Positions 1-64,000 of a stretch of DNA of 64,000 nucleotides are shown here, in pieces. How positions within the stretch are numbered: the stretch's first letter is position 1; the number at the start of each line of letters is the position of its first letter. The stretch is from Dipteris shenzhenensis. Its lineage: Eukaryota. The stretch lies in NCBI GenBank assembly GCA_047967505.1, contig CM106538.1; one strand, written 5' to 3'. The notes under the pieces were generated by a model. That model saw only the letters and a program-made list of their open reading frames with translations. It was not told the DNA's origin and did no database searches. Position numbers and translations under genes: made by a program.

Positions 1-668
1 CACTGCTTCACATCCATATACTAATTTGAATGGTTTCAGACCAGCTGCAACCTTGTGAGCTATTGAATCCAAGTGCTAATCCCAATCTTCTGGATCATGA
101 GCCCCATTGTCCTTTTGTACACCTTTTTCATAAGCTTATTAGAACTTTTTGCTTGTCCATTAGCTTGAGGATAATATACTGTGGATTTTTTATGCAACAT
201 CATGTGCATTCTTATCATCTTTCTAATTATTTTGTTGAAGAAGTGGGTACCTCTGCCTGATACTATTTCAATGGGTACTTCAAATCTGGTCACAATATTG
301 TGGTAAAGAAAGTGTGCCACAGTTTTGGCTTTGCATGTTTTAAGGGCTACAGCCTCAACCCACTTTGTGTAATAATTAGTTGCACCCAAAATATATTGGT
401 TACCTCTATAAATTTTGCGGGTGGTTTGATAGGACCAATAAAATCTAGCTCCCACTTTTGAAATTGTCCCAAAGGGAGAATGGGCTGATGAGGCATTCTG
501 TCAGTATCAAGTGGTCTATCATCCCTCTGGCATGGTAAACAAGCCTTTGCATAATTGTGAGCATCTTTTAACACAGTAGGCCACCATAAACTAGTTGCAT
601 GATTTTTAGCTATAATGTTTCCAGAGAAATGTCCTCCTGCTACTCCTCCATGAGCTTCTGCCAGGACA
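1..668 (-). pseudogene. Gypsy element G1: integrase remnant (continues past window start)
   Basis: ORFs 347..574 and 60..455 give rve motifs (ACLPCQR, FQKWELDFIGP, YYTKWVEAVAL, STVYYPQANGQA). Reading at 601-668 gives ..VLAEAHGGVAGGHF.., which continues the DVL codons at 5683-5700 across the Copia A insertion. Frameshifted. Confidence 0.9.
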
Positions 669-914
669 TGACAAAATATGAAGAGGGGAGAGGAGAAGAG
701 TGGAGATGAGGAGAGAGGGCACAGCTAGAGAGCACACCACAAATGACTAACTGTACACTAGAATTAGTTGAAAAAATAGAATATATACAAACCCTTTTAG
801 GGTTAGGGTTAGGGGATCTAACCCTTTCCTTTATAGCACTCTATAAGGTTAGTGCTATGCACATATGATCACGTGATGGTGCTATGCACACATGATCACA
901 TGATGTTGAGCGTG
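669..914 (-). repeat. Copia A 3' LTR (U3 end truncated by deletion)
   Basis: Matches 5335-5580 and abuts integrase codons (..DDYSRYCWVY) directly, with no PPT. Confidence 0.9.
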
Positions 915-2814
915 TAGACCCAACAATATCTGCTGTAGTCATCGATGAAGGTCAAGTAATAAAGTGAACCATTGATGCTGCGGGTCTGGGCATAACCCCA
1001 TACATCTGTATGAATCAAATCAAGAATACCTCATGCACGAGAGGTACTTCTGACAAAGTTGGTTCGCTTTTGTTTGCCGAAGCAGCATGCTTCACAAACC
1101 TTTCCAAGAAACTGTAGCTTCGGAATCCCAATTGCCATATTTTGATTCCGGAGATCTAACAAGTACTTGAAGTTGACATGACCATATCTCTAAGCCATTT
1201 TGCGGATAGTGGCATCTGTTGCATTTGAGCTGACATGGCATGCTTATCTGGTACTGTAGCTAGCATCCTGTATAAGCGTCCTTCCTTGACACCTTTTGCT
1301 ACTAGCTGACCTCTTTTGGATTTGTCTCTGATAGTGCATTCATCACCATCGAAGATGACTTTGTAGTTGTGTTCCGTCATTTGACCTACTGATAAAAGGT
1401 TCTTGCTGAGCTTCGGAACATAGAGCACATCTTTGACTAATCCTTTTGTACCAGTGAAATTGTTCATAGGGATAACCCCTGTGCCTTGAACTGGATTCGG
1501 TGTATTGTCTGCTGTGTAGATGACATTCTTTTGACCTTCTAATGGCTTCATTTCTGTGAACCATTCCTGATGATTTGTCATATGAGATGATGCATCGCTG
1601 TCGATGTACCAAGGATCCTGTTCCACTTGGTCGACTTGATAGCTGAAATCCTCTTTGGGATTGAAATCAGTGTGCATTGTATCAGTCTGATGCAATTCCT
1701 CACTTGCAAGAAACATATTGCCATGTTCATTTGCAAAATGACTGTGACTAGAATGTCCACCACGATGATTTCCTCTTCCTCGGGAATTCCCTCGATTACT
1801 GCTGGATTGACCGCCTTGGTCATACTGCTTCTTGCGGCAATCTCTTTCATAGTGTCCAAACTTGTGACAATAGTTGCATTGAATGTTTGACACATTAGTG
1901 GATGCATTCCCTCGTCCTTGGAATCTTCCTCGGTTGGAATGATTTCCTCTTTGTTGCTGATTCTGATGTTGCTGAGGATGATGCTGATGCTGATGCTGAT
2001 GCTGACTTTGATTTTGTTGATGATGACCACTTTTCTGATATGATCTACCTCTGTTTCTACCTTTGCCTCTGCTTCTGTCTGAAGCTGTGAATGCCTGATC
2101 ATTAGAATGACCTTTACGTGCTTGAATGGCCTGAGTCCTGAGTTCTTCACCAAGTAGAACTGACTGAAGTTCTTCCAGTGTTGGAATTTGCCGTTGGATG
2201 GCAATACTCTGGACTAGATTCTCATATCCTTCTCCTAGTCCATTCAGGATTACTTGAACCATTTCTGTGGGATTCATAGTCTCTCCTGCTGCTGCAAGTT
2301 GATTGTTGTAGTCTTTGATGCGGAGTACATAAGCATGACCGGTTTCACTGCTATTGCGGAAACTCTGGTTGATCTGGTTTCTCAGGGTGAGAATCTTGGA
2401 TGTGTTCTTGGACTCGTAGAGAGCTGCGAACATATCCCATGCTTCTTTTGATGTCTTGACTGTGTTGAGCTGTCCTAGCATGACATCTTGCACATTCTGC
2501 TTGATCAGGTGATAGGCATACTTGTCTTTCTTATCCCATTCTGCCTGAGCTCGGGCAATGGCAGGATCTGCTACTGGTGCGAAAACTGATGGTGTAGATG
2601 TAGATCCCATTGTAGATCCTGTTGCTGGTGCTGTGACAACAGATGGAGTAGAGCTACTGGTGGCTGGATCGGCCAATGGTCTAGGTATGGATCCATCGAC
2701 ATACTCCCATTTGTCCTGAAGCACAAGAATGGTCTCCATTCGGTATTTCCATGTACCGTAATTGGAGTTGTCTAACTTAGCAGATGCCTCCAGATTGAGG
2801 TTGCTAGTCGACAT
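915..2814 (-). pseudogene. Copia A gag-protease-GAG_pre-integrase-partial integrase
   Basis: 552-aa ORF 1156..2814 with KLDNSNYGTWK gag start, CNYCHKFGHYERDC zinc knuckle and WYIDSDASSHMT protease (DSGA changed to DSDA). Frameshift near 1195, then CEACCFGKQ and LIHTDVWG..YYLTFIDDYSRY. Confidence 0.92.
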
Positions 2815-3759
2815 GGTGCAAACAATGTACTCAAAAGTGTCCTGAAAAACTCTGTATGAATCAACTACAAATACACTGAAGATGCCAAGTGAAATCTCTG
2901 TACCATCGGTGAAGATAGAACTGCAGTATATAAGATCTGATCTGTGTTACAAGGCTTGTGGCAATGATGCCGGGAATAGCCAAGAGGCTTTACAAGGCTG
3001 AAAAATGATGTGCACGATGCCGTGAGATAGCCAAATAGGCTTTACAATGGTGGCATGTGTGTGTGAAATCAAGTGCTATCTGCCCACTGAATCAATCTGC
3101 AATGCCTCTGAACTCTGAAGTCTGCTCACTGAACTTATGAACGTAAGGTTTCAGGTAATGTAATGATGTGAAATCGGATGTGAGCATATGGACTGACTCC
3201 GAGTAGGTACTAGTCGGGAATTTCGGGCATGGCTTAGATTGGCAACTTGGGGAATTCAAAGCGTCCCCTCTATGGCGATCTAGTCTACTCTGATCTAGAT
3301 CTAAACCAACCGTCGATCGATGAAAGAGCAGCAAATAATTCCTTTTCCTTTGTTCTTTTTAAGTGCTGGGTCAGATGCGACGATGTAGAGGCAAATGTGC
3401 GTGAAGGAAGTGGTTTTGTCGGCGAGGCTCAAATGTGCGTGTAACTTGCGCCAAAATGTGCGCGTGATGTAACAAGCACGTAGAGCACAAAAAATCGAGC
3501 GACTTTCCTTTTTGGAGCACCCTCAAATTCTTCCTAGATCAAGAGATATGACTTGATCTAGGTGGAGGGGCAAAAGGAGTGCAAATGGTGCTCAATGATG
3601 ATGTGTCACTGTGAGTCACATGCAGTGATGATGTGGCACTGTGCTTAGCAAGAGGTGTGCCAGTGAAGCTCTGTGCTGAGGTGGCAGGAGTGTGCACATG
3701 CAGTGTGTGCACAGTGTGCCTGGCAAGAGACTATGCCTGCAGGGGTCAGTGCTGAGGTG

Positions 3760-4080
3760 GCACAGATGATGTCAGCAATGTGACATGGCACTGATGATGT
3801 GGCCTGATGACGTGGCTTGATGACGTGGCCTGATGATGTGGTAGTGCTGATGTGGCAGTGCTAACGTGGCAGTGATGACGTGGTAGTGCTGACGTGGCAG
3901 ATGACATGGCAGTGCTGACGTGGCAGATGACGTGTCAGATAAGGATTGCCACATGTCAAGATAATGTGGTGACGTGGCACGTGGGTAGGATAAGGTTGCC
4001 ACGTGTCCAACTGTGGGTCAGCCAGTTAACCCAAGGTCATCCCAACCAGACCCTGGTTCTATTCTATCTGCCACGTGTCT
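3760..4080. repeat. Degenerate 13-14 bp tandem array rich in TGACGTGG / CACGTG motifs in the Copia A leader
   Basis: At least six exact TGACGTGG (~3808, 3821, 3876, 3890, 3916, 3970), many TGATGTGG/TGACATGG variants, and GCCACGTGTC at ~3998 and ~4070. Confidence 0.85.
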
Positions 4081-4589
4081 GACTGTTGGGCACCGGAATC
4101 TTTGAAAGATTCTGATGGAATCTTCGAGATTCCATCTCCCTGCGGATTTACGTCGATGCCGTTTGGAGGTGGCGTCTTGCGATGAGGTTCGTTGCGGCGT
4201 TGAAGCTCAGGCTCTCGAAGGAGCAATCCAAATCTCCAAGGAGGAAACTCGATACCCACCTGGCCTCGAGATCCGAGTTTTTTGCAGTATTTGATGTGCT
4301 TTCTGGAAGTATTCACAACTGTTGGAGTAGATACAGAGCATCAGTAAATGGATGAAGGAGAGGCAGCCGTTGCACTGGAGAGCCCTTCTCAGTCATTTTG
4401 TCTTGGGCAAGGGCAAGCTCCAGCTTCGCCATCGCTTGCGCCGCCATGGTGCAGCACCTCACCTATCGTCGCCGACAGCCAGAGGCCGTTGGAACCGTTG
4501 GAAACTGGAGGAGAGCCTGGAGCCACGCCTTGTAGTACTGTCAACCCGGATGCTGCAAACGAAGATCGCTTCTTCAGCATACTCTGGAA

Positions 4590-4832
4590 AGCTATCAGCA
4601 CGCGATCAATATGGATCCCAGCAACCCCCTACTTCTCACCAACTACGCCCAATTCCTGTATCTCGTGCGGCGAGACCACAACAGGGCAGAAGAGTTGTTT
4701 CGGAGGGCTATGAGAGCGGATCCAGTGGATGGAGAGGTGATGGGTCGATTTGCCAGCTTTCTGTGGGTGGCCAAGGGTGATTTAGCAGAAGCAGACAGAG
4801 CGTATAGCGCAGCTGTAGCTGCGGATCCTTAG
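4590..4832 (+). pseudogene. Captured fragment of a plant TPR-repeat protein gene, antisense to Copia A
   Basis: In-frame SYQHAINMDPSNPLLLTNYAQFLYLVRRDHNRAEELFRRAMRADPVDGEVMGRFASFLWVAKGDLAEADRAYSAAVAADP: about two TPR units with DP-x-N/D..L..YA.FL....D..RAE..F.RA periodicity. Confidence 0.85.
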
Positions 4833-5322
4833 AAGGCTTCTACTGGCTTGTCGACCGTGGAGCTCCCTTTGGTTTGAGATTGTCGGTTGGACGTGCTGGG
4901 AGCCGAGAGCCCTGAGAGGAGCTTGATGGAACAAAGGGATTCATGGCTGTTGTGTGGAGGAGACCATTGTTGAAGGAGTTGCCTTAGTTGTAGAGGATTG
5001 TAGGAGGTAGCTAGGATATCACAGACTCTCTCACAATGATATCAAATGGACGGATATCTATAACAAACATCTCTCTCTCTCTCGAATTAAGAGAAAACAA
5101 TTCTCAAGAGTGAAACTCTCACAATCAATGAAGAATCTCTCTCTCTCTCTCTCAACTCAAGAAACACTCAAAGGAGATGAACGGACGGAAATTCCTCTCA
5201 CATAATGGATGAAGATCTCTCACCGGAAGTGGACTCTCACGGAGAACACTCAAGAGAACTCTCAATCTCACAATCTCTCTCACACTCTCAAGAATCACAA
5301 TGTCTCAACGAAAGACAAGGAA

Positions 5323-5334
5323 GCTCTGATACCA
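5323..5334 (-). other. Primer-binding site (initiator Met tRNA) of Copia A
   Basis: GCTCTGATACCA = reverse complement of TGGTATCAGAGC, directly adjacent to the LTR. Confidence 0.93.
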
Positions 5335-5682
5335 TGACAAAATATGAAGAGGGGAGAGGAGAAGAGTGGAGATGAGGAGAGAGGGCACAGCTAGAGAGCA
5401 CACCACAAATGACTAACTGTACACTAGAATTAGTTGAAAAAATAGAATATATACAAACCCTTTTAGGGTTAGGGTTAGGGGATCTAACCCTTTCCTTTAT
5501 AGCACTCTATAAGGTTAGTGCTATGCACATATGATCACGTGATGGTGCTATGCACACATGATCACATGATGTTGAGCGTGAACTCTCAACACCTTCCCTC
5601 AAGATCAACATCATGAAGTAGGCCTTCCCTCAAGATGATGATTCTGGGGAATCGAAGAAGGACTGAGCATTACATTCCATCA
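5335..5682 (-). repeat. Copia A 5' LTR (348 bp)
   Basis: Bounded by the PBS and by CA|GGACA (TSD). Contains TTAGGG repeats and a TATA-like tract. Confidence 0.85.
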
Positions 5683-6702
5683 GGACATCCTTTTGTTCAT
5701 GATCTTGCACACATCTTCTAATGACTTGGTCAATTCCCCTTCTATATAAAACACCAGCAATAACCAAAAATGGCATGCTTTGTAAAACAAGTTTTTTCCT
5801 TTGATTCCTACTTAATGTTTCAGTAATCAATCCATCAGTAAGAAAAAAGAGCATCTTATCATACCAGTTTGGGGGTTCCTCAATTCTTACCATGAAAATG
5901 CCACATCAGGTATACCTATTGGAGCTTCCCCTAATGATAGCCTACTCAAACAATCAACAATGGCCCTGTTGCTTTCCAGGTCTATGTACAATGCTATAGT
6001 CAAATTCCTACAACAAGAGCATCCATCTAACCAATCTGCCTGTCAATTGCAGTTTATTGACCAAGTAAATAAGTGTCTAATGATCCACATGGAAGTTGAC
6101 CTTATTACCCAACAAATAATGTCTAAAGTTATGCAATGCATAGATCATACCTAGGGCTTCTCTCTTTGTGACTACATAGTTTTTCTCATGTTTTGTCAGA
6201 ATTATGCTGGCATAATACATAGGTCTAAACCATTTAGCTATTTTTTGATGCATAAGGAGTGCACCCACAACTGTATCTGAAGCATCAACAAAAACTTCAA
6301 ATGGGAGCGTCCAATCTGGAGGTTGGAGGATAGGAGCAAGCATTAGCATCTTCTTCAATATGTTGAAGGCATACTCTTGTGGTTCACCCCAAATGTAGGG
6401 TTCTGTTTCTCTTGTCAGTTTCGTAATTGGATAACATATATCAACTAAATATCTGAGAAATTTACAGTGCCACTTGATTTGACCAATAAATCTTTGAAGT
6501 TGCTTTATATTCTTGGGTGGCTTGGCTTTTTGGATAATAGATCTCTTGTTGGGATCTATCTCCATACCTTGTTGAGAGATGATATGTCCAAGGAGAATGC
6601 CTCTGCTAACAGCAAATGCACATTTGGTAGGATTAAAGGCTGAGTCCAGCCAACCTACATTTTGTAAAGTATAAGGTCAAATGATGCAAGTTCTCCATCT
6701 TT
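5683..6702 (-). pseudogene. Gypsy G1: RT C-terminus, RNase H and integrase N-terminal part
   Basis: ORF 6077..6565 (LQRFIGQIKW, FEVFVDASD, YYAS, YVVTKREALGMIYAL) and ORF 5630..5893 (GVLYRRGIDQVIRRCV). Confidence 0.9.
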
Positions 6703-6875
6703 TGAGAGTGCTCTTAATGGAAGCAAAAACGGAAGAGGGAGAGAGAGAGAGACAGAGAGCCACACAAGTTTTGGTGGGTGCAGAACCACCCTAATCTTCT
6801 TTTTCATTCATTTATATATGTGTTTGAGTATTGTACATAACCGGGGTTAAGGCACAGTGACCTTTAACCCCCACA
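6703..6875 (-). repeat. Copia B1 3' LTR (173 bp)
   Basis: Near-identical reverse complement of the B2 LTRs (49083-49251, 53892-54062); TG..CA ends. Confidence 0.92.
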
Positions 6876-6928
6876 ACCTCCCACTTAAAGGACAATGTGC
6901 CTTTAAGAGAGAACAACTAGTGAGCATA

Positions 6929-9277
6929 CTATCCAATGCCCATCAAAACACGACAATACTCAAACCTCTGACTAGGTAGACTCTTCGTCAGCATATCTGT
7001 AGGGTTATCATCTGTATGAACCTTGACAAGCTCTATGCGCTTGTCCTCAAGTACCTCTCTGATGAAATGGTACCTGACCTCAATGTGTTTGGTCTTTGCA
7101 TGAAAGACCAGATTCCGTGCTAGCTGAATAGCACTCATGGAATCACTATGCAATGTCGGTACACCTGTATGAATCCCCAAATCTCCCACTAGCCGATCAA
7201 GCCATATGGCCTCCTTGCAACCCTCTATGGTTGCAACCTACTCAGCCTCTGTGGTAGACAAAGCAACGCACTTCTGTGTGCGAGACATCCACGACACTGC
7301 ACCACCTGCAAAGGTGAACACATAACCAGAAGTGGATCTCCTACTATCCACATGCCCTGCATAGTCTAAATTTGTGTACCCAAGTACACGCATGTCTCCT
7401 CTACCAAAGTAGATGCACATCTCCTTGATACCCTTCATGTACCTCATGATGCACTTAACTGCCTCCCAATGCCTCTTTCCTAGATTAGCCATATACCGGC
7501 TAACAACTCCCACTGCAAATGCAATGTCTGGTCTAGTAGCTATCATAGCATACATAAGACTCCCAACTGCTGATGCATAAGGAACCTTGGCCACCATGGC
7601 CCTTTCCTCATCTAATTTGGGACTATCTGTATGACTCAATTTCACATATGGAGGCAATGGAGTACTAACTACCTTCCCCCCCTCCATATTGAAGCGTTGC
7701 AATACTTTTGTAACATACTCCTTCTGTGAAAGCCAAAGGAGATTCCTACTCCGATCACGCGTGATGCGCTTACCAAGAATATGACCTGCAAGTCCCAAAT
7801 CCTTCATATCAAAGGCCTCATGCAATTTGGCCTTTAATGCATCTAGCTCATAAGTATTCTTGCTAGCCAATAGCATATCATCCACATATAGTGCCAGGAT
7901 TATCAGGCTATTATCCTTAGCGCTTTTAGTGTAGAGGCAGTGATCAATTTCACTCCTTCTAAAACCCTGGGACCGAATGAAAGCATCAAATTTCTGATAC
8001 CATTCTCTAGGTGCTTTTGATTAAGACCATAGAGACTCTTCTTCAACTTGCAAACTAAATGCTCTTTGCCCTTTTCTTCAAATCCTTCCGGCTGCACCAT
8101 GTAAATTTCCTTATGCAAATCCCCATGCAAGAAAGCTGTCTTGACATCCATCTACATAAGCTCCATATCCTCTGCTGCCACTAGTCCAAGCATGCATCTA
8201 AGTGTGGTCATCTTCACAATCGGAGAGAATATCTCATCAAAGTCCACACCCTTCTCTTGCTTGAACCCTTTAGCGACCAAACGGGACTTGTACCTAGGCA
8301 CATCATCACCCGTGACCTTCATTTTCTAGACCCATTTACATGGCAATGCTTTCTTTCCATGTGGCAAAGAAACCAAGTCCCAAGTCTTATTATTCATAAG
8401 TGAACTCATCTCTGATTGCATAGCATACTCCCACTTGCGTTGATCCTCACGCATCATAGCCTCTCTGTAGCAAGAAGGCTCCCTGCAATCAGTAAGCATC
8501 ACATAGTCTACCCCTAGAACAAACCTATCAGGTGGTCTAGACACTCTAGATGATCTTCTCAAGGGCATTTCAGCTTGCTGTCCCACCTGCATATCAGCCA
8601 CATTTGGCTCATCATTTCCACCAGTAGATGATCCTTCATCTACCCTTGATTGTATACCTGTGGGAGTACTTGGTGGTACCATTTCTTGCACATTTGGTGC
8701 ATGGACAGCTTGCTGTTTATCAACATATGCAGGTGGATTCACATCCTAGAAAGTGATTCTCCTCATTTCCACATCCCTCATGGGTGTCTTATGCATCTTC
8801 TTCTCATTGAAGACTACATCATGGTTGCGTATGATCTTCTTTGCTTCTGGATACCAGAGACAATAGCCCATCTCTCCACTTTCACCATAACCCAAAAAGA
8901 TGCATTTCCTAGACTTAGAATCTAGCTTCTTTCGAAGCTCTTTTGGCACATGTGCATATGCCTCACACCCAAATATACACAAATGAGACTAAGAGGGCTT
9001 CTTGCCACTCCATGCCACTTCAGGAATACCACCATCCAAACTCTTACTAGGTGATCTATTGATCACATGCACTGCAGTCTTCATTGCCTCAGCCCAAAAA
9101 CCACCAGAAAGACTTGCATTGGAAAGCATGCATTGCAACCTTTCTTGAATGGTATGATTCATCTTTTCTGCAACTAGATTTTGCTCTGAAGTACGAGGGG
9201 ATATGAGCTCCCTCTTAATCTTACGTGTATCACAGAAATGCTGAAAGTCATGAGAGAGATACTCTCCACCATTGTCA
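6929..9277 (-). pseudogene. Copia B1 integrase C-part, RT, RNase H
   Basis: [50 protein letters not shown]. Several stops and frameshifts. Confidence 0.95.
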
Positions 9278-9354
9278 CACTACAAGGCATAGGCCATTTT
9301 CCGACGGAAATACCGACGCTTTTTACATTAAAAAAATTTTTTTCACGGGCGCAA

Positions 9355-9505
9355 ATGTCGCTATAAGTGTCGCTAAAAGCGTCGAAAAAGGAGCGTCGCT
9401 ATAAAGCATTGCTATATAGCGACACTGGCAAACGTCGCTATATAGCGACACTGTTAATCGTCGCTATATAGCGACACTGTAAACGTCACTATATAGCGAC
9501 GATTA
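9355..9505. repeat. CACTA left subterminal repeats (palindrome GTCGCTATATAGCGAC and variants)
   Basis: About 7 full or half copies. Half copies recur at 20200-20235 near the right end. Confidence 0.88.
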
Positions 9506-9515
9506 ATAGAAGTTT

Positions 9516-9584
9516 AAAAAAAGGGTTAGTGGGGCTAAACAGGGCTTCCTTTTGGCCCTATTTAGCCCCACTAATCCTTTTTTT
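9516..9584. repeat. ~29-bp inverted repeat (hairpin) near the CACTA left end
   Basis: AAAAAAGGGTTAGTGGGGCTAAACAGGGC ... GCCCTATTTAGCCCCACTAATCCTTTTTT with a 9-nt loop. Confidence 0.8.
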
Positions 9585-9785
9585 TTTTTTGTAATTACAA
9601 ATGAAAGTTTTTTATAACAAAATTTCCCTTGCTTGCAGGGTGATACAAAATTGTTCTTGTGAAATGATGAGTAACAAATGCATATACATGTCGGACATAT
9701 ACAACAGTGTTTGTAACAAAATTACCCTGTCGAAAGGGCGATACAAAATTGCTCAAACGAGCGGATATACAAAATGCTACTACCA

Positions 9786-11323
9786 CTACTCATCCGAATC
9801 CAAATCATCTTCGTCTTGTTGGCGTGTTCCTTGGTCCTCGACACCTACATCTTCTCCCTCGTCCTCACCACCTGCATCTGATCCTTGGCCCTGTTGATCT
9901 CTCTCCTCTGATGATGGGACGCTTGAGCTTTGACCCTAAGAGTGAACCATATAAATCAAAAATTAGATTGGAACTTAAATTAAAAAGTGAGATTACAAGT
10001 AGGAGTAAACTTATACCGTGCGAGCAACCACCTCAGTCCAATCGACTGTCGCTCCCATTGCCTCTTGCTCAATGAACCACGGCTTTGTTCCTATCCGAAA
10101 TGCGCACCGCATCTCTGCATCTGTAGGAAGACGACCCATCGCAGCTTGTTGTGGATCCAATTTACGAGAGTTAGAGTTAGCTAAAGTGCATGTAATATGT
10201 AAGTAAAACAAATAGAACAATACATTAAATGGGAAGAAGTAGACTTACCACGGTTGCCTCGAATGCATACCATCCGCCTGCACCAAAGTGCGAAGTACCT
10301 ACGACGTCCAGCTGTCTCTTCGTAGGCCTCCTCTGACCCTCGAACATTTCGGGATGGTCCCTATGTTGCTTCTTGAAGTACTTCCAATCAGCTTTGTCTG
10401 CCCAGCTGGGTTTAGCCAACCCCTTTGTAATGGAAGTACACAAGGTTGATCTACGATGCTTCAGGACCAAACCCATGCGCTCTCACATATAATTGTCATT
10501 AAACTCCACATTTGGCAAATTAGGGTATCTTTGTTTTAACTCATCGATCACCGCCTGCTTCTTTTGGGCATCTTGATACCGCCAATTGGTATTTATGCCG
10601 CTCTTGAAGTGATGACTCATCAACCTCCTCATGGCAGCCATCATTGCTTTGCCCTTTTTATCTTCTATTATCTCTCCGGTAGATGTGATTTGATAGGAGA
10701 GATCCCTTGATGAGTAAAGGGGACTGACGGTAGCAGAGTCTGAAGGAGTGGAAGCTGCGCGAGCGCTTCCGGAGCGAGGAGTAGCAGTGGGAGTAGGAGA
10801 GGGAAAGGGACCTGACTGATACTGTGTCTCCGGACCAAGTGGAGACCTAAAGGAGCGTGAGTGTGCTGACTCGTCTACATCTCCCGAGTCAGCACAACAT
10901 GAGCCGCCCATCCTATTCTTCCTTCCCTTGCGAGAGGCATGCGCAGGTGATGATCCCACGGTCGAAGGGGCGCGAGGGGATGGCTGGGCAGTACGTCCAC
11001 CCGTCGGTGTAGGGGAAGGAATTGCGGAGGTCCTCTGAGAGAGTAGAGAGAAGAATCTCGCTGCCTCCTCATCGCTCATCTGTGCTACAAACTCGTCGGG
11101 ACTCCCGACAAAGCCATGCACGGCTAGCAAAGGAGTTCCCCGAGGGGTAGTCATAGTGCTACGTGGAAGAGGGGTCGGGGTCGTAGTGCTAGGTCCGAGA
11201 GGAGTCAAGGGTAGTCCTTGAGGTAGTTGCCTGAGAGGAATCAAAGTCCTCTGGAGCATATAGATCATGAGCTCTCATCCTGTGAGGCTGTCCGTACTCG
11301 TCGGATGAGCGACGTGATCCCAT
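9786..11323 (-). pseudogene. CACTA second gene (TnpA/PTTA-like accessory protein), spliced, disrupted
   Basis: ATG at 11323 follows an acceptor. S/P/T-rich N-terminus, then a helical region ending TSHFGAGGWYAF, resembling the H-x-G-x-GGY motif of En/Spm PTTA proteins. Introns near 10248-10182 and 10015-9937. One frameshift and in-frame stops. Product assignment is inference. Confidence 0.65.
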
Positions 11324-11519
11324 GTCTAACATAGACACAAACATGAAAACAGAAAACAAAAAAACAAACATAAGCATTCTCATAGGCATAGGCATAGGCA
11401 AGAAGAAAGAAGAGGGAAAGGAAAGAAGAGGGAAAGGAAAGAAAAGAATGAGAATGAGGAAATAGAGAATGAGAGAAGGGGGAAATAGAGAAGGGGAAAG
11501 AGATGAGGGGGAATGAGAG

Positions 11520-14500
11520 AAGCATAAGCATAAAATTATGCGAAAATAGAGAATGAGCTTATGTGAAGATAGAGAAGGAGAGAAGCATAAGCTTATGCTT
11601 ATGCTTCTCTCATTCTCTATTATGCTTCTCTCCTTCTCTATTTCCGCATAAGCATAAGCATGAGCTTATGCGAAAATAGAGAAGGAGAGAAGGGGGAAAT
11701 GAGAGAAGGGGGAAATAGAGTGGGAAATAGAGAATGAGCTTATGCGGAAATAGAGAATGAGGTTATGCTTCTCTCATTCTCTATTTCTGCGTAAGCTCAC
11801 ACATAAGCATGAGCTTATGCTTATGCTTATGCTTAAGCATAGGCATGGGAAATAGAGAAGGAGCTTATGCGGAAATAGAGAATGAGTTTCCGCATCAGCT
11901 TCTCTCATTCTCTATTTCCGCATAAGCTCATGCATAAGCATGAGCTTGTGTGGAAACTTAAGCATAAGCTCATGCTCATGCATGAGCATAAGCATGAGCT
12001 TATGCTTATGCTTATGCTTAAGCATAGGCATCGGAAATAGAGAAGGAGCTTATGCAGAAATAGAGAATGAGTTTCCGCATAAGCTTCTCTCATTCTCTAT
12101 TTCCGCATAAGCTTCTCTCATTCTCTATTTCCGCATAAGCTCATGCATAAGCATGAGCTTATGCAGAAACTTAAGCATAAGCTCATGCTCATGCATGAGG
12201 ATAAGCATAAGCTCATGCGGAAGCTCATGCGGAAAAAGAGAAGCAGCTTATGCGGAAATAGAGAATGAGTTTCCCCATAAGCTTCTCTCATTCTCTATTT
12301 CCGCATAAGCTCATGCATAAGCATGAGCTTATGCGGAAACTTAAGAATAAGCTCATGCTCATGCATGAGCATAACCATAAGCTCATGCGGAAACTCATGC
12401 AGAAAAAGAGAAGGAGCTTATGCGGAAATAGAGAATGAGTTTCCGCATAAGCTTCTCTCATTCTCTATTTCCGCATAAGCTCATGCATAAGCATGAGCTT
12501 ATGCGGAAACTTAAGCATAAGCTCATGCTCATGCATGAGCATAATCATTGCGGAAACTTAAGCATAAGCTCATGCTCATGCGGAAAAAGAGAAGGAGCTT
12601 ATGTGGAAACTTAAGCATAAGCTCATGCTCATGCATGAGCATAAGCTCATGCTTATGCTCATGCAGAAAAGGAGAAGGAGCTTATGCAGAAAAAGGGAAG
12701 GAGCTTATGCGGAAATAGAGAATGAGAGAAGCATAAGCTTCTCTCATTCTCTATTTCCGCATAAGCTCATGCATAAGCATAAGCTTATGCGGAAACTTAA
12801 GCATAAGCTCATGCTTATGCTCATGCGGAAAAAGAGAAGGAGCTTATGCGAAAAAAGAGAAGGAGCTTATGCGGAAACTTAAGCATAAGCTCATGCTCAT
12901 GCGGAAAAAGAGAAGGAGCTTATGCGGAAAAAGAGAAGGAGCTTATGCGGAAATAGAGAATGAGAGAAGCATAAGCTTCTCTCATTCTCTATTTCCGCAT
13001 AAGCTCATGCATAAGCTCATGCATAAGCTTATGCGGAAACTTAAGCATAAGCTCATGCTCATGCATGAGCATAAGCATGAGCTTATGCTTATGCTTATGC
13101 TTATGCATAAGCATAAGCATAAGCTCATGCTTATGCTCATGCGGAAAAAGAGAAGGAGCTTATGCGGAAATAGAGAATGAGAGAAGCATAAGCTTCTCTC
13201 ATTCTCTATTTCCACATAAGCTCATGCATAAGCATAAGCTTATGCAAAAACTTAAGCATAAGCTCATGCTCATGCATGAGCATAAGCATGAGCTTATGCT
13301 TATGCTTATGCATAAGCATAAGCATAAGCATAAGCTCATGCTTATGCTCATGCGGAAAAAGAGAAGGAGCTTATGCGGAAAAAGAGAAGGAGCTTATGCG
13401 GAAACTTAAGCATAAGCTCATGCTCATGCATGAGCATAAGCATGAGCTTATGCTTATGCTTATGCATAAGCATAAGCATAAGCATCATGCGGAAAAAGAG
13501 AAGGAGCTTATGCGGAAAAAGAGAAGGAGCTGATGTGGAAATAGAGAATGAGAGAAGCATAAGCTTCTCTCATTCTCTATTTCCACATAAGCTCACACAT
13601 AAGCATGAGCTTATGCGGAAACTTAAGCATAAGCTCATGCTTATGCTCATGCGGAAAAAGAGAAGGAGCTTATGCAGAAAAAGAGAAGGAGCTTATGCGG
13701 AAACTTAAGCATAAGCTCATGCTTATGCTCATGCGGAAAAAGAGAAGGAGCTTATGTAAGCTTCTCTCATTCTCTATTTTCGCATAAGCTCACGCATAAG
13801 CATGAGCTTATGCGGATGCTTCCCTCATTCTCTATTTCTGCATAAGCTCACGCATAAGCATGAGCTTATGCAGAAACTTAAGCATAAGCTCATGCTCATG
13901 TATGAGCATAAGCATGAGCTTATGCTTATGCTTAATGCATAAGCATAAGCATAAGCTAATGCTTATGCTCATGCGGAAAAAGAGAAGGAGCTTATGCGGA
14001 AATAGAGAATGAGAGAAGCTTATAAGCTTCTCTCATTCTCTATTTCCGCATAAGCTTCTCTCATTCTCTATTTCCGCATAAGCTCACGCATAAGCATGAG
14101 CTTATGCGGAAACTTAAGCATAAGCTCATGCTCATGTATGAGCATAAGCTAATGCTTATGCTCATGCAGAAAAAGAGAAGGAGCTTATGCGGAAATAGAG
14201 AATGAGAGAAGCATAAGCTTCTCTCATTCTCTATTTCCGCATAAGCTCATGCATAAGCATGAGCTTATGCGGAAACTTAAGCATAAGCTCATGCTCATGT
14301 ATGAGCATAAGCTAATGCTTATGCTCATGCGGAAAAAGAGAAGGAGCTTATGCAAAAATAGAGAATGAGAGAAGCATAAGCTTCTCGCATTCTCTATTTC
14401 CGCATAAGCATGAGCTTATGCAGAAACTTAAGCAGAAGCTCATGCTCATGTATGAGCATAAGCTAATGCTTATGCTCATGCGGAAAAAGAGAAGGAGCTT

Positions 14501-14830
14501 ATGTGGAAATAGAGAATGAGAGAAGCATAAGCTTCTCTCATTCTCTATTTTCGCATAAGCTCATGCATAAGCATGAGCTTATGCGGAAACTTAAGCATAA
14601 GCTCATGCTCATGTATGAGCATAAGCTCATGCTTATGCTCATGCGGAAAAAGAGAAGAAGCTTATGCATAAGCTCATGCTCATGCATGAGCATAAGCATG
14701 AGCTCATGCTCATGCATTAGCATAAGCATAAGCTCCTTCTCATGCGGAAACTTAAGCATAAGCTCATGCTCATGCATTAGCATAAGCATAAGCTCATGCT
14801 TATGCTCATGCATGAGCATGAGCTTATGTG
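11520..14830. repeat. ~3.3-kb palindromic low-complexity satellite inside the CACTA element
   Basis: Built from GCATAA/TTATGC, GCTCAT/ATGAGC and GCGGAAATAGAGAATGAG blocks in both orientations. Example: perfect 32-bp stem with 4-nt loop at 12701-12768. Confidence 0.95.
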
Positions 14831-15744
14831 AATTAGAGAAGGGGAAAATAGAGAAGGGGGAAAGAGAGAAGGGGGAATGAGAGAAGCATAAGCATAAGAG
14901 AATAAGAGGGAAAGGAAATAGAGAATAAGAGGGAAAGGAAAGAGAGAAGGGAAAAGAGATGAGGGGGAAAGAGAGAAGGGGGAAAGAGAGAATAAGAGAA
15001 GAGGGAAAAAAGAGAAGGGGGAAAAAGGAGAATAAGAGAAGGGGGAAGAAGGAAAGAGTGGGAGGGGAAGAGAGGGTTCCTACGCCCATCACTGCAGCTA
15101 GCGCCTTAAGCGCTAGGCCAATGCAAATAACAAAAATAATAAATGGAAAAAAGAGGAAGCACTTACCTGAAAAAGTATGTCCCGCTCGGTGTAGTGAACT
15201 GGCCCTACAAAAGAGAGAAAACAATGCATTTTTTCAAATAAGATGTTAGTGGAAGGAGGAAATTACAAAAGCAACTTCTTGAAGGGAGGAGATTAAGGAG
15301 ACAAGGAAAGGAGGAGATTGAGGAGACAAGGAGAAAGAGAAGGAAGAGAAATATAGAAAAAAGAGGTGAGTTTTCTTTCTTTCTTGAAATCTCGTTTTTT
15401 GTTTCAATCCTTTCAAAACAAGCATGAAAACTAGTTTACAGGTTTAGCAATACAAGAAGAAACACTCACAAAACTAAAGCTAACAAACAAACAACCTACA
15501 TTGTTGAAACAAACTCACCTCTTGAAGAACTTTCTTTCAAGAAACCAAAGAGGGAAAAGGATAGAGAGGGAGTACAAGAGGTAGGAGAAGGGTGAGGAGT
15601 GGAAAATAGAGTGGGAGGTTGCTTGGAATAGGTGGGAGGTCGTCAAAAATAGGTGGGAGGAGATTTTGGGTTGCTTACTTGAGAGATTAGGGAATAGTTT
15701 GAAGAAAATGCCGCGCGATTAGAGTTTCGGGTTTTAACCCACAG

Positions 15745-15872
15745 CGTCGCTATATAGCAACGCTCTGTTCCGTCGCTATATAGCGACGCTTATTCATCGC
15801 TATATAGCGATGTTTTTAATTAAAAATGTCGCTATATAGCGACGGAACAGAGTGTCGCTATATAGCGACGCT
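15745..15872. promoter_or_regulatory. Internal cluster of five CACTA subterminal-type palindromes (TCGCTATATAGCGA)
   Basis: Same motif as the terminal arrays, located between the two divergent genes. Regulatory role is inferred. Confidence 0.6.
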
Positions 15873-15975
15873 TACTGTCACTTTTTTAATATGGCCTCAA
15901 GAGAAGCTCAAACATGCTATTTTATAATTGTCAATATCTCCTCTTCATGCTTATGTTGTGATTTTATAAGTGTAG

Positions 15976-18900
15976 ATGGAAGGGACGAGTGGAAGCTCGT
16001 CCGATGATGCACCAATGCCCGGGAGCACGAAGTGGCTTACGGAGAGGTTATGCTGTCATTGCACTCATTGCAAGTGAGAAGTACAACATCAACGTCGTAT
16101 TATCATGCGCCACTTGCGGATGTATGGGGAGGAGCCGGAACCAGTACCTCCCGTTGGTGTTGCACATGTTGATGGATCATCGGTAAGTCAAAGCTATTTA
16201 AGTTCGCAATCTTATTGTATACCAGGAAATAGAAGATCTTATATTTACACGAAATCTTAAAACAGGATGAGGAGGGTGACGAGGGTACACATATACCTTC
16301 TCACTTTCAACAAGACTATAGTCTCCCGGATGACGATGAGGGTATGGTCGACATGATGGATTCCATTTTTAGGGGCACTACATCCCATGTACACGTGATG
16401 TCAGAGTCTGAGGTCAAAATGCGAGAGTTGCAATCAACACAATTGTATGAGGGTGCTAGGATGTCTAAACTATGTGCTTGTCTCTCAATCTTGAATCTAC
16501 AAGTACAGTATGGGTGGTCGGATACAAGTGTCTCGGCCTTAATGAGGTTAGCCCTTGCATTAATTTGACTCATTATTTGGATATTGTTTGTTTTGAGAAT
16601 CATCATTTGGATAGTGTCTTTGTCATAGGTTGCTCCAGAAGATGTTGCCTGCACCAAATACCATGCCCGCATCAAGAGATGAGGCGAAAAAGATGCTAAC
16701 AACGGTGGGTATGGATTATGATACCATCCATGCTTGCCGTAATGATTGTATTCTCTTTCGTCATGAGCATGGAGATTTGGCTAGTTGTCCAAAGTGTGGG
16801 GAACAACGATATAGAGATGACTTGCAGGGTGAGCGGATACCGGTAAAGGTATTAAGACACTTTCCCATCATTGCAAGAATACAACACATGTTTTGATGCA
16901 AATCCATAGCGGAGTTGATGACATGGCATGCATCTCATCAGTCCACTGATCACACATTGAGGATTCCTGCAGATTGTGCACCTTGGAAGCACATAGATAA
17001 TCAGTGGCCAGACTTTGCGAGGGAGCCACGCAACTTACATCTTGGGCTAGCCATGGACTGCGCGAATCCTTTCGGGTTACGCTCGACATCTTGGTCGACA
17101 TGGCCCATAGTCGTGGTGAATTACAATATCCCACCATGGCTAACAATAAAAAAGGGACACCTCATGCTTGCACTACTTGTGCCAGGAAACTTACAAGGCA
17201 AAAAACATGGACGTGTACATGGCACCTTTGATAGAGGAGTTACAGATATTATGGAGAGAAGTGCAGGTCTTTGATATTTCCAGAGCTCCTAGACATACCA
17301 ATGATGTTTTGGTCAGGGGTATCTTGATGTGGACCATGCATGACTACCCAGGATATGGAGAGTTCGCAGGTAGGTGGTTGTGTCTTTACATGTACAATGA
17401 GGGATTATGCTTTTTTTACTCTCTTTTGCATGCATGTCTTGTACTAACACATTCATGCACGCGTGCAAGACTTGTTACAAGTGGGTACCATGCTTGTCCT
17501 GTTTGTGGACCGGCTCTGAAATCGCTTGCACGCTACTCCAAACATATGAGGAAAAATGTTTATGAAGGTCATGCTCGATACCTTCCGCTCGACCATCTCG
17601 CACATGGAGGTCAGCTTGATCCACCACCATCATATTTGAAGGCAAGTGATTGGATTCAAGCTTGGAGGGCGAATGGAGAGGAACCTCCTCCTGGTATGAA
17701 GAGGCTATCAATCTTTCACGAGCTTCCTTATTGGGGTCAGTTACAAATCAATCATCTCTTGGATCCCATGCATATCTTCAAGAATGTGGGGGCTACTATT
17801 TGAGCACACTTGGTTGGTTCCAAGGACTCGAGAGGAGTGCGAGAAGACTTGCGTGCTATGAATAGGATGTCTCGTTTGTGGCCCCAAGTGCATGCTTCGG
17901 GAAAAGTTGTCCTCCCAAAAGCAACGTGGATCCTCTCTACGAGGGAGGAGGCAGCGGTCAAGGCAGACATTGCCTCTTTTCAAACACCGACAAGGTACAT
18001 GCGTTGCTTGAAAGGAGCATTTTCAAAGGACAATAAGCTTATTGGCCTCAAGTCCCATGATTGGCACAAGGTCTTACAGGTATTGTAAGTAGAATTAGTG
18101 TACCAATAATAGTGATGCGTTAGCGTAATTATTATTATGTTATATTGTTGACATGACTTCATTGTTGCTTTGATAGTTCATCCTCCCAATTACAATAAAA
18201 GGGTGCTTACAAGAAGATGTTAGAAATGCTATATTCAAGATCTGTGGTATTGTGAGGTATGCTTACTATCAAATCGCATTATGTATTTTCTTAATGGACA
18301 TGTGAAATAGGTGGATATCTCAAATATCTTACATATGCATGGACATGTGAAATAGGTGGATATCTCAAAAAGAGATCTCTATATCGAGCATCGAGAAGGC
18401 TAGGGTGGAATCCATCGAAGCCGTATGCTTGCTTGAGAAGCACTTTCCCTCAAGCATTATGACAACTCAAGTCCACTTGCTTGTGCACATAGTTGATGAG
18501 GTGGCTATAGCAGATACCGTTCATAATCGATGGATGTTTTTTCTCGAGCAGTTTATGAAAACTTTAAAGGGGTTTGTAAGACAAAGAGCAAGACCGGAAG
18601 CAAGCATGGCAGAGGGATGGCTTGTGCAAGAGTCATTAGTATATATCACAGAGTTTCTTGCATCCACGGATCCTGATATGCCGCAAGCTTGGCACAACAA
18701 GGATGATGATCGCATCATTGGCGAGGTTCCCCAAGGAAAAGGGATTGAAAGAAAGATGAGCGAAGAGCAAATGGAGAAATTCAATAAGTTTTGTATCCTC
18801 AATAGCCATGAGATGCAGAAGTGGATTGAGAGATATGAAGTGGCCAAAGCAGAAAGAATAAATGCAAGGACAAGATTCAAAGTAATGTACAGGCAATCAT

Positions 18901-20026
18901 AACCATATCCACGAGATCTGGCTCTTCTCCCTACTCACATGTCACTTGATTGGCTACAACTGGCTCTACGTAAAGCCGAACGTGATGGAGAGACAATAAA
19001 CGAGCGCGAGCGGGAGTTATCATCTGGATGTATGGTGCATGTAAGTTTCTTATCTCTTGACGTAATTAAGTAATTATTTGTGGCAATATATGCTATAAAA
19101 TAGGTGCATCTTCATTGTTTTAATGATGCTCTTTTACAATACAAAAAGTATAGTGCATTATGGTCATATGGACGACATTTTCACGTGGAACGCATCGATT
19201 CAAAGAGAGTCATGTATGATTGTGGAGTCATGGCTAACTTCACACAAGATAGCTGAGCAAGAGCTTCGGATACCAATCTTCTCTCCTCACAATTGGATTA
19301 TTGTGGAACCATACGCAACATCTATAAAATTGATTTCAGACAATTTACTATTTTCATTCTTGATGTAAAATGGTTTAGAACTACTTACAACGGTCCCCAT
19401 GCGACAGTGAGAAAAGATAGTAGTGGTCTCTTTGCAATAGACTCCACCAAACATTGGACCGATGAAAGTGATACTTTTGTTCTTCCCGAGCACTGTGAGC
19501 AGGTGCATACTAATGATTTAATTAGTCGAAGCTTTCATTTTTAAAGTCCATTGATATATATATAATTGACGACATTTGGCACCCATCTTCAATATAGGTG
19601 GTTTTTCATCCGAATCGTTCTGATCCAAGATGGTGGTACGTGATCCAAGTTGCACCACGAAGTAAACAAATTTTTGAAGATCGAGATGTGGATATGGAGA
19701 TACCACTACCAATGCTGGATCCAATTGATGAATCTAGCGAAGAAGATGTAGATCACCATATGAGCCAAGAGGAAGATGCGCATAATGACATCGCACGGGA
19801 GGAGGATGGAGATCACGATATTGACGAAGAAGACAACAATCATCAAGATCAATCACCACACTTAAGCTTTATTGAAGAAGATGAACAAATACTTTTAGGT
19901 GAACGTACGATGCTAGAGTACGATGATGATATAGGAGATCAACTCAGTATAGAGTTGGAGATAGACTTGCTTGGCACCTTAGACTTGGCTCAAGATGAAA
20001 CAGTTGATGTAAATGCTCTTATTTGA
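15976..20026 (+). pseudogene. CACTA transposase (TnpD/Tnp2, Transposase_21 family with DUF4218/DUF4216-type regions), multi-exon, disrupted
   Basis: Exon 1 15976-16182 (CCHCTHC..HLRMYG), then IHACRNDCILF, CPKCGEQRY, FAREPRNLHLGLAMD, STWPIVVVNYNIPPW, WTMHDYPGYG, ACPVC, LDPMHIFKNV, GLKSHDWH, RWMFFLEQFMKTLK, FVLPEHCEQV. GT-AG introns; several stops and frameshifts. Confidence 0.95.
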
Positions 20027-20285
20027 TTTTTCTCGTCTCAAACTTGGACATGAATATATGAGCTTCAAAGGCTTGATGTACATGCTCTCATTTTTTATTT
20101 CTCTATGAGCTCAAACATGTATGAAATTTAAAAAAATTTGTCATTGGAAAAAACTAACTTTTAAGGCCTATTAAAACAAAAAACCCTCTCTGTAAAAACG
20201 TCGCTATAATATTTTGTATCAGTGTCGCTATATAGTACTAAACGTCGGTACGTAAACGTTGTAATAGGATCCGTGTGTAGTAGTG

Positions 20286-22004
20286 TCAGTCCGTAGGCAT
20301 TTAAGCATTCTACCTGACTGATTCTCAACCAAGGCCAGCCATTTTTGAAATACCTGGAACACATCACTCTTCCGAGCTATTGCATAAGCCCACACTTTCC
20401 TAGTTGCATCATCAATGAATGTCACATAGTATTCAGCCCCAGCTAATGACCGTGTAGGCATGGGACCACATGCGTCTGAATGCACCAAATCAAGCTTTTC
20501 AAACTCTTTCTTTCCCCTTCTTTTATGGGCTGATTTAGTCTGCTTCCCATAGAGACACTGCTCACAAAATTCAAAATCAGAGAAACCCAAATGTGGTACA
20601 TAACTCAAATGGCATAAGAGTTTCATTCCATTCTGGCTCATGTGCCCCAACCTGTAATGCCACAAAGAAGTGCTTGGCTACTCGGTTATTACAACAACAT
20701 GATCAAATACCCCTGATACATGTAAGGGATACAAAGTCCCACATTTGGCACTCCTGGCCAAAAGCATAGAGCCCTTCTAAATTTTCCAACTCTGAAAGCC
20801 AAAAGTGGTGTGAAAACCAGCATCATCTAGCTGACCCACTGAAATAAGACTCTTGGTCAACTTAGGCACATGTCTCACATGTTTCAAAATAAATGCAGAC
20901 CCATTTGCAAAAGAAAACTTTATGTCACCTGCTCCGACTATGTCACATGCATAGTCATTTCCAAGATGCACACAACCTGTCTCCACTGTCATAAGTGGAG
21001 AACCATTCCCTATGGGGAGTAACATGGAATGAAGCACCAGAATCCAAAATCCAATCTTGGGAATATGCATCATCTGAAGTGGTAAGCAACTCTGTAGATA
21101 AACTAGACATGAAGGGAACATCATTGTCACTATCATGTGTGACTGCATTGATCTCCTCGATCTGCACTTTTCCTTTGTCCTCCCTTGGACTCTCTTCCTT
21201 TTGATTTGCACCCCAATTTGCATTCTTTTTCTTATCCTTTTGCTCTCTTTTCAACTTGTAGCAATCCTTTTTCATATGGCCCTTCTTGCCACAGTGGTAA
21301 CACTCAATGTTCTGTGCCTTGGATTTGCTACGAGACTTCCCTCTTTCTTGGGACTTCCCCCTGAACTGTGATCTGCCCCTTTGCACATTTAAGGCTGCAT
21401 CCTGCTTATTGCCATCCATAGACTTGCATCTAATCTCCTCGGCCAACAAGCTACCCACAACATCATCAAATTTCAGTAGTCCACCAGGTGCAGAGTTACT
21501 GACAGCTGTACCGAAGGTATCCCATGAGGATGGCAATGAACATAAGAGAAATATTGCCTTAGTCTCCGCATCAAAATTCATCTTCTGAGCCTGAAGCTGG
21601 CTGAAAATAATATTGAATTCATTCAAGTGAGAAGCAATGGAGACCCCTTCCTTCATCTGCAGCTCAAACAACCTCTTCATGAGGTAAACTTTATTAGAGG
21701 CAGTTTTCTTTTCATAAGTGGCACACAGTTTCTTCCACAAATCTTCCGTAGTCTGCTCATTTACTACTGTGAAATAAACTGACTCTGCAAGATGAAGTCT
21801 AATAGTAGATTTTGCTAATGCATCCAACTCATTCCAATCATCCTCAGACATATTTGCAAGCTTAGCTTCAATCCCTGCCAAGGGTTTAATCTGCTTCTTT
21901 TGAATAAGCACATCCCTTATTTGTTCTTTCCACAAAAAAAAGTTTATCCCATCAAAATTTTTAATGCTGAAAAACTCCTTTTTAGACATGGAAGAGGATT
22001 CCAT
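20286..22004 (-). pseudogene. Copia B1 gag-protease-integrase N-part
   Basis: FDGINFFLWKEQI, CYHCGKKGHMKKDC, WILDSGASFHVT, WHYRLGHMS..CEQC, LVHSDACGP. Confidence 0.95.
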
Positions 22005-23057
22005 AATGCAAATAAAGCAAAATCCCAAATGCTAGTGTCTGTAAGAGAGAATCACACCAAATACCAGGTGCACCCAAATGTGTATGCCACAATAGAGTGA
22101 AATATCACCAAAACTCAAAGCTCAAAGCATCAAAAGATGCAGTTGACTCGTGTGCATGTACTATGCATCCATATGAGCAAATCTGGCCCAAAAGAAAATG
22201 CCAACTGCAATGGCAATCCAAAATGCCAATAAGTGCCAAATGACTCAAGCATAAACACCGTCCACTGGCATATGCATCAATAATATCTCATCCAAGAGAG
22301 CATAGCACTATCAGTGCATCACCTGCAATGTGTCAAAGCTGTCCCTCAGCATAAAATAGCATCCATGTGCAAAGCGTCAATAAAAATAGCATCCCACAAG
22401 GCAATTTGGGCCTATCAATGCATCCAATAAGGACCGCAATGCATCCAAATGGGCTATAAATCATCCACTACAACCCAATGCACACCATGAATGAGTGCAC
22501 ACTGCTCAAACTGCAACCAGAGTGATCTGCATAAGGTATGCTCAAGAAATCATGGTCCCACGATAATGACAGCTACTGAAAATAGAACCTGAGATGCCTC
22601 AAAACATGGGCGCCATTGCATAATCGGACTCAGCAAGAAATTCTGCAAATATCTCTCTTCTATCGGAACTCCAAAATCCCAACCGATGAGTGAGAAATGG
22701 GAGTCAACACTTATCCACTGCCATATGGCATAAATCTAAGGTTTCAAAACCTTAGAATGAAAAATGCATAACAGAGAGATGAAATCGAATATACAGAGAT
22801 CTATAACTCTGAAAATACTCCACCGAATCGTGCAATAACTGATAGGTAGGGGTTTTTGGGCATCGGAATGCAATGGGACAGACGGTTTTGGAAACTGTGG
22901 TCTCAATCACTGGGAGATCACTGGGTCTAACACACGGGCTGAAAAACGTTTTTGGAAACAGAGCTGTTTGTAAACTCCACCGGAGTGTGAATGATGAGCA
23001 ACATAGAAGTTTTAGGACCTCCTAAGTCCACTGGAACTGACAGATCTGCAAATGGTT

Positions 23058-24300
23058 GCGGTTGATGGAACTTCTTCTTTCCTTTCTTGATTGTGATTCT
23101 TTATGATCCCCAATCTTGATTTACTTTGGCAGCTCTCAACCATGGTCTTCCCAAAATCATGGAATATGCACAATCTTTTTCTTCCATTCTCAATACCACA
23201 AATGTCACTTTGAATGTTAGTCCCAAAATGCTTATCTCTTGACCCCTAAGAATTCCAAGTGGTTATTCTTCTTTGGCCAGCCATTATGACCTGAAATGGA
23301 GTTGGTGCAAGTTCATTGCAACAAAACTTCTTGAACAAATCCTTAGATAGGATGTTCACTCCTGAACCTCCATCTATAAGCTCTTCTGGGATCCTTTGTC
23401 TTTTATAATCCACATCTATTAGTGGGACTTGGTAATCCACATCCTCTATTGTGGAAGTATATATATCTGGTGTTTCCTCTTCATCTTCATTTTGTGGATG
23501 ATTTTGTATGTGAGTATTCTTCTCGGAGTGTAAACTCTGATATATTTGCTTCTTAAATGCTGGAACCAGATTCAAAAGCTTATCCAATGTAATTTGGACC
23601 TTAGAGTCCAAATCCAGGAGTTTTTTGAAGAGTGGTGTGGACTGCAATGTCTCCTGAAATCTATTTGACATGAGCCGAGATATCCACCATGAAAGAAAAG
23701 AGAAGGAGAACTAATGGCACTAGATTGTGTTCGACTACTTGTACTACAGTCTTGCCCACTAAGTTGCTTGTAATATCGATGGAGCTTGATGATTTGAAAG
23801 CTTATATAGTACTTTGTTGTCGATGTAATCGTATTGATCTTGATTTTATTGATAAACTACTTCAAAATAACCTTATGTCGCATTGTCCAGTCGGAACCAG
23901 TCTGGGGTCGATCCACTTCTGTCGAAGACCCAATCCAAGAACAAGCCTTGTAGTTGTTTGCACCTCGTTGCAATTCTTCTAACTTGTTTAGAGGTTGCTA
24001 GATATTCTTGAGCATGTTCTTTACATGAGTTCTTTCTAGTAGAATCGTAATCTATCTCCTATCGTAGTCCACTAGAAGTTGGATTTTCATATGAATTCGT
24101 GTTATGAATGCACCGATTTGTCGAGCTATTGTGTCATCTTTGTTTTATATTGAGGTAGCCTTTTTGCACGCACTCCTTTTTTTATTGTATTCATTGGAGT
24201 TGTCACTATTTGTTGGTTTCTTATTGTTGTTCAAGTCATTTTGGATCTTATTGTTGTCACTCTTTTGCACAATTACTATGTAGCAGCAACCGGCTGGGAG
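23058..24300 (-). pseudogene. Gypsy G1: protease and gag remnant
   Basis: ORF 23246..23671 with LIDGGSGVNIL aspartic protease motif. Upstream boundary is approximate. Confidence 0.7.
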
Positions 24301-25499
24301 CTCAAACACACTAGAGGATTGCCAATAGTGTTACTAGTGTCTCAAAAGGGAGAAAAACATCAACACACATCCACTTCTAGTAATGGAACTACCAAAGTCG
24401 ACTAACTAAAGTCGAAAAGAGACGAATCAAAAATGCGCATTTAGAGAGACAAAACAACGTTTTAAAAGATAAAGGCTTGCAACTAGTTTGTATTCCTAGC
24501 TTACAGTATACAAATCAACTTCAAAAAGGAGATGACATGGTGCTTATAACATATTCCAATAGTATTCTGATAACAGTTGGATTTCTAAGCATCATTCACT
24601 AGATAAGGCCACTACTCTAGACTATGAGCAATTACAAAAGGGCCTCCACTCTTATATTGTGGTTACTCCCCAAAGTGATGGCAACATGGGTGAGAGGTGG
24701 GCCTCAACACATAGTAATGGCCAGTTGGCCTTCTCTTTCAATATCATACCCTTCTTGCATGACCAGTCCATTGCTAACTCGCGGTCCACTTTCTAGACAT
24801 GTGGAAAATAATATTCAAAATAGAAGCATATCAAAATGCACTATTCAAATGTTGAAGGGCTACAAGCTAGTAATAGGTAGCTGTGATTGGCACTCAGCCA
24901 TTCACAATCTTGCTTCACTCATTCAGCTTGCATTGCTCCTAACTTTCATGCTTCATTGAGCTTTCTTTACCTTAGTTCCTCACCACCTTCCAAAGGCTCC
25001 TATTGCTTTCATTCCCTAGCTCTTCAATCAGCATACTAATTCCATAAATGGGACATTTTGCACACTTGGATAGGGCCACAAAGGCAAGGTCATTCTACTC
25101 TCGTTCTTCTTTCATTGAGCATTTGACAAAATCTCTTTTTTTCTATTGTGAGAATCTGTATGCTAAATCCTAGCCTTTATTCTTGTAGCTATAAACATCA
25201 TTCTCATACAAAGTGTTGTGCCACTCATTACATATATTGGGCATCTTGAGGTCCTGGGCAATATTGTTTAAGAGCAACAGAGGCAACCTCTATTCGGTAA
25301 GTCACATCTCTAAACCTAGAAATACCATCTAAAGAGAAATAATCGTTGCTTAGTGCAGCTCTAATGCCTAATCTCCATTCCCTTTTGTAGGGTCCTTAGC
25401 TCTGCTAATTTAGATGTCCATCTTCCCAAGTTTGCTCCTTCAATTATGATTCGTTGAGGATCTTTGGGCTCCTTCACCCCACGAAGAGAATGTATCTAG

Positions 25500-27035
25500 T
25501 TCTACAAACTGTTTCCAATTTGTATACAACACTATCACATTGGCCTCCCACCCACAGGCTTCCGCTATCATGAGAATGCACCTCTTGCATTGCCATTATT
25601 ATGGTAGGAGCAATATCACGCCCGATCAATGTTGCCAATTCATATACAACAAAACAATTTCATGGAGACGTGTAGACTAGGAAGCATGGATCAATATCGT
25701 GGTCGGATGCGTCAATTTTATGAGCAAAAACCTATGAGTAGGTTTATACGAGCATGTTTTTCAAGAGATTTTAAAAATAGTATTTCTCTAGGAAACGTGG
25801 TTTTTACACTTTTAGTTTCATTAGAACTAGATCCCTTTATCATAAAAATATACAGACTAGTCACTCATTCATTTTTCCATAACATAAATCTTATTATTCA
25901 TAGACATCCCTTTGTACCCTTATTATTACCTTAAACAAGTATTGAAAAACAATTCATTTAAGAAACGTCCCTCATAATCACTCTCAATATAATAATATTA
26001 TACATAAATAATTACTTATTAAACACATTTATATTATATGGCAATATCTTTCAAGTGTTTTTATAGTATTAATAACAAGATATTTATGGACATGTTTCTA
26101 CAGAAGTTTAAATTACTGTAAATAAGTATTAACTTGGGCTTATATATCACTCTCATAAAATGCATGTAATATTTAATACTATATATGCAAGGTTTTCCAA
26201 AATATAACCCCAGAGATGTACTCAAATGGGGTTTTCCAATCAATTTGAGTGGCTGAATGACTATATTTGGACATTGGATGTGAAAGTTATGTCACTTTTA
26301 AAAGTGCTGTCCAAGGTAGTTTCGCCAGCGAAACTACCTGAAAGACCTTGTTCAAAGGGGTTTCGCTAGCAAAACTACCTTGATGGCTTGCTTCAATGAG
26401 TTTTCTTTGGAGAAACCCTTTCATGAAGATAGGTTGAGAGAGGTTTTTCAATGTTACCCCCTATTAAGTAAAAAGTTGTAAGAAGGATCATAAGGGAATT
26501 TTCATAGAGAAGTCTACTCTACATGTGGGTTTCTTCAAAAGCCATCCCATTATGTTCTCACCATTCCCAAAGATTCACATAAATATTCGTGTATAAAATA
26601 GGCATTCCTATAATACTTTTCATATTTCTTCTGATCCATTTTCGTCATATTTTTGCATAGTTGGAAGCTTTTTTATTCCTTCGCTCAGACGGAAGATTTC
26701 GCTCGGAAAATGCTCGTCCCCATCATGGTCGATCAGTGTTGCCAATTTGTATAGAACAAAATGATCATCGATCGACCTCCAGCTACAATGATTATAAGTT
26801 GCATCCTCATGCACAAAATGTAAAATCACATCACTCGAGACACCAGCTCTTGCATAGCTATTATTATGAGGAGATGTGCAGACTAGACCACATGGAGCAA
26901 TATTATACTAAGGAGATGCACAAACTAGACTGCATCATGGAGCGAAATGCTTGATCAGTGTTGCCAATTTGTATATAACAAAACCGTATAATCAATCAAC
27001 CTCCCTCTACAATGATTAGAAGTTGTCTCCTCTTG
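25500..27035 (+). repeat. Dispersed degenerate direct repeats (GATCAGTGTTGCCAATTTGTATA..; GGAGATGTGCAGACTAG..)
   Basis: Copies at ~25510, 25624, 26731 and 26953; second motif at ~25664, 26870 and 26912. Confidence 0.6.
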
Positions 27036-27164
27036 GAGTGTACCCTGTGATTTGATAGAATCCTATGCATCAAAGCACTACACAGCTCCACAACAAAATG
27101 AAAATACAAACATCTGTGGTAAACTTTCTTTGAAAAGCTTTGAGTGGCCATGTGGATTGGGTCA

Positions 27165-27545
27165 TTCGTGGTTTCATGGCTTCTCTAGCTGTTTCTTTTG
27201 CCTTTTAATGAGAAACACAAGTAACTAGAGACAAAGCAAGGTAGTCACGATAACAAGAACACTAAGTATTGCAATCAGAGTTAGGTGGGATGATGGACCC
27301 AAGCTTACGGCATCATCAGTTTTGTTCTGAGTTGGGGGAGGCAAAAGCGGATTAGGTGGCGAGGCGGGCAAGGTGATGGATGGGTTGGATGGAATGGTCA
27401 GAAGTGTAATAAATGGTTGAGTAGAATAGGAGGTAATGGAGCAAGTGCTCTCCCCATTGAAACTACAAGATAACATAGAAAGTGATTCATTAGCTCTGCA
27501 GCAAGCCTCAGTAGTTGCGATGTTGAAAAGACTCGTCGTTCCAGT
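27165..27545 (-). pseudogene. Possible fragment of a single-pass membrane protein (receptor-like) gene
   Basis: Cys-containing stretch, Pro-rich linker, hydrophobic LTLIAILSVLVIVTTLLCL*LLVFLI, then basic KRQKK. In-frame stops. Family not identifiable. Confidence 0.3.
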
Positions 27546-28555
27546 TAAGCGTGTCTTCGATTACACGAATACTATCGTTTGCCTCCTATAATTTTTCACA
27601 TCTGCTTGCAATACGGGATTATTCAATTCAATTTCCTCTTGCTACTGCTCGAAGGTAGTCACTTCTATGGAAGTCGAGGCCAAGCTGAGCAAAGAAGATA
27701 TCAATCAGTTGCTAGTAAACTTGCTTGCTTTACATTCTTTGAATTTAACAAAATATTGAGACTTCTCAAACAAACAATATAGCCACAACTTTGATGAAGT
27801 CATTTATTAATGTAAGGCTACCGAATTGCTCGTAAGAATGTCCCTACGAGGCAAGTCATCTAGGAAATCTCAAGCATTTCTCTACCCGAACGTCCCTATG
27901 AGGCTACGTATGGATGAAAGCATTTATAGCGCATGGATTTCCATGATTATTATTACTACCACACCCACAGCAGGTAGGGGTGGTGTGGAAGCTACTCCTA
28001 TATCTTCAAGGAGGAATCTCCAGGATGAAAATCAATGGGGTGATACTCGTGTAAGGAATTGAGCTCGCTACCCCTATGCCAATGACAATTGCTTTACGTG
28101 GTGCTATAATACCAGAATACTAATATGACCGGCGTGCAATGTAGCTGCCTCAAGAAAATGGCTATGGGATGGCCAGCAAAGGACATTTGTCACTTTCTAA
28201 GATGTAGAGGCGATGCAAATGTTTTACTAATGGATCATCGATGCTGGGCCCTAGCCCTGAGTGATGAATTTCAATTGCAATATAGACGGACTTTTTACGC
28301 ACGGAGAGCCAAAATCTCTTTGCACACAATCACTCATGTAGTCATGGATAGGAATTTTCTTACATTGTATTCTCAACAACAAGGTTATGTATCTCGATTT
28401 TTTGTCCTTGGCAACAAATCTAAATGGGAAAGAAGATTATGAACCTAGAGACTGTTATTGTTCGTGCACCTTCTCCCACAAAATCTTGTAATAGACTTCT
28501 TTACAACAGAACAAGCTACGCTCTACCTTACAAGTTCAATGATTTTGAGGGGTTC

Positions 28556-29137
28556 CATTAGGGAAATTTGGGGCTCATTTTGTGGCCCTGTAAGAATTTT
28601 ACTTAAGAATATTCTCTCAAAAAAGAGGCATGGAAATTATTTTGCAACTAAGTTCAAAACTTGTCAGACTTGGCATATTTAAAGCCTACTCTTTGAGAGG
28701 TTTACAATGATATATACCAAGATGGATTTGGACATGGTAATGGAAAGATATAGGGAAGATTTCTTTCTTATAGGAGGAGATTCACTTTACATATATAAAT
28801 AAATAAATATATCTTTATATGTGTGTGTGTGTGTGTGTAAGAGAGGAGAGAGAGAGAGAGACACACACACACACACACATGTGTATGTGTGTGTGTGTGT
28901 GTGTTATGTGAATCTTCTCCTATAACAAAGGAATCTTTCTTGTATGTTTCCATTCCCATGTCCAAACCCCATCATGGTAATATCATTGGAAACCTCTCAA
29001 AAGGTAGCCTCTAAATATGTTAAGTTTGACAAGTTTTGAGCTAATTTGCAAAAAAAAATCCATGTCTCTCTATTGAGAGAATATTCTCAATTAATATCCT
29101 CATAGGGCCCCAAAATGAGCTCGAATTTTTCCTAATG
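28556..29137. mobile_element. Foldback/MITE-like element: ~230-bp inverted arms around a microsatellite spacer
   Basis: 28556-28788 is the reverse complement of ~28906-29137 (roughly three-quarters identical by eye). Spacer of (TG)n(GA)n(CA)n(TG)n. No TSD established. Confidence 0.8.
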
Positions 29138-29672
29138 CAAGGGGGGCCGATGATAGTATTTAGGCCTCCCTTGGTGGGGGTTAAGGGGCAGCATCCTTGA
29201 AGCCAAAAATACATGAAAATTGGAACATGAATTGTGTGGTCAAACTTTTTACAAAGGGGTGTGGCTCACAGCATGAGTACAGTGGATATACTTCTTATAT
29301 CTTATCTTCTCACTAACTGGATAAGAAAAATGCATTTGGTATCTTGTATCTTTTCACTGGCTGGATGAGAAAAATGCCATGCTAGCTATTTCTTAGTGGA
29401 AGTATCCCACATTGAGTGAACCATGTATATCATGTGTCTCTTGTTAAGAATGGTTTAAATTACACCATAGGGTTATCGGACAAACCCTAACCCTAACCCT
29501 AACCCTAAGGAGATCATGTATATATTCCTATTTTCCATGGAATACAAGTTAGTGTACAGTTTTAGTCTATCTTGTGTGCACTCCTCTCTCTCCCTCTCTA
29601 ACTTCTGCTATCATGGTATCAGAGCCAATGGTGTGCACAAGCCCTTGCTTCTTGTCAAGGCAATAAGCCCTC

Positions 29673-29983
29673 TGTTGAGATATCAAGCTCTACCCCCGAT
29701 ATATCTCCTGGATGACTATCATTTATGTCACCGCCTATGTTAGTTGTACTCGTGGTGTAGTTAGACTACCACGTATGTTTTTGGTTTGGGTTCACATATG
29801 AACCACGTATTCTAGGGTTTGACATATAGGGTATTTCCCTCTTCTATTGTATGGTTGTTGTGTGCAAAAGTGAAGAAAGGCTTCACCCTCCAACCTTGTG
29901 TCCTCTCTCTTTTGTGTGTTGTGAAGAAAGCTGAACTTGAGTCTTTCTATCTCTCTCCCTTATTCTTTACATGGTATCAGAGC
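29673..29983 (+). mobile_element. Second, unrelated LTR plus Met PBS nested just inside element C
   Basis: TGTTG at 29673 to TTACA at 29971, followed by TGGTATCAGAGC. No partner LTR in the window. Confidence 0.7.
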
Positions 29984-31736
29984 CTTGTTCGTGGTAAGGA
30001 GCTCAAGAAAGCAAGCCAAGTTTGTGGTGTCCTGGTAAGAGGACCAGTGTTGCTTTCCTATTTCGAGTTTGGGAGCAAATCTCTGCAGGTAGCACAGCTA
30101 GAAGTGCAGGAGTGCACTGTTTCAGATTGAGAGGCCCTTCGCGGTGTGGACTTTAACCTAGGTTAGTTCAAATTGACCTCAAGTTTGGCCAATGGTCACA
30201 TTTTGGCCATGTGGCAACTCAACCTTATATGTGACATCACCCCGAGTCACCTAACGATGGTAACCCCTGACTAGTGCCATTTCATCATGGGTAGTCTAGT
30301 GCCACATCGTCCCTAACATGTGGCCACCACCTACCACATCAGTTGCCCAGGTGGTAGTGCCACATCACCAATGCCACCTCACAGCCTCCTCACGTGACAC
30401 GTGGCAATGCCAACTCATAGTGCCACCTTAGCATCAGTGCTTCACAAGCACACTATGCTTTACCATATGCACCCATTGTCCACATCATCATTTTTGGGCC
30501 CTCTTGTGCTCAAAATTTTGCCTTTCTTCCAGGGGCCGTATCTTTTGTTCCAGGTGGAATATGGAGGTGCTTCAAAAAGTAAAATTGCTTACCACCTCTC
30601 ACTCTATGCACTTGTCACCTCACATTTTAAATCTAGGATTTGCACTTTGTAGTATCTACAGAAACCTCTTCATCGAAACCCCTCCTGATCAGATCTCATC
30701 CTCTCCAAACCTAGCACTTAAAATAAATGAAGATAAATTTTATTTTGTTGCTTTTCATCTCAATCAACATGTGGACTAGTTATAGGACTACCTACTTTAG
30801 AGGAGAGAACTCCAAAACAAGCCAACTAAAGCCATGCTAAAAATTCTTGATTAGTTCCCAGTCCCTGCGAAACCTATCATCGGTATTCATCTCACACATA
30901 TCAATACCTACTCCATTCTTTAACAAAGGGAAGATTCACTCTTGTTGAGTCACTTGGCTATTTGGTTTATCGATTCAAGAAAATTGCACCTTTGCACTCA
31001 TATGCCACCTTGTAAAGTCACTAGTTGAGTATTTGGCATCGTGTACTACTTCTTCAAGCCTTGTAAAGCCTCTGGCTATCACTGGCACTTGGTTGTTATT
31101 TGTATACATGGTTTTGATTCTTGATGCACCATGGCAAAATCACATGATGACGTCATATTTCTTGATCAAAATGGCAAGCTCGAAATTAACAACTATGGCA
31201 ATTGGAAGTTCAAAATGTTGAACATTTTTCAGCTGAAGAACTTGTGGGACATTGTCACAAAAGATGAGAAGAGACCTGAGCCTACCTCGATAACTCCTCT
31301 TATTACAGACCAGCAACTAGAGCTCACAAAGAAACAAAAAGAGTGATACCAAGGCATGGCTTGCTTTGAATATCATCAACTTCAATGTGAAGGATACAAT
31401 GATCCCTCTTCTTTGTGGGTAGATCTTAGCTGTACTTGCTTGAAAGACTTTGGAAAGAAGGTATAATGCCAACAATATGTCATGTATTCTCTTGTTGGAG
31501 AATCATCTGAACAACAATCGAATGCTTCCAAATGAATCAAGTCCTAGCTTCTTACTCAAATTAAAAGATCTTAGCAAATCAGCTCACATCACTTGGACAA
31601 GAGGTCAAAGACAAGAGACTAGTCCAGCTTGCCATCAATAGACTTGGACTAGATGATAGGCAGTTTGTGACTGCATTAGTCACTCGAGATGCCCCACCAA
31701 CATTTCAACCCATGTCAGACATGCTCACGCAAAAGT

Positions 31737-32054
31737 CCAGATCGTACTATCACTTAGTGAGCATAAAGATCATGGAGGATCAAACCAAAAACGAAAAGCC
31801 ATGGGGAGAGAGACACGAAGTATGAAATACTCAATCTATTCCAAATGTGCTATATTCAACAATACATGATAGGCCTCTTATATAGAGAGTGCCCTTAGAA
31901 TAGTCAACACTTGTGGGATCCTCTGATCCACATCTCTCCTTGTGGATATCCTCAATCCACATCCCCACATCTTGTAGTCCACATCCTAGGGTGGCTCCTT
32001 TGATTATTTCCTTAGCACATACCTTAGCCTCTAATTATGTGCTCATGGCACCAC
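31737..32054. repeat. Possible solo-LTR-like insert interrupting C gag
   Basis: Gag similarity stops abruptly. Segment has a TATA-like tract, short TCCACAT repeats and a ..CCACA end. Boundaries and TSD not confirmed. Confidence 0.3.
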
Positions 32055-32207
32055 AACTCGGGTCACCCAAATGCCCCCAAATGTTCTAGCTAGTAATGCT
32101 AGAAACAGTCTCCCAAACACCATCCTTTGAGAGAGGTGGTGGGTCTGGACGGGAGGGATAGACTGCATCATGGATTGCAATCTGGGAAACCTACTGCCCA
32201 TGTATCT

Positions 32208-32396
32208 TGTATGAAAGGGGAAGTGAGAACAGAAGAGAGAGAGAGAGAGAGAGAGAAGTGCACACGATATAGCTACATGTACACTATGTTGCATTGATGA
32301 ATATATATATGTGAACCCCTTAGGGTTAGGGTTAGGGTTTGTCCCTAGTGTCCTATCTAGATGGTTCAATTTATATCATCCTTAACACCCCCTCTT
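32208..32396 (-). mobile_element. 3' LTR plus PPT of a C-related element in inverted orientation
   Basis: Reverse complement reads AAGAGGGGG|TGTTAAGGATG..GGACAAACCCTAACCCTAACCCTAAGGGG..TACA, similar to the C LTRs. Non-coding internal sequence probably extends to ~33680. Confidence 0.8.
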
Positions 32397-35300
32397 ACAT
32401 TGCACTGGGTGAGTAGAGGGTGCATGTACAAGACCTTTTTGTGTATTTTGTTTGGTGCATATGATAGCATCCAAAACTGAAAATAAAATTGAAAAGAATC
32501 ACCTCCCCTTAGTGCATACCTTGCTACATAAGGTGGTCAATACCTCCCTTGGGTGCTTTCATAGCTACTCTCAGGTGGTTAGGTTTGATTTACAAACATG
32601 TAGGCTGAAGGTGGTAAGGTTTTTACTTCTCAATGCTTGATGTCGATGGCATTCGCTTCTTTGTTTGACATAGCTTGATGCATGGTGCTTTGTTCTTCCA
32701 TGTACCTTAATGCTTTATGTGTGGATGCCATGTTCTGGGCTATGGTCATCTCATACACTTGTGCTTTCGGCATGCTTTTTGCGTTCATGTGTTGATTTGT
32801 TATTTATTGCAAAGGTCTTACCAATTGATTGCTTTCAATATTGACAGTGTCTAATTGCTAACAATGATTCTGACTTGACAGATGCATAGAGCTCAAAAAG
32901 ATGATCACTTTTCCTTTTTGGACCGTGTGCAAATTTATCCTGGATTGGTAGTTATGGCTTGTCGAAGATTTTGTGAAGAAGAGGCGTTTGATGATGTGGC
33001 ACAGGGGTTCATATGTAGAATACAAATTGTGCTTGGCAGGGGCTGTGTGCTTAGGTGGCCCTGTGCCATGTGGCAATCTTTTAACCCAAGGTTACATTAA
33101 CTTTACCATGGTCCACCTAAACTAAACCTAACTATAAACTTAACCAAACACACACCCAACCTTATCTACCATGTGTCCTGTCAATGGACTACCATGTGGT
33201 CTAAGGTTCATCCTTAGAAAATAAAAAAAAGACTTTGCAAACTGTTGCAAAGGCGCAACGATGACAACGATGATTGGAGAAGGTTGCATGGTGGAGACAT
33301 TTGGAAATGAAGAGATTGGAGAAGGTTCGCATTGTTTGGTGCAACCCATGGCCCGTGTGGTCATGTTAGAGACGACGTTGGCATTGAAGGAGGTCGTAGG
33401 AGTCATGTGCAGAGAACTTGCTACTCAGGTGCTTTGGCTGTGTGAAGACCAAGAGGTGCTGGAGCCTCCTTGAAAGTAATGAAGGTAGAAGGCAGTGGAG
33501 GGAGCTATGAGGCGAGAGCTTTGGCGAGTCTGTGTTGAAGAAGGCATTGGCGATAGCGCTAACTACAATTTTTTAGAGCTACTGGGAGGACATTTCTGTT
33601 GCCTCGCTTGCTATGTGTTGGACGTGTGCATTGAGCTAGGCTGAGCATGGAAACAAAGAGCTGCTAGAGGGCGCCGCTACCATTGCTCGGTGCAGCAGAG
33701 TATAGGGGATCCACCAATGCAGAATGTGAAGCAATTTGGTTCAGAAGGCTTCTTTTAGAGATTGAGATACTTTCTAGAGACCCCACTATGCTCTATTTAG
33801 ATAATATGAGCAGAATTCAATTGGAAAAAGACCTAGTGTTTCATGCCAAAACACAAAACATTAAAGTGCATTATCACTTCATCAGAGAGAAAATTCTTAG
33901 TGAAGAAATCGACTTGATACATTATCTGATACAAGAATACGTCACACATATCTTCACCAAGCCACTTTCCCTTAATAAGTTTACACACTTTCAACATCAG
34001 CTTGGTCTTTGACAATTGCAACTTAAGAGGGGAAAGTTAAGGTTAATTTGTACACCTTTGTACATAACTTTTTCCACTGTGCTCTTTTTGCACTCTTATG
34101 CATCTTTTCTTATCTTTATTTCTATTGCCATCATGCAACATTCAAAAAGTCCAAAATTTGTGTTTTGTAAAGCATCCTCTTGTTATGCAGTGCAATTTAA
34201 GAGGGGGTGTCAACAATGGCATAAATTGCACCATAGGTATATGGGACAAACCCTACCCCTAACCGTAAGGGGTTCATGTATATATTCCTATTTTTCATGG
34301 AATACAAGTTAGTGTACAATTAGCCTGTCTTGTGTGCACTCCTCTCTCTCCCTCTCTTACCTCCGCTATCATCTCTCTCTCTCTTCCATTCTGTGTGCTT
34401 TCTATATTGTGTATTTTACGTATTCCAGTTCTTGCATTATTGCTCAGTTATTGTGTTGCTCCTAAAAAATCCCCCTACTCTCTCCACAGCACACACTTTC
34501 TCAACACACATACACAATGCACATGCACATACACATTAGAATGGACAAATGCAGTGCCATAATGCAAAAATGACAATGTAAAAGAAAGATACAATTTGAA
34601 GGAAAGAAGGTTTGATTTGTAAGGTCTAAATTTATTTCTTGAGCCATGTACATGTGCTAAAAATTCACCTTTGGTCCTTTGTTGGTATTTAAAAACCCAA
34701 CAAATCGACCCTCCAATGCTTCTTTTCTTTTAAAAGTCCTTCTGTGAAAGCTAGAATGGACCTATTGAAGATAGTTGCATTGTGACCCAATACATTATCC
34801 TAAACACTTGAGGAATCCAAACATTATTTTCATCCTTCAAAATGTGACCCACACAAGATTGAATTTATAGCTTTGGTCTAGGGTAAGGAGAGTGCTTCAC
34901 CATCATAGAAAGGGTGGGAACAATCAAAGAGAAGAGCTTCGAAGGAGGAAGAGGTTGAGAGGAGGAGATTGAGAGGACAGTGAGAGGAGGAGGAGGAGGA
35001 GGTTGAGAGAGGATTAAGAGGCGGTAGAGCTTGAGAGGAAGGTCTTAAGTCAATGCGGGTAGTTTGGGGGGGTGGGGATACTTTGAAGAGTTTTCTTTTT
35101 TTTTTAAGGGAAAAAAACTCATGAATTTTTAGACCCACCAAGTGAGGGAGGAGGGTAGGGGAACCAACTTAAAAGTCAAGGGAATGAGTAAATGCCCTAG
35201 GAGGTGGCCTAGTGGGGACTAGCTTAAAAGTCAAGGGAATGAGTAAATGCCCTAAGGGCTGGTGAGGCAAGTGAGAGCCTAGTGGGGTGCAAGGGAGGTC

Positions 35301-35699
35301 TCTCCAGGCCAATATGGAACCTTCCATTCTTTTAATTCCCAATCCTTCCCATTGGTTGGTTTGTTCATCACAAATCTTAAGGGTCTAATCAAAGTGTCCC
35401 TTTTTAAGTCCAAAATTCCCCTAGTGTGCAAATATTTTTATGATTTATTGCTAAAACTAGTGGATGATAACTTTTTCATTTTGTGTCCATTCTATCATTT
35501 TTGTCTCAATAAAGCTAATGGGTTCCTTGATCTGTATTTATACTAGAGCTATTATATGAAATAACTCACTTTAATTCATATGACTAGTTCAGTTTATTTG
35601 TATGAGCTTGTCCTTCTCAAGTATTCTGTTTCCTTTTGTGATACTACATACCTTTTTTTTTTTAAGTGAAATCTTATATTTCTCTATGGGAAACCTCAG

Positions 35700-38000
35700 A
35701 AGAGGTAAAAACCCACCATGAAGTACAAAAGTAAATAGATTACAGGAAGCTATTTCAATTATGGCAGAAAGGGAAAATCCAGGTGAGGATGGATTGCCCA
35801 TTGAATTCTACAAGGAATTTTGGGATGTGGTTGGTCTTTTACTCTTATTATGGCAAGAAAGCTTAAACAATGGAGCTTTTCCTTCACACATTAATAGGGG
35901 AGTTATCGAGCTCATCCCTAAGAAGGGTTGTAAAGATGAACTTAGAAACTGGACTCCTAACTATGCTTAACAATAGATACAAAATCTTTGCTAAGGCTTT
36001 GGCTCTCAAGATCCAAAAGAAGATCAAGGAATGGATTTTGTAAAAATAGAAAGGATTTATTAAAGTACATCATCTTCTTGAGGCCATCATTAACATTTGG
36101 GAGAGAGGTGAATATGCTAAAGAAACCAAGCAAGAGATATGTTTTCTCAAGGTGGATTTGTATAAAGATTTCCTCATTCAGTCCTTGTAGGATATGGGGT
36201 TATGCCCCTCTTTTGTTGCTTATGTAAAACTGCTACTCACCAAGGCTTCTACTAAAATATGTATCAATGGTGAAATGAGCCCTTCTTTTTCCTTGAAGAG
36301 ATCAATCAAACAAGAATGCCCCCTTGGTCCTTTGTGATTTGCAATTGCTAATGATTCTCTAGGGTGGCTACTTAAAACCCAAGTCAAGAAAGGTAACCTT
36401 AGAGGCATAGAATTGATTTTTGGCAAACAATTAGTTTGCCAACGGTTTTCTAAGGACACAATTCTCAAACCTAGAAACGTAGTACAGCATGTTGAGTGCA
36501 CTATGAAGTGTTCGGATATATTTTGCAAAGCTCTAGGTCCATAATTAATCATACAAAGATTGACTATGCTACTCTCAAAGGAAGAAAACATGAAACGCTA
36601 AAAGAACTAGGATGCCATATCATTAACAAGGGTACTATTTTTTGATTGCTTGGGATTCCCATGGGGTTTGACATTACCATGAAGCAATGATGGGATTGGT
36701 TTTTGGAGAGGTTTCAGAGGGAGATAGACAAAATGGAGAGGTTATCAAGCCAATCTTGAAGGAAGAAGGATAGTTCTCAACCATTGTATTTATCCTATCT
36801 CCATTTTTTATTTATCCCTTTGGGTTCCAATAGACTAGATAGATTCATTAGGATTTGCAGATCCTTTCTCTAGTGAGGGGACACTAGAATATCTAAAGTA
36901 AGATGGACCTACTGCATCAAGCACAAGGAAAAAGGTGGCTTAGGAGTAATTGACATAAGCTCTATCTACCAGGAAACTCTTTGCCACATGGGTGATTAAA
37001 GCTATTTTGAGTCTAGAATATGACTGGGCATAACTTCTTTTGACGAATATGAAACTGGTCAAGCCCCTAAATGGAAAAATTTTCCTATTCTCTCTAGCAT
37101 TTACAATCTTGAGCCTTACAAAGCTAAGGGGAGTCCCCTTTGGCAATCTATTTGGAAAGAATTTCAAGAAATAAAGGCCTTCTTGCAATTTTCTAGCAAA
37201 GGAGACTTTATGGCTATTGACTCTATATGGGTCTCCTCTATCTTTAAGAATGCCCAACTCAATGATGTGAATAGTTTCTCCTAACCACCCTTGTGTTTAA
37301 AAGAGGATTGCAAACTTGGGGACAACTTTGGGATAAAGAGTAGCTAAGATGGAAGACTTGGCAAGAAATTAGGAGGGAATTTGCTTTAATCAATCAGTGT
37401 CAGTCTGATCATGAGTAGACTTGAACTTTGGCAAGGGAACACATGTTGGAGAGGTGGCACCTTCCTAATCTGATAGAGAAATTAGATGGGGAGGGAGTAT
37501 TTCGTTGCTTCCAATTCCTACTCTAGCCTTTGATATTGAGGATCTTTTCAGAACTCTGAATACAAGATGGCTACTTCAGGACAACAGAGAAAACTGGTAT
37601 GAAAGGTTTGGGAAGATATGGAACAAGGAAGCCTTGAAAGTTGAAAAGATGTTATGCCTATCTTGGCTTATATTACATGAAGCTATGTGGACTAATGCAA
37701 GGGGTCTCACAATAGGGACAGCAGGAGAATAGGGACATGCGTCTCAAAATAGGGACAAGAGATAGCAGATGCAAAATATTCCCTAGTGTTATTGAAGACA
37801 TTTTCCATTTGTTTGTTTCTTGCCCTCATGCTAGAAAGGTGTGGAAATACATCCAGATAGAAATTGGGGAGCTAGTTAGCTAGAAACCCATTTTAATGGG
37901 AGATGCATTTAAGACCAAGTAGGAGCTTTAGTTCCAAATAAGGGATCATGCTTTATGGTTCATTTGGATATCTAGGAACAACTTCCAATTTAATGATGTG
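35700..38000 (+). pseudogene. Non-LTR retrotransposon (L1/Tx1-like LINE) ORF2 remnant: RT and C-terminal zinc finger
   Basis: PGEDGLPIEFYKEFW, IELIPKKG..RNW, YKIFAKALA, RSIKQECPLGPL, and EDIFHLFVSCPHARKVW near 37790. Many stops and frameshifts. Confidence 0.88.
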
Positions 38001-38069
38001 ATGATGCTTACTGACACTCTGTTTATGTCATGGTGGGATGGGAGAAAAGGAAAGGAGAATGGACTTACA

Positions 38070-40940
38070 AATAAGTGCATACAATCTGGAACACAACTTA
38101 TGCATGGGCATCCACATTGAAAGAGTCTACACCATCATTTTCATCTATCTCCACCCATATGCGCCCTTGTCTATGATGGGTTGCACACCACCTTGCATGA
38201 TTCTGTCTTGCATTTGATGAGTTGTATATTCTTCTTTGACGTTCCGTGTTAACATCTTGCACTGCATGGGACACTAAGGACTCTTTGAATGCTAGTGTTG
38301 CAACTACTCTTATTTTGATACGCCTGTACCACCAATGAACCAATAGAACCATTGGGCTTGACTTTAGTTCTACCACCCCCGTGTTGGGTTGCTCTATTAT
38401 TATATGCACAACGTGCTTGCCAATGCGATCTTTCCATGTCCTAAGTGGACCACACTCCAATTCTTTCATAATTCCATGCCATGTATGGTGCATCAGCATA
38501 TAAAATGTGCTGCCAAATAGAAAAACAAATTAGTAAATATAGGACCATTCAATATGCACATATCAATGTCCAAGTTAGAGATTACCATGTACTCTATGAA
38601 ATGATTCTTTTCCCAAGCTATGTCCATATTCTGGCTAAAGTCATTCATAGCATTGATGAAACACTGTGCATCATCATCTTTGAATCTTTCATTTTGTAGT
38701 AAAGGTACCAGGCTATCAAGAGCTAACCACACTTGAGCCTTTTCCAATCTTTTTTGTCCCTTCCCCCCTCGTTCACAACATGCATTCTATAACTTTCTCC
38801 ATACATCAAACTCATTAGCACATTTGAGCTTGTCATTTTTCTTCTTTGCAGAAAGGAATTTTAAAGCCTTGACACTAGCAAAGCTTGGCTTACAAGGAAC
38901 ATTGCCTACTTTTCCATATCTTTTCTCATCTTTTGTAATCTTTACTTGCCTAGAGTGTAGTTCCATATATGAAAGAACCTTTTCAATTTCGCAATCATCC
39001 TCTCACTCTTTTGTTGGGGCTTCAAGTTATATGCATCAATGATGTACAAATGCAACAACTTTTCAATTATTCTCACAATAGCATGAAGCACACAAATGTG
39101 TACTCGCTCAAGAGGAATTTTAAGAATTGGGCTCTATGATAGATCTTTCCCTAGAGCATCCCTATCTAGTGCCTTAGTTTAATCTATCTCTACAAGTTTA
39201 GACACCCATTGCTTTTGATTCTTTTTACCACCCTTTGCAGGTACTCTCATTTGCATGCACAGTGGACAAGGATGGCTTGTATTTGCTCCATGTGCCACAT
39301 TAAACATACATTTAATAGTCTTGAGGTCAGCAACAGTAGCAACTAGATGCCATTCTACATGGTAGGATCCATAGCCCTCAACTTCAAGTAGCTCACCATT
39401 GTTATGACCTTTGATCACACTTGGGATATCGGTTTGGTCAAAAAACCACTTCAAATTTGAATGTGACTTTTTTGGCACCTGCAAAAAAAACTCACATGTT
39501 ATTTCAAAATATTCTAAGTCTTTTTACATTACTGCTTTAAAATTCAAATTTTTATCATAGCTCAAAGGAGCCAATCCCCAAATCTCCTATACTAATTGCA
39601 CATTGAACTATCTTCCATCATCAAGCTCAACTTCAAGGTCTAGTATTCTATTCATCCTTGTCAAACTAACTCTTCCTAATTTTTTGCCTTTGACCACCTC
39701 ACTTTCATCAAGATTTAGTACAATCTTTAGAGTACCATTGCATTCCTCCATAGACATATCATTAAACTTCACCATGGCTTGTAGAACTCTTCGAACATTT
39801 ATCACATAGTTGTTGTTGACTGTCAATTCCAATTCTTTAGACTCTCCACCCTTTGTTTTCAAATTTAGTGTACTACATACATGCTGGGGCTCACCAACTA
39901 AATCAAGTATGCCCAAATTGAGTGCATGCCCAGCCTTATCAACATTAGTCGATTTAGGAAGCGAGGCTTTAACTTTTGCTCCCACAAAAAGACATGTTGT
40001 TTTTAAGCTCTTAAATATGAGCCGATATGCCCTTGTACTTATCCCTATAGTATCACAAACTCCCTATGCACTAGTTGCATTGAAATGCTCTAGAACTTTG
40101 TTGATTGACTTAGATGCTATCTCTGGTTTTAGACTTTTGAATTTTGGATGTTGTATAACAAACTCCAAGAGCTTTTTCGTAAACACTTCACCCATAACAC
40201 TATAGTGCTCATCATGGATAGACATGAGTTCTAAAACACTCCTACAAGCTCTCACTCGATGCTTCCAGTGACCACTTTTCTTGGATATTTCATCCATTGG
40301 ATGCAATTTCCTCTTACGTAGTCTTGGATCCACATTGGAGTATCCTTCATGAATGATAATGTTTTTTCTAACTTTTTTATCTCATCCTTTAGAGCTGTGT
40401 TTTGCATATGTAACTGAATGTATAGTGCTTTCTCCGAATTTAGCATCTAATGTTTGAACTTTACCTGTAATTCCTTATTTTTCTTCTCTATGCCATCATA
40501 TGCAGACATTTGAACACTTGTAGCTCGCATAGATGATACCAAATGTTGATTCCAAGCCTCCAACATTTCAATCCTTTTGTCTCTTTCACTAATCAAAGAT
40601 TGATATTGGCTGTGAAGGCTACTTGCTCCATGACCAGTCAACCTTTGACAATATCCTAACAAACCATTCTCACCCTTACATAGAAACTTTATTAAGCTGG
40701 TCAATCCATGGAATTGAGGAGTCTAACAAGTTTGTGGATCTACTATATATATTTTGCCTTCTAACCACAAATCCATGTGTTTTTCCTTGACTTCGAAGAG
40801 CTACTAAATCACTTTCACTTTCTAAGGAGGATTTATTCCTCTTTAAAAATGGTCCATTCTCTGCATCAATTTGAAAATGGATATCCACCTTTTTTTATTA
40901 TGAGGGACTTGCATGATTTCATACACTTTCCACCTAATAT
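38070..40940 (-). pseudogene. Intron-containing DDE transposase pseudogene of RAG1/Transib(/Chapaev)-like type
   Basis: Ordered motifs IVLNLD(39707)ES, KKSHSNL, VAD(39326)LKTIKCMFNVAHGANTSHPCPLC, ICVLHAIVRIIE, and, after a 76-bp GT-AG intron (38585-38510), YMHILYADAPYMAWNYERIGVWST*DME(38432)RSHWQAR. Coiled-coil-like N-terminal region. Boundaries approximate; no TIRs found. Confidence 0.75.
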
Positions 40941-41092
40941 AATATAACATTGACATCAACAAACAATATACAAACATGACATGTTTTAGAAAAGTATTAA
41001 ACCAAGCAAAAATGAAAACCCCAATTGCATGCAAAATCTAACAATTGAAATCTACAAATTCAAAAAACCATTTACTTATCATCAAACACTAT

Positions 41093-41935
41093 TAAACTAT
41101 GTGAATGAACAATACCTCACAAGGATCTTTGAAGGAAAAATGTGATCAAACTTGTCCTCCTCAATGGTCCCTCTTGTAATCCAGGATGCTGAAGTTGATG
41201 GATTTTTCTCCAAAACTAATTATATGCTTCCAAATAACTCCAAATCTATCTCAAACCATCTTCTATTAAAAACCTCAATAGTAAGAGTGTATCTTTTAAA
41301 ACAAACAAATCTTTCTTCCTCTTCAAATTATGTATTAAAATAAAACAACACAATTACCAAAACAAACTACAAACTAACTGCTTCTTCAAAGTTGCATCAT
41401 AATATCTCATTATTTTCATTGTCTTGCATTGTTCTAAAGGTTTTCTCACCTGAATCTCCATGCAAGTTGCTCTGATAGACCCTGATTTGAGTTGAAAACT
41501 AAAAACATTCTAAAACTACATAAATGAACAGTACCTGATTCTTGGAGCAAGGTTCTTTCAAAGAAAAATGTGATCAAACTTGTCCCTCCCAGTGGTCCCA
41601 AATGTGTTCCAAGAATGATGAAGCTGATGGTTCTTGCTTTAAAACAAATTATATGCTCCCAAACATCTTGAAATCTATTTCAAGCAATATTATGTAGAAA
41701 ACTATTTATAGTAAAAGTGGAAAAGACTCATTTCTCATGAAATTCAAACAAATCTTTCAATGTTTTCAAACCATGTAATAAAACAAAACAACGCATCTAC
41801 ACAAAATGAACTACGAACTAATTGTTTCTTCAAAGTCACATCATTAACAAACAAATCTTGTCATAATCACTGTGTTGCATTGTTCCAAAGATTATCTCAC
41901 CTGAACCTCCATACAAGCCATCTGGATGGACCCCA
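41093..41935. repeat. Degenerate ~420-bp tandem duplication upstream of the RAG1-like gene
   Basis: Shared blocks AAAAATGTGATCAAACTTGTCC (~41136/41564), AATTATATGCT (~41218/41647) and TCTCACCTGAA (~41444/41895). Confidence 0.8.
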
Positions 41936-42699
41936 AACCTTCATAAATGGTTCAAAATCATGCACCCTTAGAGATTGCAATAGGGAAAGTGACTAGTATT
42001 GAGAGATGGGCAAAAGAAAGATTGATTTTCATGCATCAGTAACAACTGCAATGCTTGAAAGTCAATCTTCTTTGATCCTTCTCAAAGAGTCTCGTCCAGT
42101 ACCTCCTTCTAAGCTCCAAACACCCTGCATCATTCATGGTTCACTCAGAACATTGATTGCCTTGTCTTCCTGAATAAAACGATTTCAGATCATGGGAGAA
42201 GCTCAAAGCTGAGAGAGGAATTGGCGAGATTTGAAGGAGAAGCGCCCAAAATAGAGAAAGGAGAAGGTAGGAATCTCATTCAAAAATCTTGAAAGTTTTG
42301 AAAGAATGAGAGTGAAATGGGAGGGAAATGTAGGTAGAGAAGGGAAGTGACAAGATTTTGGCGGGAGAGTCCATCCCATGAGAGGGGGAATGGAGAAAGA
42401 AGCTTCTCACTCAAGAGCCAAGCAAGAAATTTGAAAAGAGGGCTATTGGATGGGAGGATTTGGTTTCACAAATGGTACAAGTTTGGTTAAGAAACTAGGT
42501 TCTCAGTTTGGTTACAGTTAAAAAACGTGATGGGAGAGTTGAGGTAGCAAGTGTGTGCTCCACATCATTGTTTGGGCCATTGAATAAAGAAATAGAGAAG
42601 TCGGGCCACTTCCAATATTCTATTCCCTCCACTAGCCAATATTCTATTGGGTTTTATTCACTTTATTCTTCCATGTCACCAACCCAACTGCTCCCTTAC

Positions 42700-43191
42700 A
42701 GGGTCCTTTCTGAGTCCAAATTTTGGTAATGATAGGGGCAAACCTTCCTTACCAATCTTTGCTTTTGTTGTAGAGCTAACCCTTGAGGAAACATGCCTTC
42801 TTCCACATATTGATGAACATCTTGCAATTCTAGCCATCCAATGTCTACCAAAGAAACCACCCCCCTCTTGTACCACAATGCCTTGAGTAGCTAACTCATA
42901 TGCCTTTTGATTTTCTTTTCCGTTTATATGAACAAACTTGCAAAAATCAAATTGACTACGTAGTGCCATAGCCTTTTGATTAAGCTCCTTCAAATAAGGA
43001 CTTCTTGTCTTGTAATGCCCTTGCTTTTGTTTTATAATAAGCTAAGAATCTCCTCTTACTTATACAATTCTTTCACTTGACTTTGAAGACAACCCTCCAA
43101 ACCAAGAATCAAAGCATTATACTCAGCTGCATTATTAGTTGTGATACCGAGAAACTCTTGTCCTCTTGCCCATACCTCTTGACCTTCAGAA
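42700..43191 (-). pseudogene. Gypsy G2: C-terminal part of the additional (RNase HI-like) RNase H and start of integrase
   Basis: TNNAAEYNALILGL, FVHINGKENQKAYELA and W..DVHQYVEEG..P. Frame joins 49058-49082 and 54063+. Confidence 0.85.
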
Positions 43192-46100
43192 TGTGGGAGA
43201 GGAGAGCACACACAAAGGGATAGGGAGACACCAAAAGTGGTGGAGCAAAAGCTACTCCAGCTTATTCCTCTATCATATATATATGAGTATACATGGGCAC
43301 TGTACAAGTGGGTGGGCACACTGCCCTTTACCCCAACAACCTCCCACTTAAAGGCAGTGTGCCTTTAAGGGAGTATAGTACACATATAATACAATCAGCC
43401 ATAGGCTGAAAAACAAGATGACCAGACCGTCATCCTATGCCCATCGGCACTTTACAATGTGCAAAGTGCATAGAGGATAAGCTGCTAGTAGACATCAGGT
43501 TTGCAGGATAGAAAATGACAAGCTGTAGATGCCTGTCAACCAAGATCTCATGCCAGATCTCACTGGGAGAGTGAACTCTCACCACCACGTGCTCCTGTGC
43601 TAAGTCCATGTGCTAAATCCATAGCACCTGAACTGTCACTGTGTAAAGAAAATGTCTCTGTACCACCTGTGACCATAAGCACATGCCCTACAATAGACCT
43701 CTGCTGGTCTACCCAACCTGCATCACCTGCATGCTGCTCCTGGAAGCATAAGGACCTGATGTCCACAACCGCTTCCCTACTGCCAAAATCTACCATAATC
43801 ATGCTACCAACTCCCATTGCAATGGAAGCAAGAACTAGAAGTGTAGCCCCAATGGCAAACATGTGAGAACCAAGTCTCAACACAGTCATGGATGCATGAA
43901 GTACTGTGGCTGCCATATCAACCATAACTTGCTGCTCAACTGATCTGTGATCGTCAAACCTGTTGTGTTTCAAGTATGGAGCCAATACAGGCAATGGAGT
44001 ACTCAATAACTTCCCCCTCTCCATACTGAAACAACCAAGTATCTAACAAACATCATCAAGACCATGCAGCGCGCACTGCAAAGCATCCCTGTCCATAAGG
44101 AACCATATGGCAAGTAACCTCAGAAGGATAGCGACCTCCTGAATACTGAGACCATAACCTGTCCCACTGCACATCACATCTTGAGCTCTCATAACGGTAT
44201 CAAACCTATGAAGCCAAGCTCGAGGGTATTGCTTCTGGCCATGGAGGCACTTACGAAGTAAACATATCAATGATTCCTGCCCATGCGCAATATGACCCGA
44301 GTCAATAACTACAGAAACCACATTTGTCCTGGCATAACCAGCCAATGGATCATACCGGGCATCATTAGCCAAGGTATCCTCCTCACCATGCATAACCTCA
44401 TCCTCATCTACAAGAGGCACTCCACATCCTGGGAGTAAACTGTAACTATCCATAGAAGATGCATCAACAATCTCCATAGGAGCATAAACCTGTGGAATAC
44501 TTGAGACATATGATCGTCTCTGACCAAAATCAGGAAGTAATCATGGCTGTCCCAACTTTATAACCTGCTCACCGTGGGAAAAACCTCCCACTCCAAGGAA
44601 TATGGGCTGTCCTTGAATAGAATTCGGAGGTATCAGTGCACTTACACCCTCCTGGAACACCACTCTCCTGCTATCCATAGTCCTGGGTTGTCCAAACATA
44701 GCATCCTCTCTAAAATAGACATTATGGCTGCGTATCAACTCTCTAGTTGAAGAATCCCATAACCTGTAGTCACTACTGGACTCACTGTATCCAAGAAAGA
44801 TACACCTCCTCAATCGGGAACCATGAGCATAAGCCTCACAGCCAAACACACGTAAATGCTCATAACATGGTGCCCTGCCTGTCAAGAAGTCAAATGGCAC
44901 TCTACCATTCAGAGATCTCCTGGGTGACCTGTTAAGCAAGTATGCAGCTGTCTTACATGCCTCAGCCCAATAGCATTCGGTAAGACTTGCATACCGTAGC
45001 ATGCTACCAATCCTGTCCAATGGAATCCGATTTATGCCTTCTGCCAAGGCATCGTGAGCAGAAAGATGAGGAGTGGTCAACACCCTCCTGATACCAAGTG
45101 TATCACATAGATGCTGAAATCTAGGAGAGGTAAACTCTGCATCACCATCAGTCATCAAGCTCAATAGCTTCTTTCCTGACTGATTTTCAGCATTACCCAA
45201 GAAGCGCTAAAATGTATCATATACATCATGCTTCTGCCGAATCGGATATACCCATATGTACTTTGTAGCAGCATCAATAAATGTCACAAAGTAAGAGGCA
45301 CCACCCAGTGAAACGGTAGGCATAGGCCCACAAACTGCACTATGAACCAACTGCAATGGCTCAAGATACCTCTCACTGACTGTCTTCCTCACAAAGGAGG
45401 ATCCTGACTGCTGACCATCATCACAATCATGACATAAAATTTGAGAGACATCCATAACAGGAATGTATCTCAATGTTATAAGGGCTTCCATACCTGCAGT
45501 AGACATATGTCCAAGTCTGGCATACCATAAACTAGCTGATGGCTGCTTACTAATCATAAGCATCTTATGCTGGATACCTGATACATGCAATGCATAAGAG
45601 AATCCAACCCGTGATCCCCTAGCCATAACCAGATTGCCTCTAGCAATCTTCCATGCATGATCACCCAAAGAGACATGATAACCTGCCTCAACCAACTGTC
45701 CAGTACTGATCTTGCTCGTAGCAAGTCCTGGTATATGTCTAACCCTCTGTAGAACAAGAATAGAGCCACTAGGCATAACAAGGTGGATATCCCCATAACC
45801 ATAGACATCCATAGAATGATCAATGCCCGTCAAACCACTCTCCACAATGCATTCCTGATATGCACTGAACCATGACCTATGAGGGGTCATATGACATGAA
45901 GCACATGGATCTAACATCCAATCACCGAGAATGGGTACATCAGTGGCCAAGAAGGAGGTGTCAGACATAGACAAAAGAAAGCCTTCATCATTGCTACTAT
46001 CAGTGGAAACCCTGGCATCCACGCCTTGAAGCTCAACATGCTTCTTCTCCTTCTTCCTGTCATTCTTAACCTTGCTCTTCTTCTTGTATTTTCTCAGCCA

Positions 46101-49057
46101 TTTCTAGCAGTACTTTTTCATGTGGCCATACTTTCCACAATAGAAACATCTAACACAAGTCCGAGAGCTAGACTTGCTCCTGGAATTCCCCCTTGAACAT
46201 TTTACCAATTGATCGACCTTTGGAGTGCATATCAAGGCTGTAATTCAGCCCATCAATACATTTCAGCCCATCATGCTGTAACATAACACTATCATGGTCA
46301 TACATCTGGCATATACGAGTATAGAACTCATATGCATGGCAATCTACACCCTGTACACCATCCTGTACCTGCAAGTAGACTGACTTTGAGAGTGATGACT
46401 GAATGATAGAGCATGCTTGCTCATCCATTCATCCCAATCACTCTGTTTAATGCTATTAGGCTTGACACCTTTGCATTGAATGGGCTTATGCTGCCTCTTC
46501 TGCACTAACACATCATAAATCTGCTCTTTCCAATACTGAAAGTTTGATCCATCCAACCTCTCAATATCAAAGAGGGCACTACCAGCTGTAGATGCCATAT
46601 CTGTGGCACAATAGCTCACAACCAAAGAGCAGTATAGTGCAATAGGCAACCCAAATGACCAAAAAATATAGTGTTGTCCAGACCAATCAGGTTTCCAAAT
46701 AAACTGGCTGATCCAATGCTCAAAAGCACTCAGCCATAAAGAGGCATAAACAAGAATATATGCAGCCCAGTAACCTGCCAATGCCTAGCAATCCAAGTAA
46801 GAAATGCACTGAACCAAATGAGCAATGCCTGCTCAACCAATGGCAATAGGAGCCCAGCTTAACTATCCATAAACATCAGTGTGGCATCCACCAATGCAAA
46901 TCCATAATGCATCAAAATGGCATTTACTGCATCACCAATGCATCACCTCAAGCGCGCAATTGTTTGGCAACAAAATCAAGCATTCACCACTTGCCAAATG
47001 TGCCAAAGTGACTTGCCAAAATGCCAATAATGCCCTTGGACTGAAGTGAGATCCCAATCACTTTCTGTAATTTACTGTGAGTTCCCAATTCACTGTTGTG
47101 CAAGAGAAATCCCTACAACAATACCTCACAGCCACTTTGGGCAAAATAACACGCTGTCCCTGTCTTTGAACAGCGATATCTTTTCACTGAAAGACCTGAT
47201 GCCAAAGCTGTAAACAGCAAAGTTGTAGCTGGTAGAAAGATCTACAACTTGTCAGTTGACCTCAAGAGCCAAATCCTTCTGGATTCTCAGATATTCTCAC
47301 TTGAAAAACAGCTTCCTGCACATTGGTCACAAATAGATAGTAGACTGCAACTTTTTGTGGTTTTGCAGAGGCTGTAACTCCTGGAGCTTATACCGGATCA
47401 ACTTGCTTCCAAAAGCAAAGTTGTAGTATGTTTTGTGAGCTACAACTTTCCAGTTCGGCACAAAGTGCAATTCCACACCAGGAAAGAGATATTCAGTCCT
47501 GAAAATGAATGTTCTGTCATTTAAAAAAAAACAGCAGCAACTATTCAATGACCTGTCAGTCAAGAATATCAATCATTTTCTCGTGGGCTTCAAAGCATAA
47601 CCAGATATTGAACATCTAATTTCTGAGCAAAATACTTGCATATACTGTGGCATCCAATGCATAAACCGCTTTCTGGAAATTGCATACCAGAGAATGCCTT
47701 TCAAGAGTCCCCAAAATGCATTTACTGCATGTATATGGCCTCATTATATTGGCATTCAAGTGAACATCAAATTGTATGCATTTGCCACTCACTTATGCAT
47801 CCAAAATGCATCACCAATGGCATATACCAAGTGACATTTACTGCATCATTTTGCCAAAATGCATCAACTTGCCAAAGTGTATCAACATGTATGCATTTGC
47901 CAATATACAGTCTGCAAAATGGCTGTCTGCACACTGATCACGAACTGTCCCTATTTTGGATAGTAAATAACTTTGTACTGTAAACTCGGATGACCGAACT
48001 GTCAACAGAGAAAATGTAGCCCTTCCAAAGTTCTCCGACTCCTCTATTGGGCATCGAGCCTAAATCCTTATGGATTTGCAAATACTTGCTGTCGAAAATG
48101 GCATTCTGCTCACTTTTACTGTCTGAAATACTGTCAGATTTCCAGACTAAAAATAAAGAACTCACTCTTTTTCTCCAAAGTGGATGTTATTGCTATCACT
48201 GGGCTGCTCTTCCTTTGCTCACAGGAGGGATAAGGGTATGGAGAGAAAGAGACTCCTATCTACTCCATCTAAGAGCTCGCAGTGGCTCACGAGCCATCTG
48301 CAGCGGTTGCAGCTACAAAGAGCTTCCCTACAGCCCTCTCCAAACAACGCTCTCCAATGAAGGCTCAACCTCAACTCCAGCCTGCAACACACCCCAACGT
48401 AGAAACCTCTGCATTGAGCAACTCCTACAATGCCAGTCGCACGGCATCACACCTCTCTAGTCAACGTCTAACAACAACGCATCGCTCAAAGCTCTAGCCG
48501 TAGCAGTAGTAGCAAGCCTAAATGACGCTCCTACGATCGGATCTCCGAGTCTCCAAACACTTCACAAGCAAGCCCAAGCCTACGGCCGTCAACGATCTCC
48601 AGCAAGTATCTACGAAGCAATGCCTCCATCAACGAGGCAATGAAGCTCCCATGAGACAACGTCAAGACCAACGGACAGCGGTCTCCTTCCAACGCTAGGT
48701 TGCTAGAGCACTGGAGCGCTGGAAGATAATCCAAAGTGATTCTTGCAGCTGCATTATAGAGCAAACAGATTTGGATGATGTCTACCCAAAATCTCTCCGT
48801 GAATGAGAGAATCAAGCTCTCCAAAGCTCCCGGTAGATCTCTCGAAGCAGTGCCCGTTCTCCTCTCACCGAGCTCCTCGTAGATCGAACGCCATGGGCTC
48901 TGATACCAGTTGTGGGAGAGGAGAGCACACACAAAGGGATAGGGAGACACCAAAAGTGGTGGAGCAAAAGCTACTCCAACTTATTCCTCTATCATATATA
49001 TATGAGTATACATGGGCACTGTACAAGTGGGTGGGCACACTGCCCTTTACCCCAACA
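43192..49057 (-). mobile_element. Ty1/Copia element D, non-autonomous, both LTRs intact
   Basis: 147-bp LTRs (43192-43338, 48911-49057) differing at one base, TSD CAGAA (43187-43191, 49058-49062), PBS 48897-48908, PPT 43339-43349. Confidence 0.96.
43430..46598 (-). pseudogene. Copia D degenerate gag-pol
   Basis: IERLDGSNFQYWKEQI, CFYCGKYGHMKKYC, WMLDPCASCHMT, LVHSAVCGP, YWAEACKTAAYLLNRSP, LRVFGCEAYAH. Only scraps of RT and RNase H; no YVDD. Confidence 0.9.
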
Positions 49058-49082
49058 CAGAATTCATCAAGACCATCCCCCC

Positions 49083-52000
49083 TGTGGGGGTTAAAGGTCA
49101 CTGTGCCTTTACCCCAGTTATGTACAATACTCAAACACATATATAAATGAATGAAAAAGAAGATTAGGGTGGTTTTCACCCACCAAAACTTGTGTGGCTC
49201 TTTGTCTCTCTCTCTCTCCTTCCGTTCTTGCTTCCGTTGAGAGCACTCTCAACTACTATCAAAGCTCGGGTGATCTAGCTGAGTGTGCGTGAATGCTTGA
49301 AGCTCAACAGCTCTGTGGAAGGAAGGAGAAGCTCTATGGGAAGCTCTGTGGGTGACTTTACTTGCATCCGAGTGTGTAGAGACCTTGGAGGAACCTTTGG
49401 AAAAGTCACTTTGGTTTTGCGAAGTGGTTTTGAGAGCTTGTTAAGTGTTTTCAAAGAAAAAGTCGTTTTTAAGCTTTTCCCTGTTCCGTTCGATGACAGA
49501 GACTCCGTATTGACTTGTAGAGGCAACTATTGCTTGCTTTTGGTGTCCACTTCACTTCAGGAGCTTGGAAACACCTTCATTCTTGAATTTGGGATCATTT
49601 CATCGGATTTCTGACTCACTGTGTCAGTTTCTGCGTTTTTTGCCCGAGTGTTGGAACTCAAGTTTGGAGTAACCATTTGCAGATCTGTCAGTTCCGGTGG
49701 ACTCAGGAGGTCCTAAAACTTCTATGTTGCTCATCATTTGCACTCCGGTGGAGTTTACAAATAGCTCTATTTCCAAAAACATTTTTCAGTCTGTGTGTTG
49801 GACCCAGTGATTGAGACCACGGTTTCCAAAACCATCTGTCCCATTGCATTTCGGACACCCAAAACCACCTACCTGTCAGTTCTTGTGCAATTCAGTGGAG
49901 GATTTTCAGAGTTATAGATCTCTATGTATTCAATTTCGTCTCTCTATTATGCATTTTTCATTCTAAGGTTTTGAAAACTTAGATTTATGCCACATGGCAG
50001 TGGATAAGTGTTGACTCCCATTTCTCACTCATCGGTTGGGATTTTGGAGTTCTGGCAGAAGAGAGATATTTGTAGATTTTCTTGCTGATTCCGATTATGC
50101 AATGGCGCCTATGTTTTGAGGCATCTCAGGTTCTATTTTCAGTAGCGGTCATTACCGTGGGACTATGATTTCTTGAGCATACCTTATGCAGATCACTCTG
50201 GTTACAGTTTGAGCAGTGTGCGCTCATTTGTGGTATGCATTGGGTTGCAATGGATGATTTATAGGCCATTTGGATGCATTACGGTCCTATTTGGATGCGC
50301 TGATAAGCCTAAATTGCCTTGTGGGATGCTATTTTTTATGGACGCTTTGCACATGGATGCTATTTTATGTCGAGGGACAACTTTGACACATTGCAGGTGA
50401 TGCACTAATAGTGCTATGCTCTCTTGGATGAGATATTATTGATGCATATGTCAGTGGACGGTGTTTATGCTTGAGTCATTTGGCACTTATTAGCATTTTC
50501 TTTTGGGCCAGATTTGCTCATATGGATGCATAGTATATGCACATGAGTCAGATGCATCTTTTGATGCTTTGAGCTTTGAGTTTTGGTGATATTTCACTCT
50601 ATTGTGGCATACACATTTGGGTGCACCTGGTATTTGGTGTGATTCTCTCTTGCAGGCACTAGCATTTGGGATTTTGTTTCATTTGCATCATGGCATCCTC
50701 TTCCATGTTTGAAAAGGAGTTTTCAGCATTAAAAAGTTTGATGGGACAAACTTTTCTTTGTGGAAAGAACAAATAAGGGATGTGCTTATTCAAAAGAAGC
50801 AGATTAAACCCTTGGCAGGGATTAAAGCTAAGCCTGCAAATATGTCTGAGGATGATTGGAATGAGTTGGATGCATTAGCAAAGTCTACTATTAGACTTCA
50901 TCTTGCAGAGTCAGTTTATTTCACAGTAGTAAATGAGCAGACTACGGAAGATTTGTGGAAGAAAATGTGTGCCACTTATGAGAAGGAAACTGCCTCTAAT
51001 AAAGTTTACCTTATGAAGAGGTTGTTTGAGCTGCAGATGAAGGAAGGGGTCTCCATTGCTTCTCACTTGAATGAATTCAATATTATTTTCAGCCAACTTC
51101 AAGCTCAGAAGATGAATTTTGATGTATAGACTAAGGCAATATTTCTCTTATGTTCATTGCCATCCTCATGGGATACCTTCCGTATAGCTGTCAGTAAGTC
51201 TGCACCTGGTGGAGTACTGAAATTTGATGATGTTGTGAGTAGCTTGTTGGCCGAGGAGATTAGACGGAAGTCTATGGATGGCAACAAGTAGGATGCTGCC
51301 TTAAATGTGCAAAGGGACAGATCACAGTTCAGGGGGAAGTCCCAAGAAAGAGGGAAGTCACATAGCAAATCCAAGGCACGAAACATTTAGTGTTACCACT
51401 GTGGCAAGAAGGGCCATATGAAAAAGGATTGCTACAAGCTAAAAAGAGAGCAAAAAAATAAGAAAAAGAATGCAAATTTGGGTGCAAATCAAAAGGAAGA
51501 GAGTCCAAGGGAGGACAAAGGAAAAGTGAAGATCGAGGAGATCAATGCAGTCACACATGATAGTGACAATGATGTTCTCTTCATGTCTAGTTTATTTGCA
51601 GAGTTGCTTACCACTTCAGATGATGCATATTCCCAGGATTGGATTTTGGATTATGGTGCTTCATTCCATGTTACTCCCCATAGGGAATGGTTCTCCACTT
51701 ATGACAGTGGAAAGACAGGTTGTGTGCATCTTGGAAATGACTATGCATGTGACATAGTGGGAGCAGGTGACATAAAGTTTTCTTTTGCAAATGGGTCTGC
51801 ATTTGTTTTGAAACATGTCAGACATGCCTAAGCTGACCAAGAGTCTTATTTCAGTGGGTCAGCTAGATGATGCTGGTTTTCACACCAGTTTTGGCTTTCA
51901 GAGTTGGAAAATTCAAAAGGGCTCTATGCTTTTGGCCAGGGGTGCCAAGTGTGGGACTTTGTATCCCTTACATGTATCAGGGGTATTTGATCATGTTGTT

Positions 52001-54062
52001 GCAATAACCAAGCAGCCAAGGACTTCTTTGTGGCATTGCAGGTTGGGGCAGATGAGCCAGAATGGAATGAAACTCTTATGCCGTTTGGATTATGTACCGC
52101 TTTTGAGTTTCTCTGATTTTGAATTTTGTGAGCATTGTCTCTATGGGAAGTAGACTAAATCAGCCCATAAAAGAAGGGGAAAGAAAGAGTTTGAAATGCT
52201 TGATTTGGTGCATTGAGACGTATGTGGTCCCATGCCTACACGGTCATTAGGCGGGGCTGAATACTATGTGACATTCATCGATGATGCAACTAGGAAAATG
52301 TGGGCTTATGCTGTGGGCTTATGCTATAGCTCAAAAGAGTGATGTGTTCCAGGTATTTCAGAACTGGCTGGCCTTGGTTGAGAATCAATCAGGTAGAACA
52401 CTTAAATGCCTACGGACTGACAATGGTGGAGAGTAGTATAGATGTGGGGCTAATGCACCATAAGAAGTATAGCCCTCATCATTTGGGCATCAAGTGTTGT
52501 GGAGATCATCATTCGATAGCACAAAAAGACCTCCAATAAGCTTAGTTGCTAGAAGCAAAGAAGATCATATGCAGCCATGATGTAGTCTTCAATGAGAAAA
52601 AAATGCATAAGACACCCATGAGGGATGTGGAAATGAGGAGAATCACTTTCCAGGATGTGAATCCACCTGCATATGTTGATAGACAGCAAGCTATCCATGC
52701 ACCAAATGTGCAAGAAATGGTACCACCAAGTACTCCCACAGGTATACAATCAAGGGTAGATGATGGATCATCTATCAGTGGAAATGATGAGCCAAATGTG
52801 GCTGATATGCAGGTGGGACAGCAAGCTGAAGTGCCCTTGAGAAGATCTTCTAGAGTGTCTAAACCGCCTGATAGGTTTATTCCAGGGGTAGACTATGTGA
52901 TGCTTACTGATTGCGGGGAGCCTTCTTGCTACAAAGAGGCTATGATGTGCGAGGATTAATGCAAGTGGGAGTATGCTATGCAATCAGAGATGAGTTCACT
53001 TATGAAGAATAAGACTTGGGACTTGGTTTCTTTGCCACATGGAAAGAAAGCATTGCCATGTAAATGGGTCTACAAAATGAAGGTCACAGGTGATGATGTG
53101 CCTAGGTACAAGGCCTGTTTGGTTGCTAAAGGGTTCAAGCAAGAGAAGGGTGTGGACTTTGATGAGATATTCTCTCCGGTTGTGAAGATGACCACACTTA
53201 GATGCATGCTTGGACTAGTGGCAGTAGAGGATATGGAGCTTATGCAGATGGATGTCAAGACAGCTTTCTTGCATGGGGATTTGCATGAGGAAATTTACAT
53301 GGTGCAGCCGGAAGGCTTTGAAGAAAAGGGCAAAGAGCATTTAGTTTGCAAGCTGAAGAAGAGTCTCTATGGTCTTAAGCAAGTGCCTAGAGAATGGTAT
53401 CAGAAGTTTGATGCTTTCATTCGGTCCTAGGGTTTTAGAAGGAGTGAAATTGATCACTGCCTCTACACTAAAAGGGCTAAGGATAATAGCCTGATAATCT
53501 TGGCACTATATGTGGATGATATGCTATTGGCTAGCAAGAATACTTATGAGCTAGATGCATTAAAGGCCAAGTTGCATGAGGCCTTTGATATGAAGGAATT
53601 GGGACTTGCAGGTCATATTCTTGGTATGCGCATCACACGTAATTGGAGTAGAAAACTCCTTTGGCTTTCACAAAAAGAGTATGTTACAAAAGTATTACAG
53701 CATTTCAATATGGAGGGGGGGAAGGCAGTGAGTACTCCATTGCCTCCATATGTGAAACCGAGTCATACAGATAGTCCCAAATCAGATGAGGAAAGGGCCA
53801 TGATGGCCAAGGTTCCTGTATTGATGGGCATTGGATAGTATGCTCACTGGTTGTTCTCCCTTAAAGGCACATTGTCCTTTAAGTGGGAGGTTGTGGGGGT
53901 TAAAGGTCACTGTGCCTTTACCCCGGTTATGTACAATACTCAAACACATATATAAATGAATGAAAAAGAAGATTAGGGTGGTTCTGCACCCACCAAAACT
54001 TGTGTGGCTCTTTGTCTCTCTCTCTCCTTCTTCCGTTCTTGCTTTCGTTGAGAGCACTCTCA
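49083..54062 (+). mobile_element. Ty1/Copia element B2 (same family as B1), two internal deletions
   Basis: LTRs 49083-49251 and 53892-54062, TSD CCCCC, mutated PBS (ACTACTATCAAAGC) at ~49252, PPT 53881-53891. Confidence 0.95.
50690..53838 (+). pseudogene. Copia B2 gag-pol
   Basis: Gag, zinc knuckle, protease, partial IN and RT ([21 protein letters not shown]). IN core replaced at 52436-52550. In-frame deletion KVP|VLMGIG removes ~630 bp including RNase H. Confidence 0.95.
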
Positions 54063-57050
54063 CCCCCGGCTCCTTGTTGGCATGAAGGACTGAAAGCCCC
54101 ATCAAAATACAAAAGAAAAGCTGTTGGTGGTGTTTCTTTTTTATCCTTAATATCCTCCTAACATTTCTTTTCTTCTCCCAGATCCTCCTATCCTATGAAC
54201 AAATTTGCCATAGTGGACCTAGTGGTATTTTTAGTGACAAAAGAGAAAGAGAACTCCTGAAGCTCTAACAAACATGTTGCAAATCTCCCCCCAGGATTAG
54301 GCTTGCAAACTAGATATGCTAATGCAGATTGAGAGGTAAGAAAGAAAAAGGATCGAGGCAATAAATAGGAGCAAAGCAATCTAATTGAAAACACCTAAGA
54401 GAGGTCTTGTTGCTCCATTTCTTCATACCTTGTTTCCACATCTATAAGTTGTCAACTGGCATAATAGATGGGTTGCATTCTACTTGCCTCCCCTTTCTAT
54501 AGCAATACAGCACCAACTGAATGCAAAGATACACTTGGATTTACATAAAAGGCTTGGGACCAATCAAGAAGCTTCAATATTAGGCCCTTACTCATGGCCT
54601 CCTTAAGTTGCTGAAAAGACTCTTGTTGCTCCACATCCCTTTGGAAAGAAACTCCTTTCTTGTCAGCAAGTTCATTGGATGCACTCTCTGTGAAATCATC
54701 ACAAAAGCATTGATAATACTTACTCTTTCATAGAATTCTGCGAACACCAGTCACACTATCAAGAGTTGGCAATGACATGATTGCTTGAACCTTATCAATC
54801 CATCTGCAAGCCTTCTTCAGACACAATATGCCCCAACAAAGCTACTTTTGTTTGAGACAAATGACACTTGCTAGGATTTAGACACCCTTTTGCTTCATCA
54901 ATCTTGATTAAGGACATATTTAACTTCTCCATGTGATCTATGCACCGAGAATAAATGCAAAAACACCCTCATGAACTTTCCTAAGTAAGGCTCAAGCACT
55001 TGACTCATGAACCTTTGAAATGTAACTGGTGCATTGGTCAACCCAAATTGCATCACTCCATAAGCAAAGACTTCCCAAGATGTGACAACTGATGTCTTCT
55101 TTTGATCTTCCTCTTGAATGCAAATTTGAAAGTATCTAGAATACCCATCACATACAAAATACATCACATGCCTTGCTACTTGGTCTAGTTTTTCATCTTA
55201 GAATGGCAAAGGAAAATAATGCCTCTTAGTACAAAGGACAAAAAGTCCACAAAAACCCGCCACTTATTTCCTTTCTTCGGTGTGACAACTACATGAGATA
55301 TCCATCTGAATCATCAATAGGAAAGATGAATCTAGCCTCAAGTAGTTGTGTTACCTCTTCTTTAGTGCCTCAGCTTGGATCACCCCCAATCGCCTTAAGC
55401 GTTTCACGATTGGCTTGCTTTCTAGCTTCAACTCAATCTTATGCTCCATAAGCAAGACTGCTCAAACCTGTGAATAGCTTGTTACAAAGAGATATGGGAA
55501 ATTATCTAACATATCCAAGTATTGGAGCTTCTCACTACCTGGCTGATAGAGAATCACCAAGAAGCTTTTCATTACGTTAGCATCATTCAGTGTGCTCCAC
55601 ATCCTCCACATGAAGTATCTCTGCAAGATCTTCTTATACCACCACCTTGTTCCCTTTTGACTCCTCCCGATCAGCACTAAGACAAAGACCAAAGACCACT
55701 CCTTTCACCTCATTCTCTGAGTTGGACTTCTCAAAGCTATACCCTATCTCTTCTTCTTCATCGGTTAAGTTAGAGCTCGAACTTTTTGATGTTGAAGACT
55801 CCTCCTTGACAACTTCCTTTCTGTGTCTTCGGATGTTGTAGCGCACCTTCTTATCTTTCCCCTACAAAATCAATTCCACAATATCCCACTTTTGAACAAC
55901 CTTCACCTTGCATAGCCAAGGCCTTCCCAGAATCAATGGATAGGCGCATCCATCTAGCTTGGCAGGGATAACCTAAAAAGTAGTTGGCAACAAGTCATAG
56001 CTTCCAATGCCTTGTCCTAAAGAAAAGTCTGACTAGCTAATTCTCCTTCTAGATGCCTTCTTTTTCTTACTACAATGTTCCTCTTCCCTATGTCCCTCAT
56101 CTACTTCTTCCTCACTTCCTTCTTCTTCTTTTACTTTACCATGCCCTCGTTTAGCCATCATTACCTCTCTTTCCTCATCCCTTAAAGAAGCTTATATCAA
56201 GGATTCTTCCTTTTCTTCTTTCTTCCTCCATCTAGGACACTCAGGGAAATAGTGACCTTTTCCATTACATTCATAGCAAGTGACCCCACTCTTATCTTGA
56301 GTCCTATCCTCATTCTTGGGTGCTCTAGGTTGTCGTGCATTAACCAAATCCAATTTCAAATCAACAAACTCTTCCATCAATTGGGAGATATTATGATCTA
56401 ACGAGAGGACATTGATACCTGAGGATTTCGCATTACCTCCACCTTTGAAGTTGAAGCTGGTCAAGAAATAAAAGAGGATTCAATATGTAGAGAAGGTTCT
56501 TTCTTGGTTGCAATGCGGAGTGCCTCCATGTATGTTGTTGGATCTTTACTCATTACTTTTAAGCGAAGATGAGGCTCCAAAGCCATCACAAATTTGCTCA
56601 TCTTTAAGTGCTCCATCTCTAAGAAACTTTGAGGGGCTAATGATACAGATGCCATACCATGATCTTTATTCATTACTTTTAAGCGAAGATGAGGCTCCAA
56701 AGCCATCACAAATTTGCTCATCTTTAAGTGCTCCATCTCTAAGAAACTTTGAGGGGCTAATGATACAGATGCCATAGCTAGCAAAGATGTCCTTTCATAC
56801 TTTGTTGACAAAGCTTCATATCAAATTGCCAATGCAAAGACTGTCTCACCCTCTCCTTGATAGAATCATTCCAACTATAACATCAAACCATTTGGGGACT
56901 CCACTGCCCCAAATCTTAGCTTCATTGTAGCCACAACTTGATCCCATTCCTCCTTGGTAGAGTCTAGCAAGGCCTCATGCCAACTGAAGGCTATAGCTTC
57001 AAAAAAATTAGACAAAATCTCCGCCCAATCCTTCATGGACCATCTAGAAA
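54063..57050 (-). pseudogene. Gypsy G2 (Tat-like, extra RNase H): gag, zinc knuckle, protease region, RT, RNase H
   Basis: CYECNGKGHYFPECP, YPLILGRPWL, DGYSRYFQI..MQFGLTNAPVTFQRFM, LLELQEFSF, and LYFDGAF..GAG at 54063-54115. LTRs not identified. Confidence 0.88.
56541..56776. repeat. 116-bp tandem duplication with 4-bp filler (period 120) in G2 gag
   Basis: 56541-56656 and 56661-56776 differ at one base; visible as a repeated 40-aa block in ORF 56461..56811. Confidence 0.95.
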
Positions 57051-59153
57051 GCCGGCATCCTCGAACAAAATCCCAAAAAGATGACCAAGCCTCTTAAAAT
57101 ATTGAGAAAGTCGAGAGTCTCCCCACATGGAGCTCATAGGGACCCTCTCTTTTCCATATCTCTTATTCCACACATAAATTCTAGAAGGATTCCTCTTGGC
57201 TCCACACTCTTCCATACTCCCCCACATGCCTTCCACATGCTTGGCATGTGATCTCTTTTTCATTATTGGAATACATGGACATGAGACCCACCTCTTTATA
57301 TGTTTTACTCTTCCTATTTTCTAAAAATCCCATAATATCCCATACACAAACAGCTCTCACCCCATACCAAGTATATCATTCATGCACATGATATTTACAA
57401 TGATCCATTCCACTCATCCTCTCAATCCCATACAATATCTTAGAAAATGGAAATAAGTGAGAGCCACTAGGCTATCACTTGATAATTACACTCTTATCAA
57501 ACATAGAGAAAAGCAACACCAATGCCAAATAAAAGATATCTATTTCAGGCATCATAGTACTCAGCCATCTCATAGAGTCTATGTGGAGCTTGTCATCAAG
57601 GAAAGCCAAAATAGGCTTAATGCACCAAGTTGCTCACTCTCACCCAAAACTTGGCATGTTCCTCCAGCAGTTGATTTCGGATTAGTTCCTACTGCATGAG
57701 CATTAATGGGCATCACATTGTCCTCTTCCTTCTCACTGGGGGGATACTCCTTGTTTGCCCTTTACCTGTGCCCTTGACTTACCTAGCATGTGCGTGAGTC
57801 TCTCCTATTGGTTATCCTCCTACTGGCATCGGTTCCATGTTTACTATGTCCTCCTATTGAGCCTCCACCGGTTCCATCTTCACCAGATTTTTGGCAATCC
57901 CATTGCTTGTGCCTGAATGGAGTCAATCGTCTTTTGAGGTTCCAACTATATTGGTTCCTCCTTCACGTGGAATGCTAGCAGAACTGATGGTTGCATCCCT
58001 AGGTCCTGAAGCAAGAAATCCTCTATTTTCCCTCTACATGTCATCTCCTCTTCTACATTGAAGAGAGCTAGTGGTCATGGCTTGTTATAGCAATCATGTG
58101 GCCATGGTCCCATTTGGATAGGGAGTGTAGCAAAAGAACGTGCTCTTAAGGGGATGCTAAAGAATCCGCCTTATGGCTCTTGAGCTACATGCACATAGGA
58201 AGGACATGTATGTTCTCCTCCTCTTCCTCCCCAGCTCCCAGAAGGTCTATATCCATAGCACGATGGAGGAGAAAAGAAGTCTTCAGAAGTGACAAACAAA
58301 AAGAGATGATAGTCCCTGTCTTTTGCCAATGAGGGGAAAGTTGCCTAGTCTTCTAAATCAATGTTATCATCTAGTAGAGAGAGAGAAAGGAAGAAGGCCC
58401 TTGGGCTTTGTGTCCAGTCTTATCTGTGCAGGTAAAAGAACTCCATCCAGTCCGTGTAGTATCTCAGTTTCTAAGAAATCACCCTACACTCCGTACTAGC
58501 GGCGGCTAAAACCATTTGGCTGGGGGGAGGGCGAGTAGGAGAGATGCTCATGGAGGATCCTTCCACCTTCTTTCTCACTACACTCTCCATCACCATCCTC
58601 CATCTCCTCTAGATGATGAACTATTGTCAAACCATATTGCATGCTGTAACTAGTACTAACAAAAGGCAACTGAAAATGAAGAAATTGCTACGAAACTTGA
58701 CACTTGGTTCTTCAACTACGACTATCTTTTTCCAATCATCCATATCTTTTGCTAACTCGCAAGGGAAAGAGAGAGGAAAACAAATATCTTGGTTGCAAAA
58801 TCTTGAATTCAAGAGAACGCCCAAATATACTTCTTATCTGCCTAAAAATTTGACATAGTTGTTGTCCCTCCTATGAGATTTTTTGAAATTTTGATTTTCG
58901 CTCCCGTAATGTGCTAATTTTTTAGTCTTCATTCAGCTTCTCTCAATCAATCCACTAGCCAGCTTCTAATGATCTTTCAATGCTGCACAGATTAAATGCA
59001 CATGACACACCATTTTAAGAATGTCTTGGAATAGTTTCAAACACCATGTTGCTTCCCTCTTTTGTCTTCTCCTTTCCCCTCTCCCTCCCTCCTCAACTTT
59101 CCTCTGTCACATCACTCAAATGACTTTTATCTACTCTTTCCTTTGTAGCCACC

Positions 59154-59420
59154 ATGCGCTCTAGAACACAGAGTTCACAAGCCTCTTCCTCTCCAACATC
59201 AACTTCATTTTGGAAATATTTCATCTATTCTTTTTTGTAGTTGCTTGTACCTACAAGACAAAAGTTGAGCTCAAACATTTTCACCTTACTGGACACAAAA
59301 GTTGCATTGGCCAATGCTAATAGCATATTTGTCTCTACTTGAAATGGAAGCAACCCACTTTGTGGATGGTGAAACATAAATTGGGACCTTCACTAACAGT
59401 ATCTTCAGATGTTTCCATGA
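59154..59420 (+). pseudogene. Fragment of an LRR receptor-like gene (signal peptide plus LRR N-terminal cap)
   Basis: GCCACCATG then MRSR..FWKYFIYSFL*LLVP..LSSNIFTLLDTKVALANANSIFVST*NGSNPLCGW*NINW, matching the plant LRRNT_2 pattern LL.xK..L....L.sWn...pC.W.gv. Stops at W/R positions; no LRRs follow. Confidence 0.5.
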
Positions 59421-59990
59421 TGCCCTTTGACTATGTGTAGTGCTGCACACAATTGAAGCGACGAAAAGCTATTGGGGGGATGGTCTCAACAAACTTGTTA
59501 AAATCCTTGACAACAATCTACTAGGTATGTGCCATGGCTCAGCCTCCTCTCAGGTGCTTTTATTAACTAGGTATGTGCCACGGCCCGGCCTCCTCTTAGG
59601 TGCTATCATCACCTCCCCTCCTCCTCCAAACCTTGATCCCATGCCCTCCCCACACCCATACCCCCTCACACCCCCACCTCAGCATGGAGTTCAAACAATA
59701 TAGCCTCCTTTCTGCAAGCTGCTACTACTGCAATGGTAACATTCAAGGACATGTATCCCTTTGAAAGTCAAATATATGTGGACAGTGAAAGTGCGTTTGG
59801 GAGAGAAATGTTATACCATGCTTGATTTTTTTGATGAGTATATTAATCTATTCCAAAAGAATATATTTTTGTTCATTGCCTTTGTGGAGCAACTTGCCTC
59901 TATTGTTAGGTTTTCCTAACTTCCTCCTGAGGGGTCATATCATGCACTTGTCCTAACTAAGTGTTCTTGTAGAAAGCTTCTTCTCGCTTA

Positions 59991-60085
59991 GTCACACACA
60001 CACATGCATGCATGCACGCACACACACACACACACACATCTTAGTCACACACACGCATGCATGTGCGCGCGCACACACACACACA
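59991..60085. repeat. Compound (CA)n microsatellite
   Basis: CA runs interspersed with CATG/CGCG. Confidence 0.9.
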
Positions 60086-63049
60086 GATCGTATAGCAATT
60101 GCAATGAAAATGAAAGAAGCATGGATGTGTTTGTTATGATTTATGAAGCAAGGAACACTTTGGATCATCAATTTGTATGTCCATCATCTAAGACAATTTG
60201 TATACTAAAATACATGCTTACAAAAAAGGTAAGATATCATAACATTTTAAAGGAAATATTTTAGATGTTGATCTTTTACGTCCTATTGTATATAGATTGG
60301 GTTGCCTAGTTATATTCATCCATGGCATTCATCGCTCATAAGTTGGAATGACAAATGATTTAGACCATTGTATTTATGTATGGAAACTAGGATATGGTGC
60401 AACTAGAGCCTATGTGACATTCTTTGATTTATTAATACAAGTTTTATACATATGCATGAACAAGGCTGAATGTTGATAATGCCTTGTCCAAAAATAATTA
60501 ATAATGGCATAACTAGTCCAAAATAAAACATTCCAAGTAGTAAAAGTCACAAGCTAGCATAATACAAAACTTTTTATCACTACTCTATAACATCCAATGT
60601 AGTCACCAAAGAGCCTATCTTATTTTCCTCTTGTTATGGAGTTATTATATATCTTGAGGCATGAGAGACTAGAACCATTTACAAAAAATCCACATATGTC
60701 CGTAAAATGTTTTGCAACCTATTCGCTACCGATTAGGCACAAGAAAAATGATAAATAAGTGTCTTGTTTTCTCCCTTATAAAGTGTTGATGTTGAGGGCT
60801 CATATATTACCTTGTTATGGGCTTGTTACCAAGTTCACTTCTTCCATAGTATATCTTAAATGCACTTTTAATAGTATCAATAAAGTTAGCATTAGAGGAA
60901 ACACGATGTGCAATTTTTGCAAAACTAGCATCGTAAACAAATTTGGACCACGAATAGCTACAAGTTTCACTGTAAATTACATTCATTCATTACAAGCATT
61001 AAATTTAACATCTTCAACTCTAAAGTGCTACACATAAAACCACAAATTGAAAAATAAACTTCTAGCAACTTTCATGCCATGCAAATATTTAAATGGTTTT
61101 TGATGAGATTACAATCATTTAACAAGAGCAAAAATTATCAATGACAATAGAATTCAAGTTATAACCATTTTATTGACCCCATCATTATGATTAGATAGGG
61201 CTTAGATTATCATGCATGAGTTCATGGTTGTTTGATTGGATTGAAGATGTCTTTAACTATAGTAATCTTTAGGATATGTCCACTTATTTTATGGAATAAG
61301 TTTTTCGATTACAATAAGTTGATGTTATAGTTAAGTAACTGATTTGTTGAATCCACAACTTTAATGATCCACGAGCTTGAATAGTTACATATTTCGCCTT
61401 CATTTCCTAAGGAGCAGTCTTTTGATGATGATAATAGTTTCTTAAAGGATCAATAATTTATCATTGTACCTTCTCACACCCTTATCAGAGACATGTGACT
61501 TTTGAAGACTTCACACAAATCTCAAAAGCTCAATAAACAAAGTCATAGGAAAAAAAGTGAAGAGCCATCAATGGTATGACATTTGATAGGTAGACATGGT
61601 CTGATTTCAAGCACATGCTATAAGATGAAGGGGACATCAACGGTGTGGAGTTTTGATGGTGAGATGTGGTGGCATGTGAAAGGTAATAAGCAATAACATT
61701 ATATCTCTCCTTTATAACATCGTGTTTGTTTTCTTTTGCCAAGTGACATACATTTTTTTAATGGGCCATTTATATAATTCAAGGACAAAAGCATCAAAAG
61801 GTGACAATAATTAGACTTTACTCCCCTTCAACATTTATACCCCCAACTCCTATAAAACTTACTTGTGGAGCGGCACTGGTGGCCAATTTTTTAGACTTGC
61901 AAAATAATCAAGGGACCCTTGAAGCGCCATTGGTTTCAGATTTGGCACCTCATTTTTCAGGGGTGCCATTTTGAGCACCAGTGCTCTATTTTTGCTCTAG
62001 CCAATGGTATGTTGGCATCTTACAAACTTTGATAGGCTAGCCAATGAAAGATGGCCAACTCTCTCTCACATGCAGAGCTGCCTGAAAGTACTCAGGCACC
62101 TATTAAGTGCTTAGAGCTACGTGGTTTATAAAAACGTGTGAACCAAATCACCTACAGCACCAAATGGCGCATTACTTATACTGTGTGCACTAGCCCTTAG
62201 TTAATTATATTTTATCTTTTGATAGAAGTTTATGAATTATTAATGGTCACATCAAAGCCCCACAAAAAGAGACTGAGTGAAAGTAGAGGCCTCTTCCTTG
62301 TCCATCAACATCCATCTAGTCCAAAGAAATGATTAGTCTACATCATGTGTGGATCAATCTTATTTTGAGGATTTTCGAGACATTTTAGAGGTGTACTATT
62401 GGTCAAGGTATGGGGAATTAGGAGTACTAGTAGTGTAGTACACTTGTATGAGATGGACAAAAGGGGGTTCTCAAAGGAGCTCTATTAGAATAGAATTTGA
62501 GTACCTACTATTCAAGGGGCACACTCGTTAGGGATCAAAGGAAGCTGACTACCTAGTGTCAAAGGAGAGAGAGTGTGTTGGTTATGGGGAGAAGATATGA
62601 ATGAATGCCTTTATGGAGCCATATTATTTAATAGGAAAGGCTGATTCAAAGTCTTTTGCATTCGTTAAGGGATCATGGGCGGCGTGAATTAACATGTAGT
62701 GACGTGATAGCATTCCTTGCCTTGTAGTGACGAAAGAGCATTTTCCAAGCTTTTGAAAGTGACTACACATTTGTTGGTGACATGTAGGAAAAGAAGATGA
62801 TGTTTTCTTTCACTGAAAACTATAGAGATCGAGCAGCTAACCACAATTGTTGATAACAATATAATAACGATGGAGAGGGGGGGGCGGGGGGGGGGTTTGT
62901 AAGGCTAGGTTTAGACGGGGGTGGACACTGAAGTGTGTCTAGCACCTCCATCCGGCCCACGCACTAGATAGTTGATGGGCAACAAATAAAAAAACTTTGC
63001 GCAATGAAGCTGTGAGGATGCCCTACGCTACTAGCAGCCAATGTAAAGC

Positions 63050-64000
63050 TTCTCCTCGAGCAAAAGACAAATAAATGTGCACATGTGGGCACTGCAGAAT
63101 GCGCGAACATCACACCATTGGGGTGTCCGTCCTCCGAAAGAGACGGAGCACATCCGAACGCAAGCTGATCCGAACCCAAGCTGCTAACTTGAGTAGTGAG
63201 AAGAGAGGTGCATGTGTTCATGTCAAGGTTGGAGGGAAAGTGCTCCGGGAGCACTTTCTCGGGAGGGAAGCCCGAGGAATGCAACGAGCAGCCGTCAGGC
63301 CGCGAGCCACTTTTCCGATGGCTTCTCGACCGGGAAAGTGCGACCGGAGCACTTTTTCGACCGTCGAGGGCCGTTGGGAGGGGGTACCACAATAGTAAAT
63401 GGATTTTATTGGCAATGGGGCGAGTGGGATGGCGGCGCGTCCAGAGAGAGTGTGTGCAGGGCAAGTTGCAAACGGTGCAGATCATCGCAGGGGAAAGATC
63501 TAACGGCTGAGTCGAACGAGGGAGCTGCACTATGTAATAGACATGTGGCGATAGAGCGACGTGTGGCCCTGCGACAACATGGCAGCTGCAAGGTAAATGC
63601 GCATGATCATCAGATGGTTGAGTTGGCAATCCAAAATCGTGTCAATTGTCATTGTCGGTGTTCGTGAATGTGGGTGTGTCAATTGGAAATCGCCTAACCC
63701 AATGAATTTCACTTGATGTACCTTGAGTTGGATGTGGAAGACCCTTTGATCGGAAGGTGGAGATTGATCCTCTACCGACCGAGGCCCTTGAAGGGGATGT
63801 GATGATCGATGGGAGACATAAAGGAAAGGAGGGGGGGGGATAAAGTATTTTTTTTCAAAAGGAGGGATCTGGTGTGAAAGGACTTGGGGTCCCCAACCTG
63901 CTGATCTATTTGTTTTGGCCTTTTGGGCTCTTGATCCCCTTCGTTGTATCCGCGCGCTGCTTCTCTCTTCATTTCGAGCTCGCTTTCAGGTAAGCTTTCC
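63050..64000 (+). promoter_or_regulatory. CpG-rich segment, possible promoter or 5' UTR exon of a gene or young element beyond the window
   Basis: Many CpGs relative to the CpG-poor flanks; pyrimidine-rich stretch ending in a strong donor CAG|GTAAGC at ~63990. Confidence 0.3.

Follow-up and report, generated by a model that had tools for sequence, protein, structure and literature searches.

The decayed gene and its surroundings

The window, by which we mean the whole 64,000-nt stretch of Dipteris shenzhenensis DNA analysed here (GCA_047967505.1, contig CM106538.1, with positions counted from its start), carries on its minus strand a decayed transposase gene at 38098..40914, which we delimited by tblastn with an intact 898-aa relative (P0007) together with the list of open reading frames, and which would amount to ~890 codons if repaired. 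The gene runs from an out-of-frame ATG at 40914 to a TAA stop at 38100-38098. Residues 2-898 of P0007 were matched collinearly over 40891-38131 of the window, with the best tblastn piece giving an E value of 1e-81 to 2e-79 at 34-35% identity, and with the block around the predicted catalytic Glu reaching 55% identity. Nine in-frame stops interrupt the gene (first bases at 40725, 40446, 40066, 39610, 39589, 39181, 39136, 38789 and 38443, minus strand), as do at least four frameshifts (near 40800, 40450, 39000 and 38368), and at the homologous start there is no in-frame ATG, the nearest being the one at 40914. A tblastn search with P0007 finds only this one copy in the 64-kb window. As a dead gene, the window copy itself carries out no function.

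The neighbours of the gene are a CACTA element, a zf-RVT LINE fragment and remains of copia and gypsy elements. Most probably the window copy is what is left of a transposon that decayed where it stood, amid this LINE, copia, gypsy and CACTA debris. We consider it extremely improbable that contamination brought the stretch into the assembly or that its motifs are a chance set. Although no close relative exists in the protein collection, where the nearest match to the gene is 54% identical over 132 aa, the gene is embedded in a contiguous 64-kb window among the zf-RVT LINE, copia, gypsy and CACTA sequences, its GC content is that of its surroundings, and the homology stays collinear over ~890 codons with E ~1e-80. 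The motifs listed by the original prediction were all found on the minus strand where it had placed them, and the collinear match to P0007 lies far beyond what chance would give.

Two introns can be recognised, so that the spliceosomal introns proposed from the sequence are borne out: the 76-nt GT-AG intron is confirmed, a second one is added, and both lie at positions common to relatives from other sources. Intron A (39479..39560, minus strand, 82 nt) separates ...GSFE from VPKKSH and has kept its polypyrimidine tract and AG acceptor, while its donor is now CT; at this position, shared with relatives, locus L010 has a GT..AG intron of 79 nt and L013 one of 74 nt, and L001 is intronless. Intron B (38510..38585, minus strand, 76 nt, GT..AG) separates ...EYM from HILYADAP and is in phase 0 on both sides. 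GT..AG introns occupy the identical position in L004 (85 nt), L008 (98 nt), L010 (69 nt) and L011 (78 nt), and the intron is missing in L001 and L002.

Predicted catalytic core and fold

At its N-terminal end the gene encodes a conserved module followed by the start of a coiled coil (40558..40894, minus strand), which align to P0007 residues 2-116. In the window the module reads DIHFQIDAEN..., DLW..G.IY..DP...PQFHGLTSLIKFLCKGENGLLGYCQRL and is disrupted by one frameshift and by the stop at 40725-40723; it is conserved in the family alignment A1, and the coiled-coil region corresponds to a long helix at residues 93-155 of the P0007 model. The first predicted catalytic Asp codon lies in LNLDESE at 39707..39709 (minus strand) and equals D411 of P0007, which sits on model strand 403-414; an Asp is present here in 36/38 motif matches among 147 relatives. 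In the model the LDESE motif thus supplies the first predicted catalytic Asp, on strand 1, and is not the counterpart of RAG1 DESDHETL, a motif that the original prediction had brought into its comparison. The motif KKSHSNL begins past the AG acceptor at 39479. The second predicted catalytic Asp codon, in VADLKTIKC at 39326..39328 (minus strand), equals D508 of P0007, just after model strand 497-507, with an Asp in 37/39 motif matches of the relatives.

Twenty residues past this second Asp stands the Cys pair CPLC (39257..39268, minus strand, from the sequence), which we take, from its spacing, to correspond to the RAG1 ZnC2 pair C727/C730. A CxxC pair occurs in 36 of the 45 relatives that cover this stretch. 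Three divergent relatives lack it. The motifs RVHICVLHA, PCKPSF and KALKFL follow, all on the minus strand of the gene. At 38492..38509 (minus strand, from the sequence) H-x4-D stands in place of the H-x4-H of the relatives, the counterparts of RAG1 H937/H942. The second residue of this pair is His in 6 of 8 YMH....X matches among the relatives; in the window copy Asp stands for the second zinc His, as had been read from the sequence, and three of the four ligands are kept. The predicted catalytic Glu codon, in DMERSH at 38432..38434 (minus strand), equals P0007 E785, in the first turn of model helix 784-800, and comes two codons after the in-frame TAG stop at 38443-38441 (IGVWST-TAG-DMERSHWQAR). 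All three D, D, E codons are therefore retained in the window copy, and D411, D508 and E785 of P0007 occupy, in the model, the secondary-structure elements expected of the catalytic triad. The C-terminal tail (38131..38367, minus strand), HWWYRRIKIR ... NSSNARQNHARW, is entered via the frameshift near 38368 and aligns to P0007 residues 819-897.

For the fold we used an AlphaFold2 model of P0007 made with no templates (pLDDT 77.9, pTM 0.68), and we extend the comparison of this intact relative to the window gene by way of their collinearity. Foldseek of the model against the PDB gave 49 matches at E<=1e-3, the best at 2.8e-11, and the matches listed were to RAG1, BbRAGL (the lancelet RAG1-like protein) or HzTransib only, with Hermes at rank 50 (E 0.051). 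VIA-align, run on the top Foldseek chains, aligned model residues 259-847 on RAG1 475-1008 (4wwx_E; Z 20.0, 449 residues, rmsd 4.6), and gave Z 18.7 for BbRAGL, Z 18.2 for HzTransib 6pqx_A (398 residues, rmsd 4.1) and Z 13.6-14.3 for HzTransib 6pqn, followed by the P element transposase (Z 10.2), ISCth4 (8.9) and Hermes (7.9), though this likeness to RAG1 could be inflated by the training of AlphaFold2 on RAG1 structures. In a scan of 48,161 chains that was independent of Foldseek the order was unchanged, and only 9 chains reached Z>=8. The comparison with RAG1 and HzTransib that the original prediction had proposed as a check thus placed both above all other folds, and the claim of a decayed RAG1/Transib- or Chapaev-related member is supported in that the P0007 fold matches RAG1, BbRAGL and HzTransib far above other transposases; for CACTA, Mirage, Chapaev, KDZ and Novosib the PDB has no structure, so that an equal likeness of these to RAG1 would escape the search. 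The model of P0007 also follows the RAG1-type domain order, from a dimerisation/DNA-binding region through pre-RNase H, RNase H and zinc module to the C-terminal domain.

Extent and affinities of the family

The read-through of the window gene (P0003) matches the relatives P0004 and P0005 with E values of 1.6e-71 and 6.6e-62 at 34% identity, and a family profile searched against 1.84 billion cluster representatives recovers 987, 562 and 115 of them at E<=1e-3, 1e-10 and 1e-30, respectively. Several database members are intact at ~900 aa. Among prokaryote genome contigs and viral contigs, scans by sequence pattern, which are sensitive to close relatives only, gave no member of the family. A Pfam scan of the window pieces, of P0004, P0005, P0007 and P0009, and of the 147 relatives (for which 25 of 91 families were listed) returned no transposase family at cut-off. 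The Pfam RAG1 family (PF12940) appeared below threshold in just two of the 147 relatives, P0044 and P0102, with 15.8 and 16.1 bits against a cut-off of 25 and with partial matches spanning profile positions 553-593 of 653; neither the window pieces nor P0004, P0005, P0007 or P0009 matched it. Taken together these data make it very probable, in our judgement, that the minus strand of window 38098-40914 is a dead DDE transposase gene of a large eukaryotic family that is absent from Pfam and whose intact members are built like the RAG1 core and Transib. We call the family uncatalogued as judged against Pfam. PMC9435367 reports 39 Transib-like proteins in plants, which may already include the window family, so that the initial idea that such elements are not known from land plants is outdated; what is new here is a divergent, uncatalogued branch, and not a first plant case.

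Sequence support for kinship with RAG1 is local and weak. Searched with phmmer against all PDB sequences, P0044 and P0102 each gave 15 distinct matches, all of them RAG1 (E 0.0024-0.014 and 0.0041-0.019, respectively), and the alignment of P0102 is gapless, placing H185, H190 and E210 on RAG1 937, 942 and 962. The gapless alignment of the last block with RAG1 described from the window sequence is thereby reproduced for two intact relatives, with RAG1 as their sole PDB match. The same search with P0003 or P0005 gave no RAG1 match, the profiles A1 and A3 gave 22 and 4 PDB matches that were coiled-coil or unrelated and did not include RAG1, and the 49-aa Glu block of the window copy gave 0 matches. 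The family resembles RAG1 and RAGL proteins in its H-x4-H ... GS.G.W...G.E block, which falls without gaps onto RAG1 937/942/962, and in its CxxC pair ~20 residues past the second Asp. However, RAG1 is only ~15% identical to P0007, the Pfam RAG1 scores of the family remain under the cut-off, and the N-terminal part of the family is an unrelated conserved module plus coiled coil which, by inspection, lacks the conserved Cys/His zinc-finger pattern of RAG1; the window family, unlike RAG1, also carries spliceosomal introns.

With HzTransib the P0007 model shares the same overall fold, and beside the window copy, as in Transib, no RAG2-like gene was recognised by inspection. Against this likeness stand a Foldseek E value weaker than that of RAG1 (1e-5 vs 1e-11), an identity of 11-13%, the lack of any phmmer match between the HzTransib chains and P0044 or P0102, a protein ~400 residues longer, and the fact that neither CAC-type TIRs nor a 5-bp TSD, the defining marks of Transib, turned up around the window copy or eight related loci. 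A possible reading of these affinities, which we put forward tentatively, is an unnamed deep branch of RAG1/Transib, with the window as its plant representative, that has a zinc-His/Glu block closer to that of vertebrate RAG1 than the insect Transib block is, occurs in many eukaryotes, has conserved introns and an N-terminal module of its own, and in one lineage has a convergent partner gene at a RAG2-like position.

The plan of a CACTA transposase likewise consists of a D, a D with CxxC, a His pair and an E, and in this order of D, then D plus CxxC, then His pair before E the family is CACTA-like. The CACTA element of the window itself, at 17150-18902, served as a positive control: its ORFs match Transposase_21 (6e-17) and DUF4218 (4e-24), and neither these families nor Plavaka/KDZ gave a match for the window pieces or for the 147 relatives (25 of 91 families listed). 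In hhalign the family profile reached 0.2% probability against the window CACTA ORFs, and we reject membership in CACTA. The early observation that the gene is distinct from the CACTA element nearby is therefore upheld, with Transposase_21 and DUF4218 matching the CACTA ORFs strongly and giving, within this scope, no match for the RAG1-like gene and its relatives.

Alternatively, the family could be part of a superfamily that already has a name but for which there is no usable model in Pfam or no solved structure; Chapaev, Novosib and a further branch of CMC are the candidates. The RAG1 likeness of the family would then reflect deep shared ancestry, and the family would not be Transib proper; we regard this as rather doubtful. 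Among language-model features, the top cluster for P0007 (score 0.95, 199 shared features) has DUF1280 (Chapaev) in 51% of its members, which is the best cluster obtained and a point of likeness to Chapaev, and a 114-aa ORF of the window gene calls up Transposase_21, Plavaka and RAG1 clusters alike. According to PMC3985635, DUF1280 corresponds to the Chapaev transposases and falls in one group with RAG1; PMC4411706 counts Chapaev inside the Transib superfamily. Novosib has Archaeplastida as its primary host (bioRxiv 10.1101/2021.09.26.461848), which favours this candidate, and the domains of Novosib, Kolobok, Sola, Academ and Zisupton are not detectable with Pfam (PMC5751038), so that blanks in Pfam exclude none of them. 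Nevertheless hmmscan of P0004, P0005, P0007 and P0009 at E up to 1-10 gave no match to PF06918 (DUF1280), PF02992, PF13960 or Plavaka/KDZ, and these families, PF06918 included, are absent among the 25 of 91 listed for the 147 relatives. A further difference from Chapaev is that the first 100 N-terminal columns of A1 show, by inspection, no conserved Cys/His pattern of the kind a Chapa zinc finger needs, which leaves the language-model cluster as the one link of the family itself to Chapaev. RAG1 is moreover the sole PDB sequence match of P0044 and P0102, and the null hhalign result with the window CACTA ORFs speaks against a CMC branch. We therefore keep to a family whose intact members have RAG1-core/Transib architecture as the preferred reading.

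Mobility, proposed mechanism and wider meaning

TSD lengths differ between these groups, being 5 bp in Transib/RAG, 4 bp in Chapaev, 3 bp in CACTA and 8 bp in Novosib. We found no flanking inverted repeats in window 30000-48000 or at eight related loci, where contigs are short and where, for the window copy, a LINE fragment abuts, so that the ends may lie beyond; a scan for 12-of-14 terminal matches with TSDs likewise gave nothing convincing. This agrees with the absence of RSS-like TIRs recorded in the original prediction, and because TIRs and TSD were not found, the mobility of the window family is something we infer. A break between L005 and L006, which are 99.7% identical and then diverge, was considered as an element end and rejected: it lies 9 nt past a splice-acceptor-like sequence and has the look of an exon junction or of a variant in the assembly. 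No RAG2-like gene was recognised by inspection among the ORFs beside the window copy, whose 3' end abuts the LINE fragment, again as had been noted from the sequence. In five divergent related loci a convergent second gene accompanies the transposase. This gene is missing from the window by tblastn and HMM, has no Pfam match and is by eye unlike kelch repeats, and the fold of its second exon, predicted from 5 sequences, was unusable (pLDDT 40.8).

Eight divergent paralogous loci, in records with one common WGS accession prefix and with 34-88% protein identity to P0007, and database ORFs of the family that are in some cases fused to reverse-transcriptase or integrase pieces, are signs of a mobile or multicopy gene. 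They bear on a further explanation, that the family consists at least partly of domesticated, transposase-derived host genes and that the window holds a dead paralogue and not a transposon remnant, which we consider quite unlikely. The lack of TIRs and TSDs in window 30000-48000 and the eight related loci would fit domestication, as would the conserved intron positions among divergent members, the intact length of ~900 aa of several database members, and the gene order at L001 and L002: these loci, taken from separate records, both have an intact ORF with a histone H3-like gene behind it, and their nucleotide similarity extends ~620 nt beyond the stop codon. Yet besides the retroelement chimaeras and the at least eight paralogues at 34-88% identity under one accession prefix, there are ~1000 clusters that are mostly fragments, the window copy is heavily decayed and lies between the LINE fragment and other repeats, and the convergent second gene goes along with the transposase at all five divergent loci, a pairing like that of two-gene transposons. 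Our preferred account of the window copy remains a transposon that decayed where it stood.

In the fold predicted for intact members of the family, the RNase H-like domain has one Asp on strand 1, one after strand 4 and a Glu on a late helix, and a zinc module is inserted into it, made of a CxxC 20 residues past the second Asp and an H-x4-H ~20 residues ahead of the Glu; in P0007 the candidate zinc ligands are C528, C531, H761 and H766. An intact enzyme may, by analogy, bind the element ends as a dimer and nick beside the terminal repeat, whereupon the freed 3'-OH would make a hairpin on the flanking DNA and the excised element could be inserted elsewhere. The window copy is unable to perform these steps, given its nine stops and at least four frameshifts, the loss of its start codon and of one intron donor, and the replacement of the fourth zinc ligand by Asp.

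The ancestry of RAG1 has been traced via Transib and RAGL transposons, mostly in animals, to which recent reports have added bacteria, fungi, a pelagophyte alga and some assemblies of plants (PMC9435367). A family missed by Pfam that combines a RAG1 fold and zinc-His/Glu signature with its own N-terminal module, introns and sometimes a partner gene would supply more RAG1 relatives from which to reconstruct the origin of the recombinase core and its partner, and plant repeat annotation would gain a transposon type that it now leaves unclassified.

A decayed, intron-bearing transposase gene

The region read by the original prediction as a decayed RAG1/Transib- or Chapaev-related transposase with spliceosomal introns (38070-40940) holds a single gene in pieces, running from 40914 to 38098 on the minus strand. 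Residues 2-898 of an intact 898-aa relative (P0007) are collinear with it at 34-55% identity in tblastn, through minus-strand pieces at 40891-40814, 40782-40558, 40342-38978, 39017-38580, 38515-38369 and 38367-38134, the longest at E ~1e-80, and a search with P0007 found no second copy within the 64-kb window. Every motif originally listed is present where it was placed; the copy still has CPLC and the codons for the D, D, E triad, and the second zinc His is indeed an Asp. Because it has nine in-frame stops (first bases 40725, 40446, 40066, 39610, 39589, 39181, 39136, 38789 and 38443), frame changes near 40800, 40450, 39000 and 38368, and a start lacking an in-frame ATG (KKVDIH for the MKYDIH of relatives, the nearest ATG, at 40914, being out of frame), the window copy is a dead relic.

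The predicted 76-nt GT-AG intron is real. It lies at 38585-38510 (minus strand, phase 0) between YM and HIL. GT..AG introns of 69-98 nt occupy this position in L004, L008, L010 and L011, related loci of other origin, but none is present there in L001 or L002. Many family "proteins" in the databases terminate in ...HYMV, the ending expected when a gene caller reads through this intron. A second intron of 82 nt (39560-39479, minus strand) lies between GSFE and VPKKSH, a position shared with L010 and L013 (79- and 74-nt GT..AG introns, respectively); in the window its acceptor is intact, but the donor, preceded by a small frame slip, is CT. The gene's introns have U-rich acceptors and the window is repeat-rich, with copia and gypsy fragments throughout, a zf-RVT LINE and a CACTA element, and "plant-type" is a fair inference for this setting.

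Searches of the window (30000-48000) and of eight related loci turned up neither TIRs nor TSDs, in line with the earlier failure to find an RSS-like TIR. A LINE fragment (35867-38120, plus strand; RT-like ORFs by eye, Pfam zf-RVT 4e-6) abuts the gene's stop codon, and the element may have lost, or been cut off from, its 3' end at this point. Also nearby are a ~430-450-nt unit in two tandem copies of 76-84% identity (41120-41920, 200-1000 nt upstream of the gene), an RVT_3 RNase H-like ORF (42676-43041, minus strand), and inverted repeats at 32226-32423 and 34172-34399 (43-63 nt long, with 79-91% complementarity) that carry telomere-like GGGTTAGGGTTAGGGTTT, have (GA)n on their flanks and lie ~1.8 kb apart.

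Predicted fold and sequence link to RAG1

Structure prediction had been proposed as a check, and the AlphaFold2 model of P0007, built with 147 relatives and without templates (pLDDT 77.9, pTM 0.68, 330 residues with pLDDT of at least 90), matches RAG1, the lancelet RAG1-like protein BbRAGL and HzTransib above other folds. Foldseek against the PDB gave best E-values of 2.8e-11, 4.6e-7 and 9.5e-6, respectively; there were 49 matches at E<=1e-3, those listed all being one of these three, and the next fold was Hermes (rank 50, E 0.051). When Foldseek's top chains were realigned with VIA-align, the best match was RAG1 chain 4wwx_E (Z 20.0, 449 residues, rmsd 4.6, model 259-847 on RAG1 475-1008), then BbRAGL (Z 18.7) and HzTransib (Z 18.2, 398 residues, rmsd 4.1), followed by the P element (10.2), ISCth4 (8.9) and Hermes (7.9). 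A Foldseek-independent scan of 48,161 representative chains returned just nine at Z of at least 8, with RAG1 at 16.0-20.0, BbRAGL at 18.7 and HzTransib at 13.6, and the P element, ISCth4 and Hermes next at 10.0, 8.3 and 8.0. In the model, D411 sits in strand 403-414, D508 comes after strand 497-507 and E785 stands at the start of helix 784-800, the predicted placement of an RNase H-fold DDE triad.

Two relatives with uninterrupted C-terminal halves, P0044 and P0102, were compared with all 177,635 PDB sequences by plain phmmer, and each matched 15 sequences, all RAG1 (E 0.0024-0.014 and 0.0041-0.019). The P0102 alignment is gapless over 38 residues, covering 928-965 of a 1040-residue chain that we take to be numbered like full-length mouse RAG1. 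On mouse numbering its two His fall at 937 and 942 and its Glu at 962, the catalytic residue according to the title of PDB entry 6cik, RAG1(E962Q). No others of the 147 touch Pfam RAG1, and these two score below its cut-off of 25 bits (15.8 and 16.1) over positions 553-593 of the 653-position profile. The gapless alignment to RAG1 originally claimed for the last block thus holds for P0102, but the window's own 49-aa E block matched no PDB sequence. Since the window read-through (P0003), its match P0005 and family profiles A1 and A3 likewise gave no RAG1 match among PDB sequences, the sequence link is local and modest, and the fold bears most of the weight of the RAG1 kinship.

The family, its partner gene and its mobility

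The P0003 search returned two proteins among 6863 candidates (E 1.6e-71 and 6.6e-62), and one of these, P0005, led to ten, whose profile recovered 987, 562 and 115 cluster representatives, mostly fragments, from 1.84 billion proteins at E<=1e-3, 1e-10 and 1e-30. The protein nearest to the window copy has just 54% identity across 132 aa. Conserved across the family are an N-terminal module (DLW..G..YP.DP....P.F) followed by a coiled coil, and the motifs KLDE(S/M)E, EWHLAGDLKTLKCMYN..GANAK.PC.YC, IPL.RVH.CTLHA..RI, GLHGG, THYMHIL.(A/V)H.P, GSL.IWSTQGME(R/K)SH and WWYRR. Three divergent members (P0062, P0081 and P0095) have the D, D, E motifs and an H.C..H block, lack the CxxC pair and end in long acidic tails. 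In P0140, P0080, P0057 and P0113 a family piece is joined to RVT_2, Integrase_H2C2, DUF7794 or AAA domains, probably through read-through across nested insertions or adjoining genes.

Five divergent loci with a common record-name prefix carry, directly downstream of the transposase and convergent to it, a conserved second gene with two exons, on the minus strand of each locus (L004:3258-4884, L009:3102-4572, L010:3287-5120, L011:1502-1988, L013:2940-3687). It occupies the place of the RAG2-like genes of RAGL transposons, but unlike these it does not by eye have the look of kelch repeats. It has no Pfam match, the model of its second exon is too poor to use (pLDDT 40.8), and tblastn and HMM searches did not find it in the window.

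We count in favor of mobility the eight divergent paralogous loci, from records with one WGS accession prefix, the family ORFs in databases that are chimeric with reverse-transcriptase and integrase pieces, and the position of the window copy among decayed repeats. Some branches may instead be a domesticated gene, as the intact ORF common to L001 and L002 lacks introns and has a histone H3-like gene downstream. In L001 the latter (2129-2707, plus strand; Pfam Histone, 5.6e-26) follows the P0007-type ORF in the same orientation, and L001-L002 nucleotide similarity extends ~620 nt beyond the transposase stop; this neighbor may reflect conserved synteny or a captured gene.

Placement among named superfamilies

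A CACTA element lies in pieces at 17150-18902 (plus strand; Transposase_21 6e-17, DUF4218 4e-24). CACTA identity was rejected for the family, as hhalign of its profile against these ORFs gave 0.2% probability and these ORFs, unlike the window pieces and relatives of the decayed gene, match Transposase_21/DUF4218 at cut-off; the two lineages are distinct, as originally proposed. The fold search cannot rank CACTA, Mirage, Chapaev, KDZ or Novosib against RAG1 because they have no PDB structures. Language-model leads are mixed: the cluster nearest to P0007 has DUF1280 in 51% of its members and is followed by several RAG1 clusters (0.85-0.88), and a 114-aa window ORF draws Transposase_21, Plavaka and RAG1 clusters together. 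According to PMC3985635, DUF1280 represents Chapaev transposases, grouped with RAG1 and separate from Transposase_21, and PMC4411706 counts Chapaev within the Transib superfamily. The latter also gives Chapaevs an N-terminal Chapa zinc finger, whereas by inspection the family's N terminus has no conserved Cys/His pattern. No Pfam transposase family reached cut-off on the window pieces, four long members or any of the 147 relatives. The family may already be in Repbase as Novosib, Kolobok, Sola, Academ, Dada or KDZ, whose cores are not visible to Pfam according to PMC5751038, and hence such a blank would fit.

RAG1/Transib relatives had been thought mainly animal, with some in fungi and protists and none in land plants. 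This is contradicted by PMC9435367, which reports 39 Transib-like proteins in plants and names Juglans, Capsicum, Hordeum, Silene and Corrigiola in a figure legend; RAG1 relatives had thus already been described from plant assemblies. The paper also places a Transib subgroup I closer to RAG1-like proteins, and its supplement may list members of our family. In the literature searched on plant and algal Transib, RAG1-like and DUF1280 proteins, no family with such an N-terminal module, introns or partner gene was described. Taken together, the results support the original interpretation as far as fold and signature are concerned, both being RAG1/Transib-like, and the family is most aptly described as a divergent RAG1/Transib-like variant, uncatalogued in Pfam.
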